Below are positions 1 through 64,000 of a DNA stretch of 64,000 bases, in pieces. The translations under genes and the position numbers were made by a program. Numbering within the stretch: position 1 is the stretch's first letter; each line of letters begins with the position of its first letter. The notes under the pieces were generated by a model. It was not told the origin of the DNA and searched no databases. It was given only the letters and a program-made list of their open reading frames with translations. Source of the stretch: an uncultured Candidatus Saccharibacteria bacterium. Its GTDB lineage: Bacteria; Patescibacteriota; Minisyncoccia; Minisyncoccales; CAZKCU01. The stretch spans positions 47,240-111,239 of the forward strand of contig CAYSLI010000001.1 in the NCBI GenBank assembly GCA_964431915.1, given 5' to 3'.

Positions 1-54
1 TGACCCTCCCCCATCAACTCCAATTACATAATTTAACTGCTTCTCTTCTTTCAT
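1..54 (-). CDS. 5' end (18 codons) of a gene running off the window; BadF/BadG/BcrA/BcrD-type ATPase or N-acetylglucosamine-kinase-like N-terminus
   Basis: Reverse strand reads ATG AAA GAA ... = MKEEKQLNYVIGVDGGGS. IGVDGGGS/T is the phosphate-1 motif of ASKHA kinases/BadF ATPases. The ATG overlaps the TGA of the upstream gene (ATGA). Only 18 aa are visible. Confidence 0.3.
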   Translation of the reverse strand, partial: MKEEKQLNYVIGVDGGGS

Positions 55-1244
55 TTTTTAATATTTCTTTTTACTAAAGAATTAGGATAAATTAAGCAAT
101 TAGAGCCAATTAATGCTCCTGGCATTATAGAAACGTTTATTCCGGTTTTAACATTATCTCCTAAGACGGAGCCGAATTTCTTTCTTTTAGTATCAACCAA
201 TTTCCCATTAGTCATTAATTTAATTGTTTTTTTGTCGAATCGCAGATTGGCAATAATTGTTCCTGTCCCAAGGTTACAATCTTCTCCAATTATTGAATCG
301 CCGATATAACTTAAATGAGAAATTTCAACATTATCTCCTATGATTGAATTTTTTATTTCTACTGCCTGGCCAATTCGGCAATTTGAACCGATGCTAACAG
401 GCCCTCTTATATGACAATTTGGTCCGACCTGACAGCTCTTACCAATATAGATCGGGCCTTCAAGATAACTCCCGCTTTTAATTAAAGTTCCTTTTTTAAT
501 TATTACTTTTCCTTTTAGTTGGGTTTCTTTCTCAATTTTACCTTCCCTAATTCCTTTTTCTCTCTTTATTAAAAGCTCATTAACTTCAAATAAATCCCAG
601 GGATAAGAAAGAGGGTGCCATTTTTTTGCCTTAACAAAAAATAATTTTTCTTTTTTTATAAATTCCCTTAAATAATCAGTGAATTCATACTCACCTCTCA
701 ACGATTTTTTAATCTTGAAATTAAAAATTAGTTTTGGTAAAAAATAAAGCCCGGCATTTACTAAGTTATCTGTAGGCGTTTTTGGTTTTTCAACTATACC
801 TTTAACAAATCTTCCCTTACAAGAAACAATCCCGAAATTAGAAGGATTTTTTACCCGAGCTAACAAAATACAAGGATATTTTTTTAAGCATTTTTTAATA
901 TCCTCTCTATTATATAAATCATCGCCGTTTAAAAGTAAAAATTTATCTCCAAGTAAAGAAAGAGTCTTTTTTGCCGCATTACCCGTTCCTAATTGTTCTT
1001 TCTGAAAAACATATCTTATTTTTAGGTTTTTGTAGCGCTCTCCAATAAGGTTTCTTATTTTCTCGCCTTGATAACCAATGACTAAAACTACCTCTCTTAC
1101 TAAACCATTTAATTGGTCCAAATTATGTTCTAAAATAGTTTTATTTAAAACTTTTAAAAGAGGTTTTGGTCGGGTTTCGGTAAGAGGTTGAAATCTCTTG
1201 CCTTTTCCAGCGGCTAAAATTATTGCCTGTAAGCTTTTTATCAC
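51..1244 (-). CDS. sugar-1-phosphate nucleotidyltransferase with C-terminal left-handed beta-helix acetyltransferase domain (archaeal GlmU-like)
   Basis: N-terminal LAAGKGKRFxPLTxxRPKPLL nucleotidyltransferase signature. C-terminal third is a run of hexapeptide repeats (IGKSCQVGPNCHIRGPVSIGSNCRIG...). Confidence 0.8.
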   Translation of the reverse strand: MIKSLQAIILAAGKGKRFQPLTETRPKPLLKVLNKTILEHNLDQLNGLVREVVLVIGYQGEKIRNLIGERYKNLKIRYVFQKEQLGTGNAAKKTLSLLGDKFLLLNGDDLYNREDIKKCLKKYPCILLARVKNPSNFGIVSCKGRFVKGIVEKPKTPTDNLVNAGLYFLPKLIFNFKIKKSLRGEYEFTDYLREFIKKEKLFFVKAKKWHPLSYPWDLFEVNELLIKREKGIREGKIEKETQLKGKVIIKKGTLIKSGSYLEGPIYIGKSCQVGPNCHIRGPVSIGSNCRIGQAVEIKNSIIGDNVEISHLSYIGDSIIGEDCNLGTGTIIANLRFDKKTIKLMTNGKLVDTKRKKFGSVLGDNVKTGINVSIMPGALIGSNCLIYPNSLVKRNIKK

Positions 1245-1260
1245 AGTAAAGAAGGGTTAA

Positions 1261-1863
1261 TTAATAAGTTTTAGCGAGCTTAAAAGCTTTTTTATTTAAT
1301 TCCAGATATTTTCCCGGAATAATTTTATTAATTGCTTTTAAAATTGAATTTACTTTAATCGGAATTAAATTTTTAAAGGAGGCTAAGCTGATTAGATAAA
1401 TTCCAGCGACTACTTTAGCTCCCAGTTTTTTCTGGCAGATTTCCTCTGCCGGAACTAAAATAATATTTTTGCTAATCTTTTTTAGGCGCTTTAAAATCTC
1501 TTTTTCAGATAAAGATTTTGCTAAAGAAATAGAAATAATCTTTTTGTTAAGTAAAAAGGTGGTTCCCGAATTGGCAAAGGAATAAGCCCTTAAAGTTTCT
1601 TGCATTTCTAATCCTAAGATTAAATCAGCTTTTCCGGCTGAAACCATTGGTGAGTAAATTTTTTTACCGAACCTGATATGAACTTCAACCGACCCTCCTC
1701 TTTGAGAAAGTCCATGGAGTTCAGAACTTTTGAAATCAAATTTTTCAATCAAAGCAGCCTCGGCCAAAACCTGTAAAAGAGTAATTTGACCCTGCCCCCC
1801 TGTTCCTACAATTAACATATTAAATTGGTTTGTTTTCTTGTTCATTTTTTTATCTGGATGCAT
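1261..1863 (-). CDS. iorB: indolepyruvate:ferredoxin oxidoreductase beta subunit (2-oxoacid oxidoreductase gamma-type domain)
   Basis: GTGGQGxxT motif (IVGTGGQGQITLLQVL) and ELHGLSQRGGSV, typical of the POR gamma/IorB domain. Lies immediately downstream of, and overlapping, iorA. Confidence 0.75.
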   Translation of the reverse strand: MHPDKKMNKKTNQFNMLIVGTGGQGQITLLQVLAEAALIEKFDFKSSELHGLSQRGGSVEVHIRFGKKIYSPMVSAGKADLILGLEMQETLRAYSFANSGTTFLLNKKIISISLAKSLSEKEILKRLKKISKNIILVPAEEICQKKLGAKVVAGIYLISLASFKNLIPIKVNSILKAINKIIPGKYLELNKKAFKLAKTY

Positions 1864-3503
1864 GGACGACGAGCTATAATTACTGAAACCTCTTTTTTAT
1901 TTAAAAATTTTTTAACTGTATTAATAAACTCTTTTTGATTGATGGGGTCAATTACTTTTAAATTCTTTACACCGCAGGATTTAACAATATTTTCAATCTT
2001 TATTCCGTCTGGTACAGCTGGCGCCCCCGGATGGGGCTGATGCCCGGTCATAGCCGTAGTTCGATTATCCATTACGATAATTAAAGGATTGGATTTGTTA
2101 AAAACTGTATTAATCAAAGCTGGGATACCGGCGTGAAAAAAAGTTGAGTCGCCAATAAAAGTAATTAATTTTTGACCGCTCGCTTTTTTTATCCCGTGAG
2201 CAATCCCTATTGATGAACCCATACAGGAAAGATAATCTTGGATAAAATGAGGAGGCATCCCAGCTAACATATAACAGCCAATGTCTCCACCAAAAATTAC
2301 CTTTTTGGGGTCAACGGCCTTTTTAACTGCCCCAAAAACTAACCAATAGGGACAGCCAGGACAAAGTTGAGGGAACCTTTTGGGAATTTTCAATTTCCAA
2401 TTTTCAATTTTCAATGAATTTTCAATTTTCAATTTACAATTAGCAAATTTAGCGATGGCTGAGGTAACAATTTCGGGTTTTAGTTCGCCAACTTCGGGAA
2501 TCAGACTTTTTCCAAAAATTTGAAGTTTTGGATTAGCAGTTTTTGCTAATCTTTCTATTTCTCTTTCTAAATATGGCTCTAATTCTTCAACAATCAGAAC
2601 TTTTTTCAAATTTTTAATAAAATTCTTTATTTTCTCTTTTGGTAAAGGATAAAAAAATCCCAGCTTCAAAACCGGTATTTTCAAACTAAGCTCTTTTAGT
2701 GCCTCTATTACATATAAATGGGCAACCCCTGAACTAATTATCCCTATTTTCTGTCTGTCGGTATCAGATACCGACAGACTTATCTCATTTATTCGGTTTT
2801 TTTCAGAAAATTGCTTGACTTTTTCTATTTTTTCTAAAAGTTCTTTTTTCATCTCTAAAACTCTCGGGGGCATGGTAACAAATCTCTTTGGCTCTTTAAT
2901 AAACTCTCCCGTTACGTTGCCGGGTCTCGTAATTTTTCCTAGTTTGACTGGCATTCGCTGGTGAGCAACTCTGGTTGTAGTCCTTATCATTACTGGAATT
3001 TTAAATTTTTCTGAAATTTGAAAAGCTAAATTTGTAAAATCTTTACATTCCTGAGGATCTGAAGGTTCTAAAACAGGAATATGGGCTAAGAAAGCAAAAG
3101 CTCGGCTATTTTCTTCAGATTGAGCTGAACTATGACAAGAAGGGTCATCGGCAACAATAATTACAGTTGGACCCTTTGTGCCAGTATATAAAAAAGGAAG
3201 TAAAGAATCTGAACAGACATTTGTCCCAAAATTTTTCATTGCCACCAAGGTTTTCAAGCCAGAAAAAGAAGCTCCAACTCCTGCTTCCAAAGCTACTTTT
3301 TCATTGGTAGAAAACTCAAAATAACCTTTATATTTTCCTGCTTGAGAAAGTTTAAAAAAGGTATTTCCAATTTCCGAAGCCGGGGTCCCGGGATAAGTAG
3401 AAACAAATTGAATCCCTACTTCCAAAGCTCCTCGAACAATTGCTTCATTGCCCAAAAGAATAATTTTTTTGCCAGGTTTACCCAGCAGGAGAACTTCTTC
3501 CAT
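1842..3503 (-). CDS. iorA: indolepyruvate:ferredoxin oxidoreductase alpha subunit
   Basis: TPP-enzyme layout with GGDIGCY ... MGSSIGIAHG ... GDSTFFHAGIPALIN motifs. Overlaps iorB by 22 nt. Contains a 60-nt heptamer-repeat insert (see repeat 2385-2444). Confidence 0.8.
   Translation of the reverse strand: MEEVLLLGKPGKKIILLGNEAIVRGALEVGIQFVSTYPGTPASEIGNTFFKLSQAGKYKGYFEFSTNEKVALEAGVGASFSGLKTLVAMKNFGTNVCSDSLLPFLYTGTKGPTVIIVADDPSCHSSAQSEENSRAFAFLAHIPVLEPSDPQECKDFTNLAFQISEKFKIPVMIRTTTRVAHQRMPVKLGKITRPGNVTGEFIKEPKRFVTMPPRVLEMKKELLEKIEKVKQFSEKNRINEISLSVSDTDRQKIGIISSGVAHLYVIEALKELSLKIPVLKLGFFYPLPKEKIKNFIKNLKKVLIVEELEPYLEREIERLAKTANPKLQIFGKSLIPEVGELKPEIVTSAIAKFANCKLKIENSLKIENWKLKIPKRFPQLCPGCPYWLVFGAVKKAVDPKKVIFGGDIGCYMLAGMPPHFIQDYLSCMGSSIGIAHGIKKASGQKLITFIGDSTFFHAGIPALINTVFNKSNPLIIVMDNRTTAMTGHQPHPGAPAVPDGIKIENIVKSCGVKNLKVIDPINQKEFINTVKKFLNKKEVSVIIARRPCIQIKK
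2385..2444 (-). repeat. 7-nt-period tandem repeat (AATTTTC x8 with one 4-nt interruption, plus-strand reading) in frame inside iorA
   Basis: aattttc aatttcc aattttc aattttc aatg aattttc aattttc aatttac aattagc = 60 nt = 20 codons. Translated on the minus strand as ...CKLKIENSLKIENWKLKI... Confidence 0.9.
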
Positions 3504-3507
3504 ATAT

Positions 3508-6003
3508 TTAAACTACAATATTAATAAGTTTCCCCGGAACAAAAATAACTTTTTTAATCTCTTTTCCTTTGAGCCATTTTTTGATTTTTTCTTGAGAAAA
3601 AGCCAATTCTTTTGCTTTTTCTTCTTTTATATCTGCTTCAACTTCTATTTTATCACGAATTTTGCCATTGACTTGAATAACTAAAGTTATTTTCTCCTCT
3701 TCAATTAATTTCGGGTCATATCTCGGCCAGGGCTGAGAGAAAATTGAATCTCTTTTCTTATAATCTTTAAGCTCTTTTTTATCTTTTAATTTTCGCCAAA
3801 GCTCTTCTGCCATATGAGGAGCAAAAGGAGAAAAAATCTTTAGGAAATTTTTAAAATCTCCTTTTTCTAATCCTCCCTTCTCTTTTTGCCAACTATTAGA
3901 AAACTCCATCAGCGAACTAATAGCTGTGTTGAACTTTAAATTCTCAATATCTTCTGAAACTTTTTTAATAGTCTGATGAAGTAATTTTCTTAAAGCAAAA
4001 GAGCTTTTAGATTTTTGAGAATAGGGAATTTGATTAGCTAATTTCCAAGCTTTATCTAAAAACCTCTTTGATCCCTTTACTCCTCTGGTATCCCAAGCGA
4101 TAGTTTCAGCAAAGGGCCCTATAAACATCTCGTAAATTCTCAAAATATCAGCGCCGTATTGCTTTATAATTTGTTCAGGGTTAATTACGTTGCCCCGAGA
4201 CTTGGACATTTTAATTCCTCCTTCGCCAAGAATCATTCCGTGAGAAGTTCGTTTCTTATAGGGTTCGGAGCCAATAACTTTTGGTACAACCCCTATGTCC
4301 CATAAAAATTTATAGATAAAACGAGAATACAAAAGATGCAAAGTAGTATGCTCCATGCCTCCATTATACCAGTCTACTGACATCCAATATTTAAGTAATT
4401 TTGGATTGGCTAATTTTTTATCGTTTTTGGGATCACAATAGCGAAGATAATACCAATTAGAACCAGCCCAGTTTGGCATAACATCGGTCTCTCTTTTTGC
4501 GGGACCGCCGCATTTAGGGCATTTAACATTTAGCCAATTTTCAACTGCTGCCAATGGGGATTCGCCAGTCTCAGTCGGTTGATATTTTTTAACCCGAGGA
4601 AGTTTAACCGGTAAATCTTTTTCTGCCACCGGCAACCAACCACATCTCTCACACTTTATCATTGGAATTGGCTCTCCCCAATAACGTTGGCGAGAAAAAA
4701 TCCAATCTCTCAATTTATAATGAACAGTTTTTTTTGCTAAATCTTTTCTTTCTAGCCACTCAGCAATTCTTTCTTTGGCAATTTCTGAACCTATACCATC
4801 AAATCTTCCGGAATTAATTAAATATCCCTCATCTTCATAAGCTTTTTTGAACCTGCCGTTGGAAACCACTAATCCAGCTGTTTTTGGTAATTCTTTCTTT
4901 TCTTTAAAAGGTTTAATCACCTCAATCATTGGTAAATTATATTGTCTGGCGAAATCAAAATCTCTTTGGTCGTGAGCTGGAACAGCCATAATTGCCCCGG
5001 TACCATAGTGCATCAAAACATAATCTGCTAAAAAAATGGGAATTTGTCTCTGATTTACCGGATTTACTGCCTTTATTCCTTTAACTTCTATTCCAGTTTT
5101 TTCTTTAATTTCTGAAATTCTCTCTCTTTCAGTTTTCTTTTTAGATTGCTCAATATAATTTTTAACATATTTATAATTTGTAATCCGGTCTTTAAAATTT
5201 TCAATAATTGGGTGCTCAGGCGCCACCACCAAGTAAGTAGCACCAAATAAAGTATCTGCCCGAGTAGTAAACACTTGAATCTTTGAACTTGAATCTTTAA
5301 TCTTGAAAGTTATCTCCCATCCTTCTGACTTTCCTATCCAATCTTTCTGGAGAATCTTAACTTTCTCCGGGTAATCAACTTTGTCTAAATCCTGAATTAG
5401 TCTTTCAGCATACCTGGTTATTTTAAGCATCCACTGTTCTTTTTCTTTTTTCACAACTTTTGTTCCACACCTTTCGCATTTTCCATCAACCACTTCCTCA
5501 TTAGCCAAACCAATTTTACAAGCCGGACACCAGTTAATTGGCATTTTGCTTTTATAAGCTAATCCTTTTTTAAAAAGCTGTGTAAATATCCATTGAGTCC
5601 ATTTATAATAGGCCGGATCAGTAGTATTAATTTCCCGGCTCCAATCAAAAGACAGACCTATACTTTTTTGTTGCTTCTTAAAAATAGAGATGTTTTTTCG
5701 GGTAGCAGCTCTTGGACGAATCCCGGTTTTAATAGCATAGTTTTCGGTTGGCAATCCAAAAGCATCCCAGCCCATAGAAAACAAAACATTAAAACCCTCC
5801 ATTCTTCTCTTGCGGCTAACTATATCCAAAGCAATATAAGGTCGGCAATGCCCAACATGAAGCCCTTCGCCAGATGGATAAGGAAACTCAACCAAAATAT
5901 AGGCCTTTGCCTTTTTGGAAAAATCTTTCGCTTCAAAAATTCCTATTTTATCCCAAACTCTTTGCCATCTTTTTTCTATTTTCTGGGGATTATAATTGAC
6001 CAT
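3508..6003 (-). CDS. leuS: leucine--tRNA ligase
   Basis: 831 aa. Class I HVGH (GEGLHVGHCRPY) and KMSKS (IKMSKSRGN) motifs, CP1 editing domain, typical LeuRS N-terminus MxxYNPxxIExxWQxxW. Confidence 0.97.
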   Translation of the reverse strand: MVNYNPQKIEKRWQRVWDKIGIFEAKDFSKKAKAYILVEFPYPSGEGLHVGHCRPYIALDIVSRKRRMEGFNVLFSMGWDAFGLPTENYAIKTGIRPRAATRKNISIFKKQQKSIGLSFDWSREINTTDPAYYKWTQWIFTQLFKKGLAYKSKMPINWCPACKIGLANEEVVDGKCERCGTKVVKKEKEQWMLKITRYAERLIQDLDKVDYPEKVKILQKDWIGKSEGWEITFKIKDSSSKIQVFTTRADTLFGATYLVVAPEHPIIENFKDRITNYKYVKNYIEQSKKKTERERISEIKEKTGIEVKGIKAVNPVNQRQIPIFLADYVLMHYGTGAIMAVPAHDQRDFDFARQYNLPMIEVIKPFKEKKELPKTAGLVVSNGRFKKAYEDEGYLINSGRFDGIGSEIAKERIAEWLERKDLAKKTVHYKLRDWIFSRQRYWGEPIPMIKCERCGWLPVAEKDLPVKLPRVKKYQPTETGESPLAAVENWLNVKCPKCGGPAKRETDVMPNWAGSNWYYLRYCDPKNDKKLANPKLLKYWMSVDWYNGGMEHTTLHLLYSRFIYKFLWDIGVVPKVIGSEPYKKRTSHGMILGEGGIKMSKSRGNVINPEQIIKQYGADILRIYEMFIGPFAETIAWDTRGVKGSKRFLDKAWKLANQIPYSQKSKSSFALRKLLHQTIKKVSEDIENLKFNTAISSLMEFSNSWQKEKGGLEKGDFKNFLKIFSPFAPHMAEELWRKLKDKKELKDYKKRDSIFSQPWPRYDPKLIEEEKITLVIQVNGKIRDKIEVEADIKEEKAKELAFSQEKIKKWLKGKEIKKVIFVPGKLINIVV

Positions 6004-6069
6004 ACTTAAATTTTAAATAATTTTTTAGCATTTTCAGTAGTAATTTTAGCTATTTCTTCAAAACTGAAA

Positions 6070-7518
6070 TTAAATTCTTGGGAACAAAGGCTTACTTTTT
6101 TTAATTTTTAATTGTTCAAGAATTTTTTCTGAGGTTTCTGGTAAAAAGGGCCTTAACATCTCAGCGATGTTACTAACAGTAAATAGCAAATTACCAATAA
6201 CTATTTTTTGATTTTCTTTTTCTTCCCAAGGTTTTTCTTTTTCAATATATCTATCGCAAAAACTAATTAATCCCCAAATGGAAATTAAGGCTTCATTAAA
6301 TTTAAATTTCTCTAAAGATTTTTTATAATTTCCCCGCGTTTTGTCAATTTCTTTTTTGATATTTGGATTTTGGATTTGATTTGACGTTTGGATTTTGTTA
6401 TTTGAATTTATCTTCTCTACCATTGTCAAAACTCTAGCTACCAAATTCCCAAGTCCTTTGGATAGATCAGCATTATACCTTGCTTCAAATTTCTCATAGG
6501 TAAAGTCGCCATCTTCAGTCGGCGGAATTTCCCTTAAAAGAAAATATCTTACAGCATCGGTTCCATATTTTTTTACTAGTTCAAAAGGATTAACAACATT
6601 TCCCAAAGATTTTGACATTTTTCGGCCATTAACTGTAATAAATCCGTGAACAAATATAGTTTTTGGAAATTTTAAATTAAGGGATAAAAGTATTGCCGGC
6701 CAAATCAAGGCATGAAATCTTACAATATCTTTACCGATACAATGGACATCGGCAGGCCAGTATCTTTTGAATCTTTCACTATTTTCTGAATAACCAATAG
6801 CTGAAATATAGTTAGTGAGAGCGTCTGGCCATATGTATAAAAATTGAGTAGGGTCATTAGGAACCGGAATTCCCCAATATTTTTCTTTCTCTCTTGAAAA
6901 ACTAATATCTTCCAATCCTTGTCTGATAATAGCCAATATTTCATTTTTTCTTGATTCCGGAATAATCCTTATTTTATCCTTTTCAATTATTTCTTTTATC
7001 TTTTGAGAATATTTTGAAAGGCTGAAAAAATAATTTTCTTCCTCAATTAACTCTACTTTCTTTTGATGAATAGGACATTTTTCATCAACTAAATCTTTTT
7101 TAGTAACAAAAGCTTCGCAATCGGCACAATAAAAACCTCTATAGTTCTTTTTATAAATCTCCCCATTTTCTTTTAATTTTAACCAAACCTTCTTTACTGC
7201 TGGCCAATGTCTCTTTTTATCGGTGGTTCTAATAAAATCATTATTAGAAAGATTTAAAACTGTTTTTAATTCTCTAAACTTTTCTGATATCTCATCAGCA
7301 AACTCTTTCGGCGTTTTATTAGCCTTCTCTGCTGCCCTTTTAGTTTTTAATCCGTGCTCGTCCGTACCCGTTAAGAAAAAGGTGTCTTCGCCCAATGAAT
7401 GATGATAACGAGCCAAAACATCTGCTTGAATTATCTCTAAGGCAAAACCAATATGGGGTGACGCATTAGTATAAGGAATACTAGTAGAAATAAAAAATTT
7501 TTTGTTTTTTGTCGACAT
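6070..7518 (-). CDS. metG: methionine--tRNA ligase (short form without C-terminal tRNA-binding domain)
   Basis: PYTNASPHIGF (HIGH-type) and KMSKSLGN motifs. CxxC zinc knuckle (CADCEAF...CPIH). Confidence 0.95.
   Translation of the reverse strand: MSTKNKKFFISTSIPYTNASPHIGFALEIIQADVLARYHHSLGEDTFFLTGTDEHGLKTKRAAEKANKTPKEFADEISEKFRELKTVLNLSNNDFIRTTDKKRHWPAVKKVWLKLKENGEIYKKNYRGFYCADCEAFVTKKDLVDEKCPIHQKKVELIEEENYFFSLSKYSQKIKEIIEKDKIRIIPESRKNEILAIIRQGLEDISFSREKEKYWGIPVPNDPTQFLYIWPDALTNYISAIGYSENSERFKRYWPADVHCIGKDIVRFHALIWPAILLSLNLKFPKTIFVHGFITVNGRKMSKSLGNVVNPFELVKKYGTDAVRYFLLREIPPTEDGDFTYEKFEARYNADLSKGLGNLVARVLTMVEKINSNNKIQTSNQIQNPNIKKEIDKTRGNYKKSLEKFKFNEALISIWGLISFCDRYIEKEKPWEEKENQKIVIGNLLFTVSNIAEMLRPFLPETSEKILEQLKIKKSKPLFPRI
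6361..6410 (-). repeat. ~7-nt-period low-complexity block (TTTGGAT-type) in frame inside metG
   Basis: atttgg attttgg atttg atttgacg tttgg attttgtt atttga attta. Encodes ...NNKIQTSNQIQNPNIKK... near the MetRS C-terminal helical domain. Confidence 0.8.
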
Positions 7519-7581
7519 TAGAATATAATTAAATATAAATTAACTTAATAATTAATCTTATCATATTTTAATTAAAATTCC

Positions 7582-8034
7582 ATGATTGCAACTCCTCATC
7601 TTCTTGTCGGTGCTGCCATAGTTTCGAAAATTAAATTTTTACCTTTGGCATTTTTCCTCGCTTTTTTAAGCCATTATCTTCTGGATTTTATACCGCATTG
7701 GGAATATTCTTTTGAAAATATTAAAGAAAGACGATGGAGAAATTCATTTGGTGATTTCTTAAAAGTGGCTCTGGATACTTCCTTTGGACTATTGCTCATT
7801 TTTATCTTTTCAAAAAATTGGCCACTGGCCCTTGTTGGCGGATTTTTTGCCATTTTATCAGATGGACCTATGGTTATTAATTTAATCCTCCTTAATAAAT
7901 CATTGAAATCATTAAAAATCTTTGAGGATTTTCATCAAAAATTTCACTATCCAAAAAACAAAAAAATCTCCCCTTTTTGGGGAATTTTTAGCCAAGTTGT
8001 AATAGTTTTAATAGCTATTTTCCTGCTACGATAA
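7582..8034 (+). CDS. small integral membrane protein, function unknown
   Basis: 150 aa with about 4 hydrophobic segments. His-rich N-terminal motif (LSHYLLDFIPHWEY). No family recognised confidently. Confidence 0.5.
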   Translation: MIATPHLLVGAAIVSKIKFLPLAFFLAFLSHYLLDFIPHWEYSFENIKERRWRNSFGDFLKVALDTSFGLLLIFIFSKNWPLALVGGFFAILSDGPMVINLILLNKSLKSLKIFEDFHQKFHYPKNKKISPFWGIFSQVVIVLIAIFLLR

Positions 8035-8710
8035 CCACAAATTCACCTTTTATCTCATTTTTTTTAATTTCTTTTATTACCTTTTCAATTTTCCCCCGAT
8101 AAATTGTTTCAAATTTTTTAGTTAATTCGCGACAAACAACTATTTTTCTATCGGCGCTAATCTGTTCTCCCTTCTGTGTAAATCTGTATAAATCGCGAAG
8201 CGATTTAAGAATTCGGTGAGGGGATTCGTAGAAAATTACTGGGTATTTAGATTCTATAATTTCTTCAAAAAAATTTTTCCTCTTTCTTTTCGTTGGCGGG
8301 AAACCCATAAAAATAAATTTATCCATAGCAATACCAGAAATAGAAGCTGCCGCCGTTACTGCCGAAGACCCAGGAACAGGAACAATTTCTACTACGAGCC
8401 CCGGACTCGTAATAATCGCGCTAATCAGTCTATTCCCGGGGTCGGAAATTCCCGGGGTACCGGCATCAGAAACCAAGGCCAAATTTTTACCTTCTTTTAA
8501 AAGTTGAATGATGTATTCAACTTTTTTTAGTTTGGAATGCTGATGGTAACTTAGAGTTGGAGTTTTTATTTGGTAATGATTCAATAATTTTTTGGTGACT
8601 CTTGTATCTTCACACAAAATTAAATCAGCCCCCTTTAAAATTTGGAGGGCTCTAAATGTTAAATCTTCGAGGTTCCCAATTGGAGTACCTATAATATAGA
8701 GAGTGCTCAT
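8015..8710 (-). CDS. rsmI: 16S rRNA (cytidine1402-2'-O)-methyltransferase
   Basis: N-terminus LYIIGTPIGNLEDLTxRALxxLxxxDxIxCEDTR is the RsmI/tetrapyrrole-methylase-fold signature. Confidence 0.9.
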   Translation of the reverse strand: MSTLYIIGTPIGNLEDLTFRALQILKGADLILCEDTRVTKKLLNHYQIKTPTLSYHQHSKLKKVEYIIQLLKEGKNLALVSDAGTPGISDPGNRLISAIITSPGLVVEIVPVPGSSAVTAAASISGIAMDKFIFMGFPPTKRKRKNFFEEIIESKYPVIFYESPHRILKSLRDLYRFTQKGEQISADRKIVVCRELTKKFETIYRGKIEKVIKEIKKNEIKGEFVVIVAGK

Positions 8711-9735
8711 AAAAGAACTGCTTCTTCCTCTTTCTTTTTTTTCAGAAAATCTTTTAAGAATTCAAATAGAATCCCAGCTAAAGGAACAGCTAAAATTGCT
8801 CCTAAAAGTCCCCAGAGAGTTCCCCCAATTGCCAAAGACATTAAAACTAAAACCGGGGAAAGACCAATAAATTTTTTTGTTAAAACTGGCGTCAAAATAT
8901 TGGCATCAATTTGCTGAATTAAGATAAAAACAATAAAAACAAAAATTGCTTTATATACATTTTCTAAAGAGATAATTACAAAAAGGAGAACTGCTGTAAT
9001 AATCGGTCCCAGATAAGGAATAAAATTAAGGGCTCCAGCAAACAATCCCAAGGAAGCAGGATAATCTACCTTAAAGAGTAATAAAGCAACGAAAGTTGCT
9101 ACTCCAACAAATAAACAGGTTAATATTCTTGTCAGAAACCAACCACTAACTTTCTTTTGACATCTTCTCCAGAGAGACAAAGCATAGTCCTCATATTTTT
9201 TGGGGAAAAGAAGACTTAAACTCTTTTCAATTACCTTTTCATCCAAAGAGAGGAAGATAGCAATAGCTAAGATAAAAATTGTTTTGAAAATTCCTCCAAA
9301 GACTATTAATAAGACATTAAAAATGTTGGCAGCTATTCTATCTAATGCCCCTCCCAGAGTATTAACAAAAGTTTCAATATTTTCAAATGCCTGAATGCCC
9401 ATTCCTTTTAAAGGAGGGGAAATCTTTTCAAAATATTGGGGGAGAATTTTTGAAAATTGTTGAATTTCAGAAACAAATATGGGAACAATCAAATAAATCA
9501 AAAGGATCAAGAATCCAAAAACTCCAACATAGACAAAAATAACTGCCAAGACACGGGGGATTTTTAATTTCCTTAAAAAATTAATGACTGGATTAAATAA
9601 AAGGGAAATTATTAAGGCAAAAATAAACCAGACCAAAATATCTCTAATTTGGTAGAGAACATAAAAAGAGAGAATAGCAACAGAAATTTTCAAAATTGTC
9701 CCCCAGGAAATATCAAGAATTTTTTCATTGTTCAT
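8707..9735 (-). CDS. AI-2E family transporter (PerM/YhhT-like permease)
   Basis: 342 aa with about 8 TM segments. C-terminal GGxxWGxxGxxLAVP motif (IGGTLWGLLGAILAVPLAG). Confidence 0.85.
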   Translation of the reverse strand: MNNEKILDISWGTILKISVAILSFYVLYQIRDILVWFIFALIISLLFNPVINFLRKLKIPRVLAVIFVYVGVFGFLILLIYLIVPIFVSEIQQFSKILPQYFEKISPPLKGMGIQAFENIETFVNTLGGALDRIAANIFNVLLIVFGGIFKTIFILAIAIFLSLDEKVIEKSLSLLFPKKYEDYALSLWRRCQKKVSGWFLTRILTCLFVGVATFVALLLFKVDYPASLGLFAGALNFIPYLGPIITAVLLFVIISLENVYKAIFVFIVFILIQQIDANILTPVLTKKFIGLSPVLVLMSLAIGGTLWGLLGAILAVPLAGILFEFLKDFLKKKKEEEAVLL

Positions 9736-10997
9736 ATCTTTAATAATTTTTGGAACTTATTTTTATCCTTAAATGGGCCAATGAGAGCTAAATTTAATTT
9801 TCTTGGTTGAAAAATATCTCTGGCTACTTTTAGAATATCATCTTGACTAACTTTATCAATCATTTTGCACTCTTGAGCGGGAGTTGAAATTTTCCTTTTT
9901 AAAATTTCCTGAGTCCCGAGATAACTCGCCCAGGCATCAGAAGTTTCCAATCCCAGATAAAGATGACCCTTAATATTATCTTTGGCTTTCTGAAGTTCTT
10001 CTCTTGGAACTTTTTTCTCTTTTAAATTTTTATACTCTTTCAAAATGATTTTTATTGCCTCCTCTGTCCTTTTATTGCCAATTCCAGCATGAGTAACAAG
10101 ATATCCTGTATCAGTATAATTTTCAGAAATAGTCTTAATATAATAAGCCATCCCTCTCTTTTCCCTAATTTCAGTAAAAAGCCTGGAGCTCATAACTCCT
10201 CCCAAAAGATTTGCCAAGACAGCGAGGGGGTATCTTTCTGGTTTAAAAATGTTATAAGCTCTGACCCCTAAGGTTAAATGGGTCTGGTCGGTTTCTTTTG
10301 TCCGAAGTAAAATCTGAGGAGATTTTTGTCTTTCAATTACCGGTTTTTTGAGTAAAGATTTGGTCTTTCTGAATTTTTCAAAAAAATTTTTTATTTTAGA
10401 AAAGGCTTCTTTAGTTTCAAAATTTCCAGCCAAGGAAACAACTATATTTTCTGCGCTAAATTGTTTTCTAAAATAATCTAAGATATCTCTTCTGGAAATT
10501 CTTTTTACCGTTTCCTTTTCCCCGGCAATCATCCAACCAGCAGGTTGCTCTCCGTATAAAAGTTTTTCCCAAAGTTCCAAAACATAACTCTGGGGAGTAT
10601 CTAAATACATATTAATTTCTTCTATAATCGCCTTTCTTTCCTTTCCAATCTCTTTTTCTTTAAAAAGAGAATTAAAAATCATATCAGATAAAACATCGGC
10701 TGCTAAGTCAAAATGCTTTGAATCAACCTTTACCCAAAATCCCATAAATTCTTTACCGGTAAAGGCATTATAAATTCCGCCTACCCTATCTAATTCTTTG
10801 GCAATATCTAAAGTCCGGGGGCGTTTTTTTGTTCCCCGAAAAGCCATATGCTCTAAAAAATGAGAAATACCATTTATCTCTTTTTTTTCATATTTCGAAC
10901 CAGTAGCTACTAATATCAAAACAGTTATTGCCTGGGTATTTTGCAAGGGAATAGTAATAATTCTCAAGCCGTTTTTAAGAGTCGTTTTTCTATGCAT
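9732..10997 (-). CDS. M16 family zinc peptidase (pitrilysin-like)
   Basis: Inverted zinc motif HxxEH (GISHFLEHMAFRGT). About 420 aa two-domain layout. Confidence 0.85.
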   Translation of the reverse strand: MHRKTTLKNGLRIITIPLQNTQAITVLILVATGSKYEKKEINGISHFLEHMAFRGTKKRPRTLDIAKELDRVGGIYNAFTGKEFMGFWVKVDSKHFDLAADVLSDMIFNSLFKEKEIGKERKAIIEEINMYLDTPQSYVLELWEKLLYGEQPAGWMIAGEKETVKRISRRDILDYFRKQFSAENIVVSLAGNFETKEAFSKIKNFFEKFRKTKSLLKKPVIERQKSPQILLRTKETDQTHLTLGVRAYNIFKPERYPLAVLANLLGGVMSSRLFTEIREKRGMAYYIKTISENYTDTGYLVTHAGIGNKRTEEAIKIILKEYKNLKEKKVPREELQKAKDNIKGHLYLGLETSDAWASYLGTQEILKRKISTPAQECKMIDKVSQDDILKVARDIFQPRKLNLALIGPFKDKNKFQKLLKI

Positions 10998-12354
10998 TTA
11001 ATTTCTCTTTTAGAATATTTATTAAATCTTTAATTTTTACTCTTTCTTGCTTCATTGTGTCGCGATTGCGAATAGTTAAAGTATCATCCTTTAATGTTTG
11101 GAAATCTACCGTAACCGACACAACAACAGCAATTTCATCACCGCGACGATAACGACGGCCGATTGAACCTAACTCGTCATACTGACAAACAAAATGAGGT
11201 TTTAACAATTGATAAACTTCTTTAGCTTTTTTCACTATTTCTGGTTTATTTCTCACTAAAGGCAAAACAGCAACTTTCATTGGAGCAATCTTTTTATCAA
11301 GTTTCAGCAAAATTTCAGTTTCTTTCGTTGCTTTTGTTGTTTTTGTTCTTCCTCCTTTTATTTCTTGATAGGCATCGCAAATAAGAGCTAAAACTATCCT
11401 TTCCAGTCCTACTGTTGGCTCAACCACATAAGGAATATATCTTTTACCAGAATCCTCATCTAAATAACTTAAATCGCGGCCTGAAAATTTAGAATGTTGT
11501 GATAGGTCAAAATCAGTTCGATTGGCGATACCAGCTAATTCTGACCAACCAAAAGGAAATTTATATTCAATATCAATTGTTCTTTTTGAGTAATGGGATA
11601 GGGCTTCCTTTGGATGTTCATGTCTTCTTAAGTTTTCTTTTTTCAGGCCTAAATCCAGAAAGAACTTTTCCCACTCTACTACCCAAAAATTAAACCATTT
11701 TTCATCTTCTCCTGGTTTAACAAAATACTCAATCTCGGCAATATTAAATTCTCGAGTTCGAAACGTAAAATTACCGGTAGTTATCTCGTTTCGAAAAGAA
11801 CGGCCAATTTGAGCAATTCCAAAAGGAATTTTTAAACGCATCGATTCTTGAACAAGTTTAAAATCGGTAAACATTGACTGGGCGGTTTCTGGTCTTAAAT
11901 AAGTTTGATGGGCTTTATCTTCTACCGGGCCCAGGAAAGTTTTAAACAACAAATTGAAAAGACGAGGTGGAGTAAATTCTTTTCCACCACAATTAGGACA
12001 TTGATTTTTAGTTTTAGCTTTTCCCTCCCCAATAAACCTGCCATCTGCCATATGGTCGGCCCGAAAACGCGAATGACAATTTTTGCATTCAATTAAGGAA
12101 TCGGTGAAATGTTCCAAATGTCCCGAGGCATTCCAAACATTGGGGTGCATCAAAACCGTTCCATCAATCAAAACTACATCATCTCTTTTTTGAACAAATC
12201 TCTTTAGCCATTCTTCTCTGATATTATTTTTTAAAAGAGATCCTAAGGGCCCGTAATCCCACAATGCTTCCACTCCACCGTAAATTTCCGAGGATTGAAA
12301 AACAAATCCCCGCCTTTTACACAAAGATATAATTTTTGACATTAAATCAGTCAT
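10990..12354 (-). CDS. glyQS: glycine--tRNA ligase (alpha2 dimer type)
   Basis: Class II motifs (YLRPETAQ, FRNEITTG..FTFRTREF, GxGxERI as VEPTVGLERI). C-terminal anticodon-binding domain. Confidence 0.95.
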   Translation of the reverse strand: MTDLMSKIISLCKRRGFVFQSSEIYGGVEALWDYGPLGSLLKNNIREEWLKRFVQKRDDVVLIDGTVLMHPNVWNASGHLEHFTDSLIECKNCHSRFRADHMADGRFIGEGKAKTKNQCPNCGGKEFTPPRLFNLLFKTFLGPVEDKAHQTYLRPETAQSMFTDFKLVQESMRLKIPFGIAQIGRSFRNEITTGNFTFRTREFNIAEIEYFVKPGEDEKWFNFWVVEWEKFFLDLGLKKENLRRHEHPKEALSHYSKRTIDIEYKFPFGWSELAGIANRTDFDLSQHSKFSGRDLSYLDEDSGKRYIPYVVEPTVGLERIVLALICDAYQEIKGGRTKTTKATKETEILLKLDKKIAPMKVAVLPLVRNKPEIVKKAKEVYQLLKPHFVCQYDELGSIGRRYRRGDEIAVVVSVTVDFQTLKDDTLTIRNRDTMKQERVKIKDLINILKEKLNA

Positions 12355-12359
12355 GTTTT

Positions 12360-14063
12360 TTATTGAATCTTGCCCATTTCCTCGCTAATAGTCGGGTCAT
12401 CTGGCAAAGAGGCATTAACCGGATCGGCTGTAGCTTCCACCTTTTCTCCTGTCCAGACATCTTCTCCGATTATTCTAACCTGAGAAATAAGTTCAGGAAT
12501 CTCTCTTCTCTGGGCCGAATCAGGAGTTAAAGCAACTTGAAAGGAAATCTCAGGCTCGGGGCCCGAAATTCCTTTTCCTGCTGTTAACTCACCAATTTCC
12601 CAGACAATTTCCCGGCTCACAGAGTCAAAAGAAAACTTAGCTTCTTTTGAAGAAATTTCGCCAGTTAATCTCACCTGAAGAGGTAAATTAGCTTTAACTT
12701 TTAGATTTTTAACATCGTTGTAAAAATTTTTAGCCTGCCAAAAGATAGTATAAGTTGTTGTAGAGCCAACCCGGGGAGGAAGGGGCCCATAATTTTTAAA
12801 AGCTCCCTTGTCAAAATAACCTCTCTGAGAAATAGCCAGCTTTGTGTTAATTTTAGTAATAAATTCTTCTTTAGCCTCACTCAAGCTAATTTTAGTTTTG
12901 ATTTGAGGATTTTTGAGAGAGAAATCGTCTTTCACTCTTACCCAAAATCCAACTTTTCCTTCTTCCATACTGGATAGAAGACGTAATTGGGGAACTGTAA
13001 TATGGTCCCAGATAATTGAGTTTGAACCTTTTTGAAATTGGCCGGCTCCAGCTTGAAGAGTGTCAAAATCTAAAACTCCTCCTTCTAACTGAACTACCAA
13101 AAATAAATTTTCCAAACCTTCCTCTCCGGTATTTTTAAAGAAGACTTCGTAATACAGATAATCCCCGGGGCAAGCTGAATATTGAGGAGAATTATTAATT
13201 TGATAGGAGAGAAAAATCGAAGGTCTGGTAATTTCTATCCCCTTAGTTGTCTCTTTTAATAAAACAAATTCTCCTTCCTGCCAGATGCCTAAATTTGCCC
13301 GAAAGATTTTTGACTCTTGAACCTCTCCCCTTAGAATGCCGGAAACTTCAATTCTTCCTCCCCCAGCCTTATTTAAAAGTGGAATCTCCCATTCTGTTTT
13401 TCCTAAGGACTTTGGCTGACTCTCAAAAAACTCAAAGCCAGCAGGATATTCAATCCTTACTCTTAAATTAGAAATAGGATAATCTATATTTGAAAAATAA
13501 TTTAACCTAAAGAGAGTTTTTCTGCCAGGTTCAACTTTCGAAGGAAAATCAAATTCAAAAGTAAGAGGAACACTTTTAATTAAAGTAGTGAAAGTGGTGG
13601 CTGACTCATAGCGAGTTTTTAGATTTTTTGGTTTATAACTTAACCAAGCCTTGGCAATCTTAGCTTCATTTTCTCTACCTAATAATCTGGCTTTAAAATG
13701 GAAGGTTCTCTCTTGGCCAGGGTAGATATCCTCGAGTTCTTTTTCTTGTCTTGGAGATACTTCTTCTTGAGGCAGGGCTTCCTGATTTTCAGACCGGATT
13801 TCTTCTTCGACAACTATTGAATTTTTAGGATATTCAAAAATAAGTTTTGGCTCTTCTAACCTGATATTGCCATTATTTTTATATTTCACTATATATTCAA
13901 TTTCTTGAGCCATTTCTACTTCTTCTGGTCCCAAAATTTCCACTCTCAAAATCTCTTTGGAATAAATATTTCTTTGATAATACCAAAAACCGGCTACCCC
14001 TAAGATAATCGTTAAAATGATAATAACTTTTATTAATTTCCCCTTCATGTACCGAGCTTCCAT
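12360..14063 (-). CDS. membrane-anchored protein with repeated beta-sandwich (DUF11/CARDB-like) modules, function unknown; true start may be ATG at 14048
   Basis: N-terminal TM helix (LIKVIIILTIILGVAGFWYY) followed by repeated ~100-aa segments. The first 5 codons (MEARY) are contributed by repeat element copy A, so the start is uncertain. Confidence 0.6.
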   Translation of the reverse strand: MEARYMKGKLIKVIIILTIILGVAGFWYYQRNIYSKEILRVEILGPEEVEMAQEIEYIVKYKNNGNIRLEEPKLIFEYPKNSIVVEEEIRSENQEALPQEEVSPRQEKELEDIYPGQERTFHFKARLLGRENEAKIAKAWLSYKPKNLKTRYESATTFTTLIKSVPLTFEFDFPSKVEPGRKTLFRLNYFSNIDYPISNLRVRIEYPAGFEFFESQPKSLGKTEWEIPLLNKAGGGRIEVSGILRGEVQESKIFRANLGIWQEGEFVLLKETTKGIEITRPSIFLSYQINNSPQYSACPGDYLYYEVFFKNTGEEGLENLFLVVQLEGGVLDFDTLQAGAGQFQKGSNSIIWDHITVPQLRLLSSMEEGKVGFWVRVKDDFSLKNPQIKTKISLSEAKEEFITKINTKLAISQRGYFDKGAFKNYGPLPPRVGSTTTYTIFWQAKNFYNDVKNLKVKANLPLQVRLTGEISSKEAKFSFDSVSREIVWEIGELTAGKGISGPEPEISFQVALTPDSAQRREIPELISQVRIIGEDVWTGEKVEATADPVNASLPDDPTISEEMGKIQ

Positions 14064-14109
14064 TTATGGAAGCAAAGGTGAAGAAGAGGGCGAAGCCCTC
14101 TTCGCCTTA
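14046..14109 (-). repeat. GC-rich hairpin repeat element, copy A (long form, 64 nt), abutting the start codon
   Basis: Minus strand: TAAGGCGAAGAGGGCTTCGCCCTCTTCTTCACCTTTGCTTCCATAAATGGAAGCTCGGTACATG. Hairpins GAAGAGGG/CCCTCTTC and CTTCCA/TGGAAG. Near-identical to copy B. Confidence 0.85.
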
Positions 14110-14126
14110 GTCTATTTTAGCATACT

Positions 14127-14864
14127 TCAGCCTTCTTTTAAAAAAGTAAGATAAAGTTCTGATATTTCTTTTAGATTTTTTCTCTCTTCTTTTATTATTT
14201 TAAGTCTGGGCAATATTTCCCAATTATTTGAAAGAAAAATTCTTAAAATTTTAACCGTAACTACGCTTATTTCTTTTACTCTTTCTTTTTCTTCTGGGCT
14301 GAGTTTTTTCAAACATCTCCAGCATACTACCCCTCCTTCCTTTGGCACAAAATAAAAAGTTTCTGGCAAAAGTTTCTCTCTGCAAATTGGGCAAGTAGAA
14401 AGTTCAGGTTTAAACCCTAAAAGAGAAAAGAGGTTCCAGAGGAAATAGCAATAAATTAGTTGTAAGTTGTAAGTTGTAAGTTGTAAGTTGTTTAATTTTA
14501 TAAAAGCTTCATTTAATAAATTCCAAATATCTTTGTCAGGTTCTTGTCCTTTGACTAAATTATCCAAAACTTCTGAAATCTGATAGGCAATAACCAATCT
14601 CTCTAAGTCTTTTCTGATATTTTTAAATTTCTCAATTAAAATGGCATCGGTTAGGGTTTTGTAGGCTTTCCCTTGAATAAATTCAATCTCTGAAAAATAA
14701 AAAAGTTCGGCTCCTGCTCTTAATTTTGATTTGATTTTCCTGATAGCTCTTCCCAAAATCTCTAATTTCCCGAAATCCTTAGTATAAATTGTAAAAAGCT
14801 GATCGGCCTCACCCCTATCCTCTTTTTTTATAATTATCCCCTGAGTTCTGTAATGAGTGAACAT
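14127..14864 (-). CDS. recO: DNA repair protein RecO
   Basis: N-terminal OB-fold region (GIIIKKEDRGEADQLFTIYTKDFGKLEILGRAIRK) and C-terminal zinc motif CPICxx...CWRC. Confidence 0.85.
   Translation of the reverse strand: MFTHYRTQGIIIKKEDRGEADQLFTIYTKDFGKLEILGRAIRKIKSKLRAGAELFYFSEIEFIQGKAYKTLTDAILIEKFKNIRKDLERLVIAYQISEVLDNLVKGQEPDKDIWNLLNEAFIKLNNLQLTTYNLQLIYCYFLWNLFSLLGFKPELSTCPICREKLLPETFYFVPKEGGVVCWRCLKKLSPEEKERVKEISVVTVKILRIFLSNNWEILPRLKIIKEERKNLKEISELYLTFLKEG
14459..14493 (-). repeat. heptanucleotide tandem repeat (GTTGTAA x4 + GTTGTTT) inside recO
   Basis: Four perfect 7-mers read directly. Translated as ...LQLTTYNLQLIY... Confidence 0.95.
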
Positions 14865-14870
14865 CTTAAA

Positions 14871-15260
14871 TCATTTCCCCAGAATTCCCTTTGTCAACCT
14901 TTTTGCTTTCCCTTTATCTTCATAGGATAAATCTTTAAATTTCCCCCATTTCCCCAAATTTAATTGTTTTTCTGCTTCCTCCACGTCTTTTTTCTTTACA
15001 GAACTGCCGTGGCCGAAAAGCTTTTCCCCTATCCTAGTCGTGTCTTTTTTTGCCAAACTGGTTCTTCTATAAAGCTCGGGATTTCCTAATTGATGCATAA
15101 AATTCCCCCGATTCATATAAGACTTTCCTCCGAACATTGAACTATCTTTCTCTTCTTTTTTTGGTGATGGAGTTGAGGTTTTTTCTGGTCTTCTTTTTAT
15201 TCCTCCCCCACCAAAAATTTTTTTAATATCAAAAATTGCCATATTTTTAAATTTTTTCAA
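14871..15260 (-). CDS. hypothetical basic, low-complexity protein (alternative start ATG 15242)
   Basis: 129-aa ORF between ileS and recO, Lys/Gly-rich, no recognisable motif. The start overlaps the ileS stop by 14 nt unless Met7 is used. Confidence 0.4.
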   Translation of the reverse strand: MKKFKNMAIFDIKKIFGGGGIKRRPEKTSTPSPKKEEKDSSMFGGKSYMNRGNFMHQLGNPELYRRTSLAKKDTTRIGEKLFGHGSSVKKKDVEEAEKQLNLGKWGKFKDLSYEDKGKAKRLTKGILGK

Positions 15261-18126
15261 TTGCTAACCATAATTTTGTTTGACCGACCTTTAAATTTTT
15301 TTCAATGTCAAAGATTTTCTTTAATTTTTTACCAAAAAGAAAATCTCTGGCTTTGGTCTCTTCTAAAATGTCTTTTTTATTTTTTTCTAAAACTTTCTTC
15401 AATTTCTCTTGGCACTCACAATAAATAATAATTTTGTCTTTGGGAGTAAGTTTAGCTTTTTTCCGCAGTTGCTGAACTTGTCGGATAAATTCTCGAACCT
15501 GCCCTTCCTCTCTTAACTCTTTGGTAATTTTTATATCCAACTCTATTTCCTCTTTAATCTTCGGGTCAAAAACTATTTCTTTAACATTAACTTCTTCTTT
15601 AATTAGCTGTAATAGTTCTTTATTATTTTTGATTTTTGATTTTTGATTTTTGATTTTGAGCAAAGCGAGAGGTTGACGTACTTTAATCCCGGCCTTTACT
15701 CTTTCAGCCAACGCGAAAGCGACTACTTCTCGACCCTGCTCCATTTTTTCTTCTAAGTCTTTGTTAATTAATCTTTTGTTTGGCTTAGGATAATCAGCCA
15801 GATGGACTGATTCTTTGAGGCCGCTTAATTTTTGGTAAATTTCTTCAGCAATAAAGGGTGTAAAAGGAGCTAAAAGCTTACTTAAATTCAAAAGCAGATA
15901 ATAAAGGGTCTGACGGGCTTCATCTTTTTCTTTTTTCGCTTCTGGTTTTTGGAACCTTCTCCGGGAACGACGGATGTACCAATTAGATAAATCCTCAACA
16001 AAATCTTCAAATAATCTCGCAGCCGAAACAATATCATAATTATCCAGATTTTTAATTACCCGAAGATTTAAATTTTCTAAGCGAGAGAGAATCCACTTGT
16101 CAAGTAAATTTTGGGATTTAAAATTTTCTTTTGGTTTAAACTGTTTGTCAGTATAAGTGGAAAAGAACACTAAAACATTTCGCAAGGTATCAAAAAACTT
16201 TCTATATATAGTTTGAACGTCTTTAAAATCAAATCTTTTGGGATCAGCTACTTGGTTGATTGTATAAAAATAGAATCTGGCAACATCGACTCCAAATCTG
16301 TCAATTACATCTTTGGGCCAAACAATATTACCTTTTGACTTTGACATTTTTTTGCCTTTGGCATCTAAAACAATGCCATTAACCACAACATTTTTATAAG
16401 GAGTACCAAAATTTAAAAGGGTTGAAACAGCCAATAGGGTATAAAACCAACCTCTTGTTTGGTCTAATCCTTCACAAATAAAATCTGCTGGGAAAGACAA
16501 ACTCTTATCGATTCTTTCTTTGTTCTCAAAAGGATAATGCCATTGGGCAAAAGGCATACTTCCCGAATCAAACCAACAATCAATTACTTCAGGAACTCGT
16601 CTCATTTGACCACCACATTTTTTGCACTTGAAAGTAATTTTGTCAATAAAGGGTTTGTGTAAATCAGTAATTTTTTTACCGCTTAATTTTGTTAATTCCT
16701 CAATTGATCCAATCACTTCAATATTATTACAAGATTTTTGATTTTTGCTGTTTTGGCATTGCCAAATCGGGAGAGGTGTACCCCAGTAACGCTCACGCGA
16801 TAAGTTCCAATCTTTAATTTCTCTGAGCCATTCACCGAATCTCCCTTCTTTCAAATAATTGGGGACCCAGTTTATTTCTTGATTGTTTTTGAGCAGCTCT
16901 TTTTTAAGAGCAGTCATTTTAATAAACCAAGAAGTTTTAGCGTAATAAAGTAAGGGGGTACCACAACGCCAACAAAAAGGATATTCATGTTCGTATAATT
17001 CTTCTTTGAAAAAAAGGTTTCTTTTTCTTAAATCTTCAATAATTGGAGGGTCAGCTTCTTTAACAAATAGCCCTGCCCATTTTTTAACTTCTGTTTTAAA
17101 ACACCCACTCTCATCAACAGTCATTAGAATTGGTAAATCATTTTTCTTTGCTGCTGCCATATCTTCTTCTCCAAAAGCTGGGGCAACATGGACTAAACCT
17201 GTTCCCTCCCCTAATGAAACAAAATCGCCAGGAATTATATGGTAAGCTTTTTTATCAAGCCTTGCAGAAGGAAACAAAGGTTGATACTCCATTCCAAGAA
17301 GTTCTTTTCCTTTAAACTCTTGAACAATTTTATCCCCTACCCCACAAGCTTTCATTCGTTCTTTTGCCAAAATCAAATATTCATCATCGACTTTTGCCCT
17401 AACATAAGTAAAATCAGGATTTACGGCAATTGCCACATTCCCTGGTAAAGTCCAAATTGTTGTTGTCCAAATTAATAAATAAGTATTTTTGAACTTTAAA
17501 TTTTTAACTTTCAACTTTACATATAACGCTGGTTCTTTAATTTTCTTGTATCCTTGAGCTACTTCGTGGCTAGACAGACTCGTCCCACATCTCGGACAAT
17601 AAGGCACAACTTTGTAATCTTGATATAATAATCCTTTCTTCCAAATTTTCTTTAAAGCCCACCATAAGCTCTCAATATAATCATTACTACAGGTAATATA
17701 AGCATTTTTTAAATCAAGCCAGAAACCAATTCTTTTAGTAAATTCTTCCCATTCTTTTTTATAGGTAAAAACATTTCTTTTACACTCTTCAATAAATTTC
17801 TCAATGCCAAGTTGCTCGATTTCTTTTTTAGTTTTAATTTTAAGTTTCTCTTCAGCCGCTATCTCAGTGGGTAAACCATGAGTGTCCCAACCGGCCTTTC
17901 TCTCAACAAAAAAACCCTGCATAGTTTTATAACGCAAAATTATATCTTTGAAAGCCCGAGCCAAAAGATGATGGATACCAGGCAAGCCATTAGCGTAGGG
18001 TGGTCCTTCAAAAAAAACAAATTTTGGACCTTTTTTGGTCTTCTCTAAACTCTTCTTAAAAATTCTATTCTTTTCCCAGAATTTGAGAATCATCTCTTCT
18101 AATTTTCGAGGTTCATATTTTTCCAT
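15247..18126 (-). CDS. ileS: isoleucine--tRNA ligase (type 2, archaeal/eukaryote-like)
   Basis: 959 aa. PPYANGLPGIHH (HIGH-type) and KMSKSKGN motifs, CP1 editing domain, Zn-ribbon CxxC pairs. Confidence 0.97.
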   Translation of the reverse strand: MEKYEPRKLEEMILKFWEKNRIFKKSLEKTKKGPKFVFFEGPPYANGLPGIHHLLARAFKDIILRYKTMQGFFVERKAGWDTHGLPTEIAAEEKLKIKTKKEIEQLGIEKFIEECKRNVFTYKKEWEEFTKRIGFWLDLKNAYITCSNDYIESLWWALKKIWKKGLLYQDYKVVPYCPRCGTSLSSHEVAQGYKKIKEPALYVKLKVKNLKFKNTYLLIWTTTIWTLPGNVAIAVNPDFTYVRAKVDDEYLILAKERMKACGVGDKIVQEFKGKELLGMEYQPLFPSARLDKKAYHIIPGDFVSLGEGTGLVHVAPAFGEEDMAAAKKNDLPILMTVDESGCFKTEVKKWAGLFVKEADPPIIEDLRKRNLFFKEELYEHEYPFCWRCGTPLLYYAKTSWFIKMTALKKELLKNNQEINWVPNYLKEGRFGEWLREIKDWNLSRERYWGTPLPIWQCQNSKNQKSCNNIEVIGSIEELTKLSGKKITDLHKPFIDKITFKCKKCGGQMRRVPEVIDCWFDSGSMPFAQWHYPFENKERIDKSLSFPADFICEGLDQTRGWFYTLLAVSTLLNFGTPYKNVVVNGIVLDAKGKKMSKSKGNIVWPKDVIDRFGVDVARFYFYTINQVADPKRFDFKDVQTIYRKFFDTLRNVLVFFSTYTDKQFKPKENFKSQNLLDKWILSRLENLNLRVIKNLDNYDIVSAARLFEDFVEDLSNWYIRRSRRRFQKPEAKKEKDEARQTLYYLLLNLSKLLAPFTPFIAEEIYQKLSGLKESVHLADYPKPNKRLINKDLEEKMEQGREVVAFALAERVKAGIKVRQPLALLKIKNQKSKIKNNKELLQLIKEEVNVKEIVFDPKIKEEIELDIKITKELREEGQVREFIRQVQQLRKKAKLTPKDKIIIYCECQEKLKKVLEKNKKDILEETKARDFLFGKKLKKIFDIEKNLKVGQTKLWLAIEKI
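15626..15659 (-). repeat. heptanucleotide tandem repeat (TTTTTGA x4 + TTTTGA) in frame inside ileS
   Basis: tttttga x4 read directly. Translated as ...KIKNQKSKIKNNK... in the C-terminal region. Confidence 0.95.
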
Positions 18127-19096
18127 TTTTTCTCTTATTTCTTGAATCTAAATTTTTTAATTCCTGGCAAATTTGTTTTGGCCATTTTTCTCCAAAATTT
18201 GTATCTAAAAATTTAAAATTAAAATGATTTTTGTAAAAATCTAGATAATCTTTAGTGGTAAAAGACCAAGAGTTTTTAAATTCATATGGCTGAGAAATAA
18301 TAACAGGTATTAAAAATTTATCTTTGAAAAGCGTAGGAAGCATTTTAGCAATATCAACTAGAGTCTTTTGAATCCTGTGCTGCTTACTTCTTGTTTTATA
18401 TTTAGCCTTGTGCGAAAAAATGGCAATGATAAATTCTGTCCCCTTGGGGCCTATCAATCTGAGATCGTATTCCCTTCCTTTAGGAACAAAATTAACTTTA
18501 AAACCTTGCTTTAAAGCAAACTTTAATAATTCCTTCGCATAAACCTCAATGTAGCATAAAAAGTCTTCCGTCCTTAGGTTAGTATCCTTCCATTCATTAA
18601 TATCTAGTTTTACTTTTACGGGAATTGTAACACACTTTTTATTTAAAGCCAGTGACTGAAGTTCTCTTGATAAAACTTTTGGGATGCTTTTATTTATAAC
18701 TATTTGAATATATGAATGAGTGTTATTACTTGAATATGGATAACATTGGAGCGTTAAATTTTTTTTCTTGATTCTAAAAAGTCTAACCGTCCAACCTGAA
18801 TTTTTTAAAAAAGATAGCTTAACTTGTCTCTTGCCAGAGGGTAATTTACTTGGTTTTGTCCCGAAAGCCATGCTGCTAATTCGCAAGAATATTCTCTTTG
18901 ATTTAGAAAAATATCTACTAATTTTTTTCTCAGTCTTCCATTTATATTCTCTTATCCGAGTACTCTGCTCGTAAGTTATTGAAGCAGGAATTTCTATAAC
19001 CATATTACCCCTTAAGCTTCTCTCTGAATCCTTAATCTTGTTTTCTTGCCAGAATTTTAGGATTTTTTTCTCAATTTTAGGAAAATCTATGGACAT
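18113..19096 (-). CDS. hypothetical protein: duplicated IleRS N-terminal peptide fused to an unrelated ~300-aa body with a possible PD-(D/E)xK/Hjc-like nuclease-like C-terminal half
   Basis: Starts MSIDFPKIEKKILKFWQENKI; compare the ileS start MEKYEPRKLEEMILKFWEKNRI. The C-terminal segment EVYAKELLKFALKQGFKVNFVPKGREYDLRLIGPKGTEFIIAIFSHK has nuclease-like E...D...K spacing. Overlaps both neighbours (14 nt and 10 nt). Confidence 0.5.
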   Translation of the reverse strand: MSIDFPKIEKKILKFWQENKIKDSERSLRGNMVIEIPASITYEQSTRIREYKWKTEKKISRYFSKSKRIFLRISSMAFGTKPSKLPSGKRQVKLSFLKNSGWTVRLFRIKKKNLTLQCYPYSSNNTHSYIQIVINKSIPKVLSRELQSLALNKKCVTIPVKVKLDINEWKDTNLRTEDFLCYIEVYAKELLKFALKQGFKVNFVPKGREYDLRLIGPKGTEFIIAIFSHKAKYKTRSKQHRIQKTLVDIAKMLPTLFKDKFLIPVIISQPYEFKNSWSFTTKDYLDFYKNHFNFKFLDTNFGEKWPKQICQELKNLDSRNKRKNGKI

Positions 19097-19650
19097 AGTT
19101 TTCTCAGCTCGCCAACTTCTATATGCTTTTGATCCAAAAGTTGTTCATTGTTTAAGCTCTTTACCGCTCCTTCCAAAAGCCATAAAGGGCCTCCATGACT
19201 AACAATTAAGATTTTTTTGTTTTTGTATTTTTTGTCAATCTCTTTTAAAAAATTTACCATTCTTTTTTGGCAGTCTTGCCGGCTTTCTCCGCCCGGAGGT
19301 CTTTTTATAAATCTTAATAGAGAAACTCCTGGAAAATCTTGATAAAATTCTTCTCTTAATCTTCCCTGATAAATTCCTACATTAACATCTCTTAATCTTT
19401 TATCAAAATTTATTTTTAATCCGAGCTCTTTAGCCACAATTTTGGCGGTCTGGCGCGTCCGAAAAAAATCTGAGGCAAAAATTAAGTCGATTTTTTCTTT
19501 TTTAAGTTTTTTCGCAATAGACTTTATCTGATTTTCTCCCCTTTTTGTTAATCTCACGACCGGGTTTTCTGGCCAGGGATAAGTAAAATCTTTCTTTTTT
19601 GTCTGATAAATTGTCTGGCCATGCCGCAAAATGAAATAAATATTTTGCAT
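19087..19650 (-). CDS. histidine phosphatase family protein (phosphoglycerate-mutase-like)
   Basis: RHG motif at the N-terminus (FILRHGQT) and distal SHGG (VSHGGPLW). Confidence 0.8.
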   Translation of the reverse strand: MQNIYFILRHGQTIYQTKKKDFTYPWPENPVVRLTKRGENQIKSIAKKLKKEKIDLIFASDFFRTRQTAKIVAKELGLKINFDKRLRDVNVGIYQGRLREEFYQDFPGVSLLRFIKRPPGGESRQDCQKRMVNFLKEIDKKYKNKKILIVSHGGPLWLLEGAVKSLNNEQLLDQKHIEVGELRKLCP

Positions 19651-19652
19651 AA

Positions 19653-21272
19653 TTACATTTTTTCTGGAGCGGAAATGCCCATTAGATATAAAACGTTTTT
19701 TAAAACAGTTTTAGTGGCTGAGATTAAAGCCAATCTTGCCTCAGTTAATTCTTTGTTATCTGATAAAACTTGACAATCTCTATAAAATTGGTGAAATTGA
19801 TGGGCAAGTTCAAATGCATACTGAGGTAATCTCTGAACCTGATAATCCTTTGTCGTATCCTCAACAATTTCTGGGAGTCTAATAAGTTGTTTAATTAAGT
19901 TTAACTCATTATCGTGATTTAATAATTGAAATTTTGCATTTTGCATTTTGGGTTTTGGATTTGATTTGATATTTGACATTTGGATTTTGGATTTTACAAG
20001 AATGCTATGTATTCTGGCGTGAGCATATTGAATATAATAAACCGGATTTTTTTCTGACTGTTTTTTAGCTAGAGTGAGGTCGAAATTTAAATGAGTATTA
20101 GCTGATTTTTGGAGAAAAAAGAATTTAGCAACATCAACTCCTACCTCCCGGAGTAATTCATCCATAGTAACAAGAGTTCCCCGTCTTTTTGAAATTTTCA
20201 GCTTTTTCCCTCTTTCAAGTATAGTTACAAATTGAAGCAATAAAATATCAAGTTTGCCTTTATAACCTAAAGCTTCCACTCCTGCCTGAAGACCTGCTAC
20301 ATCACCGGCATGGTCAGCTCCCCAAATATCTATTACTTTGTCAAATTTCTTCTTCTCAAATTTATAGTGGTGATAGGCAAGGTCACCTGCCAGATAAGTT
20401 TTATCACCATCCGCTTTGACTACTACCCTGTCTCTTTTGTCGTCATATTTGGAGCTTCTGAACCAAACTGCTTTTTCTTTTTGATAAATTAAATTTTTCT
20501 GCTCCAAAATCTTCAAAACTTTGTCTACTTGGCCGCTCTCGTGAAGGGTTTTTTCTGAAAACCACTCGTCATAATTAATCCCCATTCTGTCGGTTGTTTT
20601 TTTAATCATCTCATCAATAATAATTTTGCCAGCTCTCTCACCTGCCTTATGGGGCTCTTTTTCTTTGATTCTTTTGGCAAGTTCATCAATATATTTACCT
20701 TTGTATTTTGCCTCTTTGTCTTCCAAAATAGAATGTCCCAGAGCTAAAATTTGCATCCCGTAATCATTAATATAGTAAGCTTTTTCTACTTTAAATCCCA
20801 CTTTTTCCAGAACGTTTCCCAAAACGTCACCAAAAGGACCGCCTCGAGCATTGCCGACAGTTAGAGGACCTGTTGGATTTGCCGAAATAAATTCTACCTG
20901 GACTTTCTTTCCTTTGCCAATATTTAACTCACCAAACCTCTCTCCCTTCTTTAAAATTTCTCCAATTCTCTGTTGTAAATATTCTTTTGAAAGAAAAAAA
21001 TTAATAAACCCTGGTTTGACTACCTCAACTTTGTCAAAAAAATCAGATTTGAGACCTAAGATTTGAGATTTGAGATTTTCTGCTGTTTCCAATGGGTTTT
21101 TATTTATTTCCCGCCCGATTACCATCGCCGCGTTTGTGGCATAATCTCCGTGGGGCTTTTGTTCTGAATATTCTATCTGAATTTCAGGGATATCAATTTC
21201 TGGCAAAATTCCTTTTTTTTGGAGTAATTTTGTTGATTTTTCTATTAATTTTTTAATTTCTTCTCTTGCCAT
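19653..21272 (-). CDS. argS: arginine--tRNA ligase
   Basis: FISANPTGPLTVGNARG (HIGH-region equivalent). Add-1 N-terminal domain. C-terminal DALR anticodon-binding domain ending ...GISAPEKM. Confidence 0.95.
   Translation of the reverse strand: MAREEIKKLIEKSTKLLQKKGILPEIDIPEIQIEYSEQKPHGDYATNAAMVIGREINKNPLETAENLKSQILGLKSDFFDKVEVVKPGFINFFLSKEYLQQRIGEILKKGERFGELNIGKGKKVQVEFISANPTGPLTVGNARGGPFGDVLGNVLEKVGFKVEKAYYINDYGMQILALGHSILEDKEAKYKGKYIDELAKRIKEKEPHKAGERAGKIIIDEMIKKTTDRMGINYDEWFSEKTLHESGQVDKVLKILEQKNLIYQKEKAVWFRSSKYDDKRDRVVVKADGDKTYLAGDLAYHHYKFEKKKFDKVIDIWGADHAGDVAGLQAGVEALGYKGKLDILLLQFVTILERGKKLKISKRRGTLVTMDELLREVGVDVAKFFFLQKSANTHLNFDLTLAKKQSEKNPVYYIQYAHARIHSILVKSKIQMSNIKSNPKPKMQNAKFQLLNHDNELNLIKQLIRLPEIVEDTTKDYQVQRLPQYAFELAHQFHQFYRDCQVLSDNKELTEARLALISATKTVLKNVLYLMGISAPEKM
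19932..19998 (-). repeat. ~7-nt-period repeat block (ATTTTGC/ATTTTGG/ATTTGAT units, ~10 units) in frame inside argS
   Basis: attttgc attttgc attttgg gttttgg atttg atttgat atttgac atttgg attttgg attttac. Translated as ...KSKIQMSNIKSNPKPKMQNAKFQ... Confidence 0.9.
21047..21080 (-). repeat. heptanucleotide repeat (ATTTGAG units) in frame inside argS N-terminal domain
   Basis: atttgag acctaag atttgag atttgag attttc. Translated as ...ENLKSQILGLKSD... Confidence 0.85.
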
Positions 21273-21310
21273 CAGTTTCAGATTATCATATTTTCTGCTA
21301 AACTTAAAGT

Positions 21311-21760
21311 ATGAAAATTTTAGCTAAAAACAAAAAGGCTTATTTTAATTATGAAATCCTGGAAAATTTTGAGGCAGGAATTTCTTTGATTGGCCAGGAA
21401 GTGAAATCAATAAAAACAAGGGGAGTGAGTTTGGCAGGTTCATATGTGGTTTTGAAAGACGAGGAAGTTTTTTGGATTGGGCTTAATATTCCTCCTTATC
21501 AGCCAAAAAATGCGCCAAAAGATTATAATCCAGCGAGAACACGAAAACTTCTTCTTAAAAAATCAGAAATTAAATATTTAATTGGTAAATCAAAGCAAAA
21601 AGGCTTGACTTTAATACCCCTTAGGTTATATACTAAAAATGGGAAAATAAAGTTAGAGTTCGGAACAGCAAAAGGAAAGAAAAAAGCTGATAAAAGAGAA
21701 TTAATTAAAAAAAGGGAAATAGAAAGACAAATTAAAAGAGAATTAAAAATGCGGGGATGA
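21311..21760 (+). CDS. smpB: SsrA-binding protein SmpB
   Basis: 149 aa. N-terminus NKKAYFNYEILExxEAGIxLxGxEVKS is the canonical SmpB signature. Followed directly by tmRNA. Confidence 0.95.
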   Translation: MKILAKNKKAYFNYEILENFEAGISLIGQEVKSIKTRGVSLAGSYVVLKDEEVFWIGLNIPPYQPKNAPKDYNPARTRKLLLKKSEIKYLIGKSKQKGLTLIPLRLYTKNGKIKLEFGTAKGKKKADKRELIKKREIERQIKRELKMRG

Positions 21761-22102
21761 CAGGGTTCGATGAGGAATTAACTAAAATAAGCAGGTTGAG
21801 TATTCTCAAATCTCATTAAACTTTGAGAAAAACAAAAATAAGTGCCAACTTATTTTCTAAACCTGCTTTAGCTTATGCTTAAAGCAGCATCCTCTTTGCT
21901 GATTCTCGATAGGTAAAGCTGGGTGTAATATTCATCGAGATAGACAAGTTTCGTTGTTTCGCGAACTTGTCGAAAAAAAAGAGACAAATAGTGGTACTAG
22001 GTTTTGTCTGTTTGATCCAGTATTCCAAAATTAAAACAGAACAAACTTGTAGAATTATTTTAGAAAAATTCCTCAGATGGGACTTCGATGTCCCCATCTC
22101 CA
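21753..22102 (+). ncRNA. ssrA: transfer-messenger RNA (tmRNA, ssrA), ~350 nt; tag ORF 21844-21879 ANLFSKPALAYA, stop TAA 21880-21882
   Basis: The 5' GGGGAUGACAGGGUUCGAUG pairs with the 3' ...GGGACUUCGAUGUCCCCAUCUCCA. This forms a tRNA-Ala-like acceptor stem with a G3:U pair and a T-arm. The internal resume frame GCC AAC ... GCU UAU GCU UAA ends in LAYA, like canonical tags. Adjacent to smpB. Confidence 0.85.
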
Positions 22103-22136
22103 CAACACCTCCCCAAATAAAAAGAGAAAGGAAAAT

Positions 22137-22664
22137 CTGTTTAAAAGACCATTAGTCAACAACCGAATAAGGGCTCCTCAGGTCAGGGTGATTGACAAGA
22201 CCGGAAAACAGCTGGGAATTTTGCCAATTGGAAAAGCGCTCCAGATAGCTAGGGAGCGTAATTTAGATTTAATTCAAGTCACCGAGAAGGTAATGCCACC
22301 TGTCTGTAAAATAATGGATTACGGGAAGTATCTTTATCAAGAAAAAAAGAAAGAAAAGTTAGCTCCAAAAAGTTCGGGTGAGTTAAAAGGGATAAGATTA
22401 GGGTTTGGAATTTCTCAACATGACTTGGAAGTCAGGGCAAAGTTAGCAGAAAAATTTTTAAAAAAAGGGCATAAAGTCAGAGTAGAACTAATCTTAAGGG
22501 GTCGGCAAAAAGCCCTTCCTGATTTTGCCAGAGAGAAAATGAACCAATTTCTTAGAATTTTAGAAGGGATTTTACCAATAAAAATTGAGCGGGAATTGAA
22601 AAGAGAGTCAAGAGGTTTTACAACAATAATCTCAAAAAGCAAAGAGGATAAATCCTCTTCTTAA
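22137..22664 (+). CDS. infC: translation initiation factor IF-3; start codon uncertain (non-ATG, CTG 22137 proposed)
   Basis: NNRIRAPQVRVIDxxGxQLGI...PPVCKIMDYGKYLYQ is canonical IF-3. The only in-frame ATG (22077) lies inside the tmRNA 3' end. IF-3 genes classically use atypical start codons. AAGGA lies 4 nt upstream of the CTG. Confidence 0.88.
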   Translation: MFKRPLVNNRIRAPQVRVIDKTGKQLGILPIGKALQIARERNLDLIQVTEKVMPPVCKIMDYGKYLYQEKKKEKLAPKSSGELKGIRLGFGISQHDLEVRAKLAEKFLKKGHKVRVELILRGRQKALPDFAREKMNQFLRILEGILPIKIERELKRESRGFTTIISKSKEDKSSS

Positions 22665-22674
22665 GCGAAGTAAG

Positions 22675-22857
22675 ATGAAGACACGGAAATCTATATTAAA
22701 ACGTTTTAAATTTACTAAAACCGGCAAGGTCTTAAGAAGACCAACCGGTCTTAGTCATTATCGAGCAAAAAAATCCGGGAAAAGAATTAGAAAAAGCCGA
22801 AAATTGGTTGAAGTTTCAAAAGCTGAAACTAAAAAAATAAAGCGACTGTGTCGCTAA
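22675..22857 (+). CDS. rpmI: 50S ribosomal protein L35
   Basis: 60-aa basic protein, MKTRKSxxKRFKxTxxGKxxRRxxGxSH pattern. infC-rpmI-rplT operon order. Confidence 0.95.
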   Translation: MKTRKSILKRFKFTKTGKVLRRPTGLSHYRAKKSGKRIRKSRKLVEVSKAETKKIKRLCR

Positions 22858-22869
22858 CTTAAAGAAATT

Positions 22870-23217
22870 ATGGTCAGGGTAAAACGAGGAAAAATTGCTC
22901 ACAAAAGAAGAAAGCATTTATTAAAATATGCCAAAGGTTTCAGCTGGGGAAGAAAGGCAAAATACCGAGCAGCTAAAGAAGCTTTACTTCATGCCAGGTC
23001 TTATAGCTACCGAGACAGAAGAGTTAAAAAAAGAGATTTTCGAAAACTCTGGCAAACTAAAATTAATTCTGCCTGCCGCCAGGCAGGAATTTCCTATAGC
23101 CGATTCATTGCTGGCTTAAAGAAAAATAAAATTGAGCTAGATAGAAAAATCTTAGCTACTTTAGCTCAAAACCATCCAAAAATCTTTGGGAAAATAGTAG
23201 AGAAGGTAAAAAGTTAA
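22870..23217 (+). CDS. rplT: 50S ribosomal protein L20
   Basis: MVRVKRGxxAHKRRKxxLKxAKGFxGxRxxxYRxAKE canonical L20 N-terminus. Confidence 0.97.
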   Translation: MVRVKRGKIAHKRRKHLLKYAKGFSWGRKAKYRAAKEALLHARSYSYRDRRVKKRDFRKLWQTKINSACRQAGISYSRFIAGLKKNKIELDRKILATLAQNHPKIFGKIVEKVKS

Positions 23218-23242
23218 TCCTTACTTTATTTTTCGAAAATTA

Positions 23243-23268
23243 AAAGTCCGCACTTGAGTGCGGACTTT
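23243..23268. terminator. bidirectional rho-independent terminator between rplT and the convergent PurF-like gene
   Basis: 11-bp perfect stem AAAGTCCGCAC-TTGA-GTGCGGACTTT flanked by A/T runs. Confidence 0.7.
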
Positions 23269-23281
23269 ACTAATTAGGCAT

Positions 23282-24685
23282 CTACCTAAAGTATTTTGAT
23301 ATCAAATCTTCCCCGGTAAAACAGCACATGCAAATCTCCTTGTCGGGTTTCAGAGGATTTTCTTTCTTTCTCTCCTCACTTTGGGCTTCTTCTATTGATT
23401 TAAGGTAATCTTCTCCCGTATTAAACTCTAAAGTTGCCACTCCTAATTTTCGTCTCATTTCTTCTCTGGTGTTATTTACCGCAAATAAGTCTTTTGTGTA
23501 TCTCAAAGGAACTTCTAAAGAACAAGCTTTTATTTTAGGAGGACAAGCTATCCTTAAATGCAAAGGGATATTTTCTTCTAATACCGGATGAAACTTCTTC
23601 ATTAGCGCAACTATCCTAAAAAGGCGGGTCATAAGCTGGTTGGCTTCCACAATAGAGTCATCAACCATAATAATTCTCTTGAAAGCCCTTAGTACCCATT
23701 CAATTGGTAGGAGTTTACCTTTCCCCCTCTCTTTTCTTCCCTGCTTTAGGATGTCAAGGAAGCTGCGGCCAAATTGAGAATTATATTGCCAGACATTCAC
23801 CAATGGAATTTTTGACTCAAAGGCATAGCCCTCAGCAGCTGATATTCCGGAAAGGGGAAATGGAGAAACAATTTCAGCTTCTACCGGGTGTTGCTGAGCA
23901 AGTTTCACTCCCATATTAAACCGAGCCTTTCCTACATCAATCTCCTCAAAAATACTGGACGGACCAACGTAGTAGCCGAATTCAAATCCGCAAAGAGCTG
24001 AAATTTCCGGGTTCTTTTCTGGCAATATCTGCTCCAATGTATTAAATCCAGTAGAATTGATTTCAATAATCTCTCCGCGCTTTACCTCTCTTACAAGCTC
24101 CATTCCGATTTCTGGGAAAATAGCTGATTCGGTAGCCACCGCGCAACCACCTTCCTTTTTATTTCTTCCAATAGCTAATGGTTTAAAACCTAAAGGGTCT
24201 CGACAGGCGAAAACACCATCAGGTGTAAGCATCACCAAATTAAATCGGCCCTTGACGCTCTGAAAGATGTTCTCAAACCTCTCTACTGGATTTTTCCCTT
24301 GTGAAGCTAATCCAGCACAAATTTCAAGGTCTGAACCTCCAAGATAAGGAAATTTTTCTCGGATTTCTCCGCGGTTGGCTATTTTTATATTTCCAGCGAT
24401 GGAAAAAGCTTCTCGTCCAGCTTCTTCTCTTAAAATTGGCTGTTCGTTGCGGATCCAAACACCTCCGATAGCTCTTTGCCCCTTTTTGATAGTTGGATAT
24501 TCCTGTGCTTTTTTGTCAAAAAACGGTCGGACCAAGCCAGAAGTAGTAGCTTTTTGGATTTTCCCCTTATCAAAAATTGAGAATCCGCCGCCGCTATCTC
24601 CCCGGGTAGGCTGAAGAAGGCTTGTTCCCCATTTCAATTCGTTCCAGCAGTTTCTATCTAAACTTATTCCAAATATTCCAGCCAT
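23282..24685 (-). CDS. amidophosphoribosyltransferase (PurF)-like protein lacking the catalytic Cys1 and the PRPP-loop RGTT
   Basis: Collinear with PurF by eye (DPLGFKPL, ATESAIF, GISAAEGYA, MVDDSIV, C-terminal CMCCFTGE). It starts MAGIFGI instead of MCG(I/V)FGI and has DDSIVEANQ instead of DDSIVRGTT. Confidence 0.7.
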   Translation of the reverse strand: MAGIFGISLDRNCWNELKWGTSLLQPTRGDSGGGFSIFDKGKIQKATTSGLVRPFFDKKAQEYPTIKKGQRAIGGVWIRNEQPILREEAGREAFSIAGNIKIANRGEIREKFPYLGGSDLEICAGLASQGKNPVERFENIFQSVKGRFNLVMLTPDGVFACRDPLGFKPLAIGRNKKEGGCAVATESAIFPEIGMELVREVKRGEIIEINSTGFNTLEQILPEKNPEISALCGFEFGYYVGPSSIFEEIDVGKARFNMGVKLAQQHPVEAEIVSPFPLSGISAAEGYAFESKIPLVNVWQYNSQFGRSFLDILKQGRKERGKGKLLPIEWVLRAFKRIIMVDDSIVEANQLMTRLFRIVALMKKFHPVLEENIPLHLRIACPPKIKACSLEVPLRYTKDLFAVNNTREEMRRKLGVATLEFNTGEDYLKSIEEAQSEERKKENPLKPDKEICMCCFTGEDLISKYFR

Positions 24686-24725
24686 TTCTCTACCTCCTTT
24701 TTCTTTATTTTGTTTTGTTAAATAA

Positions 24726-24974
24726 CTAATGACTCTCTTTTTTTAATAACTCAATTTTTCTTTTTTGTCCATATTTATAGCCACCAATTTTACCATCTGA
24801 TCTAATTACCCGATGGCAGGGAATTTTTGGGTCTCGATTTCTGTTTAAAATGTTCCCAACTGCCCGCCAGGCCTTCGAAGAACCAGCCATTCTTGCTACT
24901 TCTCTATAAGTTAAAAAACTCCCCTGGAGAATTTTTTTAACAATTTTAAAAACTTTCTCTCTAAAAAGAATCAT
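24726..24974 (-). CDS. ogt: methylated-DNA--protein-cysteine methyltransferase, DNA-binding/active-site domain only (MGMT family)
   Basis: 82 aa with the active-site IPCHRVI motif and TYxEVA helix-turn-helix. Confidence 0.85.
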   Translation of the reverse strand: MILFREKVFKIVKKILQGSFLTYREVARMAGSSKAWRAVGNILNRNRDPKIPCHRVIRSDGKIGGYKYGQKRKIELLKKESH

Positions 24975-25810
24975 TAATTTTTGGCCCGATGAATTACTAT
25001 TTGGGGAAAAGGAATTTCAATGCCCTCTTTGTCAAAAGAAATCTTAATTCTTTTTCGAAGTTCGCCAGTAATACCCCATTGTTTTAAAGGTTTAGTTTCT
25101 CCTAATATCTTTATTATTATTGCTGACTCACCAAAATCATTGACTCTTAAAAATTGAGGGGGTTTAATAATGCTCCCTTTCCATTCTGGATCTTCGGCTA
25201 ATTTTTTCCCAACTTTATTTACAACTTTAATGACCTTTTTTAAATCCTCTTTGTAAGACACGCCGATATTAAGATTGACTCGCGCAAACTTTTTCGATAA
25301 ATTTGAGGATTTTTTGGTTCCGCCGTTGGGAATATTATGAACGGTTCCATCTAAATCGCGCAAAATGGTTTTCCTTAAGGTTATACTCTCCACTAAGCCG
25401 CAGGTTCCGTCCAAACAAACCACATCCCCTTCTCGATATTGATTTTCAATAATTATAAAAAGGCCAGCTAAAAAATCGCGGATCATATACTGGGCGCCGA
25501 AGCCTAAGGCTACTCCTAAAATTCCCGCTCCAGCCAATATTGGAGTAACGTTTATTCCTAATTCAGGCAAAGTCATCATTATCGCCATTAACCAAAGAGC
25601 AATTTTCAAGGCACTAGTAAAAACCCCAATTAAAGTATTCTGCCTTTTCCCCGTTGCCTCTTTGCTGGTGTCTTTCACTCCTTTTTTAATTATCCTCTCA
25701 ATAATTTTCCTTCCGATTCTACCAATGAAATAAACAGTAATTAAAATAATCAAAATCTTTATCCCGTGGGCAAGAAACCAGCTGATTAATTTTGGAATAA
25801 TATTTTCCAT
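24974..25810 (-). CDS. small-conductance mechanosensitive channel (MscS family)
   Basis: 3 N-terminal TM helices, pore helix GFGAQYMIRDFLAGLFIIIENQYREGD, then the beta domain. Confidence 0.85.
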   Translation of the reverse strand: MENIIPKLISWFLAHGIKILIILITVYFIGRIGRKIIERIIKKGVKDTSKEATGKRQNTLIGVFTSALKIALWLMAIMMTLPELGINVTPILAGAGILGVALGFGAQYMIRDFLAGLFIIIENQYREGDVVCLDGTCGLVESITLRKTILRDLDGTVHNIPNGGTKKSSNLSKKFARVNLNIGVSYKEDLKKVIKVVNKVGKKLAEDPEWKGSIIKPPQFLRVNDFGESAIIIKILGETKPLKQWGITGELRKRIKISFDKEGIEIPFPQIVIHRAKN

Positions 25811-25816
25811 ATTATT

Positions 25817-27064
25817 TTATGATAGCAATTCTTTAAAAAGTTTTAAATAGTCTCTTAAAAGCCTTGGCATTAAAAACTTTTCTCTAACTGTCTCTCTGGC
25901 ATCTTCTCCTAAATTTTTAGCTAGTTGAGGATTTTTAAGAAGCTGAGTAATTCTTTTTGCCGCTTCTTTGGGGCTAGAAACCAAAAATCCGTTTTTCCCG
26001 TCTTTAATCTGAAGTTTTATTCCCTCTCCCTTTCCACCAATAACTGCTTTTTCTTTCCACATCGCCTCGCTTAAGCTAAGACCAAATCCTTCCCTGGTTG
26101 AATTTTGGACAATAACATCAGAGGCAACTTGAATAGCATTGACAAAAACGTGGACTTTTAAACTGCCCAACATTTCCGGCTTAGAAAAGAGAAAGATGTC
26201 AGGGTCTTTTTCTGTTTTCTTTTTAATAAATTTAAAAATTTTCATTGCTTCTGGATCATCTTTGGCTAAGAAAAAACCAACCAAAGCCAGTTGTAAGTCA
26301 GGAATTTTCTTTTTGGCAATTTGATAGGCCTCAATTAGTTCTAAATATCCCTTCCAAGGGTCAAAACGGGAAACCTGGGAAATCAATCGCCGAGAGGAAT
26401 CTATTCCATATCCTTTTAAAATCTCTTTTGAGTAATCCAAATTTAGAGGTTGATTTTTGGGACTCAAAGGATTAATGGCCGGCGGAAAAACTACTGCCCT
26501 TTCTTTAACTTCCTTTTTAACATACTTCTTTGAGCTAAAGACAATTTTTTCATACATTCCAAAAATTCCGGCAAAAAATTTCCAAGTTTCGGGATTTGGA
26601 GACGTTAAATCAATATGTAACCGACAAATCGCCGGATGAAGATGGGGTAAATATAAAATTAAACCGGCTGGTTGAGGGTCGTGTATTACCCAAATATCAG
26701 CTTTCATATTTCGCATTAAAGAGGCACTTCTCTCTATATGCTCTAAATATCTTACCCGATGCCAAAAAGGAATGGAATATTTTTCGCCTTGAAGGGCATT
26801 GTGAATTTTTTTGGTAATCTTAAAAAAATCCTCTCTTGGTGGAACAGTACGCCACTCAGTTCTTATTCCCACTCCTTTCATTAAAGGAACCAGGTTTTTT
26901 AAAATTTCAGCCACCCCACCGCCCCGAGGAGTAGCATTAACGTGAGAAACTTTTAGCCCTTTAGAATATTTAGCCAATTCTCTTATTTCTTCAAAAAGCG
27001 CTTCAGAAATTAATTCTTTATATTCTTCTAATTTTTGAGTTGGAGTTTTAACTAAAGGAAGCAT
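25817..27064 (-). CDS. GT4 glycosyltransferase, trehalose synthase (TreT)-like
   Basis: N-terminal HVNATPRGGGVAEIL motif typical of TreT-type enzymes. C-terminal GT-B EGFGLSxxEAMWK motif. Confidence 0.72.
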   Translation of the reverse strand: MLPLVKTPTQKLEEYKELISEALFEEIRELAKYSKGLKVSHVNATPRGGGVAEILKNLVPLMKGVGIRTEWRTVPPREDFFKITKKIHNALQGEKYSIPFWHRVRYLEHIERSASLMRNMKADIWVIHDPQPAGLILYLPHLHPAICRLHIDLTSPNPETWKFFAGIFGMYEKIVFSSKKYVKKEVKERAVVFPPAINPLSPKNQPLNLDYSKEILKGYGIDSSRRLISQVSRFDPWKGYLELIEAYQIAKKKIPDLQLALVGFFLAKDDPEAMKIFKFIKKKTEKDPDIFLFSKPEMLGSLKVHVFVNAIQVASDVIVQNSTREGFGLSLSEAMWKEKAVIGGKGEGIKLQIKDGKNGFLVSSPKEAAKRITQLLKNPQLAKNLGEDARETVREKFLMPRLLRDYLKLFKELLS

Positions 27065-27542
27065 GTTTTTCTAAAAATTGGTGGGCTTTTTTGAGAGTTT
27101 CTTTGGCGTTTTCAAAAGTTAATTTTTTTATTGCTTTTTCGTAGAGCAACCATTCAAAACCGAGATGTTCAAAAGAAACTTTAATGTCTTCTTCTTCCGT
27201 TTCTGCTAAATAAAAAGTAACAAATTTCAGAATATTTTTTCCTTTAAATTTAAAGAAATATTTTATCCGCTCTTTAAAGCCTTCTAAGAATTCAATGTCT
27301 TTCAATCCAGTTTCCTCTTCCACTTCTCTTCTCACAGTTTCAATTTCCTTTTCCCCCTTTTCAATATGGCCTTTGGGTAAATCCCAATATTCTCTTGCTG
27401 CTTTAGGCGAAGAGGGTAAACCCTCTTCTTTACCCTTCGCTGCGGCTCGGGTAGCTAAAGAAGGATAGTGTAGTAATAAATATTTTATTTTTTTGTCCTC
27501 TCGGCGGAAAATTATAGCTCCGGCTGATTTTTCTAAAGGCAT
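27048..27542 (-). CDS. NUDIX hydrolase carrying an in-frame insertion of repeat element copy D
   Basis: Nudix box GHIEKGEKEIETVRREVEEETGL. The segment ATRAAAKGKEEGLPSSPKA is encoded by the antisense of the repeat element. Confidence 0.85.
   Translation of the reverse strand: MPLEKSAGAIIFRREDKKIKYLLLHYPSLATRAAAKGKEEGLPSSPKAAREYWDLPKGHIEKGEKEIETVRREVEEETGLKDIEFLEGFKERIKYFFKFKGKNILKFVTFYLAETEEEDIKVSFEHLGFEWLLYEKAIKKLTFENAKETLKKAHQFLEKHASFS
27403..27453 (+). repeat. GC-rich hairpin repeat element, copy D (short form), antisense and in frame inside the Nudix gene
   Basis: TTAGGCGAAGAGGGTAAACCCTCTTCTTTACCCTTCGCTGCGGCTCGGGTA. Shares GGCGAAGAGGG..CCCTCTTC and CGCTGCGGCTCGGG with the other copies. 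Confidence 0.85.
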
Positions 27543-27544
27543 AG

Positions 27545-29257
27545 TTATTTGAAAAATTTCAACAATTTCTCAAGTGGTTGGGTGTTAATTATATCTCTTT
27601 TCTCTGCCCAGCCGCGGCGGGCTTGGGCAATTCCAAATTCAATAAATCTCATTTGGTCCCGGTGGTGAGCGTCAGTATTGATTACCATTTTCACTCCAGC
27701 CTCTTTTGCCCGACGAATATTCTGGTCGTTTAAATCTAATCTTTCCGGACAAGAATTAATTTCAAGAATTACCCCGAATTGCTTGGCTGCTCTTAAGAGC
27801 TTATCAAAATCAATCTGATATTCGTCTCTTCTTTTCAATATTCTTCCAGTCGGATGGGAAATAATTTTAATATAGGGATTTTTCATTGCCTGAATAATTC
27901 TTTCGGTCATTTCCCCCTTTTCCATTTTAAAACTGGAATGAACTCCGGCTATGGCATAATCTAATTTTTTTAATGCCTCGTCTTTAATATCAATTGAACC
28001 GTCATTTAAAATGTTTGTTTCTGCTCCCTGTAAAATTTTGAAATTTTTGAATTTTTGATTTAATTTGTCTATTTTTTTTCTTTGCAAAGCTAATCTTTTT
28101 TCATCCAAGCCATGCTCAATCCTTAAAAATTTAGTATGGTCAGTGATTCCCAAATATTCATGTCCCCTTTTCATCGCAGTTTCGACCATTTCCAAAATCG
28201 AATTATGACCGCCATTCCATTTAGAGTGAGTATGTAAATCTCCTTTAATATCTTCCAGTTCTACTAACTTTGGCAGTTTTCCCTTCAGGGCTACTTTAAT
28301 TTCTCCCTGGTTTTCTCTTAATTCAGGGGGTACCCAAGCCATCCCTAAGACTTTATAAACTTCTTCTTCATTCCTCCCGGCAATCTGTTTCTCCCCCCGG
28401 AAAACTCCATATTCATTCAGTTTTAAGCCTTTAGCTATGGCAATTTTTCTGGTGGCGATATTATGTTCTTTTGAACCAGTAAAATATTGGAGAGCCGAAC
28501 CATAAGATTTAGCTGACACCACTCTAATGTCCATATCAAAACCCTCTTTCATCTTTACCGATGATTTAGTCTTGCCCTTGCCCCAAATTTTAATCACTCT
28601 GGGCAGAGAAACAAAAAAATCCATAACTTTCTCTGGATTTTTGGAAATTACCAAAAAATCGACATCGCCGATGGTTTCTTTCATCCTTCTGACAGAACCC
28701 GCTGGATCAACTTTTTCAACTTCTTTTAGGTTTTTTAATTTTTCATAAACTTCCTTAACAACCGGAAGAATTTCTCCCAAAAGAAACCTTCCCTTACTTC
28801 TCTTTAAAAAAGCTATCCCCTCCAAGATATTTTTTTCAGTTTTTTCCCCAAAACCGAAGAGAGGAGCAATTTTGTGAGTTCTGGCTGCTTTCTCTAAATT
28901 TTTTAAATTTCTAATCCCTAATTTTTGGTATAACACCTTCACCTTTTTTGGGCCCATTCCCTCCACAGCTGCCAATTCTTCGAGATCCAAGGGAGTTTTT
29001 CTCTTAAGTTCCTGGTAATACTTTATCTTCCCCTTTTTTAAATATTCTTCAATTTTTTCAGCAATGTTTTTTCCAACGCTAGGAATTTTTTCTAAAGCCT
29101 GCCTTCCTCCCTCTTCATAAATTTCTTCAACATCTTCCTCCAAGGTTTCCAAAGTCAGGGCTGCTTTCTCATAAGCATAGGGTTTGAAAGCCACTCCTTC
29201 CATCTCAAGATATTGGGCTATCTTATATAATATTTTAGCTATTTCCTGATTTTTCAT
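27545..29257 (-). CDS. polX: DNA polymerase X family protein with C-terminal PHP phosphoesterase domain (PolX)
   Basis: N-terminal HhH/8-kDa and pol-beta nucleotidyltransferase (GSVRRMKETIGDVDFLV). C-terminal PHP (DLHTHSxW...GITDH...NTDAH). Confidence 0.9.
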   Translation of the reverse strand: MKNQEIAKILYKIAQYLEMEGVAFKPYAYEKAALTLETLEEDVEEIYEEGGRQALEKIPSVGKNIAEKIEEYLKKGKIKYYQELKRKTPLDLEELAAVEGMGPKKVKVLYQKLGIRNLKNLEKAARTHKIAPLFGFGEKTEKNILEGIAFLKRSKGRFLLGEILPVVKEVYEKLKNLKEVEKVDPAGSVRRMKETIGDVDFLVISKNPEKVMDFFVSLPRVIKIWGKGKTKSSVKMKEGFDMDIRVVSAKSYGSALQYFTGSKEHNIATRKIAIAKGLKLNEYGVFRGEKQIAGRNEEEVYKVLGMAWVPPELRENQGEIKVALKGKLPKLVELEDIKGDLHTHSKWNGGHNSILEMVETAMKRGHEYLGITDHTKFLRIEHGLDEKRLALQRKKIDKLNQKFKNFKILQGAETNILNDGSIDIKDEALKKLDYAIAGVHSSFKMEKGEMTERIIQAMKNPYIKIISHPTGRILKRRDEYQIDFDKLLRAAKQFGVILEINSCPERLDLNDQNIRRAKEAGVKMVINTDAHHRDQMRFIEFGIAQARRGWAEKRDIINTQPLEKLLKFFK

Positions 29258-29898
29258 TTTTCTTCGCGATGGAAAATGTCTTTAAGAGAAAAATGTATGC
29301 CATGATCAAAAACCCCCTTTATTTGATTTCTTAAACCAAAAAGCAGGGTCACTCCAATTAAACCAAGAATTCCCACTACAACAAGAACTGGAGTAAAACC
29401 AAGCCGGGTTACTGCCCAACCACCAATTGCTCCAGCAGCCCCTGTTCCCAAGCCAAGGGAGGTAGCATTTAAACTCCATTCAGTAGCTTCTCTGCCTTTG
29501 TCAATGTGGCGAGTAAAAATGGCTGTCCAACCACTAAGGCTCATTGCCAAACCTAATCCATGAAATCCTTGTAAAACATAGAGAGATAGGGGAGTTCTAA
29601 TAAAAATAAACCCAAAAGGAATTAAAGCTGTAATAAAAAGTCCGGCTACCAAGCTAAGATAATCATCTTTTTCTGAAGGACAAGTATCTAAAAAAACTCC
29701 AAGGGGAACTCTTAATAAGGACCTTGTAATCCAAAAAATAGCAGAGGCAATACCAACAACAAAAGCATTCCCTCCTTCAATTCTTTCGACAATAAAAATG
29801 GCAAAAATTGGGGTGAGTAATCCCCAACCGGTCCAAAAGGCCAAATCGCTTAATATTAAATATTTTATAACCCGATTGGGTAATAAAGAAATTCTCAT
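29254..29898 (-). CDS. six-TM MFS-like half-size membrane protein
   Basis: 214 aa with 6 hydrophobic helices and an RxxLRVPLGxxLD loop resembling the MFS motif A. Only half the usual MFS length. Confidence 0.45.
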   Translation of the reverse strand: MRISLLPNRVIKYLILSDLAFWTGWGLLTPIFAIFIVERIEGGNAFVVGIASAIFWITRSLLRVPLGVFLDTCPSEKDDYLSLVAGLFITALIPFGFIFIRTPLSLYVLQGFHGLGLAMSLSGWTAIFTRHIDKGREATEWSLNATSLGLGTGAAGAIGGWAVTRLGFTPVLVVVGILGLIGVTLLFGLRNQIKGVFDHGIHFSLKDIFHREEK

Positions 29899-29955
29899 TT
29901 TAAAGAAAGCCCGCCAGGCAAAATCAATAGTAATTTAATAATTTAACCGACAGAC

Positions 29956-30360
29956 TTAAGCATGAATTATTTTTACCAATATTTTTCTTTCTCTCGGCCT
30001 GTTATCAAAGTCAATTAAAACAAGATTCTGCCATTGACCCAAAACTAATTCTCCATTTTCGATTGGAACTGTTAAAAAGGGCCTAATCAAAGCCGATCTA
30101 ATATGAGAGGGAGCATTTTTATCTCCCCAGGTTTTATCATGTCGATAGGACCTATTCGATGGAGAAATTTTTTCTAAAAATTCTTTAAAGTCCTCAATTA
30201 AATTTGGTTCAGCCTCAATTGTAGTTAAACCAACAGTTGAACCGGGAGAAGATATTAAACAGACTCCATCTTTTACTTTGGAATTTTTAACAATTTCTGA
30301 AATTTTATCAGTAATATCAATAATGTCGTTGAAACCTTTGGTACTAATCACAAAACTCAT
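29956..30360 (-). CDS. YjbQ/UPF0047 family protein (secondary thiamine-phosphate synthase type)
   Basis: 134 aa. PSHIRSALIxxxLTVPIxxGxLxLGxWQxLxLIDFD is the family signature. Confidence 0.85.
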   Translation of the reverse strand: MSFVISTKGFNDIIDITDKISEIVKNSKVKDGVCLISSPGSTVGLTTIEAEPNLIEDFKEFLEKISPSNRSYRHDKTWGDKNAPSHIRSALIRPFLTVPIENGELVLGQWQNLVLIDFDNRPRERKILVKIIHA

Positions 30361-30415
30361 ATTATTTTATTCTACCAAAAAATACCTGATTGGCAATTTT
30401 AGAGAATTAGAAAAT

Positions 30416-30449
30416 CGGTAAAAACCTCGGTTCAATTAAGGACCGAGGT
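30416..30449 (-). terminator. rho-independent terminator after the DUF1858 gene
   Basis: 8-bp stem ACCTCGGT/ACCGAGGT, followed on the minus strand by TTTTT. Confidence 0.6.
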
Positions 30450-30523
30450 TATTTATTTACTATCGAATCCCTAGCATCTCTTTACTTAGTTTTATCTTAC
30501 TCTTTTGACTTAAATGGAAAATT

Positions 30524-30733
30524 TCATTTTTTAATTGCTTTATTTAAGTCTTTCAAAAACTTTTTTAGGTCAATCTGATGAAGCTTAACTGCTTCTTCAA
30601 TCGTCTCTGGTATTGCCATCGGGCAACCAACGCAATGGAGTCCATAATCAATAAAAACAAAAACTGTCTTTGGGTATTTTTTGATAACCTCTTCAATAGT
30701 CATTTCTTTTGCAATGACTGCTTTTTTGTTCAT
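30524..30733 (-). CDS. DUF1858-type small redox/disulfide protein (hybrid-cluster-protein-associated family)
   Basis: 69 aa. TIEEVIKKYPxTxxVFxxYGLHCVGCPMAxxETIEEA matches the DUF1858 pattern. Confidence 0.7.
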   Translation of the reverse strand: MNKKAVIAKEMTIEEVIKKYPKTVFVFIDYGLHCVGCPMAIPETIEEAVKLHQIDLKKFLKDLNKAIKK

Positions 30734-30753
30734 ACAAAATTTACAATGACTTC

Positions 30754-31713
30754 TTACCCTTTCAATTTTTTCTTAAATTCTTCCACAATTTCTACTGGAG
30801 CCGGATCAATTTTATATTCTTTTGCCAAATAATAGCTTACCCAATCAGAGAGAATTAAATTTTCGAACACTTTTTCTAAAACATTTTTTTTCTCAAGTTC
30901 AACAAAATCAACTTCAATGCCTCCTTTCTTTAATAGATTGGAGGTCAACTCCATTGCTTTTAAAATCTTTGGATGGTCATTTGAATCTCGAAGTATAATC
31001 ACATGAAAATTTTTGAGATTACTATATCCTACAATCTCTGAATGAATAAGCTCAGGGAAATAGTTCCAAAAAGCCATTATTTTTGAATTTTCATTGAAAT
31101 TTATCTTCCAAATCCGAGCCAAAGATTTAAATTTATTTGAAGCATAGATAAGGGGAATTTTGCCAACTAATTTTTCAGCTAAAATTTTTCCCTGAGTTTC
31201 TAATTCAAGAGGCTTTAGCTTTTCAGCCATTTTTAAAATCTCATCAGAATTATCTTCAATTATTCCAGAATTAGATAAGACTTTAACCAAAGCCCCAAAA
31301 AGATAGCCGATGGCCCAGCGAGGTTGGATTTTGACAGAAGGCAGAGAAACAAAAGGTGTATTATATTTTTTGGCAGACTTTGCAAGTTCCCCTCCAGCAG
31401 TAATAGCTGCTACTTTAAGTTTTCTCTCTTGAGTTTCTTTAAAAGCTGAAATTGTTTCTTTAGTATTTCCAGAAAAAGAAATACAAATTATTAAGCTTTC
31501 TTTAGTTGTTTGAGGAGGAAGGTTGTAGCTGCGATGAATATAGAGAGGTAATTTTAAATCATTAAAAAAAATAACTAAAAGGTTAGCAGGTAAAGCTGAG
31601 CCGCCCATTCCACAAATTATAATATTTTCAAACCTTCCCTCAACCCTAATATCTTTTGCTCTTTCTATTCCTTCTTTAAATTGTTTTGGAAAATCTAAAA
31701 TTATTTTTCTCAT
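30754..31713 (-). CDS. bifunctional phosphoglucose/phosphomannose isomerase (archaeal-type SIS domain PGI/PMI)
   Basis: SIS motif ICGMGGSALPANLL and a second SIS half. About 320 aa, typical of the PGI/PMI family. Confidence 0.82.
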   Translation of the reverse strand: MRKIILDFPKQFKEGIERAKDIRVEGRFENIIICGMGGSALPANLLVIFFNDLKLPLYIHRSYNLPPQTTKESLIICISFSGNTKETISAFKETQERKLKVAAITAGGELAKSAKKYNTPFVSLPSVKIQPRWAIGYLFGALVKVLSNSGIIEDNSDEILKMAEKLKPLELETQGKILAEKLVGKIPLIYASNKFKSLARIWKINFNENSKIMAFWNYFPELIHSEIVGYSNLKNFHVIILRDSNDHPKILKAMELTSNLLKKGGIEVDFVELEKKNVLEKVFENLILSDWVSYYLAKEYKIDPAPVEIVEEFKKKLKG

Positions 31714-31762
31714 ACCCGAGCCACAGGCGTCAGGTGAAGAAGAGTAAACATTCTTCGCCTAA
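31711..31762 (-). repeat. GC-rich hairpin repeat element, copy C (short form), ending on the PGI/PMI start codon
   Basis: Minus strand: TTAGGCGAAGAATGTTTACTCTTCTTCACCTGACGCCTGTGGCTCGGGTATG. Occupies most of the 63-nt intergenic spacer. Confidence 0.8.
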
Positions 31763-31776
31763 CTTTTATTCCCCCT

Positions 31777-32403
31777 TTAATTTTTTTTATGAAATTTTTT
31801 GTCTAAAGCTTTCATAAATTCAAGCAAAGTGGGGTCATCTACTAATTCTTCTATTTGAACCCACCAGGGTTCAATTGCAAATTGTTTATTTTTCTCCCAA
31901 TATTCTAAGGCCTGCAATAAATTTTCTACCCGATCTAATTGGCGAACAAATTTTCCTTCTTTCGTTAAACCTTTTTCATAATCATCCCAAAGGTTTCTTA
32001 TTTCTTTCTTTAAACTCGGGGGTAAGTTTAAAATTAGTTTCTCCAACGCTTTATTTTCTTTTTTGTATTTTTTTTGATAGATTTTTTCTTTTTCTTCTTT
32101 GGAAAATCTTGGCCATTTCTTAGTTATTTCCTTCCATTTGTTTTTATTTTTAAAAGAGACCTTATTATCATAAGGAGTAGTATCTTCAGCATAGACCTCG
32201 CAGAGGTCATGTATTAAAGACATCTTAATAACCTTTTTTATATTAAGTTTCTTTTCTATACCTAAAAGCCAAGACATAATAGCCATTCTAAAGGTATGGG
32301 CAGCAATCGTCTCTGGATTTTTTATTCCTCTTAGCACCCAGCCCTTCCTTGGTGTTCTTTTTAACCTTCCAACTTCAATCAAAAAATTGAGAATATTTTT
32401 CAT
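31777..32403 (-). CDS. HD-domain phosphohydrolase (YfbR-like 5'-deoxynucleotidase family)
   Basis: ETIAAHTFRMAIMSW ... LIHDLCEVYAEDTTPYD (H...HD...D metal ligands). Confidence 0.8.
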   Translation of the reverse strand: MKNILNFLIEVGRLKRTPRKGWVLRGIKNPETIAAHTFRMAIMSWLLGIEKKLNIKKVIKMSLIHDLCEVYAEDTTPYDNKVSFKNKNKWKEITKKWPRFSKEEKEKIYQKKYKKENKALEKLILNLPPSLKKEIRNLWDDYEKGLTKEGKFVRQLDRVENLLQALEYWEKNKQFAIEPWWVQIEELVDDPTLLEFMKALDKKFHKKN

Positions 32404-32435
32404 ACTTCATTCAATTTTACCACAGACTCAACGAA

Positions 32436-32461
32436 TTAAAAAGAGAGGAAAAATCCTCTCT
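32436..32461 (-). terminator. rho-independent terminator after greA
   Basis: 8-bp stem AGAGAGGA/TCCTCTCT, followed on the minus strand by TTTTTAATT. Confidence 0.6.
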
Positions 32462-32488
32462 AAATAATGTGAGATAATTGAAATTGTT

Positions 32489-32965
32489 CTAAGAAATATT
32501 GTATTTTATTTTCTTTATTTTATAAGTTGTCACAACTGGCGAAGATACAATAACCTCATCGCCGACCTTATGACCCAAAAGAATTTTTCCAACCGGGGAT
32601 TCATTAGAAATTTTACCAATAGCAGGATTGGCTTCCAATGTTCCAACGATTTCAAATTCATCGGTTTGACCATCAACTTTAACTATCACCTGAGCCCCTA
32701 AATTAATGATATTTTGTTTTTCTTTTAAGGGAGCTTTAATTAGTTCCGCATTTTTAAAAATGTATTCAAGTTCAGTTATCCTCGTCTCTAGAAAACTTAA
32801 ATCTTCCTGAAAAGAAAGGTATTCAGGATTTAAATCCTCGGAATGCCAAATCTTAGGCATTTCTCCCTTAGTTTTTAAAAATTTGAGAGTTTTGAGGTCT
32901 TTGTATTCTTTCTTTATTTTCTCTAATCCTTCTTTAGTTAAATAAAACTTCTTTTCTTTTGTCAT
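32489..32965 (-). CDS. greA: transcription elongation factor GreA
   Basis: 158 aa. N-terminal coiled coil (LTKEGLEKIKKEYKDL) and C-terminal FKBP-like domain (SNESPVGKILLGHKVGDEV). Confidence 0.9.
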   Translation of the reverse strand: MTKEKKFYLTKEGLEKIKKEYKDLKTLKFLKTKGEMPKIWHSEDLNPEYLSFQEDLSFLETRITELEYIFKNAELIKAPLKEKQNIINLGAQVIVKVDGQTDEFEIVGTLEANPAIGKISNESPVGKILLGHKVGDEVIVSSPVVTTYKIKKIKYNIS

Positions 32966-33212
32966 ATTTTTTTCTTTCGGCTTATAAGAAACAAACTCCC
33001 CCGTTTTTTCGGGGGATTCGAGTTTTTTTATTGTCGAGCTTTATTTATCTAATTAATCTAAGCTTCGAATCCTCCCGAAAAACTTCTTTGGCAAGTGGGG
33101 TGGAATAAACCATAACCCAAACACTGCCAGTTGAAAAACAGGTTTTTCTAATCCTGAGGTGTAAATTTTTTTGATTTCTCGACATAATTTTTTTAAAGCT
33201 CTCTTTGATTTT

Positions 33213-33240
33213 ATTTTACTCACTGGAGATCTCTTGTCAA
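33213..33240 (-). promoter_or_regulatory. candidate sigma70-type promoter for a ~240-nt greA leader
   Basis: Minus strand TTGACA (33240-33235), 16-nt spacer, TAAAAT (33218-33213). Confidence 0.45.
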
Positions 33241-33356
33241 GACCCCTATAACAATTTATTCTATTATATACCAAGAAACTCTGTCAAGCCCCCCTAGGTT
33301 AAAAATTAAAAAATCTAAATATCGTGCTAGAATTAGTAAAGAAGAAAATTTTAATT

Positions 33357-34415
33357 ATGCTAAACCAAAATCTTATTGAAATTGATGGTTCTGTAGGAGA
33401 AGCGGGAGGATCTATATTAAGAGTAGCAACTGCTCTTTCGGCAGTAACTAAAAAACCTTGCCATATTTTTAATATTCGTAAAAATAGACCTAAGCCCGGT
33501 TTAGCAACTCAACATCTTTTAGGCATTCAAGCTTTGGCACAGCTCTGTAATGGAAGGTTGGAAGGTGATAGTTTAGGAAGTGGAGAAATTAAGTTTTACC
33601 CTGGAGATATTTACAGAGAGCGGGTCTCTGTAAATATTTCTACTGCTGGGAGTATAACCTTAGTTTTACAAACTTTAATTCCGCCGGCTTTATTTGCTCT
33701 TTCACCTGTTAAAATTATTTTTACTGGCGGATCAACTGATACTTTTTTCTCGCCTACTATTGATTATTTTCGCTATGTCTTTTTACCAACTTTAGAAAAA
33801 ATGAATTTGGCAGAGAACCGTTCTCTGTTAGTTGAAATCAGTATTTTAAAACGAGGGTATTACCCAGAAGGAGGAGCAAAAGTGGAGATAAAAGTTTTTC
33901 CGTCTAAACTAAAAAATCTTAACCTTACTGAGAGAGGTTCACTTAAAAAAATCTTAGTAAACTCTGGAGCCTCAAATATCTTGAAAGATAAAAAAGTGGC
34001 TGAGCGCCAAATTGCTGGGGTAAGAGAGATCTTAGGGAAATTAAAATTACCCATTGAAGAAAAAATTGAGTATTATCAAACTCAATGCCCAGGCAGTCAA
34101 ATTTGCCTAACAGCTTTATTTAAAAATACAGTAATTGGAACTGATAATTTGGGAAAATTAGCAAAAAGGGCAGAAGATGTAGGCAAAGAAGCAGCTTTGG
34201 AATTATTAAAAGAACAAAAATCCCAGGCTTGTTTAGATAAACATTTAGCTGACCAGGTTCTTCTTTATTTGGCCTTATCTCAAGGTAAGTCCCGAGTAAC
34301 AGTTCCCGAAATTACCAACCATTGTAAAACAAACTTCTGGGTTATTGAGAAATTTCTTGAAGGAAAATTTAAGATTAAAGGAAGCTCAATTTCCTTTTTA
34401 GGTAAAAATTTTTAA
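33357..34415 (+). CDS. rtcA: RNA 3'-terminal phosphate cyclase
   Basis: IEIDGSxGEAGGSILRxAxALSAxTxKPxxIxNIRxxRxKPGLxxQHL signature and the catalytic His context DKHLADQ. ATG 33357 preferred over the GTG 33324 used by the ORF track. Confidence 0.9.
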   Translation: MLNQNLIEIDGSVGEAGGSILRVATALSAVTKKPCHIFNIRKNRPKPGLATQHLLGIQALAQLCNGRLEGDSLGSGEIKFYPGDIYRERVSVNISTAGSITLVLQTLIPPALFALSPVKIIFTGGSTDTFFSPTIDYFRYVFLPTLEKMNLAENRSLLVEISILKRGYYPEGGAKVEIKVFPSKLKNLNLTERGSLKKILVNSGASNILKDKKVAERQIAGVREILGKLKLPIEEKIEYYQTQCPGSQICLTALFKNTVIGTDNLGKLAKRAEDVGKEAALELLKEQKSQACLDKHLADQVLLYLALSQGKSRVTVPEITNHCKTNFWVIEKFLEGKFKIKGSSISFLGKNF

Positions 34416-34451
34416 CAGTAGAGAGGCAACTAAAAATAAATTACTTTTAAC

Positions 34452-34478
34452 AAAAAACCCGCCCTTGGCGGGTTTTTT
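34452..34478. terminator. bidirectional rho-independent terminator (rtcA / convergent zinc-ribbon gene)
   Basis: AAAAAACCCGCC-CTT-GGCGGGTTTTTT. Confidence 0.78.
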
Positions 34479-34497
34479 GTTATCTGAAGAATGAAAA

Positions 34498-34704
34498 CTA
34501 AAATCTCCTTGGTCTCTGCTCTCGAAATTTACGCATACAATCTTGGCAACGAATAGAGTCTAATCTCGCAGGGTCTGGTTTAAAAGGTAGCTCAGTTATT
34601 GGTTTCCCACAATCACGGCATTTAATGTTCATTTTTGAAACATCGAACATCTGACGCTGGAAACCTCCTCCAGAAGGTTTTTCATCGAATTTTTTGAAGG
34701 CCAT
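34498..34704 (-). CDS. small zinc-ribbon protein (CxxC...CxxC), function unknown
   Basis: 68 aa, IKCRDCGKPI...IRCQDCMRKF, basic C-terminus. Own terminator and a long 5' UTR. Confidence 0.6.
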   Translation of the reverse strand: MAFKKFDEKPSGGGFQRQMFDVSKMNIKCRDCGKPITELPFKPDPARLDSIRCQDCMRKFREQRPRRF

Positions 34705-34884
34705 AAATTCTAATAGATTAAATTTAGATTAATAAAAAACGACCTTTCAGACCCTCGGCCGCTATGCTTAATTTTGGCCTTCGCTAATTGTGGCCTCCAA
34801 AATTGAAAACCAATTTTGGAGTATTAACAAGACTTAGCTTAAGATACTCGACTTATCGGTCTAACCCTATCATACACAATTCAA

Positions 34885-35229
34885 TTAACAAGTCAAGTGA
34901 AACAAGCCTATTGCCTCTCTCTCCGATTCTCTTTTGATTATGTTGAAAGTTTTTACTGCCTCTCCGGTTTTATCAATAATCAGCTTAATGCCTTTCTCTT
35001 GGATAAATTTTTGGGCTTCTTCAGTTACTTTAGCTACTCCATATGCTCCGGTTCCTAAAATAATTGTATCAGGGTTTTGTTCAACTGCTCTTTTTACATC
35101 TTCAACGTCAATCACATGGGATTCTTTTCTCCACCATTTTAAAACTTCACCCGTCCAACGAACTTCAATGTCATAAGTATAATTTTTACCATCAATGGTA
35201 ATTGAGCCGAAATTATAATTTTCGATCAT
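34885..35229 (-). CDS. Mth938-like (DUF498) domain protein
   Basis: 114 aa. FGSITIDGKxYxxDIxV...DTIILGTGxxG pattern of the Mth938/NDUFAF3 fold family. Confidence 0.65.
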   Translation of the reverse strand: MIENYNFGSITIDGKNYTYDIEVRWTGEVLKWWRKESHVIDVEDVKRAVEQNPDTIILGTGAYGVAKVTEEAQKFIQEKGIKLIIDKTGEAVKTFNIIKRESEREAIGLFHLTC

Positions 35230-35232
35230 ATT

Positions 35233-36480
35233 TTAAAACAATGTCTCTTGGCGAGATAAATCTTTTTTCTCACCTTTTGAAAAAATCCTGATTTTCCCAT
35301 AAACTCCATCATAACCTGGCTCAACACTTACTTTTCCCTCGCGGACTCTTGAAATGGCTTCGGCAATTTCGGGTAAAGTTGCTGCTCTTAAATCAGAAAC
35401 AGAAATGTTAAGTAAAACATTAAATTCTGAACCGAATTTTTCAATCAGGTCCTTGTATTGTTTTTCTACTTCTTTTGTGCCAACCCCAACACCTAAAACT
35501 TCAGCAATTATTTCTGCCAAAGGAATCAAACTTTTGTATGGAATGGCACCTTGAGGATTAAATCCCTCGGGCCGGTCGGCTAATTGTTCAACTCGATTTA
35601 GAACTCCAACAGTTAAGGGTCTTCCACAAAGAGGACAAATTCCATTGTATTTTTTGGTTTCAGCCGGACTTAAACTTATATTGCAATTCCTGTGGCCGTC
35701 AAAATGATATTTGCCTTCCTGGGGAAAAAATTCAATTGTGTAGAGAAATTTTTGAGGGTCTTTTGACTTTATCGCCTCAATTATTGCTGAATAACTTAAT
35801 TCCGTATCAAAAACATTGGCTTCTCTGCCCAGCTTTTGCGGACTGTGTGAATCACTGTTTGATATTAAAGTTATTTTATCTAAAGCCGAGAGTCGCCAGT
35901 TCATTAAGGGATCAGAGCTTAACCCAGTTTCCCCAGCATAAATATTCTTTGAATACTCCTCAAAGCATTCTTCTATTGAATCAAACCCCGATTTAGACCC
36001 TAATAATCCGAAATAAGGAGTCCAAAGATGAGCCGGTACAATAAAACAATTTTCGCAAGTATTCAAAACAATCTTAGCTAATTCTTTGGCATCTAATCCT
36101 AAAATTGGTCTTCCGTCTGATTTTAGATTCCCAATCCAGCCAAGCTGAGTGTTCATTTTCTCAACCGTCTCAAAATCAGGAGCAAAGATTAAAATATGGA
36201 TTTTTCTCACCCTTCCACCCTTCGAATAAATGCAGCTAATTTCAGCAGTTAAAATAAAACGAGTCTCAGAATCATTATTTTTTAATTTAAAAAGCCCGGG
36301 TTCAGCAGGTTCTAATTTCTCCTTTAACTCTTTAAACCAAATAGGATGGGTAAAATCAGTAGTCCCTAAAACTTTTATTCCTTTGATTTTCGCCCACTTA
36401 TCAAGATTTTCCAAATCCATTTGAGGAGAAGTCGCTCTTGAATATTTTGAATGTAGATGAAAATCAGCAATAAATTTCAT
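35233..36480 (-). CDS. PHP-domain protein with zinc ribbon, endonuclease Q (EndoQ/COG1379)-like
   Basis: N-terminal ADFHLHSKYSRATS PHP motif. Internal CPLCGRPLTVGVLNRV zinc-ribbon/helix region, as in archaeal EndoQ. Confidence 0.7.
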   Translation of the reverse strand: MKFIADFHLHSKYSRATSPQMDLENLDKWAKIKGIKVLGTTDFTHPIWFKELKEKLEPAEPGLFKLKNNDSETRFILTAEISCIYSKGGRVRKIHILIFAPDFETVEKMNTQLGWIGNLKSDGRPILGLDAKELAKIVLNTCENCFIVPAHLWTPYFGLLGSKSGFDSIEECFEEYSKNIYAGETGLSSDPLMNWRLSALDKITLISNSDSHSPQKLGREANVFDTELSYSAIIEAIKSKDPQKFLYTIEFFPQEGKYHFDGHRNCNISLSPAETKKYNGICPLCGRPLTVGVLNRVEQLADRPEGFNPQGAIPYKSLIPLAEIIAEVLGVGVGTKEVEKQYKDLIEKFGSEFNVLLNISVSDLRAATLPEIAEAISRVREGKVSVEPGYDGVYGKIRIFSKGEKKDLSRQETLF

Positions 36481-36507
36481 AACCCTATTATATCAATTAT
36501 TGTCTGA

Positions 36508-36535
36508 AATAAAAAATGCGGTTATTTAACCGCGC
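36508..36535 (-). terminator. rho-independent terminator after membrane-protein gene 36565-36903
   Basis: GCGGTT-ATTT-AACCGC stem, followed on the minus strand by ATTTTTTATTT. Confidence 0.55.
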
Positions 36536-36564
36536 TGTCTAAAATTAGAGTGAGCAAAAGGTTC

Positions 36565-36903
36565 TTATCTTTTTATTAATTTAATGCCCAGGCTTGATAT
36601 CTGGGTGCCAGCGAAAATCATAATTCCCGCCATTATTGACCAGGCAAGCAGATTTAAAAGTTTTGGTATAAAATCAACGGGCAACATTTCCTTCAATTGT
36701 CCCCCAAGCATTTCTTGCATCTGAGCCTCTTGGGTCTGAACTTTACCTTTTTGAGGCAAAACTGCTTCTTTTTCTGGCGTCTTAAAAACTGTTGGCTCCA
36801 GAGCTTTTCCGGTAAAAATATTGTAAGAAGTAAAAATACTATAAAATATTATTATTAGGCCAGCGAGCAACAAAAGCCAGCCGATAATTTTTTGAGGTTT
36901 CAT
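36565..36903 (-). CDS. small two-TM membrane protein, function unknown
   Basis: 112 aa. N-terminal and C-terminal hydrophobic helices flank a polar Gln/Glu-rich loop. Confidence 0.5.
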   Translation of the reverse strand: MKPQKIIGWLLLLAGLIIIFYSIFTSYNIFTGKALEPTVFKTPEKEAVLPQKGKVQTQEAQMQEMLGGQLKEMLPVDFIPKLLNLLAWSIMAGIMIFAGTQISSLGIKLIKR

Positions 36904-36947
36904 TTTTTTTTCTTTTTTTAGTTATTTTACCATCTCTTTTTCAGTAA

Positions 36948-37412
36948 TCAAGGCTTCCCAAAAATTTTCTCTTCCAATAAACCAAAGCCGGACAATACCA
37001 GAAGAGCTAAAAAAGTAGCAAAAATAGCTAAAAAATAAAGGTTAACTCCTATAGCAACTCCAATAGCCGCTGTTGTCCATAAACCAGCAGCAGTAGTTAA
37101 ACCTACAACCCCTGATGTTTGGCGGAAAATTACCCCGGCTCCAATAAAACCAATTCCAATAGCTATGGCCTGAATTATCCTGGAAGGGTCAAAATTAATA
37201 CCTTCTTTGTTGATAAAAAAATTAAATAATTCAAAAGTAATCACAGTAAAAAGACAAGTCCCCAAAGCTACCAAACTATAAGTTTGAAGTCCGGCTTCTT
37301 TCCCCTTATATTCTCTTTCTAAGCCGATTAGTCCGCCCAAAAAAGCAGCCAGTAATAATTGTAAAATAATTCTAATTTGAGAGCTAACTAAAAACTCCAT
37401 AAGATGCTGCAC
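36948..37412 (-). CDS. MgtC/SapB family membrane protein
   Basis: LAAFLGGLIGLEREYKGKEAGLQTYSLVALG is the MgtC family N-terminal signature. Confidence 0.85.
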   Translation of the reverse strand: MQHLMEFLVSSQIRIILQLLLAAFLGGLIGLEREYKGKEAGLQTYSLVALGTCLFTVITFELFNFFINKEGINFDPSRIIQAIAIGIGFIGAGVIFRQTSGVVGLTTAAGLWTTAAIGVAIGVNLYFLAIFATFLALLVLSGFGLLEEKIFGKP

Positions 37413-37435
37413 TTATTTGTATATTGGTATTGCCT

Positions 37436-37711
37436 TTACACTTTGTATACCTTATATCCCTCTCTTACTTTTTGCTCAACTTTTAAACCAGCAGAATCTC
37501 CAGTTTTAGCTGTTTCAATTTTCCTGTGCTCGATTTCCATAGATTCTACGGCCTGAGTAAAATCAGTGTCCCCTCCAACAATTCTTATATTATCTCCTGC
37601 TTTTAAGGCATCAGAAAGCTTAATAACCGCCACCCCTATGTTCCCGAAATAGTGAGTAATTTCCCCCACTAATTTTCCTTCCTCGGGAACTTGAGGTTCT
37701 TCATTTGGCAT
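37436..37711 (-). CDS. small beta-barrel protein resembling translation-factor domain II (EF-Tu D2-like)
   Basis: 91 aa. GEITHYFGNIGVAVIKL...GDNIRIVG...GLKV pattern. Tentative. Confidence 0.5.
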   Translation of the reverse strand: MPNEEPQVPEEGKLVGEITHYFGNIGVAVIKLSDALKAGDNIRIVGGDTDFTQAVESMEIEHRKIETAKTGDSAGLKVEQKVREGYKVYKV

Positions 37712-37731
37712 AATTTTTAAAAACTTATTTT

Positions 37732-38304
37732 CTATTTGAGTCGACCTTTTAGTTTAGAATTTTCTTTTTTCTCTTTTTTAATTAATTCAATTAATTTTTT
37801 TACTAATTCTTTAGGGGTTTTTTCATAAATAATTTTTTTAACCCCTCGATAAGGACCAGTAGCAATCTTTTTAATTTTATCAGCCGTTCCCCCTGTTTCT
37901 TCTAAAACCGCAATTGGTTTTTGGATTTCAAAAGCAGTGGCGAATTCATGCAAGGTCCCCATTCTCCCGCAGATAATAATCACTCCATCTACTGCCTTTG
38001 TCATAATTACGTTTCTTCCCACATAATCAGCGCCGGTATAAACCATTACATCAAAAGCATCCACTGGAAGTTTATATCTTTTTAAGTGGGCGGCTTCAGA
38101 GGTTGCCGGTGAAAAACCAATGCTAAACCCCCCTGCCTTCTTACATCCTAAAGCAGCAAAATAGGGGACACCGGTTGTAGCTCCAGTAACCAGAACAGAA
38201 TTTTGGCGAAAAATTTCTCGCCCAATTTCTTTAGATAGCTCCTTAATCCCCTTACAGCAATGGCCAACCCGGGCTGCCCCAGAAACAGCAATTTTGTATT
38301 TCAT
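37732..38304 (-). CDS. TIGR00725/LOG-like Rossmann-fold protein (SLOG superfamily)
   Basis: KIAVSGAA...VLVTGATTGVPYxAAxGxKKAGG...ICGRMGTLHEF matches the LOG/TIGR00725 motif order. Confidence 0.72.
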   Translation of the reverse strand: MKYKIAVSGAARVGHCCKGIKELSKEIGREIFRQNSVLVTGATTGVPYFAALGCKKAGGFSIGFSPATSEAAHLKRYKLPVDAFDVMVYTGADYVGRNVIMTKAVDGVIIICGRMGTLHEFATAFEIQKPIAVLEETGGTADKIKKIATGPYRGVKKIIYEKTPKELVKKLIELIKKEKKENSKLKGRLK

Positions 38305-38865
38305 ATTTTTAGTTTAACACATTTTTAAAAACTAAAAAAGAGGTAAAGTTCCTCTCCGCCTGTTTACTTTAGAGAATTAAGATGTATTCAAAACTAAAAC
38401 CCGCTAGAGGATTTCTCTAACGGGGTTTAGTGAGGGGGAAATGGTCTTAACAAATTTAGTCATTTGAATCCACTGGGTCGGACATAGCCAGGCAATTGCT
38501 TTTTAACCTCTTTTATTAAAACCGCTTGTCCTTAGAGGAGAATCCCTCGCACCCCCTCGCTTTATATATTAATTCCCTAAAAATATCTGTCAACCTGTTT
38601 GAGTTTAAGGAAAGTGCTGGCGATACATTTCTTTTCCTAATTTTCTTTTCAGAAATTTTTTATTAGCTTGAATTAAAATATTGCCGAATTATTAAGCTTT
38701 TAATAACCCACAAGTTCTCCCCAGTTTATTAACATCTTTCTGAATTTGATGTTTATTTTACTCTCCTGTTGAGTTTATGGTATAATTCGTTAAGAAAGGA
38801 AAACCAAAAAATTAAGATATAATTAAAGACACAAAATATTTTATCTTTTGATTTTAGACAAACAC
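38305..38865. other. candidate replication-origin region upstream of dnaA (also holds a GC-rich structured island and the dnaA promoter)
   Basis: 561-nt non-coding gap at the point where the predominant coding strand switches from minus to plus. AT-rich stretches. One 7/9 DnaA-box-like TAACCCACA at 38703-38711. Confidence 0.4.
38758..38786 (+). promoter_or_regulatory. candidate extended -10 promoter for dnaA
   Basis: TGGTATAAT (TGn + TATAAT at 38781-38786) about 80 nt upstream of the dnaA ATG. The -35 is weak. Confidence 0.45.
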
Positions 38866-40215
38866 ATGACTAAGGAAGAATTGTGGCAAGCGGTTTTGTC
38901 CCAAATCCAATTAAATATTTCTCAGGCTAATTTTAGCACCTGGTTTAGAAATACCGGGATTCTCTCCCAGAAAGAAGGCAAAGTTATAGTTTCTGTCCCT
39001 AATTCTTTTGCCAAAGAGTGGCTTGAAAATAAATACAACAAGATTATTTTTAAGCTCTTGCACAACTTGAATGGAGAAATCAAAGAGATTAAATATGCTG
39101 TCGCCCGACAAGGATTAAAAGTTTTGAAAAAAACCTCTTTCTCTTATCCAGAATCGGACCAACTTGAATTTCAAGAACTAAGAATAGACAAAGACACTAA
39201 TCTTAACCCCCGCTATACTTTTGAAAATTTTGTGGTCGGTCCTTTCAATGAACTACCGCAGGCTGCTGCCTGGGCGTCCTCAAAAAATCCTGGCCTTGTC
39301 TATAATCCCTTGTTTATTTATGGAGGGGTGGGTCTCGGTAAAACCCATTTATTACAGGCAGTCGGTAATGAGGTAATTAAAAATTTTCCAGAAAAAAAAA
39401 TAAAATATATTCCTTCCGAAAAATTCACCTCTGGAGTGGTAACGGCAATTAAAAATCATACTATGGAAAATTTTAAAACGAAATACCGACAGATAAATGT
39501 CCTTATTATTGATGATGTTCAATTTCTGGCTGGGAAAGAAAAAACCCAAGAAGAGTTTTTCCATACTTTTAATACTCTTTACGAAAAAAATAAACAAATA
39601 ATTCTTTCCTCTGACCGGCCCCCAAAGGCTATCCCGGCACTCACCGAAAGATTAAGGTCCAGATTTGAGGGAGGAATGATAGCTGATATCGGTTACCCTG
39701 ATTTCGAAACAAGAATGGCTATTCTTAAAACAAAGGCCCAAGAAAAAAAAATTAGCCTTCCCGAAGAAACCCTTGCCTATATTGCATCAAACATCCAAAG
39801 AAACATTAGGGAGCTTGAAGGAGCTTTGAACAGATTAGTTGCTCATCAAAAGTTAAATAACCAACCATTAGAGCCGGAAGAAGCTAAATCTTTGCTTAAA
39901 AAATTACTCCTCTCCTCAACTAGAGCAGCCACGCCGAAAAAAATAATCAGAGCAGTAGCTAAATTTTACGACCTTAAAGAAAATAACCTTTTAGATTCCT
40001 CGCGTAAAAGAGAGATCGTCAGACCTCGCCAAATTGCGATGTATTTATTAAGAGAAGACTTAAAAAGTTCCTACCCTTTTATAGGAAGGAAAATGGGAGG
40101 AAAAGACCACACCACGGCTATTCATTCCTACGAGAAAATTTTAAAAGAACTTGAAATAAACGAAAATTTAAAGGAAGAAATTGAGTTAATTAGACAGCTT
40201 GTTTTTAGCATCTGA
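38866..40215 (+). CDS. dnaA: chromosomal replication initiator protein DnaA
   Basis: MTKEELWQAVLSQIQ...FSTWF N-terminus, Walker A GGVGLGKTHLLQA, DDVQF box, C-terminal HTH (GGKDHTTAIHSYEKI). ATG 38866 preferred over TTG 38848. Confidence 0.96.
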   Translation: MTKEELWQAVLSQIQLNISQANFSTWFRNTGILSQKEGKVIVSVPNSFAKEWLENKYNKIIFKLLHNLNGEIKEIKYAVARQGLKVLKKTSFSYPESDQLEFQELRIDKDTNLNPRYTFENFVVGPFNELPQAAAWASSKNPGLVYNPLFIYGGVGLGKTHLLQAVGNEVIKNFPEKKIKYIPSEKFTSGVVTAIKNHTMENFKTKYRQINVLIIDDVQFLAGKEKTQEEFFHTFNTLYEKNKQIILSSDRPPKAIPALTERLRSRFEGGMIADIGYPDFETRMAILKTKAQEKKISLPEETLAYIASNIQRNIRELEGALNRLVAHQKLNNQPLEPEEAKSLLKKLLLSSTRAATPKKIIRAVAKFYDLKENNLLDSSRKREIVRPRQIAMYLLREDLKSSYPFIGRKMGGKDHTTAIHSYEKILKELEINENLKEEIELIRQLVFSI

Positions 40216-40251
40216 CTTTTTACTTTTTTACTGAAAATTTCCTTGGTTATT

Positions 40252-40361
40252 AGTGGAAAAGACATGGCATTAAAAGTGGAAAATCTCTTTAAAAATTTCT
40301 TTTTCTTTTCTTCTTTTTGTTATCCCTAATTAATTAACTACTTCTTTACTTATTTTCCATT
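40252..40361. promoter_or_regulatory. cluster of four DnaA-box-like 9-mers in the dnaA-dnaN spacer
   Basis: AGTGGAAAA (rc TTTTCCACT) at 40252-40260 and 40275-40283. TTATCCCTA at 40320-40328. TTTTCCATT at 40353-40361. Each is 6-7/9 to TTATCCACA. Confidence 0.4.
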
Positions 40362-40420
40362 AGTTTTCTTTTAACTAATCTATCTAAAAAAAATATTTTT
40401 ACCCAGTGCCTATAACTATA

Positions 40421-41551
40421 ATGAAATTAATAATATTACAAAACAAATTAAAACAAGGACTTAGTGTCATCGAAAGAATTTCTTCTAAGTCTTTTGCTTT
40501 ACCTATTCTTAGAAACCTTCTTATTAAAACCGAAAAAAACTTTTTATTATTGGCAACGACAGATTTAGAAATAGGAATTAAATGGTGGATTCTTTCTAAA
40601 ATAGAAAAAGAAGGAGAGATTACTGTCCCAACTTCTATTTTGTCAACTTTTATAAGTCTCTTACCTGAAAAAGCGGTCGAATTGACAGCTCATAATCAAA
40701 TTTTATCTGTTGAATGTGAAGGTTATAAAACCAAAATAAAAGGACAAAGCTCAGAAGATTTTCCCATTATTCCTGAAATATCAGAAGGTATCTCATTTTC
40801 TCTTGACAGTTATTCTTTTTGTCAGGCCTTAAATCAAATTGTAGATATTGTCCTTCCCTCTGCAGTAAGGCCTGAAATTTCAGGCATCCATTTCTTTGTA
40901 CAAAAAGACTTAATAAAAATGGCAGCTACCGATAGTTTTAGATTGGGTGAGAAAACTCTGTTTTTAAAAAAACCGCTTGCAATTGAAAAGGAAATCTCCC
41001 TGATTCTACCCCAAAAAACAGCAAAAGAAATAATTAATATTTTTGGAGAAAAACAAGGAGAGCTTAAAGTCTTGGTTAGCCCTAACCAAATTTTATTTGA
41101 GGCTATAATGTCTGAAACCCCTCATCCAGAAATTCGTCTTACTTCAAAATTAATCGAAGGAGAATACCCAAATTATCAGGAAATTATTCCTAAAAAATAT
41201 GAAACTCAGGTTATTTTAGATAAGCAGGAATTTTTAAATCAGATTAAAGCGGCCAGTCTTTTTAGCGGGAAAATAAACGAGGTCAAATTTAAAATTGACC
41301 CTAAAAAAGAAAGAGTAGAGATCTCCAGTCAGAATCCCGAAACTGGAGAATACCATTCTTTACTCTCAGGAAAAACAAAAGGGAAAGAGGAAGAAATTTC
41401 TTTTAATTATAGGTTTTTAAATAGCGGGCTCTTGAATATAAAAAGTTCAGAGGTGATTTTTGAGCTAAATGGCGAAGTAGGCCCTGGAGTTTTGAAGCCA
41501 GTAGGGGATGAAAGTTATATCTATGTTGCAATGCCAATTAAAGGAACATAG
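40421..41551 (+). CDS. dnaN: DNA polymerase III beta subunit (sliding clamp)
   Basis: MKLIILQNKLKQGLSVIERISS..LPIL.N.L; three-domain ~375 aa. Follows dnaA. ATG 40421 preferred over GTG 40406. Confidence 0.92.
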   Translation: MKLIILQNKLKQGLSVIERISSKSFALPILRNLLIKTEKNFLLLATTDLEIGIKWWILSKIEKEGEITVPTSILSTFISLLPEKAVELTAHNQILSVECEGYKTKIKGQSSEDFPIIPEISEGISFSLDSYSFCQALNQIVDIVLPSAVRPEISGIHFFVQKDLIKMAATDSFRLGEKTLFLKKPLAIEKEISLILPQKTAKEIINIFGEKQGELKVLVSPNQILFEAIMSETPHPEIRLTSKLIEGEYPNYQEIIPKKYETQVILDKQEFLNQIKAASLFSGKINEVKFKIDPKKERVEISSQNPETGEYHSLLSGKTKGKEEEISFNYRFLNSGLLNIKSSEVIFELNGEVGPGVLKPVGDESYIYVAMPIKGT

Positions 41552-41570
41552 TATTTTTTTAGGCATTACT

Positions 41571-43502
41571 TCAGAAGTTCTCAGTTCCTCTTAAAAGAGC
41601 TTTCTCCATAAATCTTCTCCAGATAGGACCGGCTAAAACTATCCCTGGTTGTTTTGACATTGGAGAGTTATTATTGTTTCCAACCCAAACCCCAGCCACT
41701 ATTGAAGGAGTATAACCAATTACCCAGCCGTCTTTATAACTTTGGGTTGTTCCGGTTTTTGCCGCCACCTGATAATTTTCAAAATAAAGTAAAGACCGGG
41801 TTCCAAACATAAGAGCTCTGGTTTTATTATCTGACAAAATGTCATTGATAAGGGAAGCAACTTCCGGCTCCAAGACCATTTTTGGAGTTTTTTTATTTTC
41901 CTCAATAATATTTCCAGCAGAATCCTCGATTTTTAAAATAGAGACAGGGGGAATATGCCAGCCCTTGGTGGCAAAAGCTCCGTAAGCTGAAACCATTTCT
42001 AATAAAGTTACCTCTCCGCCGCCCAAAACCAGAGGAAGACCGTAAAAAGAAGGAGGTTTAGTCAAGGTAGTAATACCCAAGTCCTTAGCAGTCTGAATGC
42101 TATCTTGTAAACCGGCAAAATTGGCTAGGACTTTTACCGAAGGGACATTCAAAGATTGAGCTAAAGCCTGTCTCAAAGAGACCGGACCCCGGAAAAGCCC
42201 ATCATAATTTCTGGGGATATAAGGGTGGGACTGGGTGCCGAAATTAGTTTCTTCGTCGATGACGACAACTTTATCATCATAACCCTTTTTAAAAGCGGTA
42301 GCGTAGACAAAAGGTTTAAAAGCAGAGCCTGGCTGGCGTCCTCGGATTGTGACATTGGGATAAGGCTCAAATAAACAATTTTTTCCTGGTAGGCAATCTT
42401 CGGGGAAGGGGTTTCCGAAATAATCTATTGATCCCACCATGGCCAAAATTTGACCGGTTTTTGGGTCAATAGCCACTAAGCTGGCGTTATGAGCTCGGTA
42501 ATTTTTATTAATCTCTCCTCCCTCTCTAACTACTTTTTCAGCCCATTCCTGGAGTTCCCAATCTAAAGAGGTATAAACCCTAAGACCTTTTTCTTTTAAG
42601 AAATCTTCTCCGTACCTTCCTTTAAGGTATTCCATAACATAGATTATAAAATGAGGAGCTCGGATTGGCTGTAAAATTTTGGCAAAGGTTATTTCAAATT
42701 CTTTGGCTTTATCTTTCTCTCCTTGAGTTAAGCACCCTTCTTTGAACATTCGGTCTAAAATATAATCTTTTCTGGCCAAAAGCTCGTCTTTATGCTCTCC
42801 ATAAGGAGAAAGATAACTTGGGGACCTGATTAAAGAAACTAAAATAGTAGCTTCTGGCAAAGAGATTTCAGAGACAGGTTTGTTAAAATAAGTCTGGCAA
42901 GCAGCTTCTACTCCATAGGTATTAGAGCCAAAAGGGACCTGATTTAAATAAAATTCTAAAATTTCATCTTTAGAATATCTTCTTTCTAACTCAAGGGTTA
43001 AAATAATCTCTCTCACCTTTCTTTTTAAAGTTTTTTCTCTGGTTAAGAAAGAAGAACGGATGAGCTGTTGACTGATGGTTGAGCCTCCATAAATTGCTTT
43101 GCCCACTCTTAAATTAGACAGGACGGCTCGGATTATTCCCTTAATGTCTAATCCGAAATGGTGATAAAAATTGACATCTTCGGCCACAATCACAGCTTCC
43201 TTTAAATATTCTGGGACTTGGTCCAAAGAAATAATATCTCTTTTTTCTTCACCATAAACATCATAGAGAAGAATTTCCCCTGTCTTGTCGTAAATTTTAG
43301 TTGATTGGATAAATGGCTTTTCGGTAAATCTCTCCGGTCGGGGAAGGTCTTTGGCATAGTAAACAAATAAGAATAAAGAAATAAAAACAAAAAATAAAAG
43401 AAAATATCCAAAGAACTTCAAAACTAAAAGAAACTTCCCCTTTCTTCTTTCTCTTTTTTTGTCCTTCTGATAAATTTTTCGATAAAATCTTCTTTTTGGC
43501 AT
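41571..43502 (-). CDS. bifunctional class A penicillin-binding protein (GT51 transglycosylase + transpeptidase)
   Basis: EDVNFYHHFGLD and RKVREI GT51 motifs. SAFKPF (SxxK), SLN, KTGT transpeptidase motifs. N-terminal TM anchor. Confidence 0.9.
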   Translation of the reverse strand: MPKRRFYRKIYQKDKKRERRKGKFLLVLKFFGYFLLFFVFISLFLFVYYAKDLPRPERFTEKPFIQSTKIYDKTGEILLYDVYGEEKRDIISLDQVPEYLKEAVIVAEDVNFYHHFGLDIKGIIRAVLSNLRVGKAIYGGSTISQQLIRSSFLTREKTLKRKVREIILTLELERRYSKDEILEFYLNQVPFGSNTYGVEAACQTYFNKPVSEISLPEATILVSLIRSPSYLSPYGEHKDELLARKDYILDRMFKEGCLTQGEKDKAKEFEITFAKILQPIRAPHFIIYVMEYLKGRYGEDFLKEKGLRVYTSLDWELQEWAEKVVREGGEINKNYRAHNASLVAIDPKTGQILAMVGSIDYFGNPFPEDCLPGKNCLFEPYPNVTIRGRQPGSAFKPFVYATAFKKGYDDKVVVIDEETNFGTQSHPYIPRNYDGLFRGPVSLRQALAQSLNVPSVKVLANFAGLQDSIQTAKDLGITTLTKPPSFYGLPLVLGGGEVTLLEMVSAYGAFATKGWHIPPVSILKIEDSAGNIIEENKKTPKMVLEPEVASLINDILSDNKTRALMFGTRSLLYFENYQVAAKTGTTQSYKDGWVIGYTPSIVAGVWVGNNNNSPMSKQPGIVLAGPIWRRFMEKALLRGTENF

Positions 43503-43563
43503 ATTTATATGGTATCATGATTTTTGATTTTATTCATCTTTAAAATATGTTAAACTAAAAAAA

Positions 43564-44745
43564 ATGACCAAAATTAATAAGCAAAAAGTCAAAGAACTTT
43601 TAACCGGGGGGGTAGAGGAAGTAATAATCAAGGAGCATTTAGAGGAGAGATTGTTAAATGGTGAGAGATTACGAGTAAAGTTTGGGATTGATCCTACGGC
43701 AGATATTTTACATTTAGGCCACTCTGTTCCCTTATGGGAATTGCGCCAACTTCAGGATTTAGGACATCAAATTATTTTTCTTATCGGAGATTTTACAGCT
43801 AAAATTGGCGACCCTACTGGCAGAATTAACTCAAGGACTTCTCTTTCTTCCCAAGCTATAAAAAGAAACATGCGTAATTATACAGCCCAAGTAGGCCTGA
43901 TTTTAAACTTAGACAAAGTAGAAATACGTTATAACAGCGAGTGGTGGGACAAAATGGAGCCCAGAGAAATAATGATCCTTGCCTCTAAAGTAACTTACGG
44001 ACAAATTTCTGCCCGAGCTGATTTTAAAAAAAGACTAAAAGAAGACAAAGATTTTACCTTGGAAGAATTTATCTATCCGGTGCTGCAAGGATACGATTCG
44101 GTGGAGCTCAAGGCCGATGTTGAGATTGGAGGCACAGACCAGAAATTTAATATGCTTATGGGGCGGCGGATTCAAAAAAGATACGGCCAAAGACCTCAAG
44201 ATGTCATAACCTGTCCTCTTCTGGAAGGATTAGACGGCAAAGAAAAAATGAGTAAATCCCTTAACAACTATATTACTCTCACCGAAAAGCCAAATAAAAT
44301 GTACGGAAAGATTATGTCCATTCCCGATGATTTAACCAAAAAATACTTTGAATTAACAACAAAATTAAGTAAAGAAAGTATTAAAGAAATTTTAAAAGAA
44401 AAACCGCATTTAGCTAAAGCCAGATTGGCCAAAGAAATTGTAAAATTATATCATGGAGAAAAAAAAGGCCTTTTGGCTGAAAAAGAATTTAATCGCATCT
44501 TCAGAGAAAAAAAACTACCGGCAAAAATTCCAGAAATTCAAATTCGAAAAAAGAAGATTGCTTTACTTGACCTTCTCTTAAAAACAAAATTAGCCCTTTC
44601 TAAGTCTGAGGCTAAAAGATTAGTTCTTCAAAAAGGAGTGAAAATAGATAGCCAGATTCAGGAAGACTGGCAAAAAGTTATAGAAATAAAAAAAGGACAG
44701 ATTGTCCAAGTAGGAAAAAGAAAATTCGTCAAGATTGATGTCTGA
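43564..44745 (+). CDS. tyrS: tyrosine--tRNA ligase
   Basis: DILHLGH (HIGH) and KMSKSLNN motifs. C-terminal S4-like domain. Confidence 0.95.
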   Translation: MTKINKQKVKELLTGGVEEVIIKEHLEERLLNGERLRVKFGIDPTADILHLGHSVPLWELRQLQDLGHQIIFLIGDFTAKIGDPTGRINSRTSLSSQAIKRNMRNYTAQVGLILNLDKVEIRYNSEWWDKMEPREIMILASKVTYGQISARADFKKRLKEDKDFTLEEFIYPVLQGYDSVELKADVEIGGTDQKFNMLMGRRIQKRYGQRPQDVITCPLLEGLDGKEKMSKSLNNYITLTEKPNKMYGKIMSIPDDLTKKYFELTTKLSKESIKEILKEKPHLAKARLAKEIVKLYHGEKKGLLAEKEFNRIFREKKLPAKIPEIQIRKKKIALLDLLLKTKLALSKSEAKRLVLQKGVKIDSQIQEDWQKVIEIKKGQIVQVGKRKFVKIDV

Positions 44746-44747
44746 TT

Positions 44748-44775
44748 AAAACCCCGCTTTAAAAAGCGGGGTTTT
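44748..44775. terminator. bidirectional rho-independent terminator (tyrS / convergent small acidic ORF)
   Basis: AAAACCCCGC-TTTAAAAA-GCGGGGTTTT. Confidence 0.78.
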
Positions 44776-44784
44776 AATCAACTC

Positions 44785-44952
44785 CTAAACTTCCTCTTTC
44801 TTTTCTTCCTCTGCGGGAGTTTCCTCTGCGGGAGTTTCCTCTGCGGGAGTTTCCTCTGCGGGAGTTTCTGCAGGAGGAGTTTCAGGAGTTTCTCCGGGAG
44901 TCTCTGGCTCTTGATTAATAACCGGAGTTAAAATTTTTTCTTTGTAAGTCAT
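44785..44952 (-). CDS. 55-aa acidic Pro/Glu/Thr repeat protein (not in ORF track, <60 aa)
   Basis: ATG 44952 ... TAG 44787-44785. MTYKEKILTPVINQEPETPGETPETPPAETPAEETPAEETPAEETPAEEEKKEEV. Preceded by a consensus promoter and followed by a terminator. Confidence 0.5.
   Translation of the reverse strand: MTYKEKILTPVINQEPETPGETPETPPAETPAEETPAEETPAEETPAEEEKKEEV
44808..44867 (-). repeat. 15-bp tandem repeat x4 (CCTCTGCGGGAGTTT), coding for (ETPAE)n
   Basis: Four perfect 15-mers read directly, with degenerate copies continuing to ~44900. Confidence 0.95.
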
Positions 44953-45045
44953 AATTAATTCTCTTTATTAAATTTTATTAATTTTTATTCAATTGTTTTC
45001 GACCTTTTCAATCTCTCTATTAGCCATTTTCTAAAGGATACAAGG

Positions 45046-45074
45046 ATTATAGTTTTTTGAAAAAAGTTTGTCAA
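45046..45074 (-). promoter_or_regulatory. consensus sigma70-type promoter driving the small acidic ORF
   Basis: Minus strand TTGACA (45074-45069), 17-nt spacer, TATAAT (45051-45046). Perfect match to both hexamers. Confidence 0.6.
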
Positions 45075-45129
45075 GTCCTCTATACAAAAGTTTTAAAATT
45101 TTGGGCATAGAACTCTCTTCTCTCTTTAT

Positions 45130-45459
45130 TTAAATTAGTTCTATTTTAAAATTCTTTTTCTTTTTCGACCACGCCCAAATTTCTACTGGAGCTCCAAAAG
45201 AATTTTTGGAGCTTATTTTATTCTTTTTTAAAAAGTTTTGTATTTTCTTTCTTCTTGCCGATAAATTAGAAACAGTGGTCAATTGGATAAATTTAAGACT
45301 TCCTACTCCTTTTTTACAGCAGATAATATCAAAAACCCCAAAGATGTCATTTTGTTTAAATTTTACTTTTGAAGGAGTCCAATAAATCCAATTTCTATCT
45401 TCTAGAAATTGAATTGCTTTTTTTCTGATTTCAGCTTCTTTTCTAGTGTTATTAGACAT
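45130..45459 (-). CDS. small hypothetical protein with Hjc/VRR-NUC-like (PD-(D/E)xK fold) sequence pattern, downstream of yebC
   Basis: 109 aa. KEAEIRKKAIQFLEDRNW...NDIFGVFDIICCKKG...LKFIQLTT...LSARRKKIQNFL resembles the E...D...ExK...Q layout, but with Q-L-T in place of E-x-K. Confidence 0.4.
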   Translation of the reverse strand: MSNNTRKEAEIRKKAIQFLEDRNWIYWTPSKVKFKQNDIFGVFDIICCKKGVGSLKFIQLTTVSNLSARRKKIQNFLKKNKISSKNSFGAPVEIWAWSKKKKNFKIELI

Positions 45460-45467
45460 AGTGGTTA

Positions 45468-46190
45468 TTATGTTTTCAGATTGGAATAAATTTCTTGAAC
45501 TGCTTCTGATCCGTCTAGGGCCTTAAAAAGTTTTTGACAGGTTTCTTTTGTTTTTGCATCAACAGAAATTTCTTCTTTTGCCATCCAGTCCAGAGAAGTG
45601 GAATCAATTTTAATTCCTTTTTCTTCTAAATTTTTCTTTACTTTTTCTAATCCCTCGATTTTTGTATAAACATCCAAAAGATTATTATGCCAATATATAT
45701 CTTCTGCCCCGGCCTCAATCGCTAAGAGCTCTAAATCTTCTTTATTTTTAAAATCTTCAATCAAATTTACAATAATACAACCTTTTCTTTCAAATAGCCA
45801 TTTCACTGAGCCAGCATCAGCCAGTTTTCCATTGTTTTGATTTAAAATTTGTTTAACTTCAGCCAGAGTTCGATTTTTATTATCGGTGATTCCTTCAATA
45901 ATAATTGCAATTCCACCGGGACCATAAGCCTCGAAAATAAACTGTTCTAATTTTTCAACAGAAATCTCGCCCGTACCTCTTTTTATCGCTCTTTCTATAT
46001 TCTCCTTTGGTAAGGCAAAAGTCTTAGCTTCTTCTAACGCCCGTCGTAGTTGAGGATTGGTTTCCGGGTCACCACCTTCTCTGGCAGCAATTGAAATCAT
46101 CCGAGCCAGCTTTGAAAATACCTTACCTCTTTGGGCGTCGGTAATTTGTTTCTTGTGTAAGATTTTTTTAGCGTGGGAATGACCTGACAT
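45468..46190 (-). CDS. yebC: YebC/PmpR family DNA-binding transcriptional regulator
   Basis: MSGHSHAKKILHKK...RGKxFSKLxRxIxxAAREGGxDPxxNPxLR canonical YebC N-terminus. Confidence 0.92.
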   Translation of the reverse strand: MSGHSHAKKILHKKQITDAQRGKVFSKLARMISIAAREGGDPETNPQLRRALEEAKTFALPKENIERAIKRGTGEISVEKLEQFIFEAYGPGGIAIIIEGITDNKNRTLAEVKQILNQNNGKLADAGSVKWLFERKGCIIVNLIEDFKNKEDLELLAIEAGAEDIYWHNNLLDVYTKIEGLEKVKKNLEEKGIKIDSTSLDWMAKEEISVDAKTKETCQKLFKALDGSEAVQEIYSNLKT

Positions 46191-46214
46191 AATTTAATCT
46201 TATTTTAATTTTTT

Positions 46215-47180
46215 CTATAAATCAACCCTGCTTATCAGTTTCTTTTTTAAGACTAAGATTATTATTCCTGAGGAAATGGCGAGAGCCAAAGCAATTAATA
46301 AAATAAATAAAGACTTTGAGGGTTTTGAGATTTGTAGACCTGCGGCTGCTAATTCTCTTTTTGTTTCAGGTTCAGTAGCAGATTTATCTTTCAAAGGTTC
46401 AGTCTCTGTTTTTTCTTCTGGCTGAGCAAAAGGAATAAAATTTGCTACCCCAGGGGTTAAATTCGTGTTCCAGGCCCAATCAGAGTTAATAAGGTTATAG
46501 GACTGACCTCGGGGTGCTTTTTCATAATTTACCGTATCTAATATATTTCCATCGGGTTGGCTAAGATTCAGGCCATCACCGCTATTATTTAATGTGATTT
46601 TGGTAGTGGGACGAGAGAGAGTTAAAAAACCTTTGGGGCTAATTTTTGCTTCTTCTGGGAAAGTATAAATCTTGGTACTGCCAATCGTGTCAGTAATTTG
46701 CCATTTAGAAAGATTAACTTCAAAATTATTCTGATTAAAAATTTCAATCCATTCATTTTCGCTATCCGGCCCTTCGGGCGAGGGGAGGATTTCGTTGAAA
46801 ATGATTTCCCCTGGATAACTCTGCAGAGCCCCGGTTTCTGTTCGCGGTTCTTGTTGGATATTTGGTTCCGTCTCTGGCTGAAATTCTGGCTGAGATTCAG
46901 GACCGACCCAGGCCAAACCTTGTTCTTTAATGTCCCTGAGTCTCTCTTTACCTATGCCTTTTACTTTAGTAAGTTCATCTAAAGAAAAGAGCGGCCTTAG
47001 GGAAACCAATTCTTCCGCCCTACTTTTACCTATATGAATAATTTTAATTAAATCTTCAATGGGAGCGGTATTAATATCTATTTTTTCTGCAGCAAAAATA
47101 AAGTTAGCTGGAAATATTCCAGCTAACCCTAAACAAAAAAAAATAAGAAGGGAAATCGTTACTCTTGACAAATTTCTCAT
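46215..47180 (-). CDS. ComEA-like helix-hairpin-helix DNA-binding protein fused to a lamin-tail domain, with N-terminal signal/TM and C-terminal TM anchor
   Basis: INTAPIEDLIKIxHIGKSRAEELV...LTKVKGIGKERLRDI (HhH x2). IIFNEILPSPEGPDSENEWIEIFNxxNFEVNLSKWQI (LTD motif). C-terminal LFILLIALALAISSGIIILVLKKK. Confidence 0.75.
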   Translation of the reverse strand: MRNLSRVTISLLIFFCLGLAGIFPANFIFAAEKIDINTAPIEDLIKIIHIGKSRAEELVSLRPLFSLDELTKVKGIGKERLRDIKEQGLAWVGPESQPEFQPETEPNIQQEPRTETGALQSYPGEIIFNEILPSPEGPDSENEWIEIFNQNNFEVNLSKWQITDTIGSTKIYTFPEEAKISPKGFLTLSRPTTKITLNNSGDGLNLSQPDGNILDTVNYEKAPRGQSYNLINSDWAWNTNLTPGVANFIPFAQPEEKTETEPLKDKSATEPETKRELAAAGLQISKPSKSLFILLIALALAISSGIIILVLKKKLISRVDL

Positions 47181-47206
47181 AGCTTGTTATAATGAGTGTT
47201 ATAATT

Positions 47207-47332
47207 AACCCCGGAGCTGGGGGCCCCTGGAATTTTTCAAAGATGGATAATTTGGCTTAGGCGAAATTACCCCTCGGAAAAATTCTAACTTCGTGTTCCT
47301 AAAACTCAAGCTTGGCCCCCTGCTCCGGGGTT
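47207..47332. repeat. 126-bp GC-rich unit bounded by 19-bp inverted repeats (MITE-like or long-stem RNA)
   Basis: AACCCCGGAGCTGGGGGCC (47207-47225) versus GGCCCCCTGCTCCGGGGTT (47314-47332), 18/19 complementary. The interior shows no obvious pairing. Confidence 0.5.
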
Positions 47333-47398
47333 TATTTATTCACGCGAGCCGAGCGAGCGCAGCAAGCAAGGCGAAGCGTTAAAATGAAAGAGGAGATT

Positions 47399-48739
47399 TC
47401 ATTGCATTCCGGTTACTCTTTCCACCTCTCCAATTGTAGTAATTCCTTTCAAGACCTTTATTATCCCGTCTTGGTACATAGTGAGCATTCCTTTTTTTAT
47501 AGCTTTTTCTTTTAGGGCTGAAATTGAAGGTGAAGTTAAAATAAATCTTTCCATCTCATCGTCAACTAAAAAAGCCTCAGAAATCCCGATTCGACCCTTA
47601 AAACCTGTAAAATTACAATCTTTACATCCTTTAGCTTGAGGGATTTTTAAGGCAGCAGAACTTTTACCCTTTGACAATAGAGAGGCCCCATTAGGAAGAT
47701 TGACTATTTCCTTTGGGACGTTCTTAAGGGTTTTTTTAATTTTTTTAAAATCAGATGAGGAGGTTTTTTCAAACTTCACGCATTTCTGGCAAACTTTTCT
47801 GACCAATCTTTGGGCGATAACCATGTTTATCGCCGGAGCAATGTTTACTGGTTTTTCTCCCAGGGCTTTCAACCTGACCACTGTTCCAGCAGCATCATTG
47901 GTATGCAGGGTAGTTAAAACTAAATGGCCGGTTACGGCTGCCTGGAGACTAATCTTGGCGGTTTCCATATCTCTTATTTCTCCTACTAAAATTACATCAG
48001 GATCTTGGCGCATAATGGATTTGAGGCCTGAGGCAAAATCATAACCTTTTTCCGGAGAAATTTGAGTCTGGGAAATCCCTTTTAAATGATACTCAATAGG
48101 GTCTTCAATAGTTATAATTTTAATCTCTGGTTTTTGGATTTTTTTTAAAAAAGCATACAGAGTTGTACTTTTCCCGCAGCCGGTAGGCCCGGTAACAATA
48201 ATCATTCCATTCGGCCTTTTTATTTCCTTTTTAAAAATTTCTAATAAATCTTTTCTCACTCCTAATTGTTCAATCTCAATTAGGCCTTTTGGGTTCAAAA
48301 TTCTCAGGACGATTGATTCTCCATACTCGGCCGGCAAGGTTGAGGCCCTGATTTCAATTTCTGTTTTTTTCTTTAGAATAGAAAACCGGCCATCCTGAGG
48401 CCGGTCAGTAATATTTAATTTAATTCCAGAAAGAAGCTTAATCCGAGAGAGAAGGGTTTGATATGTTTTTAAATCAAAAATTATTACATCTTGTAAGATT
48501 CCATCAATTCTGGCTCGGATTTTAGCTTGATTTTCTTCTGGCTCGATGTGAATGTCAGAGGCCTTGAGAATTATTCCTCCTCCCAAAATGATTTCTAAAA
48601 TTTCCGAGACACTCTTTTTTAAAAACTCTTCAATCTTTTTCTTAAAATCAGAAATATTTTTTATTTTCTTTTGAGTCTCAGCAAGTATTTTAGAAGAGAT
48701 TTCTATTGAACCTGTAATTTTTTTTGAAACTTTATTCAT
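47399..48739 (-). CDS. pilB: type IV pilus / type II secretion assembly ATPase (PilB/GspE family, short form)
   Basis: Walker A GPTGCGKST, Asp box, Walker B (DPDVILVGEIRD), His box (GHLVLTTLHTND), C-terminal tetracysteine CQKC...CKDC. Confidence 0.9.
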   Translation of the reverse strand: MNKVSKKITGSIEISSKILAETQKKIKNISDFKKKIEEFLKKSVSEILEIILGGGIILKASDIHIEPEENQAKIRARIDGILQDVIIFDLKTYQTLLSRIKLLSGIKLNITDRPQDGRFSILKKKTEIEIRASTLPAEYGESIVLRILNPKGLIEIEQLGVRKDLLEIFKKEIKRPNGMIIVTGPTGCGKSTTLYAFLKKIQKPEIKIITIEDPIEYHLKGISQTQISPEKGYDFASGLKSIMRQDPDVILVGEIRDMETAKISLQAAVTGHLVLTTLHTNDAAGTVVRLKALGEKPVNIAPAINMVIAQRLVRKVCQKCVKFEKTSSSDFKKIKKTLKNVPKEIVNLPNGASLLSKGKSSAALKIPQAKGCKDCNFTGFKGRIGISEAFLVDDEMERFILTSPSISALKEKAIKKGMLTMYQDGIIKVLKGITTIGEVERVTGMQ

Positions 48740-48796
48740 GGTAAAATGAAAAAGAATTTTGTTATTTTAATTTATCTCATCTTTTTAAAAAAGTCA

Positions 48797-49282
48797 ATGA
48801 AAATAAAATCTTTGACCACCAACCCATCTCAAACAAGAAAATTAGGGGGGATATTAGCTAAAGAAATTTTAAGAACTAAAATTAAAAAAACCGCCTTTGT
48901 TATCGGGCTTGAAGGAGACCTCGGTGGTGGGAAAACCACTTTTTTACAGGGCTTTGCCAGAGGGTTAGGAGTGAAGCAGAAAATTTTAAGCCCTACCTTC
49001 GTAATTTTGAAAAAATTCAAAATACCGAGAAAAAAAACTGTTCATTGTTTATTGTCCGCTGTTCGTTGGTTTTATCATATTGATTGTTATCGCATCCAAA
49101 AACCAAAAGAAATTTTAGATTTGGGTTTTAAAGAAATTATCTCTAATCCCAAAAATATCGTTACCATTGAATGGGCTGACCGTATCCGAAAAATATTACC
49201 CAAAAATAGTATAATACTAAAATTTGAGTTTATTGGTCAGAATAAAAGAAAGATAAAAATTGGACAGAGTGGTCGGTTTTAG
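48797..49282 (+). CDS. tsaE: tRNA threonylcarbamoyladenosine biosynthesis protein TsaE
   Basis: P-loop GDLGGGKTTFLQGFARGLG, SPTFxI, HxDxYR (YHIDCYR). ATG 48797 preferred over 48746, whose N-terminal extension has no TsaE counterpart. Confidence 0.85.
   Translation: MKIKSLTTNPSQTRKLGGILAKEILRTKIKKTAFVIGLEGDLGGGKTTFLQGFARGLGVKQKILSPTFVILKKFKIPRKKTVHCLLSAVRWFYHIDCYRIQKPKEILDLGFKEIISNPKNIVTIEWADRIRKILPKNSIILKFEFIGQNKRKIKIGQSGRF
49038..49072 (+). repeat. heptanucleotide-period block (CTGTTCA TTGTTTA TTGTCCG CTGTTCG TTGGTTT) inside tsaE
   Basis: Five 7-mers of the TTGTTYR type read directly. Translated as ...TVHCLLSAVRWF... just before the HxDxYR motif. Confidence 0.75.
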
Positions 49283-49319
49283 GATTTACCAAAGAATTGG
49301 TGCTTTGAGATTTCGAATT

Positions 49320-49342
49320 AACCTTCCTTCGAAGGTTTTTTT
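49320..49342 (+). terminator. rho-independent terminator after tsaE
   Basis: AACCTTC-CTTC-GAAGGTT followed by TTTTT. Confidence 0.7.
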
Positions 49343-49359
49343 AATTTATGTTAAAATAA

Positions 49360-49425
49360 ACCCAGTAGAAGAATTTCGACAATTTTAAAAAATTTGAGAA
49401 GCAAGTCGAAATTTCTCTACTGGGT
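49360..49425 (+). promoter_or_regulatory. 21-bp imperfect inverted repeat forming a long hairpin in the 5' leader of the 5'-3' exonuclease gene
   Basis: ACCCAGTAGAAGAATTTCGAC ... GTCGAAATTTCTCTACTGGGT (about 19/21 pairing, 24-nt loop), ending 6 nt before the ATG. Confidence 0.45.
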
Positions 49426-49431
49426 AAAACA

Positions 49432-50391
49432 ATGAACGGCAAGAAAAAACGCTTGATAATTATTGACAGCAATTCTTTAATCCACCGGGCTTATCATGCT
49501 TTACCGCCATTAACTACAAAAAAAGGAGAATTGATTAATGCTGTTTATGGTTTTTTATTGGTTTTTTTGAAAGTCCTGAAGGAATTTCAACCAGATTTTA
49601 TTGCAGCTTGTTTTGATTTACCGGGTCCGACTTTCCGTCATAAAAAATTTAAGGGATATAAAGCAAAAAGGCCTCCAACTCCAGAAGAACTGTGTCGGCA
49701 AATTCCAAAGGTAAAAGAAGTTTTAAGAGGATTTAGCGTTCCCATTTTTGAAAAAGAGGGATTTGAAGCCGATGACATTATTGGGACTATTTCCAAACTT
49801 GCTCCAAAAAAACAAGTAATACCTGAAATTGGAACCGTTATTTTAAGCGGCGACTTGGACACTTTGCAGTTAGTTAATCCTTGCACCAAAGTTTATGTCT
49901 TAAGAAAAGGGGTAAAAGATATTGTTTTATACGATGAAAATTTAGTTAAAGAAAAATTTCAAGGGTTGGTCCCAGAACAAATTTTAGATTTTAAATCATT
50001 AAGAGGAGATGCTTCAGACAATATTCCCGGCGTTACCGGAATTGGCGAAAAAACAGCGATTGAACTTCTCTTAAAATTTGGAAGTTTAGAGAACATATAC
50101 AAAGAGATCGAAGAAGATGAACCTTCTTCTCTCTCCTCCGCTGCGGCTCGGGAGATCGAAGAAGAAAATCCTGAGAAAGCAAAAAATCTTAAACCAAAGC
50201 TAAAAGAAATTCTTTTAAAATATAAAGAACAAGCTTTTCTTTCTAAAACTTTGGCTCAAATTAATAAAAATACTCCAATAGATTTTAATTTAGAAAAATG
50301 CCGCTGGAGAGACTATGATAAAGAAAAAGTAATTCAAATTTTAAAAAACTTAGAATTTTATAGTTTATTAGAAAGACTGCCAAAAGCTTAA
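49432..50391 (+). CDS. 5'-3' exonuclease (FEN/Pol I N-terminal domain homologue) carrying an in-frame copy of the repeat element
   Basis: LIIIDSNSLIHRAYHALP, GFEADDIIGT, LSGDLDTLQLV, LRGDASDNIPGVxGIGEKTA (H3TH) motifs. Insert ...DEPSSLSSAAAR... Confidence 0.9.
   Translation: MNGKKKRLIIIDSNSLIHRAYHALPPLTTKKGELINAVYGFLLVFLKVLKEFQPDFIAACFDLPGPTFRHKKFKGYKAKRPPTPEELCRQIPKVKEVLRGFSVPIFEKEGFEADDIIGTISKLAPKKQVIPEIGTVILSGDLDTLQLVNPCTKVYVLRKGVKDIVLYDENLVKEKFQGLVPEQILDFKSLRGDASDNIPGVTGIGEKTAIELLLKFGSLENIYKEIEEDEPSSLSSAAAREIEEENPEKAKNLKPKLKEILLKYKEQAFLSKTLAQINKNTPIDFNLEKCRWRDYDKEKVIQILKNLEFYSLLERLPKA
50108..50153 (+). repeat. GC-rich hairpin repeat element, copy E (short form), sense and in frame inside the exonuclease gene, flanked by a 14-bp direct repeat
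   Basis: TCGAAGAAGATGAACCTTCTTCTCTCTCCTCCGCTGCGGCTCGGGA. GAGATCGAAGAAGA occurs at 50104-50117 and again at 50152-50165 (48-nt spacing = 16 codons). Confidence 0.8.
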
Positions 50392-50422
50392 AAATTTAAA
50401 GAGGCGTTAATTTTATGATAAA

Positions 50423-50869
50423 ATGGAATTAGAAATTGCTCGGCTTTTTCCTTCTTATCTAAATTATCCCATTTCAGAATATATGTTTCCTTCCTTACGT
50501 ACTATTTTAACTATTTTAATTGTCCTGGGAGTTGGCGGGGTTGTTTTCGCTATTATCGGAAATAAATTAAATTATTTTCGAGCCATTTTTAGCCAAAGAA
50601 GTGAAAAACTCGAGAAAAAGGTTAAAGAGAAAACCAAAGAGTTAGAAGAAGCCAGAACAATTCTTGAAATTAAAATTAGAGCCAGAACCTTAGCCTTACA
50701 AGAAGAAAAAGCCAGTCTTGAGGAAAGAGTTGAAGAGAGGACTAGAGAACTTCAAAAAAAAATTGAGGAATTAGAAAGGTTCCAAAAAGCAGCTGTTGGC
50801 CGGGAATTAAAAATGATAGAACTGAAAAAAGAAATTAAAAAATTAAAAAAAGGCAAGAATAAAAAATGA
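50423..50869 (+). CDS. membrane-anchored coiled-coil protein (first gene of the two-component cluster)
   Basis: One TM helix (LTILIVLGVGGVVFAIIG), then a heptad-rich helix ending ...AAVGRELKMIELKKEIKKLKK, a motif also seen in signalling-protein linkers. Confidence 0.5.
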   Translation: MELEIARLFPSYLNYPISEYMFPSLRTILTILIVLGVGGVVFAIIGNKLNYFRAIFSQRSEKLEKKVKEKTKELEEARTILEIKIRARTLALQEEKASLEERVEERTRELQKKIEELERFQKAAVGRELKMIELKKEIKKLKKGKNKK

Positions 50870-51480
50870 TGAATCAAAAAGATACCTCATTAAAAAAAGA
50901 GGCCGATAGGCTGATGCAGATTAAGGGAAATTCAAGGGGAGAGATATTGCGTACCCATGCTGTCTATATCTCCTATAGAAAAGGAGAGGAAGGGGTGAGG
51001 CTAGTTGAAAAAAAGATGGAAGAATTGGGTTATCCTTTAAAGTTCAAGGGAATTCGTCCTTTGGGATGGTATCCGGAAGCTTTAAGCGTTTTAGTTGTTC
51101 TTGTAGCTAAGGAAATTTTTAAATGGGAAGATTCTGATATTTTTGACATGGGAAATTCTGCTCCAAAATATTCTTTTATTGTTAAACTATTAATGAAATA
51201 TTTTATTTCTCCCAGGAGATGTTTTGAAGAGAGCTCAAACTATTGGCGAAAACATTTTGACTTCGGGGAGGTGGAAGCTTCCGAGCTTTCAGAGAAAGAA
51301 AAATATCTAGTAGTTCGGGTGAAAGGATATAAGTTTCATCCTATAATATGTAATTTTCACGCCGGTTATTTTCTAAGAATCGCTCAATTCGTCATTAAAA
51401 GCGAAAAAACAACCATCCAAGAAACTAGATGTGTCTACAAAGGCGATCCTTATCATGAGTATGTGATAAGATGGGAATAG
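50866..51480 (+). CDS. cytoplasmic protein of unknown function, tentatively a V4R/DUF2378-like ligand-binding module
   Basis: 204 aa. C-terminal pattern ...ICNFHAGYF...IQETRCVYKGDPYHEYVIRW resembles V4R-type C..G...E..C..G...C.F.I endings. Translationally coupled to its neighbours. Weak call. Confidence 0.35.
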   Translation: MMNQKDTSLKKEADRLMQIKGNSRGEILRTHAVYISYRKGEEGVRLVEKKMEELGYPLKFKGIRPLGWYPEALSVLVVLVAKEIFKWEDSDIFDMGNSAPKYSFIVKLLMKYFISPRRCFEESSNYWRKHFDFGEVEASELSEKEKYLVVRVKGYKFHPIICNFHAGYFLRIAQFVIKSEKTTIQETRCVYKGDPYHEYVIRWE

Positions 51481-51483
51481 TTT

Positions 51484-53094
51484 ATGCCTGAAAAAAGATT
51501 ATCCTTAGAATTAGAGTATCAAAAGACCAGAGAAGATTTAGAGAGTTTGGAAAGGTATATTGAGGAGTTCTCTGAGTTCCTGCCTCTGCCGGTTTTTATA
51601 GTTAATCCGGCAGATGTTATTATTGGCATTAATCGGGCCTTCCAAGATTTGACCCGTTATAATGAGATGGAAATAGTAGGAAAGGAAACAAACTTTTTAT
51701 TTTTAGAGAAAAGAAAAGTTAAGACTTTAGAAGAAGAAATTCTTAGCAAAAAGAAACGAATTATCAGAGAAATGACACTTTTAACAAAGGATGGAAAAAA
51801 AATCCCAGTTAATGTTTCTGGTCAATTCAGAAGAGACGAGGAAGGAAATTTAATAGGATATTTTTTTGCTCTTTTTAATATCAGCGCATTAAAAAAATTT
51901 CAGGAGGAACTTGAAAAAAAAGTAAGAGAAAAAACTAAAGAACTGGTAGGAAAGACTAAAGGCTTAGAGGCTTCGGGTAAAGCTTTGTTGAATATTTTGG
52001 AAGATATAAAGGAAGCTTTGAGCAAGACAGAGGAAGAGAAAAATAAGACCCAGGCAATAATTACCAATTTTACTGATGGATTATTTCTTTTTGACGAGAA
52101 AAGCAATTTGCTTTTAGTTAATCCTCAGGCAGAAGTTTTTTTTAAGATTGGAGCCAAAGATTTAATAAATAGGCCAATTTTAGAATTAAGTAATATCCCT
52201 GCTCTTGCCTCTTTGGCGAAGCTTTTAGGACCAGAAATTAAAGGAATTTTTAGAAAAGAATTTCAAACCAAAGAAGATTTAGTTTTAGAAGTTTCTACTA
52301 TTCCTATAATGAGAAAAGAGGAGAAATTAGGAACTCTGGTTATTTTACACGATGTTACCAGGGAAAAGAGGATAGAGAGAATGAAAACTGAGTTTGTTTC
52401 TATAGCCGCTCATCAGCTGAGGACTCCCTTGTCTGCAATAAAATGGACTTTGAGAATGCTTCTTGATGGAGACCTTGGCGAAACAACCAAAGAACAGAGA
52501 AACTTTATTGAAAAAACTTACGGTTCTAATGAAAGGATGATTACTTTAATTAACGACCTTTTAAATGTAAACAGGATTGAAGAGGGAAGATATCTTTATA
52601 AACCAAGCCGGGCTGATATTGAGGTAGTGACCCAATTTGTGGTAAACTCTTATAAAGAAGAGAGCAAAAAAAGAGGGATAAAAATTGACTTTAAAAAGCC
52701 AAAAAAGAAAATGCCATTAGTTTCGATTGATGTTGAAAAAATGAGGCTGGCCGTTCAAAACATTCTTGATAATGCTGTAAGGTATACCCCGGTCGGCGGG
52801 AAGGTGACAGTTTCTTTAAAACGTGCTAAAGAGGAAATAGAGATTTCTATAAAAGATACTGGGGTGGGGATTCCAAAAGACCAAAAGGCGCGAGTATTTA
52901 CCAAGTTTTTCCGAGCAGCCAATGTAATGAGAATGGAAACCGAAGGTTCCGGTCTAGGTCTTTTCATTGCTAAAAACATTATTGAAGCCCATGGCGGAAA
53001 AATTTGGTTTGAATCTGAAGAGAATAAAGGCTCAACCTTTCATTTTACTTTACCCATTAAAGAGGAATTTGGAGAATTTTTAAAAACAGGGTAA
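51484..53094 (+). CDS. PAS-domain sensor histidine kinase (cytoplasmic)
   Basis: PAS regions, HisKA H-box ([16 protein letters not shown]), and HATPase N, G1, G2 boxes (NAVRYT, KDTGVGI, GSGLGL). Confidence 0.9.
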
Positions 53095-53103
53095 AATAAC
53101 AAT

Positions 53104-53472
53104 ATGGCAAAGAAAATTTTGCTAATAGAAGACGAAGAGATTATGGTTAACCTTCTCCAGAGGAAACTAACTGCTGAGGGATACGAAACTTCAGTGGCTA
53201 GAGACGGGCAAGAGGGGATGGAAAAAATGAAAGAGGCGAAACCCGACCTTATTCTTCTTGATATTATTATGCCAAAGATGGGAGGCTTTGAAGTAATGGA
53301 AGAGATGAAGGGAGACGGAGAGCTGAAGAAAATTCCAGTGATCGTCATATCTAATTCTGGTCAGCCAGTGGAAATTGATAAAGCTCAGACCTTAGGAGCG
53401 AAAGATTGGCTGATTAAAACCGAATTTGACCCCCAAGAGGTAATTAATAAAGTAAAAAAACAAATAGGATAA
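53104..53472 (+). CDS. single-domain response regulator (CheY-like receiver)
   Basis: EDE acidic pocket, phospho-acceptor DLILLDIIMP, conserved S/T and K (VISNS..., DWLIKT). Confidence 0.9.
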   Translation: MAKKILLIEDEEIMVNLLQRKLTAEGYETSVARDGQEGMEKMKEAKPDLILLDIIMPKMGGFEVMEEMKGDGELKKIPVIVISNSGQPVEIDKAQTLGAKDWLIKTEFDPQEVINKVKKQIG

Positions 53473-53479
53473 GTATAAT

Positions 53480-53531
53480 CCGAATACTACGAATTCGTTG
53501 CATTCGCATATCATTCGTAGATTCGCATTAT
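53480..53531 (+). repeat. ATTCGCA/ATTCGTA heptamer-type leader motif, copy 1 (immediately upstream of the second receiver gene)
   Basis: ...GCATTCGCATATCATTCGTAGATTCGCATTAT, then TTT and ATG. Near-identical 32-nt core recurs at 59771-59802. Contains the inverted pair CTACGAAT/ATTCGTAG. Confidence 0.8.
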
Positions 53532-53534
53532 TTT

Positions 53535-53903
53535 ATGACAAAAACAATCTTAGTCGTTGAGGATGATAAATTTTTAAGAGAATTAATTGTTCGGAAACTC
53601 AAGGAAGAGAATTTCAATATTACAGAAGCAATTGATGGTGAAGAGGGGATAAAAAAAATAAAAGAAGAGAAGCCGGATTTAGTTTTGCTTGATTTAATTT
53701 TGCCGGGGATTGATGGATTTGAAGTTTTATCAAAAATGAAAGAAGACATGTCTTTGGCTCAGATTCCAGTAATTATTCTTTCCAATCTCGGCCAGAAAGA
53801 TGATGTGGAAAGGGGACTTAAATTAGGAGCAGTTGATTATTTGATTAAAGCCCACTTCACTCCCGGAGAAATTATCGAGAAGGTAAAGGATGCCCTAAAG
53901 TAA
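53535..53903 (+). CDS. single-domain response regulator (CheY-like receiver), second copy
   Basis: EDD pocket, DLVLLDLILP phospho-acceptor, ILSNL, DYLIKA. Confidence 0.9.
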   Translation: MTKTILVVEDDKFLRELIVRKLKEENFNITEAIDGEEGIKKIKEEKPDLVLLDLILPGIDGFEVLSKMKEDMSLAQIPVIILSNLGQKDDVERGLKLGAVDYLIKAHFTPGEIIEKVKDALK

Positions 53904-53982
53904 CCAATAACCAAGAAACAAGATACAAACAATATCCAATCACCAATAATCAATAACCAAATGTTTGGTTATTGTATCTTGT
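53902..53982 (+). repeat. CAATAAC-type heptamer array (about 9 units) whose 3' part folds back as an imperfect palindrome
   Basis: aaccaat aaccaag aaacaag atacaaa caatatc caatcac caataat caataac caaatg. CAATAACCAAA-TG-TTTGGTTATTG is a perfect hairpin, extended by ACAAGATAC/GTATCTTGT. Confidence 0.85.
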
Positions 53983-54014
53983 ATCCTTGCCTCTTCTTTT
54001 GCGAAGCAAAAGCT

Positions 54015-54890
54015 ATGCCCGAACTCCCCGAAGTAGAAACAACAATAAGAGATTTAAATAAAAAGGTCCTTAACAGGACTTTTATTGATGCTTGGACCGA
54101 TTTCCCCAAGATAGCAAGAAAACCCGAAGATTTCGAGCAACTTAAAAAAGAAATCATGGGTAAGAAAATTCAAAAAATCTGGCGAAGAGGGAAAAATATT
54201 ATTTTTAATTTATCAAAGAACCGCTCTTTGTTAATTCATCAAAAATTAACTGGCCACTTACTCCTGGGTAAGTGGGAATTCAGCGAGGGGAAATGGATTT
54301 CTCCTGCCGGACCCCTGGCGGAGAAAATTAATACCTATATTCATTTATTATTTACCTTAGATAATGGTCAAATGTTGGCTCTGTCAGATTTAAGAAAATT
54401 TGCCAAGGTCGAACTTTGGGACAATGAAGGACTTAAAAAGGAATTATGTTCTTTCGGCCCGGAACCCTTAGAAAAAGATTTTACTTTTGAAAAATTTAAA
54501 GCCTGTTTTAAAAAGAAAAGAGGTAAGATAAAGCAAGTTTTAATGGACCAAACTGTCATTGCTGGGATTGGCAATATTTTCTCTGATGAAATTTTGTGGC
54601 AGGCGAAAGTTTATCCCTTAAAAGATGTTTCAAAATTAACTGATGAGGAATTGAAAGAAATTTATCAGGCAATGAGAGAAATTTTAACAAAGGCAATTAA
54701 ACTTGGTGGAGAAAGTATTTCTGATTTCCGGAGGATTTCTGGAGAAAGAGGATACTTTGACAAGGAAAGAAAAGTTTATCGCCGAGAAGGAGAGCCCTGT
54801 CCGCATTGCGGCACAAAAATAAAAAGGGTAAAATTAGGGGGCAGAAGTGTCCATTACTGCCCTAGTTGTCAAAGGGCGAAGAGGACTTAG
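54015..54890 (+). CDS. mutM: formamidopyrimidine-DNA glycosylase (Fpg/MutM)
   Basis: MPELPEVET N-terminus (catalytic Pro2), H2TH region, C-terminal zinc finger CPHCGxxI...CPSCQ. The ATG 53961 extension is rejected. The last 5 codons and the stop lie in repeat copy B. Confidence 0.9.
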   Translation: MPELPEVETTIRDLNKKVLNRTFIDAWTDFPKIARKPEDFEQLKKEIMGKKIQKIWRRGKNIIFNLSKNRSLLIHQKLTGHLLLGKWEFSEGKWISPAGPLAEKINTYIHLLFTLDNGQMLALSDLRKFAKVELWDNEGLKKELCSFGPEPLEKDFTFEKFKACFKKKRGKIKQVLMDQTVIAGIGNIFSDEILWQAKVYPLKDVSKLTDEELKEIYQAMREILTKAIKLGGESISDFRRISGERGYFDKERKVYRREGEPCPHCGTKIKRVKLGGRSVHYCPSCQRAKRT

Positions 54891-54935
54891 TCATCTTCTT
54901 TACCTTCGCTTCCACAAATGGAAGCTCGGTCTATG
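54873..54935 (+). repeat. GC-rich hairpin repeat element, copy B (long form), spanning the fpg stop codon to the holA start codon
   Basis: AGGGCGAAGAGGACTTAGTCATCTTCTTTACCTTCGCTTCCACAAATGGAAGCTCGGTCTATG. Aligns end to end with copy A. Confidence 0.85.
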
Positions 54936-55880
54936 ATTATCTTTCTTTATGGACCTGATACTTACAGGTCTCAGCAAAAGTTGAATGAGATAATTGAGCA
55001 CTACAAAAAAACTTCCCAAAAAGGATTGAATTTTAAGTATTTTGATTTCAAAAAAGACAGCTACCAGGAGTTTAAAGATGAGTGTCAGACAATTTCAATG
55101 TTTGAAGGGAAAAAATTGATGGTTTTAAAAAACGCTTTTTCTAATAAAGAGTTTAAAAGAAAATTTTTAGAAAATTCTAAGAAATTCATAAATTTAGAAG
55201 ATATAATTTTATTCTATGAAGAAGATGACTTTTCTAAAAATGACGCCTTATTTAATTTTCTAAAAAAACAGGCAAAATTTCAGGAATTTAAACTTTTGGA
55301 AAGCCAAAAATTAAAAAACTGGGTTAAAAAGGAATTTGAAAAATATCAGTGCCAGGTTTCAGATAGAGCTTTGGGAAAGTTAATTGAATTTACAGGGAAT
55401 GACCTTTGGCAGATTACCAATGAAATTAAAAAACTGGTTTCTTATAAGAAGAAACAAGAAATTGGAGAAGAAGATGTTGAACTTTTAGTTAAGCCAAAAA
55501 TTGAAACCGATATTTTTAAAACTATCGATGCTATATCTTCAGGAAATAAAAAGCAGGCTCTTTTTTTAATTCACAGACACTTAGAAAAAGGGGATTCACC
55601 CTTGTATCTTCTTTCAATGATAAATTTTCAGTTCCGGAACTTACTTTTGGTAAAATCATCTGAATTAAAAGGTGAATTGTATCTGAACAACATGCGAATA
55701 CTTAGTAGAAAACTAAAGTTACATCCTTATGTAATAAGAAAATCAACTCAACAAGCTAAAAGGTTTACGATTGATGAACTAAAAAAAATCTACCAAAAAA
55801 TTTTTCAGGCAGATTTGAATATAAAAACTGGGAAAATAGACCCTCAGACAGCCTTAGACTTACTAATTGCCGAGATATAG
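54933..55880 (+). CDS. holA: DNA polymerase III delta subunit (HolA)
   Basis: IIFLYGPDTYRSxQKLxEI N-terminus and a three-domain ~315 aa layout typical of HolA. The upstream in-frame ATG 54918 (MEARS) is contributed by the repeat element. Confidence 0.78.
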   Translation: MIIFLYGPDTYRSQQKLNEIIEHYKKTSQKGLNFKYFDFKKDSYQEFKDECQTISMFEGKKLMVLKNAFSNKEFKRKFLENSKKFINLEDIILFYEEDDFSKNDALFNFLKKQAKFQEFKLLESQKLKNWVKKEFEKYQCQVSDRALGKLIEFTGNDLWQITNEIKKLVSYKKKQEIGEEDVELLVKPKIETDIFKTIDAISSGNKKQALFLIHRHLEKGDSPLYLLSMINFQFRNLLLVKSSELKGELYLNNMRILSRKLKLHPYVIRKSTQQAKRFTIDELKKIYQKIFQADLNIKTGKIDPQTALDLLIAEI

Positions 55881-55893
55881 TCATTCCTTTTTT

Positions 55894-56154
55894 TTAGGAT
55901 TTATTTATTGACTTAGTTGTCCTTGCTTTTTTTCTATCTGCAGTGTTTTTTTTAATTAATCCAGTTTTTGCTGCTTTGTCTAATAATTTATAAACTTTGG
56001 GTAAAAGATTTTTTGCTTCTTTAATTTTTTTCTGAGAAATTAGATCTTTAACCTCTTTTAAGAGGTTTTTTATTATTTTTTTCTTTTGTATGTTTCGCTC
56101 CCTTCTTTTTAAATTTTGCCTGAGCGCTTTTTTAGCCGATTTAGTAATTGCCAT
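55894..56154 (-). CDS. rpsT: 30S ribosomal protein S20
   Basis: MAITKSAKKALRQNxKRRxRN canonical S20 N-terminus. 86 aa, basic. Confidence 0.93.
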   Translation of the reverse strand: MAITKSAKKALRQNLKRRERNIQKKKIIKNLLKEVKDLISQKKIKEAKNLLPKVYKLLDKAAKTGLIKKNTADRKKARTTKSINKS

Positions 56155-56178
56155 ATTCCTTGCTTCACTCGGTCAAGT

Positions 56179-56206
56179 GCAAAATTCAAAATGAAAAATG
56201 CAAAAT
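56179..56206 (+). repeat. heptamer repeat (GCAAAAT TCAAAAT GAAAAAT GCAAAAT) in the rpsT upstream/leader region
   Basis: Four 7-mers read directly, 25-52 nt upstream of the rpsT ATG (on the opposite strand). Confidence 0.85.
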
Positions 56207-56282
56207 GACAGAGAAAAATTTAAAGTTGAATTATAAATATAACATAGCAAATAAAAAACATTTTTACAAGAAAAGAGATTCT

Positions 56283-56322
56283 AAAAAAATTACCCCTCTT
56301 GGCAAGAATTCCAAAGAGGGGT
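56283..56322 (-). terminator. orphan terminator-like hairpin (minus-strand sense) in the rpsT / Mur-ligase divergent spacer
   Basis: ACCCCTCTTGG-CAAGAATT-CCAAAGAGGGGT (11 bp, one bulge), followed on the minus strand by AATTTTTTT. No annotated minus-strand gene lies upstream of it. Confidence 0.4.
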
Positions 56323-56422
56323 CTTTAATTCATTTTTTTCAATTGCCTGGGGTTGGTCACCGGTCGCTTTAAATTTAGAGACTAATTTGAACATATCCTA
56401 TTTTTAGGTAAAATAGATAGAT

Positions 56423-57616
56423 ATGAAGGAATTATTTAAAAAGTTTATTCCTTCCTTCTTGCTGAGTTGGTATCATTATATTTTAGCCTTTTTTGGGGCA
56501 ATTTTCTATTTTTTTCCCTCCAAGAAACTAAAAATAATTGGGGTGACCGGGACAAATGGGAAGACAACCACGACTGAAATGATCTCAAGGATTTTAGAAG
56601 AAGCTGGCTACAAAGTGGCGTTAATGAATTCAATTAGATTTAAAATTGACGATAGGGAAGAGCCAAATCTCTTAAAGATGACAATGCCCGGACGTTTCAA
56701 GCTTCAGAGATTTCTAAGACAAGCAGTAAGCTCTGGGTCAAAGTACGCAGTTTTGGAGGTGACGTCTGAAGGAATAAAGCAGTACCGGCATAAATTCATT
56801 AATTTTGAGGTAGCAGTTTTTACAAATTTAAGCCCAGAACACATTGAAGCTCATGGTAGTTTTGAAAATTATCGAAAAGCTAAAGGAAAGCTTTTTAAAA
56901 TAACCAAAGGGGTTCATATTATAGACTTAGACGATGAAAACGCGGAATATTTTTTGAGATTTCCAGCAAAGAAAAAATATAGCTACGGATTAAATAAAGG
57001 AGATATTAATAACAAAGATATCCAATTTAAACTTCGGTTGATAGGTGATTTTAATATTTATAATGCATTAGCCGCAACTTGCGTTGGGATTTCGCAGGGG
57101 ATTAATTTAGAGATTTGTAAAAAAGTATTAGAGGCAGCTGGCGGCATTCCAGGTAGAATGGAAGAAGTGATTTCAAGCCCCTTTAAAGTTTTTGTTGATT
57201 ATGCTTTTACCCCCAATGCTTTAGAAAAAGTTTATCAAACCCTGAAACCAAAAAACGCAAAAATGGTGTGCGTGCTTGGTGCTTGTGGGGGAGGCCGAGA
57301 TAAATGGAAAAGACCGGTTTTAGGGAAATTGGCGGCAAAATATTGTCAGGAAATAATTGTTACTAATGAGGACCCTTATGACGAAAATCCAATGGAAATC
57401 ATGAATCAAGTTGCTGATGGGACTAGAGAAATGGCAATAAAAATATTAGATAGAAGAGGGGCGATTAGAAAATCGTTGGAATTAGCCAAACCAAATAATG
57501 TAGTGGTTATTACTGGTAAAGGCTGTGAGCCCTGGATTTGTGTAAAAGGGGGCAAAAAAATACCGTGGGATGATAGGAGAGCTGTTCGAGAAGAATTTAA
57601 AAAACTAAATTTATGA
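56423..57616 (+). CDS. Mur ligase family protein (MurE-like; lacks the usual N-terminal domain and has a hydrophobic N-terminus)
   Basis: GVTGTNGKTTT P-loop, central domain, C-terminal domain (NEDPYDE, ITGKG). Substrate not assignable by eye. Confidence 0.72.
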   Translation: MKELFKKFIPSFLLSWYHYILAFFGAIFYFFPSKKLKIIGVTGTNGKTTTTEMISRILEEAGYKVALMNSIRFKIDDREEPNLLKMTMPGRFKLQRFLRQAVSSGSKYAVLEVTSEGIKQYRHKFINFEVAVFTNLSPEHIEAHGSFENYRKAKGKLFKITKGVHIIDLDDENAEYFLRFPAKKKYSYGLNKGDINNKDIQFKLRLIGDFNIYNALAATCVGISQGINLEICKKVLEAAGGIPGRMEEVISSPFKVFVDYAFTPNALEKVYQTLKPKNAKMVCVLGACGGGRDKWKRPVLGKLAAKYCQEIIVTNEDPYDENPMEIMNQVADGTREMAIKILDRRGAIRKSLELAKPNNVVVITGKGCEPWICVKGGKKIPWDDRRAVREEFKKLNL

Positions 57617-58017
57617 AAAAATATGAAATTTTGGAACATAAAGCCGACTTAAAAATTAAAGCTTTCGGGAAAAACAAAGGAGAACTTTTTGAGAATGCGA
57701 TGTTCGGAATGTTTAAAGGAGCAAGATACGAGAGCGAGAGGGAAGGAATAAAAAGGGAAATTAAAATAAGCTCTCCTGAGTTATCTTCTCTTTTAGTTGA
57801 TTTTCTGAGTGAAGTTTTATACTTGTGCGAGACAAATAAAGAAGTTTATCAAGAGATTCAATTTGAAAATCTTACAGAAAAGGAATTAAAGGGTACTTTA
57901 ATCGGAAAAGAACTAAAAAGAATGGGAGTTCATATAAAAGCCGTAACCTACCATAATTTAGATGTTCACCAAAGGGAGGATAAAACTTGGGAGGCGACCG
58001 TTCTCTTTGATATTTGA
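57613..58017 (+). CDS. archease (RtcB activator)
   Basis: YEILEHKADLKIKAFG...ELFENA...KAVTYHNLDV... matches the archease pattern. Overlaps the upstream gene by 4 nt and precedes rtcB. Confidence 0.85.
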   Translation: MKKYEILEHKADLKIKAFGKNKGELFENAMFGMFKGARYESEREGIKREIKISSPELSSLLVDFLSEVLYLCETNKEVYQEIQFENLTEKELKGTLIGKELKRMGVHIKAVTYHNLDVHQREDKTWEATVLFDI

Positions 58018-58044
58018 AGAATTTAAGTAAGATAAAAAATTAAT

Positions 58045-59484
58045 ATGGTCATCAAAAAAGAATTTAATAAAATAACAGATTGGCTCTGGGAAATTCCGAA
58101 AAGTTTCAGGACTGATATGCGAGTCCCGGCAAGAGTTTATGTTTCAAAAAAACTATTAGAAAAGATAGAACCCGACGCAATAAAGCAAATTATTAATGTT
58201 GCTTCATTGCCGGGAATTGTAAAATATTCTTTAGCTATGCCCGATGCTCATACCGGCTATGGTTTTGTTATCGGTGGGGTAGCAGCTACAAGATATCCTG
58301 AGGGGGTAATATCACCCGGCGGAGTGGGTTATGATATTTCATGCTCTGTCCGCTTATTAAAATCAGATTATACCGAAGCAGAAATTAAACCCTACTTAGA
58401 AAAATTAGCTACTGAAATTCAAAGAGAGGTTCCTTCGGGTTTGGGACGGGGAAGAAAAATAAAACTTTCAATTGAAGAGATAGATAAAATTTTAGAGGGA
58501 GGAGTTCCTTATTTAGTAGAAAAAGGGTATGGCGAAAAGGAGGATATTGAATATTGCGAAGAAAAAGGGAAAATGCTTCAAGCTGATGCTTCTTGTGTTT
58601 CAGAACGAGCAAAAATGAGAGGAAGAGATCAGGTTGGCACTTTGGGTAGCGGCAACCATTTTTGTTCGTTAGAAAAAGTGGAAGAGATTTTTGATGAAAA
58701 GATTGCCGAAGTTTTTGGTCTATTTAAGGAACAAATAGTGGTAATGGTCCATTGTGGGTCTCGTGGACTTGGTCATCAAATTGCTACCGACTATATAAGA
58801 ATAATGATGCAAGCGATGCCGAAGTGTGGGATAAAATTACCAGATAGAGAGTTGGCTTGCGTTCCATTCAATTCTTCAGAAGGTCAAAGATATTTTAAGG
58901 CAATGTGTGCTGGTGTAAACTATTCCTGGTCGAATAAACATATGATTACTCACTATATTAGAAAAGCCTGGGGAAATGTTTTAGGGGAGAAAGCGAATCT
59001 TGGATTACTATATGATGTTGCTCACAATATTGCTAAGGTTGAGGAGCAGGACGTGAACGGTCAAAGAATGAAGTTAATAGTGCACAGAAAAGGGGCCACA
59101 AGAGCTTTTCCGCCAGGCCATTCAGAAATTCCAGAAAGGTATAAAGATGTTGGTCAACCAACGATTCTACCAGGAACGATGGGTACAGCATCTTATGTGA
59201 TGGTTGGCACAGAACAAGGCAAGGAGGCATTTTACTCAACTGCTCATGGAGCAGGAAGGGCAATGTCTCGGCATGCAGCAATGAGAGCGGTTAGAGGAGA
59301 GGAAGTAGTTAAAAGATTAAAGAAAAAAGGAATTTTAGTAAAATGCCGGTCAATGAAAGGAATTGCTGAAGAAGCCCCGATAGCCTATAAAAATATTGAA
59401 GATGTTGTTGAAGTAGTTCATAATGCCGGATTGTCAAAAAAAGTGGCAAAATTAGTTCCTCTGGCTGTCATTAAAGGTGAATAA
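58045..59484 (+). CDS. rtcB: RNA-splicing ligase RtcB (3'-phosphate/5'-hydroxyl RNA ligase)
   Basis: MPDAHTGYGFxIGG, GGVGYDISC, GSGNHF, HCGSRGLGHQ, and HGAGR (with the catalytic His) motifs. Confidence 0.95.
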   Translation: MVIKKEFNKITDWLWEIPKSFRTDMRVPARVYVSKKLLEKIEPDAIKQIINVASLPGIVKYSLAMPDAHTGYGFVIGGVAATRYPEGVISPGGVGYDISCSVRLLKSDYTEAEIKPYLEKLATEIQREVPSGLGRGRKIKLSIEEIDKILEGGVPYLVEKGYGEKEDIEYCEEKGKMLQADASCVSERAKMRGRDQVGTLGSGNHFCSLEKVEEIFDEKIAEVFGLFKEQIVVMVHCGSRGLGHQIATDYIRIMMQAMPKCGIKLPDRELACVPFNSSEGQRYFKAMCAGVNYSWSNKHMITHYIRKAWGNVLGEKANLGLLYDVAHNIAKVEEQDVNGQRMKLIVHRKGATRAFPPGHSEIPERYKDVGQPTILPGTMGTASYVMVGTEQGKEAFYSTAHGAGRAMSRHAAMRAVRGEEVVKRLKKKGILVKCRSMKGIAEEAPIAYKNIEDVVEVVHNAGLSKKVAKLVPLAVIKGE

Positions 59485-59513
59485 AAATGTTTAAAGTCGG
59501 ACTTTAAACATTT
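59485..59513 (+). terminator. terminator hairpin after rtcB
   Basis: 13-bp perfect stem AAATGTTTAAAGT-CGG-ACTTTAAACATTT starting right after the stop codon. Confidence 0.65.
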
Positions 59514-59599
59514 CCTTGATAAAATAACCTTGATAAAATAATTAAATTAGGTTAAGATATAAAATATTATGTTAATTCTTTTTAAGTGGTTTTTTATTT

Positions 59600-59764
59600 A
59601 TGGTAAAGAGAAGACTTCCCAAAAGCCTAAGGAAATTTATTCGCAAAGAGAAGGCTCGGATTCGCCGGGAAGTTTTTGACATAAAGGAACAAGAAAAACA
59701 AATTAGTGAAATATATGAAAGATTTCGACCTCAAAAACAAACTAAAAATAAAAATTCAAAATAA
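59600..59764 (+). CDS. possible 54-aa basic protein (not in ORF track)
   Basis: ATG 59600 ... TAA 59762-59764. MVKRRLPKSLRKFIRKEKARIRREVFDIKEQEKQISEIYERFRPQKQTKNKNSK. No family recognised; may be non-coding. Confidence 0.3.
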   Translation: MVKRRLPKSLRKFIRKEKARIRREVFDIKEQEKQISEIYERFRPQKQTKNKNSK

Positions 59765-59802
59765 TTCGCAGCATTCGCATTCGATTCGTAGATTCGCATT
59801 AT
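59763..59802 (+). repeat. ATTCGCA/ATTCGTA heptamer-type leader motif, copy 2 (immediately upstream of the NIF3-like gene)
   Basis: AATTCGCAGCATTCGCATTCGATTCGTAGATTCGCATTAT, then ATTTTT and ATG. 29/32 identical to 53500-53531. Confidence 0.8.
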
Positions 59803-59808
59803 ATTTTT

Positions 59809-60759
59809 ATGAAAATAAATGAGATTTACAACTTAGCTATAGAGATGGGGGTTGAAGTAGATTTCAGAGGGAAAGAAGGAGTAGAGAAGTTTTTAGAAAG
59901 AAAAAGGGAAAAATATGAAAAACTGGAGGATAAGGAGAAAGAAGAATTTGACAAAGAAGCTTTAGAAAATCCTTATTTAGATTCAAGAATTTATCATATT
60001 GCCACCGATATTAAAATAAAAAAAATCTTAGCCGGAATTGATATTGAGTCGGCAGAAATTCTAATAGCAAAAGAACTCGGCGCAGTCGATTTAGTTATTG
60101 CTCACCATCCTCTCGGTAAGGGATTAGCTCATTTAGCAGATGTGATGGATTTACAATGTGATGTTTTAAATTTTTATGGAGTCCCAATAAATATTGCTGA
60201 AGGGTTAATGAAGGAAAGAATTGATGAAGTGGCCAGGGGAGTGAATAAATTAAACCATCAAAGAACGGTTGATACTGCTAAATTATTGAAAGTGAATTTA
60301 ATGAATTCTCACACCCCCTGTGACAATTTAGCAGCAAAATTTCTAAAAAATTTAGTCGAAAAAGAAAAACCAGAAAGGGTTGGCGATTTAATGGATTTAT
60401 TAAAAGAAATTCCAGAGCATAAAGAAGCTCTTAAAATTGGGGCCGGTCCTAAGATTTTTGTGGGAGATAAAGAAAACCGCTGTGGTAAAATCGCCCTTAC
60501 TGAAATTACTGGAGGTACTGAGGGCTCGCCAAAACTTTATGAAAAAATGGCTCAAGCGGGAATCGGTACGATAATTGGAATGCATCAATCAGAAGAACAT
60601 CGGAAGGAAGCCGAAAGTGCGAACATCAATATAGTGATTGCCGGCCATATGTCTTCTGATTCTTTGGGAGTAAATATATTTTTAGATGAATTAGAAAAAA
60701 AAGGAATTGAAATTGTCCCTTATTCAGGACTAATTAGAATTTCTAGAGTTAAAAAATAA
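59809..60759 (+). CDS. NIF3-family (dinuclear metal centre / GTP cyclohydrolase I type 2-like) protein
   Basis: DLVIAHHPL motif and C-terminal GHxxSD (IAGHMSSDS) metal ligands, with an inserted middle domain. Confidence 0.75.
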   Translation: MKINEIYNLAIEMGVEVDFRGKEGVEKFLERKREKYEKLEDKEKEEFDKEALENPYLDSRIYHIATDIKIKKILAGIDIESAEILIAKELGAVDLVIAHHPLGKGLAHLADVMDLQCDVLNFYGVPINIAEGLMKERIDEVARGVNKLNHQRTVDTAKLLKVNLMNSHTPCDNLAAKFLKNLVEKEKPERVGDLMDLLKEIPEHKEALKIGAGPKIFVGDKENRCGKIALTEITGGTEGSPKLYEKMAQAGIGTIIGMHQSEEHRKEAESANINIVIAGHMSSDSLGVNIFLDELEKKGIEIVPYSGLIRISRVKK

Positions 60760-60785
60760 ATTTTACAAAAATAATATTAAATAGG

Positions 60786-60807
60786 AACTGGCTGAAAAGC
60801 CAGTTTT
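60786..60807 (+). terminator. terminator hairpin after the NIF3-like gene
   Basis: AACTGGC-TGAAAA-GCCAGTT followed by TTCTG (short U tract). Confidence 0.5.
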
Positions 60808-60823
60808 CTGATAAAGTTGAACA

Positions 60824-61711
60824 ATGAGAACAGGTAATCAAACTCAAGAGAAAGAAGAGATAAAAGCAATTAGATTTGCTCGCCCTTGGAGAGTTTTTGC
60901 TTTCGAGGCTTTTTTGTTTTCTTTGGCTTTAGTTTTGGGGATTACCACTGCCTTCAGACTCAATAGAATCTTAGAAATTCAAGAAATCTCTTTGCCCGGC
61001 ATTTCCTTTTGGTACTTTCTTTTTTATTTTCTTTTAACCGCTTTGTTTATTTGGTTAATTATTTCTTTTTCCGGAAAATTTAAAAAAGGGAAAGGGATAT
61101 TTTTTAAGGGGATTTTTATTTTAACCGTTTTCTGGGGAGGTGCCCTTTTACTTAGTCTATGGATTTTAGACATTTTCGCTTTGTTTTTAATGGGAATTTT
61201 AATTTTTTGGTGGTTTAAAAAACCTACAATTTTGGTTCATAATCTTTGTATTATTTTTGGAATTGCCGGAGCAGGTAGTATTTTAGGGTTAAGACTTGAG
61301 CCCTTGATAGTAGTGGCTCTTTTAATAATTTTCTCGATTTATGATTTCATAGCTGTTTATAAAACAAAACATATGGTAAAGATGGCAAAAGAAATGATTG
61401 AAATGGGAGCTATTTTAGCTTTAATTGTTCCTTCAAAAATTTCTGGTTTTAAAGCCGATTTAAAAAAAGTTGAACCCGGAGGAAAATTCTTAATTTTAGG
61501 CGGAGGAGACATAGTTTTTCCTTTACTTCTTTGTGTCTCTTTAGTTTCTGAAGGAATTTTAAATTCTCTAATTATCGCCCTATTTGCCCTATTTGGTCTT
61601 TTTTTCAGTTTTTGGATATTCGCCAGTCAAAAAATCCGAAAACCTATCCCTGCCCTGCCACCTATTGCCTTATTTTTGATAATTGGATTCCTGATTACCA
61701 GATTAATTTAA
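60824..61711 (+). CDS. presenilin / signal-peptide-peptidase-like intramembrane aspartyl protease (A22 family, archaeal PSH-like)
   Basis: Polytopic membrane protein with the paired catalytic motifs YD (FSIYDFIAV) and GxGD (LGGGDIVFP), plus a C-terminal PAL motif (IPALPP). Confidence 0.7.
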   Translation: MRTGNQTQEKEEIKAIRFARPWRVFAFEAFLFSLALVLGITTAFRLNRILEIQEISLPGISFWYFLFYFLLTALFIWLIISFSGKFKKGKGIFFKGIFILTVFWGGALLLSLWILDIFALFLMGILIFWWFKKPTILVHNLCIIFGIAGAGSILGLRLEPLIVVALLIIFSIYDFIAVYKTKHMVKMAKEMIEMGAILALIVPSKISGFKADLKKVEPGGKFLILGGGDIVFPLLLCVSLVSEGILNSLIIALFALFGLFFSFWIFASQKIRKPIPALPPIALFLIIGFLITRLI

Positions 61712-61794
61712 TGGACAAAAAAGCAAAGATCGAAAAATTAAATAAAAAAAATATTAGAAGAAGACTTTAAGAAGGTTAAAAAATACTTAAAATA

Positions 61795-62265
61795 ATGAAG
61801 TTAAAAAGGGAATTGTTATTCTATCTTGTTTGTGATAATATTAGGAGTTTGGAAAATATAGGTTCTCTTTTCAGAACAGCAGATGCTTTAGGGATAGATA
61901 AGATTTTTCTTTGTGGAATTTCTGGTACTCCTCCCCACCCCAAAATTTCAAAAACAGCCTTAGGGGCAGAGAACTGGATAAAATGGGAACATCACTGGCA
62001 ATGCTGGAGAGTTATTAAAAAATTAAAAAAAGAAAAAGTTTTTATTGTAGCCTTGGAACAAACAAAAAATAGCTTACCCTATGATAAGTTTAAAGCAAAG
62101 TTTCCCTTAGCGTTGGTAATAGGAAATGAAATAAAGGGAGTTTCAAAATCTGTTTTAAAAAGAGCAAATTGTGTAGTTTCTCTGCCAATGTTTGGCAAAA
62201 AAGAATCTTTAAATGTAGCTGTATCTTTTGGGATAGCAGGTTACGAAATAAACAAACTTAGATAA
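61795..62265 (+). CDS. SpoU/TrmH family RNA 2'-O-methyltransferase
   Basis: NIGSLFRTADA, LVIGNEIKGVS, and SLNVAVSFGI motifs (SPOUT knot). Confidence 0.85.
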   Translation: MKLKRELLFYLVCDNIRSLENIGSLFRTADALGIDKIFLCGISGTPPHPKISKTALGAENWIKWEHHWQCWRVIKKLKKEKVFIVALEQTKNSLPYDKFKAKFPLALVIGNEIKGVSKSVLKRANCVVSLPMFGKKESLNVAVSFGIAGYEINKLR

Positions 62266-62266
62266 A

Positions 62267-62317
62267 TTTTGGACATAATTTTGGACATCCGATGTCCAAA
62301 AATGTCGATGTCCAAAA
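62267..62317. repeat. (TTTTGGACAT)x2 followed by (ATGTCCAAAA)x2: nested palindrome between trmH-like gene and tRNA-Arg
   Basis: TTTTGGACAT at 62267 and 62279. Its reverse complement ATGTCCAAAA is at 62292 and 62308. The inner pair forms a 10-bp stem with a 3-nt loop. Confidence 0.9.
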
Positions 62318-62342
62318 ATGTAGCCCCGCCTCGCCCTTTTTT

Positions 62343-62415
62343 GCCCTCATAGCTCAACCGGATAGAGCGTGACCCTCCGGAGGTCAAAATCTCCGTTCGA
62401 GTCGGAGTGAGGGCA
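62343..62415 (+). tRNA. tRNA-Arg (anticodon CCG)
   Basis: Hand fold: GCCCTCA/TGAGGGC acceptor, GCTC/GAGC D stem, TGACC-CTCCGGA-GGTCA anticodon arm, CTCCG-TTCGAGT-CGGAG T arm, discriminator A. 73 nt; CCA not fully encoded. Confidence 0.92.
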
Positions 62416-62443
62416 CCTAAAAAAAAGCGGGGTGAAAGTCCTT

Positions 62444-62468
62444 AGTCAGGCAAACTTGCCTGACTTTT
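62444..62468 (+). terminator. terminator hairpin after tRNA-Arg
   Basis: AGTCAGGCA-AACT-TGCCTGACT followed by TTT. Confidence 0.6.
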
Positions 62469-62490
62469 GTCAACAAATCAAGGAGATAAA

Positions 62491-62518
62491 TTGACTTTGT
62501 TATAACTTTGAGTAAAAT
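62491..62518 (+). promoter_or_regulatory. candidate promoter for rpmH (would give a leaderless or near-leaderless mRNA)
   Basis: TTGACT (62491-62496), 16-nt spacer, TAAAAT (62513-62518). The rpmH ATG starts at 62525, 7 nt after the -10. Confidence 0.4.
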
Positions 62519-62524
62519 AGAAAT

Positions 62525-62659
62525 ATGAGTATTACCTTTCAACCAAAAAAGAAAAAAAGAAAACGTGTCCACGGGTTTTTGAGAAGAAAGAAAACTAAGG
62601 GAGGCAAAAGGATTTTAGCTAGACGAAGAAAAAAAGGGAGAAAGAAACTCACAGTCTAA
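62525..62659 (+). CDS. rpmH: 50S ribosomal protein L34 (not in ORF track, 44 aa)
   Basis: [44 protein letters not shown] matches the L34 consensus (TFQP...HGF..R....GR.vL.RRR.KGRk.LtV). Confidence 0.95.
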
Positions 62660-62696
62660 AATCTTCAGCTCGGCTTGAGATTTTAAATTTTTTTAG

Positions 62697-63035
62697 ATGT
62701 TACTCAAAGAGAACCGATTAAAAAAAAACAAAGATTTTGAAAGAGTTTTTAAAGAGGGAAAAGGATTTAAGGAAGATTTTCTGGTTCTAAAAATAGTAAA
62801 GAATAATCTAGAAAGCAGCCGCTTTGGTTTTGCGGTTAAAAAAACTTTTTTCAAAAAAGCTACCTTGCGCAACAAAATAAAAAGAAGATTAAGGGAATCA
62901 GTCAAAATAAAACTAAATGAAATTAAAAAAGGGATAGACGGAGTAGTAATAGCCAGGCCAGGATTGGAAACCAAGGATTTACAGGAGATTAAGAAAATAG
63001 TAAATAAGCTTTTTAAAAAAGCAAAAATAATCTAA
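62697..63035 (+). CDS. rnpA: ribonuclease P protein component
   Basis: [15 protein letters not shown]...RFGFAVKK...[10 protein letters not shown] (RNR motif). rpmH-rnpA order. Confidence 0.9.
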
Positions 63036-63037
63036 AA

Positions 63038-63247
63038 ATGCTTAAAAAAATAATTTTAGAAATTATTAAATTTTATCAAATTTTTATTTCGCCAATCTTT
63101 GGCAAAAGATGCCGTTTTTACCCCAGTTGCTCAGAATACACCTACCTGACTATTAAAAAGTATGGTCTGTTAATAGGAGCCAAAAAAGGAATAAAGAGGA
63201 TATTAAAGTGTCACCCTTGGAATCCCGGGGGAGTAGACTTGCCCTAA
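63038..63247 (+). CDS. yidD: membrane protein insertion efficiency factor YidD
   Basis: IKFYQxFISPxxGxxCRFxPSCSEYxxxxIxKYG...RIxKCHPW signature. Confidence 0.92.
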
Positions 63248-63250
63248 ATT

Positions 63251-64000
63251 ATGAGTTTTTTTATTAGTCTTTTTAACGTAATATTATACCAGCCCTTGTT
63301 TAATGCCCTAATTTTGCTCTACCAATATTTACCGGGGCATGATTTTGGGATAGCAGTTATTGTTTTAACAATTTTGATTAAGATTATTCTTTATCCTTTG
63401 GGAACCAAAGGAGTTAAATCCCAAAAAGCACTTTCTGAACTTCAGCCCAAAATAAAGGAAATTCAGGAAAAATTTAAAAACGATAAAGAAAAACAGGCCA
63501 GGGCCACGATGGAACTTTATAAGAAGGAAAAGATTAATCCTTTCTCAGGATGCTTACCTCTACTTGTTCAGCTCCCAATTTTAATCGCTCTTTACCGACT
63601 TTTTTGGAGAGGATTTGGGGAAAACCAGCTTAGTTTTTTATACAGCTTTGTTCCCAATCCCGGCCAGATTGATACTACTTTTTTGGGGATAACAAATCTT
63701 ACTCAATCGGCTGCTGTTAAAGTAAATGGAATTTCTCATTTGCTTTGGCCGAATATAGCGATAATAATTGGAGCCGGGATCGCTCAATTTTTTCAGACAA
63801 AAATGGTAACCCCAAAGCAAAAATCAGTAAAAAAAGGCTCGTCCGATTTTTCTCAAATGATGCAAAAGCAGATGCTTTATTTCTTTCCAATTTTCACAGT
63901 TTTTATTCTTTGGCGGTTTCCGGCAGCCGTCGCCCTTTATTGGTTAGTGGTCGCGTTATTTTCAATAGTCCAACAATATATTACTTTCAAACACCATGCT
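63251..64000 (+). CDS. yidC: membrane protein insertase YidC (5' part; runs off the window)
   Basis: Open frame from ATG 63251 to the window end (250 codons). ...LYKKEKINPFSGCLPLLVQLPILIALY... is the YidC/Oxa1 core motif. Follows rnpA-yidD. Confidence 0.9.
   Translation, partial: MSFFISLFNVILYQPLFNALILLYQYLPGHDFGIAVIVLTILIKIILYPLGTKGVKSQKALSELQPKIKEIQEKFKNDKEKQARATMELYKKEKINPFSGCLPLLVQLPILIALYRLFWRGFGENQLSFLYSFVPNPGQIDTTFLGITNLTQSAAVKVNGISHLLWPNIAIIIGAGIAQFFQTKMVTPKQKSVKKGSSDFSQMMQKQMLYFFPIFTVFILWRFPAAVALYWLVVALFSIVQQYITFKHHA

Follow-up and report, generated by a model that had tools for sequence, protein, structure and literature searches.

Palindromic repeats and hairpin elements in bacteria

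Rickettsia palindromic elements (RPEs) are ~100–150 bp long, form about ten families (RPE-1 to RPE-10) and are hosted by Alphaproteobacteria/Rickettsia. REPs consist of a single stem-loop of 20–40 bp, are mostly extragenic, lie downstream of genes and often form inverted dimers. IS200/IS605 elements insert without target duplication at a short specific motif, carry subterminal hairpins and show a target-like motif at the other end. Their two hairpins are similar and recognized by TnpA, the elements usually exceed 100 nt, the cut is placed directly after a 4–5-nt target, and a strong bias with respect to replication orientation is observed. Bacterial MITEs (Correia, ERIC, RUP and others) possess terminal inverted repeats and fixed target duplications. 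RPEs have been described from a reduced genome as short, hairpin-forming, non-autonomous repeats, located in-frame in housekeeping genes as well as in intergenic DNA, which add a peptide to the protein and for which the transposase is unidentified (PMC10969869). REPs are highly repeated, GC-rich imperfect palindromes of 20–60 nt with compensatory stem variation, lacking terminal inverted repeats and target duplication and occurring occasionally in genes. An unpaired GTAG or CGTC tag defines the REPs and is found in >90% of the members (PMC3733652).

A small hairpin element, apparently undescribed until now, is present in the window, the whole stretch of 64,000 nt analyzed here. No description was found in the literature on palindromic, MITE- or RPE-type repeats in CPR, Patescibacteria, Parcubacteria and Nealsonbacteria. 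With the RPEs the element shares the short hairpin structure, the in-frame and intergenic insertion, the gain of a peptide and the absence of an identified transposase. It differs in length (48–57 nt, units of 45–66 nt) and in its CPR hosts; unrelatedness in sequence is inferred and does not rest on a direct comparison. Unlike the RPEs, it also has exact ends and a defined target motif, occurs in tandem and nested arrays, and comes in two size classes that divide between coding and intergenic DNA.

The REPs, which are mobilized by RAYTs and include the REPINs, resemble the element in their repeated GC-rich palindromes with compensatory stems and in the lack of terminal inverted repeats and target duplications. 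However, the GTAG/CGTC tag is absent from the element. With the boundary marked by ^, the junction before a copy reads GTA^G in 11/114 cases, TA^G in 32/114 and A^G in 76/114; GTAG arises only across tandem junctions (...CGGT^AGGC...), and no CGTC or GACG tag was found at either end of the unit. Two different hairpins per unit, head-to-tail arrays and a location upstream of starts or inside ORFs are likewise unlike REPs. As in IS200/IS605 elements and their hairpin-only derivatives, the PATEs, insertion occurs without duplication next to a motif that is also present at the element's own end, and both kinds should be gained and lost seamlessly. In contrast to these, hairpin 2 is hypervariable, the cut lies 3–4 nt from the motif, the orientation bias is weak, and TnpA was not found in the loci searched. 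Like MITEs, the element is small, non-autonomous, dispersed and sometimes co-transcribed or fused to ORFs, but it has neither terminal inverted repeats nor a fixed target duplication. By analogy, it behaves like a counterpart of the Rickettsia palindromic elements. The original prediction had considered a dispersed element of the REP/RPE type; this reading is supported, specifically in its RPE-like version, by copy number, presence/absence patterns, in-frame insertion and tandem or nested copies.

Copies in the window

Five repeats (A–E) had been predicted, and all are confirmed in letters and positions. The 14-mer CGCTGCGGCTCGGG common to D and E and the ATG immediately 3′ of A, B and C are also correct, as is the description of GC-rich islands in AT-rich DNA (elements 44–55% G+C, window ~34% G+C). 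The strict pattern GGCGAAGA-N6-14-TCTTCTTYACC-N8-30-CTCGG matches A, B, C and D, hence four sites in the window, with 0.00 expected from 100 shuffles. An nhmmer profile made from the five copies recovered those five only. Since this search is circular, it was replaced by a covariance model drawn mainly from other genomes. The model comprises 31 long-form copies, namely A, B and 29 from other loci, of which 28 stem from other genomes and one is the orthologue of B in a near-identical strain. Besides A–E, it detected two further copies in the window. Fold prediction yields the same two hairpins in every copy. Copies A to D are more stable than their shuffles (z from −2.5 to −5.2), whereas the fold of E alone is no stabler (z = −0.56).

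Copy A (14051..14107, minus strand; 87.6 bits) is a long form of one 57-nt unit, A-GGCG...CTCGG-T, between the stop codon of recO (14127) and the ATG (14048) of the next gene. The orthologous site is empty in the complete Nealsonbacteria genome CP179888 (L014 2590–2602: AAAATAGATTAA^AATGAAAGGG). Copy B (54874..54930, plus strand; 81.6 bits) is a long form of 57 nt, situated where fpg meets holA. It includes the fpg stop TAG (54888–54890), and the holA ATG (54933) follows 3 nt past CTCGG. B is considered old, because both the near-identical strain (L001) and CP179888 (L063) have the same junction filled. Copy C (31714..31760, minus strand; 27.5 bits) is a short-type copy of 47 nt, located between the stop of an HD-domain gene (31777) and the ATG of phosphoglucose isomerase (31713), with a Shine-Dalgarno-like run, AAGGGGG, upstream of it. 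It is also present in the near-identical strain (L122 3899–3956).

Copy D (27405..27452, plus strand; 44.8 bits) is a short form of exactly 48 nt, antisense within a Nudix gene (27048–27542, minus strand), to which it adds 16 residues (TRAAAKGKEEGLPSSP). It is missing in the near-identical strain, which reads TTTAGCAAAAGCAGC (L122) where the window reads TTTAGCT, the 48 nt and AAAGCAGC. Most Nudix homologues measure 146–148 aa and lack the insert. Copy E (50107..50154, plus strand; 17.8 bits, E-value 0.003) is a divergent short form with a 48-nt period. It lies in frame in a 5′-3′ exonuclease gene (49432–50391), the gained peptide being EEDEPSSLSSAAARE. A 14-nt direct repeat, GAGATCGAAGAAGA, occurs on both sides of E (50104–50117 and 50152–50165), exactly 48 nt apart. 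The copy is missing from a 98%-identical protein (P0003) and its DNA (L001 10660–10710: GAGATCGAAGAAGAAGAAAAT).

One of the two further copies is a probable divergent copy (47342..47407, minus strand; 17.8 bits, E = 0.003), with 66 nt inserted at the 3′ terminus of a T2SSE/PilB-like ATPase gene, in which the last two codons and the stop are replaced; it is missing in L001. It corresponds to 47340–47385 (minus strand), one of four possible degenerate relatives suggested in the original prediction, and forms an exact insertion relative to the near-identical strain. The other three, 47257–47277, 34745–34790 and 56157–56175, were not detected. The second copy, unnoticed in that prediction, is a decayed remnant (22635..22701, plus strand; 21.9 bits) with hairpin 1 only (GCAAAGAGGATAAATCCTCTTCTT), at the 3′ end of the ORF 22077–22664. 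Its flanks align to an orthologous full copy (L102 7245–7306), and the remnant recurs in the near-identical strain (L122 14949–15015). A MITE of classical type is located in the window at 49361–49424; it looks quite unlike the hairpin element.

Unit architecture and covariation

One unit reads A-GGC-(hairpin 1: GAAGAGnnn/nnnCTCTTC)-TTCACC-TTCG-(hairpin 2, hypervariable)-CTCGG(G)-T. Long forms measure 57 or 54 nt. Short forms measure 48 nt, with hairpin 2 shrunk to GC-TGCG-GC. Unit lengths range from 45 to 66 nt with modes at 48, 54 and 57; in 75 of 114 copies the length is divisible by 3. Each unit contains two distinct covarying hairpins and a closing ACC/GGT helix. Hairpin 1 has a conserved base, whereas hairpin 2 is hypervariable in both length and sequence and in some units almost lost. 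Terminal inverted repeats are absent, the 5′ end AGGCGAAGAG being unrelated to the reverse complement of the 3′ end, ACCGAGC....

In a structure-blind MAFFT alignment, 92.9% of the cells were paired, and 72 double-change cells were counted vs 21.5 in shuffles. Across 150 model matches, double changes occurred in 19 of 22 pairs (516 cells vs 156). Absence of covariation had been named as a finding that would refute the family, and it is clearly not what the stems reveal. Mismatches in the stems comprised 46 A-C and 30 G-T. As G-T is no commoner than A-C, the pattern speaks for a palindrome at the DNA level and not for an RNA of the sense strand.

Presence and absence between strains

The near-identical strain was compared over ~38 kb at 96–99% identity. 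B, C and the remnant at 22635–22701 are common to both strains; D, E and the 47.3-kb copy are confined to the window, and three copies (F, G, H) to the other strain. In total, 6 of 9 element sites differ; no other indels ≥9 nt were found within the aligned blocks. The gain or loss of copies is much faster than change in the flanking sequence. Gain is indistinguishable from precise loss in such comparisons, and the patchy occurrence of the E-site insert among exonuclease homologues fits both.

Six filled/empty comparisons (A/L014, L091/L017, L092/L007, L072/L013 and L100, L056/window 33696, D/L122) exhibit the gain of an exact unit, A-GGCG...CTCGG(G)-T, with 57 nt in long and 48 nt in short forms. 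Junction ambiguity was ≤1 nt, and there was no target duplication. Target-site duplication of TA or of 14 nt was dropped as a general rule, because 5′/3′ flank identity, examined register by register, gave no copy-specific signal beyond the motif (short forms: 1–2 nt). Exceptions to clean insertion are E with its 14-nt flanking repeat and F with extra duplicated bases. In L070 a single site holds two different units, and the orthologous sites in L110 and L069 carry different variants.

Target motif, tandem and nested copies

Insertion takes place 4 nt 5′ of a conserved T-R-A-W (TGAA or TAAA). The consensus behind long forms is T-nnn-T(80%)-G/A-A(93%)-A. The T-R-A-W motif, which matches GAA codons and ATGAA gene starts, is already there in empty sites. 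It is also found within the element, at the 5′ end (A^GGCGAA) and internally on the other strand (TTCACCT^). Tandem arrays, with periods of 57, 48 and 45 nt, and nested reverse insertions are attributed to this target motif carried by the element itself. At least 11 nested reverse insertions were identified, all exactly after TTCACCT. In the reverse reading, TTC-R-NNN^ is the target and TTCGCCT^ the end of the element. The internal TTCA and the flanking TGAA are 76% paired. In IS200/IS605 elements the target is recognized by pairing with an internal guide beside a hairpin. Covariation gave no support for such a guide here: C or T in TTCA was independent of G or A in the target (p = 0.49), with T variants being few.

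Distribution

At least 114 stretches with the element were found in GTDB genomes, and the covariance model produced 297 matches in 723 kb of Nealsonbacteria/Parcubacteria loci. A dispersed family had been proposed originally, open to refutation by a lack of further copies; with hundreds of copies in related CPR genomes, this refutation clearly fails. The density in the window is about 1 per 8–10 kb. A density of 1 per 2–3 kb holds for loci chosen because they contain the element. Matches from the genome scan in high-GC genomes (Acidimicrobiaceae, Actinomadura and others) and two in Bacteroides lacked the hairpins and were assigned to chance or conserved coding sequence. Phage and plasmid collections contained no copies. 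Two matches on viral contigs were high-GC and due to chance, leaving no credible viral copy. In Rfam 15, no family came near its gathering score; the window gave tmRNA and tRNA only, and the best weak match on copy A was ylbH with 19.8 bits vs a threshold of 50.

Copies within and between genes

Long forms are mostly intergenic and non-coding, short forms mostly located inside genes, where they add 16 residues. Copies within coding sequence occur in both orientations. One frame per orientation of the unit encodes a hydrophilic peptide. In 16 of 38 short forms an open frame runs through, mostly yielding GEEDKSSS... or, in reverse, TRAAAKGKEE.... Alignments of homologues revealed exonuclease inserts at two sites and repeated inserts in the Nudix gene. 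D (Nudix) and E (exonuclease) represent in-frame, non-disrupting palindromic repeats in ORFs whose orthologues lack the insert. An AlphaFold model of the exonuclease, with a mean pLDDT of 49.5, was too low in quality for placing insert E on the surface.

The originally suspected link to start codons is real: in 22 of 68 long-form copies an ORF-opening ATG follows the 3′ end at a distance of ≤3 nt. ATGAA is already present in empty sites. The link is therefore ascribed to target-site preference and survival in the sole non-coding DNA available, not to a shared leader.

CPR/Patescibacteria genomes are tiny, gene-dense and usually called poor in mobile DNA. The element alters the length of housekeeping proteins, here of the 5′-3′ exonuclease and the Nudix hydrolase; CysRS and a Cas4-like nuclease are affected in other genomes. 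Gene ends are rewritten, as for the fpg stop, and genes are parted from their upstream sequence. For annotators, the element accounts for the low-complexity inserts of the type ‘EEDKSSS...AAAR’ that recur in CPR proteins and for odd calls of their start codons. In the population genomics of CPR bacteria it can serve directly as a marker at strain level. For mobile-DNA biology, it is a minimal substrate (exact ends, no duplication, a target offset by 4 nt, self-targeting) for seeking new transposition or repair activity; the host organisms are not yet open to manipulation.

Origin and spread of the element

With good confidence, the copies can be assigned to a very small non-autonomous mobile DNA element specific to Nealsonbacteria/Parcubacteria-type CPR; its movement in single-stranded form by an enzyme acting in trans is inferred. 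A whole unit is inserted without target duplication 4 nt upstream of T-R-A-W, and new copies land beside old ones in tandem or inside them in reversed, nested orientation. Because unit lengths are mostly multiples of 3 and one frame per orientation encodes a hydrophilic peptide, short forms survive in genes as 16-residue inserts. Long forms persist in the scarce intergenic bases, typically directly before ATGAA starts. The putative intermediate is single-stranded, hairpin-folded and cut by an enzyme supplied in trans. By analogy, the mechanism may follow the logic of HUH/Y1 transposases (IS200/IS605, RAYT-REP), which is invoked because such systems cause no duplication, have subterminal hairpins and insert by a short motif recurring at the element end. 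Hypervariability of hairpin 2 is awkward for an enzyme that recognizes both ends. It is possible, but can be put forward only tentatively, that the copies represent an unrecognized class of ultra-small element. Its length would be quantized in codons (48, 54, 57 nt) with an open frame per orientation, so that every insertion is in frame by construction; an unidentified CPR enzyme would cut 4 nt upstream of TRAW; turnover would exceed point mutation, and the class would be a major driver of variation in protein length and operon junctions in Nealsonbacteria.

Spread without any dedicated enzyme appears unlikely. Template switching, microhomology repair or gene conversion would copy the unit to GAAGA/TCTTC sites, and direct repeats would then permit precise deletion. 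This process could explain why the sequence 3′ of a copy looks like the 5′ end of the element itself (similar to GGCGAAGA behind short forms, TGAA behind long ones), why an exact 14-nt host duplication surrounds E, whose 5′ arm is host sequence, and why nested junctions have 3–4 nt in common with the host element. A PolX polymerase and a flap 5′-3′ exonuclease are encoded nearby, and no transposase was found in searches of the window and loci. However, microhomology events are expected to create variable end points, whereas identical exact unit ends with ≤1 nt ambiguity were observed at many unrelated sites. Beyond the motif, the two flanks of a copy are no more alike than the flanks of different copies, and at least 11 independent nested insertions took place at one nucleotide position. 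Even less probable is a functional RNA, acting as 5′ leader, translation-initiation or operon-junction structure, mRNA stabilizer or weak terminator and kept for the regulation of downstream genes. The position of 22/68 long-form copies before start codons, the stable folds of A to D and the conservation of B at the fpg/holA junction across genomes with ~75% identical proteins are compatible with such a role, and hairpin 1 with the T-rich tail of A (CTCTTCTTCA) passes a lenient scan for intrinsic terminators, in which a U run directly follows a GC-rich hairpin. B fails the terminator call, a true T run is lacking, and sense-oriented copies occur in essential genes. In the flank, conservation falls on the A that follows TG (93%) and not on a start codon, TAAA and TAAT flanks are also common, and the same genes are preceded or not by a copy in near-identical strains. 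The cis-regulatory RNA that the original prediction had offered as its other reading is disfavored by the occurrence of both orientations in coding sequence, including essential genes, by A-C mismatches at least as frequent as G-T, and by Rfam matches far below threshold, with no family assigned.

A retro-mobile origin, in which a reverse transcriptase makes an RNA or msDNA-like copy that is pasted into the genome, is very improbable. A retron-type reverse transcriptase island exists in the near-identical strain (L122 5145–7119; PADLOC RT_II-A/III-A ~1e-46), msDNA is a short hairpin ssDNA, and flanking duplications of variable length occur at E and F. Nevertheless, this island is missing from the window strain at the locus, the covariance model detected no element-like sequence in it, and no evidence ties the non-coding RNA sequence of the retron to the element; most insertions have neither a duplication nor an A-rich tail. 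The island was rejected as mobilizer on its lack of element-like sequence and its absence from the window. That a repeated peptide (GEEDKSSSLPFAAAR) spreads for its usefulness, the DNA hairpins being incidental, can hardly be maintained. The same peptide does occur in many unrelated proteins and as tandem repeats. Yet the same DNA yields two unrelated peptides in its two orientations, long forms are mostly non-coding, the stems covary at the nucleotide level regardless of frame, and the inserts are dispensable in 93–98% identical orthologues.

For a mobile DNA element moved in trans, the mobilizing enzyme remains unidentified. No transposase was present among the Pfam-annotated genes of the window or of syntenic loci, and a Pfam search of flanking and previously unannotated ORFs of the window gave none either. 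A tblastn search over 733 kb of loci with an IS608 TnpA sequence found no TnpA; a weak match in L023 is a GtrA-like membrane protein. In REP systems a RAYT (Y1 HUH transposase) gene lies in the same genome, usually with repeats on its flanks; no RAYT gene was found in the window or the 733 kb of loci, which are 8-kb genome pieces and not whole genomes. Clustering of 903 ORFs adjoining copies returned housekeeping families only, without a recurrent candidate. Partial matches, considered as candidates for an autonomous long version, proved to be either short forms or copies with another one nested in them. Relative to GC skew, copy orientation was 134:95, the sense strand being more often the G-rich one (p = 0.012); this weak bias is confounded with gene orientation.

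Copies in the window

The five hairpin repeats of the original prediction were verified in position and sequence: A (14051..14107, - strand), B (54874..54930, +), C (31714..31760, -), D (27405..27452, +) and E (50107..50154, +). With a G+C content of 44-55% versus ~34% for the window, they are, as predicted, GC-rich islands in AT-rich DNA. A strict pattern taken from the blocks common to the copies (GGCGAAGA, TCTTCTTYACC, CTCGG) matches A, B, C and D, whereas 100 shuffles gave 0.00 matches. A covariance model was trained on 31 long-form copies: A, B and 29 from other loci (28 in other genomes, plus the B orthologue of a near-identical strain). It scores A with 87.6 bits, B with 81.6, D with 44.8, C with 27.5 and E with 17.8. 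Four possible relatives had been proposed in addition. The one at 47340-47385 (-) is recovered by the model (47333-47409, -, 17.8 bits); the other three remained undetected by it. A remnant retaining hairpin 1 only is located at 22635-22701 (+; 21.9 bits). The 64 kb, which had not been picked for the element, contain six clear copies and one or two remnants.

Copy A separates recO from the next gene and ends 3 nt upstream of that gene's ATG. Copy B overlaps the end of fpg, includes the fpg stop codon and ends 3 nt upstream of the holA ATG. Copy C is placed between an HD-domain gene and the gene of a phosphoglucose isomerase, and an ATG follows immediately. Copies D and E lie within genes, D in antisense orientation in a Nudix gene, E in sense orientation in a 5'-3' exonuclease gene.

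Structure and forms of the element

Two hairpins are present in the folds of every copy. Hairpin 1 pairs GAAGAGnnn with nnnCTCTTC. In hairpin 2, ACC...GGT closes either a full stem (A and B: GCTTCCA-TAAA-TGGAAGC) or a stub (D and E: GC-TGCG-GC). This second hairpin is hypervariable yet always paired (e.g. GCTTCCATAAATGGAAGC, GTCCCGCnnnGCGGGAC, GCCCCGCCCCCCACGTGGGGGCGGGGC). Covariation, which had been suggested as a check of the repeats, was found for both hairpins in two alignments. In a structure-blind MAFFT alignment, 92.9% of the cells are paired, and both sides have changed in 11 of the 22 pairs (72 cells versus 21.5 in shuffles). An alignment of 150 matches to the model, biased towards the model structure, has double changes in 19 of 22 pairs (516 cells versus 156). 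Stem mismatches comprise 30 G-T or T-G and 46 A-C or C-A cases. An RNA of the sense strand tolerates G-U and should show an excess of G-T, which is absent. This absence indicates a DNA palindrome or a structure relevant on both strands.

Long forms, mostly units of 57 or 54 nt, are mainly intergenic, and 22 of 68 end at most 3 nt upstream of an ATG opening a reading frame. Short forms are 48-nt units, 16 of 38 in frames open for at least 150 nt on either side. They are read as GGC GAA GAA GAT AAA TCT... (GEEDKSSSLPFAAARV) or in reverse as TRAAAKGKEEDLSSSP, and D and E use exactly these two frames. Among the 114 matches listed, 75 have a unit length divisible by three; because the copies lack independence, a nominal p-value for this proportion is too strong. 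Alignments of exonuclease and Nudix homologues contain other recurrent in-frame inserts (TPPTHHPKRM/SPTHYPKRM, TRHPPKGPL, PKPRSRVNSLRG, ATRAKRRGGFAELRSSLTPRFAWTDEAPASA) unrelated to the element peptide, suggesting that further families of small coding insertions may exist in these bacteria. A stand-alone Cas4-like PD-(D/E)XK nuclease that has a cysteine cluster in its C-terminal part is repeatedly encoded near copies (L093 141-912, -, and four related loci). Its C-terminus contains element-encoded peptides, EEDKSSSS...; it is a recurrent neighbour only, without a demonstrated functional link.

Insertion and target motif

Filled and empty sites were compared in six cases: A/L014, L091/L017, L092/L007, L072/L013 and L100, L056/window, and D/L122 (L numbers denote related loci). 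In all six, one exact unit of 57 or 48 nt has been added, A-GGCG...CTCGG(G)-T (or C). No target-site duplication was present in these comparisons, and junction ambiguity was at most 1 nt. The 3' flank of long forms reads nnn-T(80%)-G/A-A(93%)-A/T, with TGAA, TGAT, TAAA and TAAT as the commonest four-base words, and that of short forms nnn-R-A-n-G-A. The motif is already present at empty sites (AAATGAAAG, ATATGAG, AAAAGAA, AAATAAA) and so reflects the choice of target rather than belonging to the element. This choice explains the usual landing at ATGAA(A) gene starts and in GAA-rich coding stretches. The start of the element, A^GGCGAA, also serves as a target, and this gives rise to head-to-tail arrays, with periods of 57, 48 and 45 nt (L062, L033, L061, L107). 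The internal TTCACCT^TCG represents the motif on the other strand, and at least 11 elements carry a second, reversed element exactly at this position. No copy-specific identity between the flanks was detected beyond the motif. Two insertions fit this scheme less well: E, with a 14-nt host duplication and a 5' arm consisting of host sequence, and copy F of the near-identical strain, with a few extra duplicated bases. The element inserts as an exact unit without duplication beside a short motif, targets itself and is tolerated within genes.

Gain and loss between strains

The near-identical strain is represented by a 79.8-kb JGI contig (L001, L122), which is collinear with window positions 19034-35658 and 39353-60475 at 96-99% identity. 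Within the aligned blocks, no indels of 9 nt or more were found besides the large differences described here. Both strains share B, C and the remnant at 22.6 kb. D, E and the copy at 47.3 kb occur in the window only; F before tsaE, G at the 3' end of a histidine kinase gene and H (48.5 bits) at the 3' end of the Nudix gene occur only in the other strain. The element is polymorphic between near-identical strains.

Insert E is missing from a 98%-identical exonuclease. More distant exonuclease homologues carry related inserts at the E site (EEDKSSSPPFTAAR), one of them two in tandem, and one homologue has an insert at a different site. Most Nudix homologues are without insert D, some contain variants and one has two in tandem. 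In the genome CP179888 the A site is empty and B is present. Window position 33696 is empty, and the orthologous site is filled by one unit in L056 and by two different units in L070. Within the ribosomal protein S20 gene (55894-56154, -), 160 nt (55962-56122) are missing from L001, leaving only a 55-aa reading frame; the gap is either a genuine deletion or stems from the assembly.

Nature of the element and mode of movement

The element is probably a selfish mobile mini-element of the RPE/REP kind. The original prediction had left a choice between a REP/RPE-type element and a cis-regulatory RNA; the evidence favours the former, in the shape of an RPE-like mobile element, and the latter is unlikely as the primary nature. 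Missing G-T excess, habitats, gain and loss, and insertion behaviour all count against a regulatory RNA. In a lenient terminator scan, hairpin 1 of A passes and B fails. It remains possible that old copies such as B have been co-opted. A reading of the inserts as peptide modules does not hold, given that they are dispensable and code for unrelated peptides in their two orientations.

The mobile element might move by single-strand transposition through HUH enzymes of the IS200/IS605 or RAYT-REP type. This route is inferred from the absence of duplication, the subterminal hairpins, the recurrence of the motif at the far end and the seamless gain and loss, and it remains a tentative, rather doubtful proposal. 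In the reverse reading, the target becomes TTC-R-NNN^, and TTCGCCT^ forms the end of the element. Four observations count against this route: searches of the window, of syntenic loci and of 733 kb of related loci, which do not cover whole genomes, revealed no transposase; hairpin 2 is too variable for a recognition site; the orientation relative to GC skew is only weakly biased (134:95); and guide-target pairing has no covariation support. The main alternative is an enzyme-free route by template switching or microhomology. A retron-type reverse transcriptase has also been considered as mobiliser, as one is encoded on an island in the sister strain, but no link to the element has been shown. 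This 1.9-kb island (L122 5145-7119, corresponding to window 30424-30516) is missing from the window; besides a 356-aa reverse transcriptase (PADLOC RT_II-A/III-A, ~1e-46) with a structured region upstream, it contains a 113-aa ORF without annotation. The anatomy of the mobile element rests on good evidence; what mobilises it is unknown.

Distribution and comparison with known elements

According to its exonuclease homologues, the source organism falls among Nealsonbacteria/Parcubacteria. With one genome per GTDB species, the strict pattern occurs in at least 114 stretches. Among the matches listed, most belong to Candidatus Nealsonbacteria, including the complete 639-kb CP179888.1 and the LacPavin MAG; other hosts are Parcubacteria, Paceibacter, one WWE3 MAG and MAGs labelled Saccharibacteria. 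High-GC pattern matches lack the hairpins and look like chance. The covariance model yields 297 matches at E <= 0.001 in 723 kb of CPR loci, a biased density because the loci were picked for carrying a copy. No copy was found in phage and plasmid collections, and the only two IMG/VR matches are high-GC chance hits. The family is specific to these Nealsonbacteria/Parcubacteria-type CPR bacteria. Neither a matching Rfam family nor a description in the literature was found.

Rickettsia palindromic elements, likewise palindromic and inserted in frame in a reduced genome (PMC10969869), have the same working mode. The present element differs from them in its size, one-third of theirs, in its hosts, which belong to an unrelated phylum, and in having exact ends and a defined target. 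It cannot be classed as a tagged REP, since GTA|G precedes only 11 of the 114 copies among the matches listed, whereas the REP tag is conserved in >90% of family members (PMC3733652). It shares its insertion logic with IS200/IS605 derivatives but lacks their 'two similar hairpins' feature. Without terminal inverted repeats and a fixed duplication, it is not a classical MITE. The finding goes beyond the original prediction: CPR bacteria harbour a large, active and apparently undescribed family of mobile hairpin elements of minimal size.

Other features of the window

A different 64-nt element (49361-49424) just upstream of the exonuclease gene has 20-nt terminal inverted repeats (CCCAGTAGAAGAATTTCGAC / complement GTCGAAATTTCTCTACTGGG) with TAAA on either side. 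It is the sole copy in the window and is missing from the near-identical L001, indicating a classical MITE-type insertion. A 125-nt region (47205-47335, -), conserved in L001 and L002, separates a gene for a PilB-like ATPase from a ComEA-like gene. Its two ends pair in a 19-bp helix (AACCCCGGAGCAGGGGGCC...GGCCCCCAGCTCCGGGGTT), and its fold is very stable (-63 kcal/mol, z = -8.1). Rfam contains no match, and the region may represent a structured RNA of unknown kind or a further element with inverted repeats. A GC-rich tandem array (44804-44910) of ~5-6 copies of the 15-nt unit GTTTCCTCTGCGGGA lies just 3' of the tyrosyl-tRNA synthetase gene. Rfam identifies a tmRNA at 21753-22105 (110 bits), adjoining smpB and unreported by ARAGORN. 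The genes dnaA and dnaN are located at 38848-41551, and gene orientation and GC skew change sign between ~38 and 48 kb; hence the window probably spans the replication origin.

Follow-up and report, generated by a model that had tools for sequence, protein, structure and literature searches.

The 64,000-nt stretch of DNA that we analyzed (hereafter, the window) carries a histidine phosphatase gene, an ORF, and ileS in close succession, all on the minus strand (Table 1). The ORF has its own stop codon, which lies inside the 5' end of ileS, where the two genes overlap out of frame by 14 nt. At its other end, the ORF overlaps the phosphatase gene by 10 nt. Both overlaps had been reported in an earlier, sequence-only reading of this DNA and were confirmed from the coordinates.

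Table 1. Features of the ileS locus, in window coordinates
Feature	Positions	Strand	Remarks
ORF	18113-19096	minus	327 aa, N-terminus MSIDFPKIEKKILKFWQENKIKDS
ileS	15247-18126	minus	N-terminus MEKYEPRKLEEMILKFWEKNRIFKKS
Histidine phosphatase gene, left flank	19087-19650	minus	Pfam His_Phos_1, 2.4e-36
Displaced native ileS codons 1-21 (MSIDFPKIEKKILKFWQENKI)	19034-19096	minus	Now N-terminal extension of ORF
Junction/leader KDSERSLRGN	19004-19033	minus	From DNA of the window aligned with L001 and L002, and from empty sites
Core gene of family, M32-I327, 296 aa + stop	18113-19003	minus	34 homologues align from M32
ORF core, predicted beta-rich N-terminal domain	about 18605-19003	minus	
ORF core, predicted restriction-endonuclease-like C-terminal domain	about 18116-18604	minus	
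Foreign ileS codons 1-24 (MEKYEPRKLEEMILKFWEKNRIFK)	18055-18126	minus	Functional start of present ileS
Native ileS body, codons 25-959, EGPPYANGLPGIHH type	15247-18054	minus	KMSKS present

The IleRS-like extension of the ORF

The ORF was proposed in the sequence-only reading to begin like IleRS, and this likeness is real. Its first 22 residues scored 40.8 bits against a profile built from 153 IleRS N-termini, compared to a maximum of 1.3 bits for controls translated from the reverse strand of the same upstream stretches. The IleRS-like opening spans 21 residues, 10 of which are identical to the N-terminus of the adjacent ileS, and the corresponding DNA is 60% identical when one codon gap is allowed. 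Smith-Waterman alignment of the two N-termini gave a score of 62 versus 23 ± 5 for shuffled sequences (maximum of 52; 0 of 5000 at 62). A repeat finder did not report these duplicated 5' ends, which differ by an indel. Synthetase likeness was rightly said to be confined to the start of the ORF; none is left after about residue 31. The remainder of the ORF had no matches in Pfam, NCBIfam, PHROGs, or PADLOC.

The extension is of the N-terminal type (M..DFPKIEKKILKFWQENKIFEKS) native to the IleRS clade of the window bacterium, and it matches the N-termini of the nearest IleRS from Patescibacteria and of ileS in four related genomes that lack the ORF (L060-L063). It is missing from all members of the ORF family except a trio of loci in CPR bacteria; the homologues are 277-300 aa long and start at the position of M32. 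The native N-terminus of the family is thus unlike that of IleRS, and the convergence that the sequence-only reading had kept as an alternative fails. Compared at the sequence level, ORF codons 1-21 are the bacterium's own ileS start, pushed upstream with its original start context, and the displaced start codon overlaps the phosphatase stop codon to this day. The leader KDSERSLRGN that follows probably represents decayed native codons ~22-29 and differs from L002 by an 8-nt indel. Within the leader is an SD-like AAGGGG 4 nt ahead of the conserved start codon of the family, and M32 is probably the true start of the ORF protein.

The 5' end of ileS and empty sites in relatives

Window DNA is ~87% identical to that of loci L001 and L002 from the 3' end of the phosphatase gene through the ORF to ileS codon 24, where the identity collapses. 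From the ATTTTT..AGAAGAGTTTAGAGAAGACC stretch on, ileS DNA matches that of ORF-less L062. The encoded ileS body shows 60-76% identity to Patescibacteria IleRS. By contrast, it is only 41% and 44% identical to the IleRS of L001 and L002, whose ORFs are 89% and 84% identical, respectively, to that of the window. The MEKYEP-type start of the present ileS is native to an ORF-less archaeal IleRS (L064) and was found in 0 of about 119 CPR IleRS homologues. Read from these alignments, the present ileS is a chimera that opens with 24 foreign codons of archaeal type (MEKYEP...), joined in frame to native codons 25-959, such that IleRS stays intact. The 24 codons appear to have been transferred together with the ORF by co-conversion of flanking host sequence, and the foreign segment of ~980 nt (about 19033-18055) is made up of a short leader, the 296-aa gene, and these codons. 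We also considered replacement of the bacterial ileS by a whole archaeal operon of ORF plus ileS. This idea was dropped, because the DGPITANN-type IleRS of L001 and L002 is native to ORF-less CPR L063 and is found in other bacteria, which implies that only the ORF and the 24 codons are foreign.

Comparison of the phosphatase-ileS junction among relatives, which had been suggested from the window sequence, revealed empty sites, contrary to the refuting case named there in which relatives would never show one. Four related CPR genomes (L060, L061, L062, and L063) retain argS-phosphatase-ileS synteny without the ORF, with the phosphatase gene directly 5' of ileS. The window IleRS is 76%, 69%, and 70% identical to that of L060, L061, and L062, respectively. 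The ORF is therefore polymorphic in presence at one fixed site of a conserved host gene. The ORF-less relatives themselves do not all have one IleRS type here (L060-L062 versus L063).

The ORF family and its predicted fold

The family is small, numbering 25 cluster representatives out of 1.84 billion, and is patchily distributed; its carriers comprise 13 GTDB species, all DPANN archaea. Where it occurs, its placement is constant. The ORF, typically about 280 aa, immediately precedes ileS in each of the 38 distinct loci with sufficient sequence, as the sequence-only reading had raised for checking, and the median distance from ORF stop to ileS start is 1 nt. The ileS genes behind it encode at least six IleRS subtypes. 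Because homologues start at M32, the extension is of native CPR type, empty sites exist, and adjacency to ileS is constant, these comparative data support two further proposals made from the sequence: that a ~0.9-kb cassette entered the first ~25 codons of ileS and provided a replacement 5' end, and that the old ileS start now drives the inserted gene.

Element and host-gene trees disagree, although many DPANN pairs are concordant. The mismatch between ORF and IleRS described for L001 and L002 has similar counterparts in L018, L013, L015, and L019, and IleRS type has switched at least four times inside ORF clades. In most DPANN pairs, however, ORF identity rises and falls with that of IleRS (Spearman 0.37; 60-70% versus 65-75% in many), implying that much inheritance is vertical. 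A displaced ileS start also precedes the ORF in L052 (35 bits against the IleRS N-terminus profile), and weaker relics were judged by eye in L012, L018, L040, and L019; the relic in L018 is of another N-terminal type than its current ileS start. The relics of the window and L001 are identical in kind, including a derived indel, which implies that the CPR copies come from one insertion.

Purifying selection acts on intact copies (dN/dS of 0.07-0.20, about 0.15; 0.14-0.16 for the core gene), and this holds across dS of 0.35-0.47 in the CPR lineage. By contrast, one frameshift is common to L024 and L057, the former of which also has an additional stop. Selected intact copies, frameshifted copies, and empty sites correspond to the stages of a cycle of invasion, degeneration, and loss.

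The AF2 model of the full core (pLDDT 89.5, pTM 0.82) contains two domains. The C-terminal domain (C-domain model, pLDDT 83.5) is predicted to be restriction-endonuclease-like at the fold level only. Its top Foldseek matches are Hef, XPF, Mus81, EndoMS, N.BspD6I, BamHI, and BsoBI, with BstEII and EcoO109I as further restriction enzymes among the matches. Probabilities for Hef, XPF, and Mus81 are 0.98-1.00, but E values are only 5e-3 to 2e-2; the matches are modest overall, with no E <1e-3 and TM scores of 0.45-0.54 (1j24: probability 1.00, TM 0.47/0.54). The nuclease-like C-terminal half described in the sequence-only reading is thus only partly supported, by a predicted fold and not by a canonical (D/E)xK motif. 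No such triad was identified in the C-domain, where beta-strand 3 reads IAISSHxAK and has no acidic residue. Invariant residues include E184 in predicted helix 1, D211 in predicted strand 2, and K232, R236, and K238; the model places K232 and K238 after strand 3. Neither sequence nor profile searches of the PDB, run for the ORF and other members of its family, gave a match, and Pfam gave no family at all, LAGLIDADG and GIY-YIG included, for the window protein or for 34 members. PHROGs did not support the label "phage pi2 protein 07" that JGI attaches to P0015. For the beta-rich N-terminal domain, the only matches were of low probability, to proteins of phage tails and baseplates.

Probable homing, its alternatives, and known systems

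Displaced ileS starts and the same placement before at least six IleRS subtypes recur across DPANN lineages. We think it probable that the ORF, a predicted nuclease gene, is mobile, resembles homing-endonuclease genes, and has the 5' end of ileS as its specific target. Acting as a site-specific nuclease, its protein would cut ORF-less ileS near codons ~20-30, in the stretch ILKFW..NKIF.K. The break would be repaired from an ORF-bearing copy, with homology supplied on the left by the displaced 5' relic and on the right by the ileS body. Repair would copy in the ORF and, by co-conversion, the donor's first ~24 codons, and the recipient's own ileS start would become a new relic. The element would have passed from a DPANN archaeon into the CPR lineage of the window. 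Belief and doubt are about evenly balanced for a fuller proposal, that the family is an undescribed type of free-standing homing nuclease that combines a PD-(D/E)xK-like domain with an unmatched beta-rich recognition domain, enters an essential gene with neither intron nor intein by supplying a replacement ileS 5' end, uses the displaced host start as promoter, start, and homology arm for the next round of homing, and, through the universal ILKFW..NKIF target, has reached six or more IleRS subtypes and crossed from DPANN archaea to CPR bacteria. Two analogies were offered in the sequence-only reading; free-standing homing-endonuclease genes fit, whereas integrative elements do not, as no integrase is present.

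Several points count against homing. The fold matches are modest and the nuclease is a predicted one. A dN/dS of ~0.15 is equally compatible with a gene useful to its host. The difference in IleRS type between the window and L001 could reflect ordinary recombination at a conserved 5' stretch, and ORF-less CPR relatives also vary in type. In addition, the restored ileS 5' end would have to escape self-cleavage. A rival explanation is that the ORF is an ordinary host gene, encoding an accessory factor co-operonic with ileS in some DPANN archaea (working, for example, on tRNA-Ile or ileS mRNA or together with IleRS), which reached CPR bacteria through one illegitimate or short-homology recombination that included the ileS 5' end, without self-mobilization. 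Strict co-orientation and translational coupling with ileS, the purifying selection and the broad concordance in DPANN pairs described above, the single insertion behind the three CPR loci, and the unproven nuclease motif all agree with such a gene. We nevertheless regard it as unlikely, given the very patchy occurrence, the close relatives without the ORF, the displaced starts in independent lineages (of differing type in L018), the switches among the six downstream IleRS subtypes, the pseudogenized copies, and a predicted fold of DNA nuclease type.

An orphan restriction-type or defense nuclease, or a toxin, that came to lie at ileS by chance would explain the restriction enzymes among the fold matches, and its IleRS-like N-terminus would result from a wrongly called upstream start, consistent with a real start at M32. 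This explanation is highly improbable, since a methyltransferase or partner gene is nearby in none of the loci, PADLOC gave no matches, and neither constant placement at the ileS start nor a chimeric ileS is expected for a defense gene. Finally, chance or convergent likeness of the N-termini (for which the 60% DNA identity missed by the repeat finder might speak), an intron, an intein, and an integrase- or transposase-borne island were refuted by the profile and shuffle scores, the lineage-specific native signatures of the relic, the absence of any Rfam intron at gathering score in 17800-19400, an ORF that is not in frame within IleRS, and a single gene with no recombinase, integrase, or transposase domain, terminal inverted repeats, or exact flanking repeats.

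Homing elements in essential genes usually persist within introns or inteins, and our literature search found no paper on homing endonucleases in connection with ileS. DPANN archaea and CPR bacteria are ultra-small episymbionts that share habitats, and at this locus DNA exchange between the two groups can be followed concretely, down to the junctions. The locus also shows one route by which IleRS genes turn mosaic, which matters where IleRS serves as a phylogenetic marker. If the ORF protein is a sequence-specific nuclease, it would represent a new scaffold whose natural target is a universally conserved coding motif.

Among nucleases, a PD-(D/E)xK homing endonuclease family is already listed (PMC6083498). 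XPF/Mus81/Hef (ERCC4) and type II restriction endonucleases of PD-(D/E)xK type superpose best on the modeled C-domain. Unlike them, the ORF has no recognizable GDxnERKx3D or (D/E)xK motif, shares no sequence similarity with them, and is predicted to carry the extra beta-rich domain. The free-standing homing genes of T4-like phages (mobE and Seg proteins; "intronless homing") resemble the ileS ORF in standing alone, with no intron or intein, beside or inside a conserved gene, and in varying in presence among relatives (PMC2790892, PMC2988022). They spread by double-strand-break repair with co-conversion of flanks, and their mobility was shown experimentally (PMC2790892, PMC2988022). In contrast to the ileS ORF, they encode HNH or GIY-YIG enzymes and lie between genes or split them, with no replacement gene end or duplicated relic. 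In mitochondria of Tremella fuciformis, as cited in PMC8393795, homing gene conversion led to N-terminal duplication and partial foreign replacement, as in ileS; that case, as cited there, is intron-borne and organellar, whereas the ileS locus has no intron.

The closest parallels are the mORFs of fungal mitochondria, which make hybrid genes of atp6 in Allomyces macrogynus and of atp6, atp9, cox2, and nad3 in Glomus (PMC3630166). Like the ileS ORF, they are inserted at the end of a conserved gene and bring a foreign gene end that is read in the frame of the host gene, the native end persists as a relic on the far side of the ORF, empty sites occur in relatives, and the foreign piece indicates horizontal transfer (PMC3630166). 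Endonuclease activity was demonstrated for the Allomyces mORF, whereas for the ileS ORF it is predicted from the fold. Fungal mORFs are LAGLIDADG or GIY-YIG proteins, whereas the ileS ORF belongs to a family with no Pfam match and a predicted PD-(D/E)xK-like fold. Fungal mORFs are organellar; the ileS ORF is chromosomal, in DPANN archaea and a CPR bacterium. Bringing along a spare gene end is a strategy on record for the 3' ends of genes in fungal mitochondria (PMC3630166), and it would extend to prokaryotic chromosomes, to an aminoacyl-tRNA synthetase gene, and to a new protein family. It would also extend to the 5' end, where the window has the duplicated terminus typical of mORFs as a native and a foreign copy (Table 1), and where the relic keeps promoter and start and heads the ORF, such that the element captures the expression signals of the host gene.

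Gene order and the IleRS-like start of the ORF

The ORF overlaps ileS by 14 nt and the upstream phosphatase gene by 10 nt, as the sequence-only reading had stated. The genes for smpB, tmRNA, infC, rpmI, and rplT are close to the ileS locus in the window, and therefore the organism is a bacterium; the nearest named relatives of its IleRS are from Nealsonbacteria and Paceibacterota (Patescibacteria/CPR). The tmRNA gene is overlapped by a spurious-looking 195-aa ORF call containing infC. The small ORF that has a 14-nt overlap with the ileS stop is rich in lysine and glycine, and L061 and L062, two CPR relatives that lack the nuclease-like ORF, contain ORFs of about 100 aa without a Pfam match at the equivalent position.

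Features of the ileS locus in the window
Feature	Coordinates	Strand	Remarks
tmRNA	21753-22105	+	full-length, Rfam RF00023, 110 bits; directly follows smpB
smpB	21311-21760		
argS	19653-21272	-	first in argS-phosphatase-ORF-ileS-recO order
His_Phos_1 phosphatase gene	19087-19650	-	between argS and ORF
ORF	18113-19096	-	327 aa; between phosphatase gene and ileS
ileS	15247-18126	-	959 aa; between ORF and recO
Small ORF	14871-15260	-	129 aa, TTG start
recO		-	after ileS

The same reading had claimed that the ORF begins like IleRS, and this similarity is far above chance. The ORF and ileS N-termini are identical at 10 of 21 residues and at 60% of nucleotides, and their Smith-Waterman score of 62 was reached by 0 of 5000 shuffles (23 ± 5). 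Moreover, the ORF N-terminus scores 40.8 bits against a profile of 153 IleRS N-termini, compared to ≤1.3 bits for reverse-strand controls. The ORF extension (MSIDFPKIEKKILKFWQENKI) fits the start pattern M..(D/N)(F/L)P.IE.KILKFW..NKIFEKSLEKTKKGP of the approximately 119 closest IleRS homologues, which are all Patescibacteria-type (EGPPYANGLPGIHH). The present window ileS start (MEKYEPRKLEEMILKFWEKNRIFKK) does not fit this pattern. The MEKYEP/Y.P start type is archaeal, being present in L064, an archaeal contig without any ORF (MEKYEPLKQEPEILKFWKDNRIY), and in the ileS genes that follow DPANN copies of the family.

A chimeric ileS gene and its ORF-less counterparts

The window and the two ORF-bearing CPR relatives L001 and L002 show ≈87% DNA identity across the 3' end of the phosphatase gene, the whole ORF, and ileS codons 1-24; beyond this point identity collapses. 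From codon ≈22-25 onward, the window ileS is a near base-for-base match to the empty-site gene of L062. This identity break, the archaeal-type start, and the L062 match imply that the window ileS is a chimera, in which codons 1-24 are foreign and codons 25-959 native, with native codons 1-21 (19034-19096) stranded upstream of the ORF as a relic.

In L060, L061, and L062 (IleRS 76, 69, and 70% identical), the ORF is absent and the phosphatase gene leads directly to ileS, in the synteny rplT-rpmI-infC-smpB / argS-phosphatase-ileS. L063 likewise has argS-phosphatase-ileS-recO without the ORF, and its ileS start (MDLDFPKIEEKILKFWKKNQIFKK) is of native style. Unlike in L060-L062, ileS in L063 is of the DGPITANN type, and its product shares 79-87% identity with IleRS from L001 and L002. 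Comparison of these ORF-less loci with L001, L002, and the window thus places the cassette (relic, ORF, and MEKYEP codons) inside two native ileS types, both of which have ORF-less counterparts in related CPR genomes. Import of a whole archaeal ORF-ileS operon was dropped as an explanation, because each cassette-bearing ileS type is native and ORF-less in CPR relatives. By these comparisons, the foreign DNA is limited to ≈980 nt. We conclude that the insertion-and-chimera structure is essentially certain; the chimeric ileS, the displaced native start, and the empty sites support the earlier proposal of a cassette inserted in the first ≈25 codons of ileS.

Two IleRS types (EGPPYANG and DGPITANN; ≈41-44% identical) occupy one argS-phosphatase-ileS-recO locus across L060-L062 and L063. 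Since the type differs among these ORF-less relatives, in-place replacement of ileS itself has occurred within the group. L060 also contains a LAGLIDADG_1-type ORF (309-794, minus strand; weak Pfam match) adjoining smpB, possibly a further homing endonuclease gene. In several Patescibacteria relatives of the window IleRS, of ≈1150 aa (P0131, P0136, P0146, P0154, and P0160), an apparently C-terminal His_Phos_1 domain, of the same family as the phosphatase upstream of the window ileS, is part of one polypeptide.

Relics of displaced ileS starts were also found in DPANN loci. L052 contains EQEKEILKFWKSKKIYDKSRKKNK* upstream of the ORF, which scores 35 bits against the IleRS N-terminus profile. 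Weaker upstream relics were recognized by eye in L012 (MTLYNPHKTEKEI), L040 (MIDIKKIEEEMLNS*KENKTYK; the stop occupies the W codon position), L019 (SNYDPKAIMDNVFWYF), and L018 (MYDFKKVESEAKKIF, whose N-terminal type differs from the current L018 MYNPQEIEEEILKFW). Fresh relics extend to codon ≈28-30 in L002 (CPR) as well as in L052 (DPANN), which, together with the end of the foreign piece at codon 24 in the window, points to a single insertion site. The relics of the window (19034-19096) and L001 (79-141) differ by ≈5 synonymous and 2 non-synonymous changes, counts that are too small to judge but hint that the 21-codon relic is still constrained or is refreshed by conversion.

The ORF family and its linkage to ileS

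The ORF protein had no match in Pfam, NCBIfam, PHROGs, PADLOC, or PDB sequences. An exhaustive HMMER pass recovered only 25 relatives among 1.84 billion cluster representatives, and a search of 5.8 billion sequences recovered 34. The 13 GTDB species matches are all DPANN archaea (Woese-, Pace-, Nano-, and Aenigmatarchaeota). One archaeal member (P0015) carries the JGI label 'phage pi2 protein 07', but a PHROGs search gave no phage-family support. Nearly all relatives are 277-300 aa long and start at M32 of the window protein (M.I.IPASIT...), which is preceded at 4 nt by an SD-like AAGGGG. The 31-residue extension is confined to the window protein and the 89%-identical P0002 of L001, and the corresponding stretch in L002 (83% identical) is a separate mini-ORF, MNFPEIEKKILKFWQKNKIFEKT*, in a different frame. 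These starts imply that the extension lies outside the family.

ileS is located immediately 3' of the ORF on the same strand in all 38 distinct loci with enough sequence, identified by scanning genomes and metagenomes and by direct look-up. The median distance from ORF stop to ileS start is 1 nt (typical range -14 to +24 nt). The downstream IleRS proteins belong to six subtypes, labelled by the motif preceding HIGH: DGPITANN, DGPPYAN, xGPPYTSG, DGPPFATG, EGPPTAN, and EGPPYANG (CPR). Other genes near DPANN copies include a reverse-transcriptase gene (RVT_1; L003, 765-1877, plus strand) ≈450 nt upstream of the ORF and an MCM gene with a LAGLIDADG intein (L007, 10836-12861, plus strand) just 3' of ileS.

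In many DPANN pairs, ORF identity (60-70%) and IleRS identity (65-75%) track each other. Strong mismatches occur between the window and L001 (ORF 89%, IleRS 41%), between L018 and its own ORF clade (60-65% and 35-38%), and for L013, L015, L019, and L057 (56-63% and 32-39%). A neighbour-joining ORF tree contains at least 4 IleRS-type switches within ORF clades and places the CPR trio (window, L001, and L002) next to Aenigmatarchaeota copies. The window and L001 have one common relic, including an 8-nt indel, and therefore a single insertion gave rise to the CPR copies; the ileS bodies of the window and L001 could also differ owing to ordinary recombination in the conserved 5' region. For the family as a whole, ileS-specific mobility is very likely.

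Purifying selection acts on the core ORF in the CPR trio (dN/dS 0.14-0.16; dS 0.35-0.47) and in DPANN pairs (dN/dS 0.07-0.20). Copies in two Woesearchaeota assemblies, L024 (1825-2683) and L057 (about 165-1026), have a common frameshift past residue ≈67; an in-frame stop (EKEAK*LLDK) is also present in L024, and both copies look like decaying genes. Thus, intact, decaying, and absent states of the ORF are all found.

An AlphaFold2 model based on a 34-sequence alignment (pLDDT 89.5; pTM 0.82) comprises two domains, the N-terminal one beta-rich (≈1-134) and the C-terminal one alpha/beta. Its top Foldseek matches in the PDB were Hef/XPF/Mus81 nuclease domains (1j24, probability 0.98), and its BFVD matches were viral proteins, one of them an ERCC4-domain protein. 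The C-terminal domain modelled alone (pLDDT 83.5) matched Hef best (probability 1.00; E 4.6e-3; TM 0.47/0.54), followed by XisH, EndoMS, MUS81, N.BspD6I, XPF, BstEII, BamHI, BsoBI, EcoO109I, and T7 endonuclease I.

A homing model and comparison with known systems

These insertion facts fit homing by double-strand-break repair of an element bracketed by two ileS 5' copies, and homing driven by the self-encoded putative nuclease is the most likely, although unproven, mechanism. An ORF-less ileS would be cut near codons 20-30, leaving a left end similar to the donor relic and a right end similar to the donor ileS body. Repair would transfer the ORF, along with the ≈24 initial ileS codons of the donor, to the recipient, whose own ileS start would become the new relic while still supplying the start context; the window relic still overlaps the phosphatase stop. 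The right-hand crossover would lie exactly at the last agreement of foreign and native sequence (A.AATTTT), as expected with poor downstream homology. Relics would decay unless renewed by further homing, and their graded preservation would result from decay between rounds.

The window element contains neither an intron RNA nor an intein, integrase, or transposase, and we found no paper tying homing endonucleases to ileS. PD-(D/E)xK is among the recognised homing endonuclease families (PMC6083498). In Tremella, intron homing is reported to have produced an N-terminal duplication (PMC8393795). Among described systems, the nearest parallel is provided by mobile endonuclease ORFs in fungal mitochondria, which enter atp6, atp9, cox2, and nad3 carrying a foreign C-terminal coding piece and push the native C-terminus downstream; Allomyces atp6 was the first case, and its endonuclease was demonstrated to drive mobility (PMC3630166). 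Free-standing phage homing endonucleases (mobE, Seg) have an intron-less, co-converting lifestyle in common with the window element (PMC2790892, PMC2988022). In contrast to these systems, the window element occupies the 5' end of its gene, resides in prokaryotic chromosomes, targets ileS, and encodes a protein family without assignment to a known family.

Follow-up and report, generated by a model that had tools for sequence, protein, structure and literature searches.

The window is a stretch of 64,000 nt from a Nealsonbacteria-like CPR bacterium with a GC content of ~34%. It carries at least nine solid arrays of tandem 7-nt units. The host genes of such arrays are those for ArgRS, IleRS, LeuRS, MetRS, RecO, PolX and IorA, with many of the arrays at domain junctions, and further arrays lie between genes. 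The features are listed below with the results of Tandem Repeats Finder (TRF) and the lag-7 identity.

2385..2441, minus strand: IorA-like array; TRF ~8.6 copies; lag-7 identity 0.77
5274..5307, minus strand: LeuRS array, absent from the original list; TRF 4.9 copies
6353..6410, minus strand: MetRS array, degenerate; TRF period 7 at 6353-6377 (score 34) and period 25 (score 74); lag-7 identity 0.56
14458..14491, minus strand: RecO array; TRF 4.9 copies, 100% matches; lag-7 identity 0.93
15625..15657, minus strand: IleRS array a; TRF 4.7 copies, 100%; lag-7 identity 0.93
16733..16760, minus strand: IleRS array b, weak and short, CAAAAAT-type units; TRF 16733-16747, score 30; lag-7 identity 0.67
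17488..17519, minus strand: IleRS array c, absent from the original list; TRF period 7, 4.6 copies; lag-7 identity 0.76
19931..19995, minus strand: ArgRS site 2 array; TRF ~9.7 copies, 75% matches; lag-7 identity 0.73
21045..21078, minus strand: ArgRS site 1 array; TRF 4.9 copies; lag-7 identity 0.70
28031..28075, minus strand: PolX block; TRF period 8; lag-8 identity 0.68 against lag-7 identity 0.53
53901..53960, plus strand: intergenic array, TAACCAA-type; TRF ~9.0 copies; lag-7 identity 0.69
56178..56207, plus strand: intergenic array, TGCAAAA; TRF 4.3 copies; lag-7 identity 0.81

Most of the period-7 blocks listed in the original prediction are thus borne out, far beyond chance. The exceptions are 53480-53531 and 59763-59802, with lag-7 identities of 0.18 and 0.15, which are two copies of a dispersed ~46-nt motif with an exact 19-mer in common. 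The metG block, ileS array b and the tsaE block (lag-7 identity 0.61, without a TRF row) are weak or ambiguous. The polX block was correctly described as built of 8-9-nt units, and true heptamer arrays occupy the orthologous site in relatives L003, L010, L028 and L037.

Coding and intergenic arrays of the window

Structural placement was made through sequence alignment to PDB chains, as the single-sequence AlphaFold2 model of ArgRS had too low a confidence (mean pLDDT 37). The ArgRS site 2 array has the sense units CCAAAAT, GCAAAAT and ATCAAAT and encodes VKSKIQMSNIKSNPKPKMQNAKF in the loop following the first helix of the DALR domain. This segment is 8 aa longer than in PDB 3FNR and about the length of that in 2ZUE. 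The site 1 array, with the sense unit AAATCTC, encodes ENLKSQILGLKS in the N-terminal domain, where the segment is equal in length to array-free orthologues and to 2ZUE. One unit register is common to 25 species at site 1.

In IleRS, the AAAAATC units (sense) of array a are translated as KIKNQKSKIKN, where the anticodon-binding domain meets the C-terminal domain. The site is occupied in at least ten relatives, with other units. Two Logan contigs end inside this array. The site orthologous to array b holds an array in L021, and array c, encoding VKLKVKNLKFKN, has orthologous arrays in L003, L021 and L031. The LeuRS array (sense units AAGATTA and AAGATTC) gives FKIKDSSSKIQV where the editing domain begins, a peptide found identically in the LeuRS of L132. 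The MetRS array consists of AAATCCA and AATCAAA units broken by indels. Its peptide, NSNNKIQTSNQIQNPNIKK, spans the junction of the catalytic and anticodon-binding domains, and the segment aligns at equal length with the linker of PDB 4DLP.

The RecO array has the sense unit CAACTTA and encodes NLQLTTYNLQL. Nearly all of 30 orthologues have 36 aa in this segment, which is therefore not an insertion. The IorA array, with the sense unit GAAAATT, contains an 18-nt (7+11) sub-repeat which avoids an in-frame TGA, and encodes KLKIENSLKIENWKLKI in an inter-domain linker. Its site is conserved in 38 orthologues, which fall into length classes of 42 aa and 46 aa, with P0002 6 aa shorter; the PDB search reached the N-terminal domain of IorA, not the array site.

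The intergenic array at 53901-53960 lies between a response-regulator gene and fpg, the true start of which is 54016. It is followed by a partial inverted copy able to pair with it, and the region has an RNA fold z-score of -4.2. The array at 56178-56207 lies between the divergent rpsT and a Mur-ligase-like gene. Few arrays adjoin start codons, namely that at 53901-53960 and one overlapping the argS start in L042.

Period-7 excess, composition and coding strand

Exact self-match runs of at least 12 bases occur five times at period 7 in the window and not once at any other period from 2 to 11, while dinucleotide shuffles of the window give ~0 such runs at period 7. Across 88 related loci (822 kb), 95 runs were counted at period 7, 41 at period 14, and at most 16 at any other period; period 14, the one other period above 16 runs, is twice 7. 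The 157 kb of non-CPR loci scanned contained zero period-7 runs. The predicted excess specific to period 7 is thereby confirmed by the period spectrum in both the window and its relatives, and chance or base composition is ruled out as the cause by these counts and the shuffles. When the blocks were masked, no genome-wide lag-7 signal remained in the window, so the signal is confined to discrete blocks making up ~2% of it.

TRF period-7 rows hold from 3 to 11.4 copies per array, concentrated near 5, with smaller clusters near 8 and at 11.4. The distribution of array lengths has a sharp peak at 32-34 nt and that of perfect-run lengths is bimodal, neither of which is obviously predicted by simple slippage. 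Coding sequence holds 88.2% of the arrays (90/102) against a coding fraction of 88.9%, meaning that array formation takes no account of location. As originally proposed, the unit differs by locus: 42 distinct heptamers were counted, and loci of one genome use different ones. No matching Rfam family was found for the arrays and no common terminal motif at the boundaries checked.

Assembly artefact is ruled out, as the arrays are orthologous and in frame in many independent assemblies, including two complete genomes. Telomerase-like or DGR-like templated addition is likewise ruled out by the lack of a unit common to the loci within a genome.

The coding blocks are stop-free and, as had been noticed, are translated into odd peptides, rich in K, N, Q, S and I. 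The sense strand had been noticed to be the A/C-rich one, and it is A-rich, with A 51%, T 26%, C 15% and G 8% over 90 coding arrays. The explanation offered for this, that the opposite strand would generate stops, does not hold as a sole cause. In the composition compared over the 42 units, random heptamers without stops would be rich in T and C, not in A, and 14 of the 42 units would be stop-free in antisense too. Stop codons that would otherwise arise in arrays are patched by single substitutions.

A 7-nt repeat encodes a 7-aa repeat, and selection could in principle act on the protein, favouring heptad-like, K/N/Q-rich surface segments, for example in episymbiotic interactions, with the DNA period as a by-product. 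Array peptides often have L, I or V at positions i and i+7 (ENLKSxILxLKS, xLKIKNQKLKx), and comparable 7-aa patterns occur in array-free orthologues of RecO and at site ~833 of IleRS. However, such selection would yield a 21-nt rather than a 7-nt periodicity, the intergenic arrays share the 7-nt period, and the peptides at one site differ widely among clades. This makes the protein-level explanation very improbable, and duplication of 21 nt at the peptide level is ruled out by the DNA period of 7.

Fixed positions and ancestral lengths

Arrays occur in 34 of the 69 ArgRS genes examined, and all 48 of these arrays lie at the same two sites, each clade having its own unit. The array sites of RecO, IleRS, PolX and IorA are likewise fixed among orthologues. 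Sister clades and some lineages have the same sites without arrays and with the length unchanged; L046 and L008 are examples of natural array loss. From these sequence comparisons, the period-7 arrays appear to be a lineage-wide trait of the Nealsonbacteria-like CPR clade.

At ArgRS site 1, RecO, IleRS site ~833 and MetRS, the repeat-coded segment is as long as in repeat-free orthologues or PDB homologues. Longer host proteins are a partial exception, seen at ArgRS site 2, among certain IleRS and LeuRS lineages and in the IorA length classes. Steps in length include -7 aa at ArgRS site 1 (L049, L050, L052 and L055), +14 aa at IleRS site ~833 (L042, L044 and L093) and +8 aa at LeuRS residues 655-672 (L132). 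Some of the changes are exact multiples of 21 nt. The loops at ArgRS site 2 have lengths other than multiples of 7 aa.

The original prediction held that blocks were inserted at random, by slippage or by template-switch repair of the PolX type, and then selected for being in frame and stop-free. The longer sites in ArgRS, IleRS and LeuRS agree with this, as does the presence of a PolX gene in the window. The equal-length alignments at most tested sites largely refute insertion, and the recurrence of arrays at the same few sites contradicts random placement. PolX as the cause is also contradicted, since PolX is encoded, at 70-71% identity, in sister clades with zero arrays. Insertion of this kind is accordingly quite improbable. 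The competing possibility that the segments are conserved ancestral linkers is correct for position and length, but not for the sequence, which resembles a repeat and is rapidly replaced.

Concerted evolution and stability between strains

The units of ArgRS site 1 are more alike within a genome (lag-7 identity 0.65) than between genomes at the same positions (0.51), as expected of arrays evolving in concert. In the flank, the within-genome value is 0.26 and the between-genome value 0.78. L005 and L027 each have a perfect array, with a one-base difference in every unit, and their 4-fold sites are 51% identical, near saturation. The RecO of L001 has 89% amino acid identity to that of the window, yet its array, of equal length, is built of an entirely different unit. 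Whole arrays switch unit while conserved flanks are retained.

Some similarities run the other way. The site 1 unit of the window and L004 is nearly the same despite saturated 4-fold sites, which could reflect function rather than peptide constraint, and some arrays are better conserved than 4-fold sites. An irregular array, GAAAATTCATTGAAAATTG, is found in the window iorA and also in the recO of L007, and the CAACTTA unit occurs in the window recO and the ileS of L037. Identical arrays at non-homologous loci hint at exchange between loci, which local slippage alone leaves unexplained.

The comparison of strains was made by exact-protein look-ups, which yielded only identical or ~0.2%-diverged strains; the closest locus from metagenome and genome scans had 79% ArgRS identity. 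Copy-number differences were sought among the identical or ~0.2%-diverged strains and none were seen, in disagreement with the phase-variation-like behaviour that had been suggested. The arrays are not hypermutable between strains. Between species, steps of 7 aa and 14 aa and turnover of whole units are found, and in view of the uniformity among strains it is these between-species patterns which point to ongoing slippage.

Retention of position and of the 7-nt period over deep divergence would also be expected of functional cis-elements selected at the DNA or RNA level, such as sites for nucleoid or RNA-binding proteins, translation-rate signals at domain boundaries or structure-forming DNA. 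The arrays that exceed 4-fold sites in conservation, the many at domain junctions and the intergenic arrays that adjoin start codons or pair with inverted copies fit this explanation, the last being comparable to the TAACTGA repeats of Beggiatoaceae (PMC4679880). Against it are the 42 distinct units without a shared motif, the wholesale replacement of units between close relatives and the array-free sister clades and lineages with unchanged length. The extra conservation is already accounted for by the reading of each unit in three codon phases. A cis-acting function is therefore rather unlikely.

A nested double-hairpin mini-element

A mini-element of ~55 nt, forming a double hairpin, lies in frame inside the heptamer arrays of relatives, in ArgRS (L007 and L036), IleRS (L007) and PolX (L046). 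L032 represents the empty site and already has the array, so the array predates insertion of the mini-element. No matching Rfam family was found for the mini-element and no associated transposase was seen. The window has one copy.

The Rickettsia palindromic elements (RPE) are small palindromes of 100-150 nt that lie in frame in essential genes. The mini-element resembles these and the REP/RAYT or IS200/IS605-type hairpin elements in its palindromic form, its in-frame position at permissive sites of essential genes and its hairpin covariation. It is shorter than the RPE, and the comparison concerns the mini-element only.

The arrays might be linked to mobile DNA as landing pads or by-products of the mini-element, by spreading along with it, or through ectopic gene conversion. 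The nesting in three genes, the presence of both mini-element and arrays in the inner clade, the identical irregular arrays at non-homologous loci and further, GC-richer mini-inserts at the array sites of IorA and RecO orthologues are in keeping with such a link. It is made highly doubtful by the array at the empty site of L032, the lack of a common terminal motif flanking the arrays, the different units at loci of one genome and the ~10 arrays of the window against a single mini-element copy outside them.

Proposed formation of heptamer arrays in place under selection

The preferred reading, given a probability of roughly 0.6, is that these are heptanucleotide simple-sequence arrays in linkers under weak constraint, where slippage or template switching at a 7-nt offset makes them evolve in concert and selection filters the outcome. 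It accommodates the period-7 excess, the conservation of position, the equal segment lengths, the concerted-evolution signature, the 7-aa and 14-aa steps and the stability of strains, all of which were observed. Slippage or transient misalignment would be the probable molecular mechanism. The period of 7 may reflect the polymerase footprint, by analogy with what is proposed for heptamer simple sequence repeats (SSRs) generally.

The arrays would sit in a fixed set of linker or surface segments in housekeeping proteins, short and under little constraint, together with a few transcribed spacers. At most tested sites the repeat would overwrite a segment of ancestral length, with no fresh insertion, and the 7-nt periodicity would be generated and maintained at the DNA level. 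Adjacent units would serve as templates for one another when a strand slips or synthesis switches template by 7 nt, with units occasionally gained or lost, so that a change in a single unit spreads across the array.

Selection would then act as a filter in three ways. The frame would be kept, with changes in length made as 21-nt (3-unit) steps or compensated units (7+11 = 18 nt). Stops would be excluded, would-be stop codons being mended by single substitutions. Hydrophilic peptides rich in K, N, Q, S and I would be retained, which would make the A-rich strand the sense strand. Once an array is homogenised, each unit position is read in all three codon phases, leaving no purely synonymous position. 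This accounts for the arrays that surpass 4-fold sites in conservation.

If an array grew from two to five copies by slips of one unit at a time, essential genes would be frameshifted on the way, with lethal effect. Slippage thus needs hypothetical multi-unit or length-neutral events at the origin of an array. A length-preserving mutational process specific to the CPR clade is a minor but tangible prospect. In it, replication or repair would copy from a template offset by 7 nt throughout the genome and turn short linker-coding stretches of essential genes again and again into heptamer arrays, and the same process may swap array variants between loci and offer landing sites to the mini-element. 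If true, this would amount to a novel form of directional sequence drive, distinct from ordinary microsatellite slippage. The reason for the existence of tandem heptamers in bacteria, a question 35 years old, would also become open to comparative testing, as the arrays lie in genes alignable across hundreds of genomes.

Comparison with known repeat systems

Stretches of essential genes written as in-frame tandem heptamers at fixed protein positions are an unusual, undescribed version of a known type of simple repeat. The arrays have the features of simple sequence repeats, short units (1-11 nt) joined head to tail and an excess over base composition. Bacterial coding sequence is normally cleared of simple repeats with non-triplet units (PMC12699852). 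Here heptamer arrays reach the same density in essential genes as in other sequence, and the whole clade keeps them at fixed protein positions.

A study by Mrazek, Guo and Shah (2007), as summarised in PMC4692102, found long heptanucleotide SSRs to be over-represented in bacterial genomes and proposed slippage related to the polymerase footprint. The heptamers named in that summary are GGGAATC in Xanthomonas and GGGGA(C/T)T in Nostoc, described as ~90% intergenic and 7-11% intragenic, G-rich and with one dominant unit per genome. On the same summary, they share with the CPR arrays tandem 7-nt units, an excess specific to period 7, mostly 2-10 copies, location in the same gene intervals of related species, variable sequence and length, and an origin credited to polymerase slippage. 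The CPR arrays differ in that 88% lie within ORFs of essential enzymes, at protein positions fixed across the clade and with protein length mostly unchanged, and in being A-rich, with at least 42 units.

The TAACTGA direct repeats of marine Beggiatoaceae consist of one conserved heptamer, mostly intergenic, with some copies immediately before start codons. A few are translated in their stop-free orientation, giving 7-aa peptide repeats, and the intragenic copies lie at protein termini (PMC4679880). Both systems are heptamer direct repeats; the CPR units, in contrast, vary, with no single conserved heptamer upstream of start codons, and sit in mid-protein linkers of essential genes.

The contrast between array-rich and array-free Nealsonbacteria-like lineages, including two complete genomes, could show which feature of replication or repair underlies the long-noted preference of bacteria for period 7. 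CP179888.1 bears arrays, and CP179889.1 has none in the 21.6 kb sampled. The arrays offer a natural system for measuring the origin, homogenisation and turnover of tandem heptamers. As they are embedded in alignable, length-constrained proteins, ancestral states and step sizes are directly readable. Caution is needed in CPR annotation and phylogenomics, where array segments evolve in concert, mimic coiled-coil or low-complexity sequence and break k-mer assemblies, and masking is advised.

The STRR of heterocystous cyanobacteria (Calothrix, Anabaena and Nostoc) are tandem heptamers of which neither the function nor the period has been explained. They belong to another phylum and are non-coding, with few units shared genome-wide, whereas the CPR arrays have many units and are mostly coding. 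Elhai and colleagues are said to have described, in 2008, small dispersed hairpin-like elements nested within the heptamer arrays of Nostoc, which the CPR mini-element would parallel.

In Plasmodium and other AT-rich genomes, conserved proteins carry Asn/Lys-rich low-complexity inserts, which are codon (3n) repeats and true insertions presumed to arise by slippage. The CPR arrays are similar in occurring in an AT-rich genome and in giving hydrophilic low-complexity peptides at loops of housekeeping proteins. They are unlike these inserts in their 7-nt period, in the reading of all three phases and in usually adding no net length. Phase-variable contingency loci switch a gene on and off among close strains through frameshifting changes in repeat number, and are found in surface, virulence or restriction-modification genes or in the promoters of these; the CPR arrays are in frame, identical across the strains examined and hosted by housekeeping enzymes. 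A scan of viral contigs for (AAAAATC)x4 returned 28 matches, mainly in giant-virus MAGs and at contig ends.

Period-7 arrays in the window

The repeats take the form of discrete blocks of tandem heptanucleotide units (arrays), covering ~2% of the window; once these are masked, no residual lag-7 autocorrelation (self-match at a 7-nt offset) is detected there. Period-7 arrays called by TRF start at 2385, 5274, 6353, 14458, 15625, 16733, 17488, 19931, 21045, 53901 and 56178. Among periods 2 to 11, period 7 alone has exact self-match runs of at least 12 bases; there are five, where dinucleotide shuffles predict ~0. A tolerant sliding-window test agrees. Most of the heptamer blocks in the original prediction are real, with lag-7 identity of 0.69-0.93 in seven of them. 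The metG, tsaE and second ileS (~16733) blocks are weak, the polX block is better fitted by a period of 8-9, and two intergenic blocks (53480-53531 and 59763-59802) fail, at 0.18 and 0.15. Arrays in LeuRS (5274-5307; an 831-aa ORF by Pfam) and IleRS (17488-17519) had been overlooked. The host genes named earlier (an IorA-like TPP enzyme, MetRS, RecO, IleRS, ArgRS, PolX and TsaE) agree with Pfam.

Distribution in the lineage

The window is AT-rich (31-39% GC). Its ArgRS relatives, the closest being CP179888.1 (79% amino acid identity), identify the genome as a member of the CPR/Patescibacteria close to Candidatus Nealsonbacteria. In 88 related CPR loci fetched through ArgRS (822 kb), exact runs of at least 10 bases number 95 at period 7, 41 at period 14 and at most 16 at each other period; no such period-7 run was found in 12 non-CPR loci (157 kb). 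The predicted excess of period 7 over its neighbours is therefore present in both the window and its relatives, in which TRF counts 75 period-7 arrays by best row. With argS excluded, the inner clade, whose ArgRS has an identity of 0.67 or more with that of the window, has 0.91 arrays per 10 kb. The figure falls to 0.23 in one of the outer groups and to 0 in the sampled loci of the outer clade with L013 (complete genome CP179889.1). The arrays are a lineage trait.

Open reading frames contain 90 of 102 arrays (88.2%), matching the coding fraction of 88.9%. Non-triplet STRs are in general commoner in intergenic DNA (PMC12699852), and just 7-11% of Xanthomonas heptamers are intragenic (PMC4692102), in contrast to the arrays here. 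Literature searches found no report of arrays of this kind in CPR bacteria. They are genuine, occur throughout the lineage and form an unusual variant of heptanucleotide simple repeats.

Fixed positions and segment length

The positions of the arrays are fixed and their units are not. All 48 arrays in 69 ArgRS genes fall at two sites, with clade-specific units:

21045-21078, minus strand: ArgRS site 1, aa 65-78; AAATCTY, AATAATC, AAAATCA, TTAAGGT, TAGGTTC
19931-19995, minus strand: ArgRS site 2, aa 426-450; AAAATGC, AAAATTA, AAGCTAC, GAAATCC

Fixed sites are also found in RecO (aa ~130), IleRS (aa ~215, 337, 471, 675 and 835) and PolX (aa ~412), and of 38 IorA orthologues collected independently of ArgRS, nearly all have a linker encoded by repeats.

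The blocks had been taken for insertions, which alignment mostly contradicts. ArgRS site 1 is equal in length to array-free orthologues and to P. horikoshii ArgRS (2ZUE), whose helix AEKIVEKLKLNLPEG is its aligned counterpart. In RecO, nearly all 30 orthologues, some as little as 40% identical, have a 36-aa segment; for IleRS site ~833 the baseline is 39 aa in either IleRS type. The MetRS block and the linker of 4DLP align without a length difference. ArgRS site 2, the example singled out in the original prediction, exceeds C. jejuni (3FNR) by 8 aa and is about equal to 2ZUE; among relatives its loop spans 15-42 aa. Because the aligned segments are mostly equal in length, they correspond in position and length to ancestral linkers, the alternative named in the original prediction; in sequence, on the other hand, they are repeat-like and show rapid turnover.

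GC-richer extra inserts of 5-17 aa lie exactly at array sites in many relatives, for example GARAIGRVVAGWR, PGRLLKQPAGQAG and SAPPAGGRRTS. The DNA of some can form hairpins, as with GGAGGTCGCACCTCC in L027. Array sites seem to attract small in-frame insertions in general.

Carriers of extra inserts
IorA orthologues: P0009, P0028, P0035, P0050, P0066, P0072, P0106, P0107
RecO loci: L065, L049
ArgRS loci: L009, L027, L049

Concerted evolution of units

Put into one register, the site-1 units from 25 species all go back to a single TARRNTC-like ancestral unit. At this site lag-7 identity within a genome (0.65) exceeds identity between genomes at the same positions (0.51), whereas the adjoining flank gives 0.26 and 0.78, respectively. 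The contrast of 0.65 with 0.51 is the formal signature of concerted evolution. Independent decay of units is excluded by the related loci L005 and L027, since both arrays remain perfect with every unit one base apart (AAAGTCA and AAAATCA), at just 51% identity of 4-fold sites.

In RecO, L001 (89% identical to the window) has GTCAATT where the window and L022 have CAACTTA, with length unchanged. At ~85% amino acid identity, arrays differ greatly. In LeuRS, L132 encodes NLKSKILNLKS (AAATCTG, 5 copies) and the window NFKDRITNYKY, at equal length; a second L132 array (AAATCCC, 9.4 copies) is 8 aa longer than the degenerate version in the window.

Some changes in length are quantised: ArgRS site 1 has lost exactly 7 aa relative to the others in four loci (L049, L050, L052, L055), and IleRS site ~833 is 14 aa longer in three (L042, L044, L093). 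Copy number has its main cluster near 5 and lesser ones near 8 and at 11.4. This clustering fits steps of ±3 units under frame selection. The intergenic arrays, which are few, are not quantised in copy number. In IorA the unit of variation is an 18-nt compound (7+11), which bypasses the in-frame TGA of GAAAATT.

Probable constraints on the encoded peptide

If repeated perfectly, 17 of 42 sense consensus units would produce a stop, and the offending phase is patched in all 17 (TAA to GAA, CAA, AAA or TGC; TGA to TGG, TGT or TCA). Stop avoidance had been proposed to set the sense strand. The A-rich strand is indeed the sense strand (units are 51% A), but stop avoidance alone predicts T/C-rich units; one third of units, the ArgRS example included, are also stop-free in antisense. 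A peptide-level filter is the simplest account, as A-rich units encode K/N/Q/S/I and T-rich units F/L/C/W. Every unit position is read in three codon phases, leaving a homogenised array without silent positions; this accounts for the 83% identity between the site-1 arrays of the window and L004, whose 4-fold sites are just 41% identical.

Candidate causes

Several causes may be set aside. PolX had been suggested; its presence is not sufficient, because array-free clades also carry it at 70-71% identity. The units have no common motif for a binding factor to recognise, and a 21-nt peptide-level duplication cannot yield a 7-nt DNA period. The remaining candidate would be a DNA-level process with a 7-nt register, either slippage in multi-unit steps or length-neutral transient misalignment. 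For the general heptamer excess of bacteria, a polymerase-footprint effect on slippage has been proposed (Mrazek 2007, as cited in PMC4692102). A DNA-level process matches this idea, the sole published one for that excess as cited there. Concerted evolution in permissive linkers, with a three-phase filter imposed by translation, is the best explanation of the arrays. Two puzzles leave room for inter-locus exchange or a more specific mechanism: array sizes peak sharply at 32-34 nt, and arrays recur at non-homologous loci, with an identical irregular array in window iorA and L007 recO, and CAACTTA in recO and also in L037 ileS.

Stability between strains

The phase-variation-like length change envisaged earlier was not seen between strains. 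Across seven arrays, the window is matched at 100% identity by three Logan contigs, which come from two runs, and three strains of the L022 species have no array differences in 21.6 kb containing ~40 SNPs and two indels. The arrays are not hypermutable. Two independent Logan assemblies (SRR8556428, SRR8556479) break contigs inside the perfect ileS array (15628-15654), at the 3′ end of L102 and the 5′ end of L103; these breaks could stem from k-mers that other arrays also contain, or from array lengths that vary in the population.

A double-hairpin mini-element

Relatives carry a ~55-nt double-hairpin mini-element (consensus CCGAGCTTCC..GGAAGCGAAGGTGAAGAAGAGAACGAAGTTCTCTTCGCC; layout aCCGAGCTTCC-loop-GGAAGCGAAGGTGAAGAAGAGAACGAAGTTCTCTTCGCC). 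Both stems show covariation, and a C-GAA-G loop closes the second hairpin and, in some copies, the first. The element lies in frame (54 nt) within arrays of ArgRS (L007, L036), IleRS (L007) and PolX (L046); L032, 54 nt shorter, is an empty site. It has no Rfam match, and resembles Rickettsia RPE or REP-like elements.

Copies of the mini-element
Window, 14052-14106, plus strand: sole window copy, intergenic, beside the start of the gene that follows recO
L007, ~11205-11262 and ~14692-14748
L036, ~4027-4090
L046, ~3724-3784
L024, ~6235-6290
L028, ~8340-8405
L042, ~4100-4160, minus strand
Further carriers: L055, L088

Other features of the window

A replication origin is probably located in the window, because dnaA (38848-40215), the unannotated ORF just 3′ of it (40406-41551), a switch of gene orientation and the minimum of cumulative GC skew (~40-48 kb) coincide; gene orientation matches replication direction on either side. 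A FEN-like stand-alone 5′-3′ exonuclease gene is found at 49432-50391.

The window IleRS (15247-18126) is only 45-47% identical to those of L001, L022 and L046, although these three loci are much closer in RecO (72-93%) and PolX (77-87%); identity to the IleRS of L021 is 73%. Sequence identity suggests that the clade has exchanged two IleRS types, both of which carry arrays at site ~833.

Two copies of a ~46-nt dispersed motif (AATTCG..GCATTCGCAT...ATTCGTAGATTCGCATTAT; 53486-53531 and 59763-59802) have an exact 19-mer in common. They end 3-6 nt 5′ of the ATG of a response-regulator gene and a NIF3-like gene, and may be a common promoter, operator or leader. The region 53901-54015 consists of an intergenic array, a partial inverted copy of it (53964-53981) and a CTTTTGCGAAGCAAAAG hairpin, in that order, and folds with z = -4.2. 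A mechanically called ORF start (53961) falls within this hairpin region; the genuine start of fpg, ATGCCCGAACTCCCCGAAGTA (MPELPEV), lies at 54016. Arrays are also paired with inverted copies 5′ of argS in L005 and L006.

On the minus strand, 44786-44952 holds 4.2 copies of a perfect 15-nt tandem repeat, TTCCTCTGCGGGAGT (100% matches), and then degenerate 12-nt units, in a small minus-strand ORF of ~55 aa encoding (ETPAE)n. Unlike the heptamers, it is an ordinary codon-multiple minisatellite.
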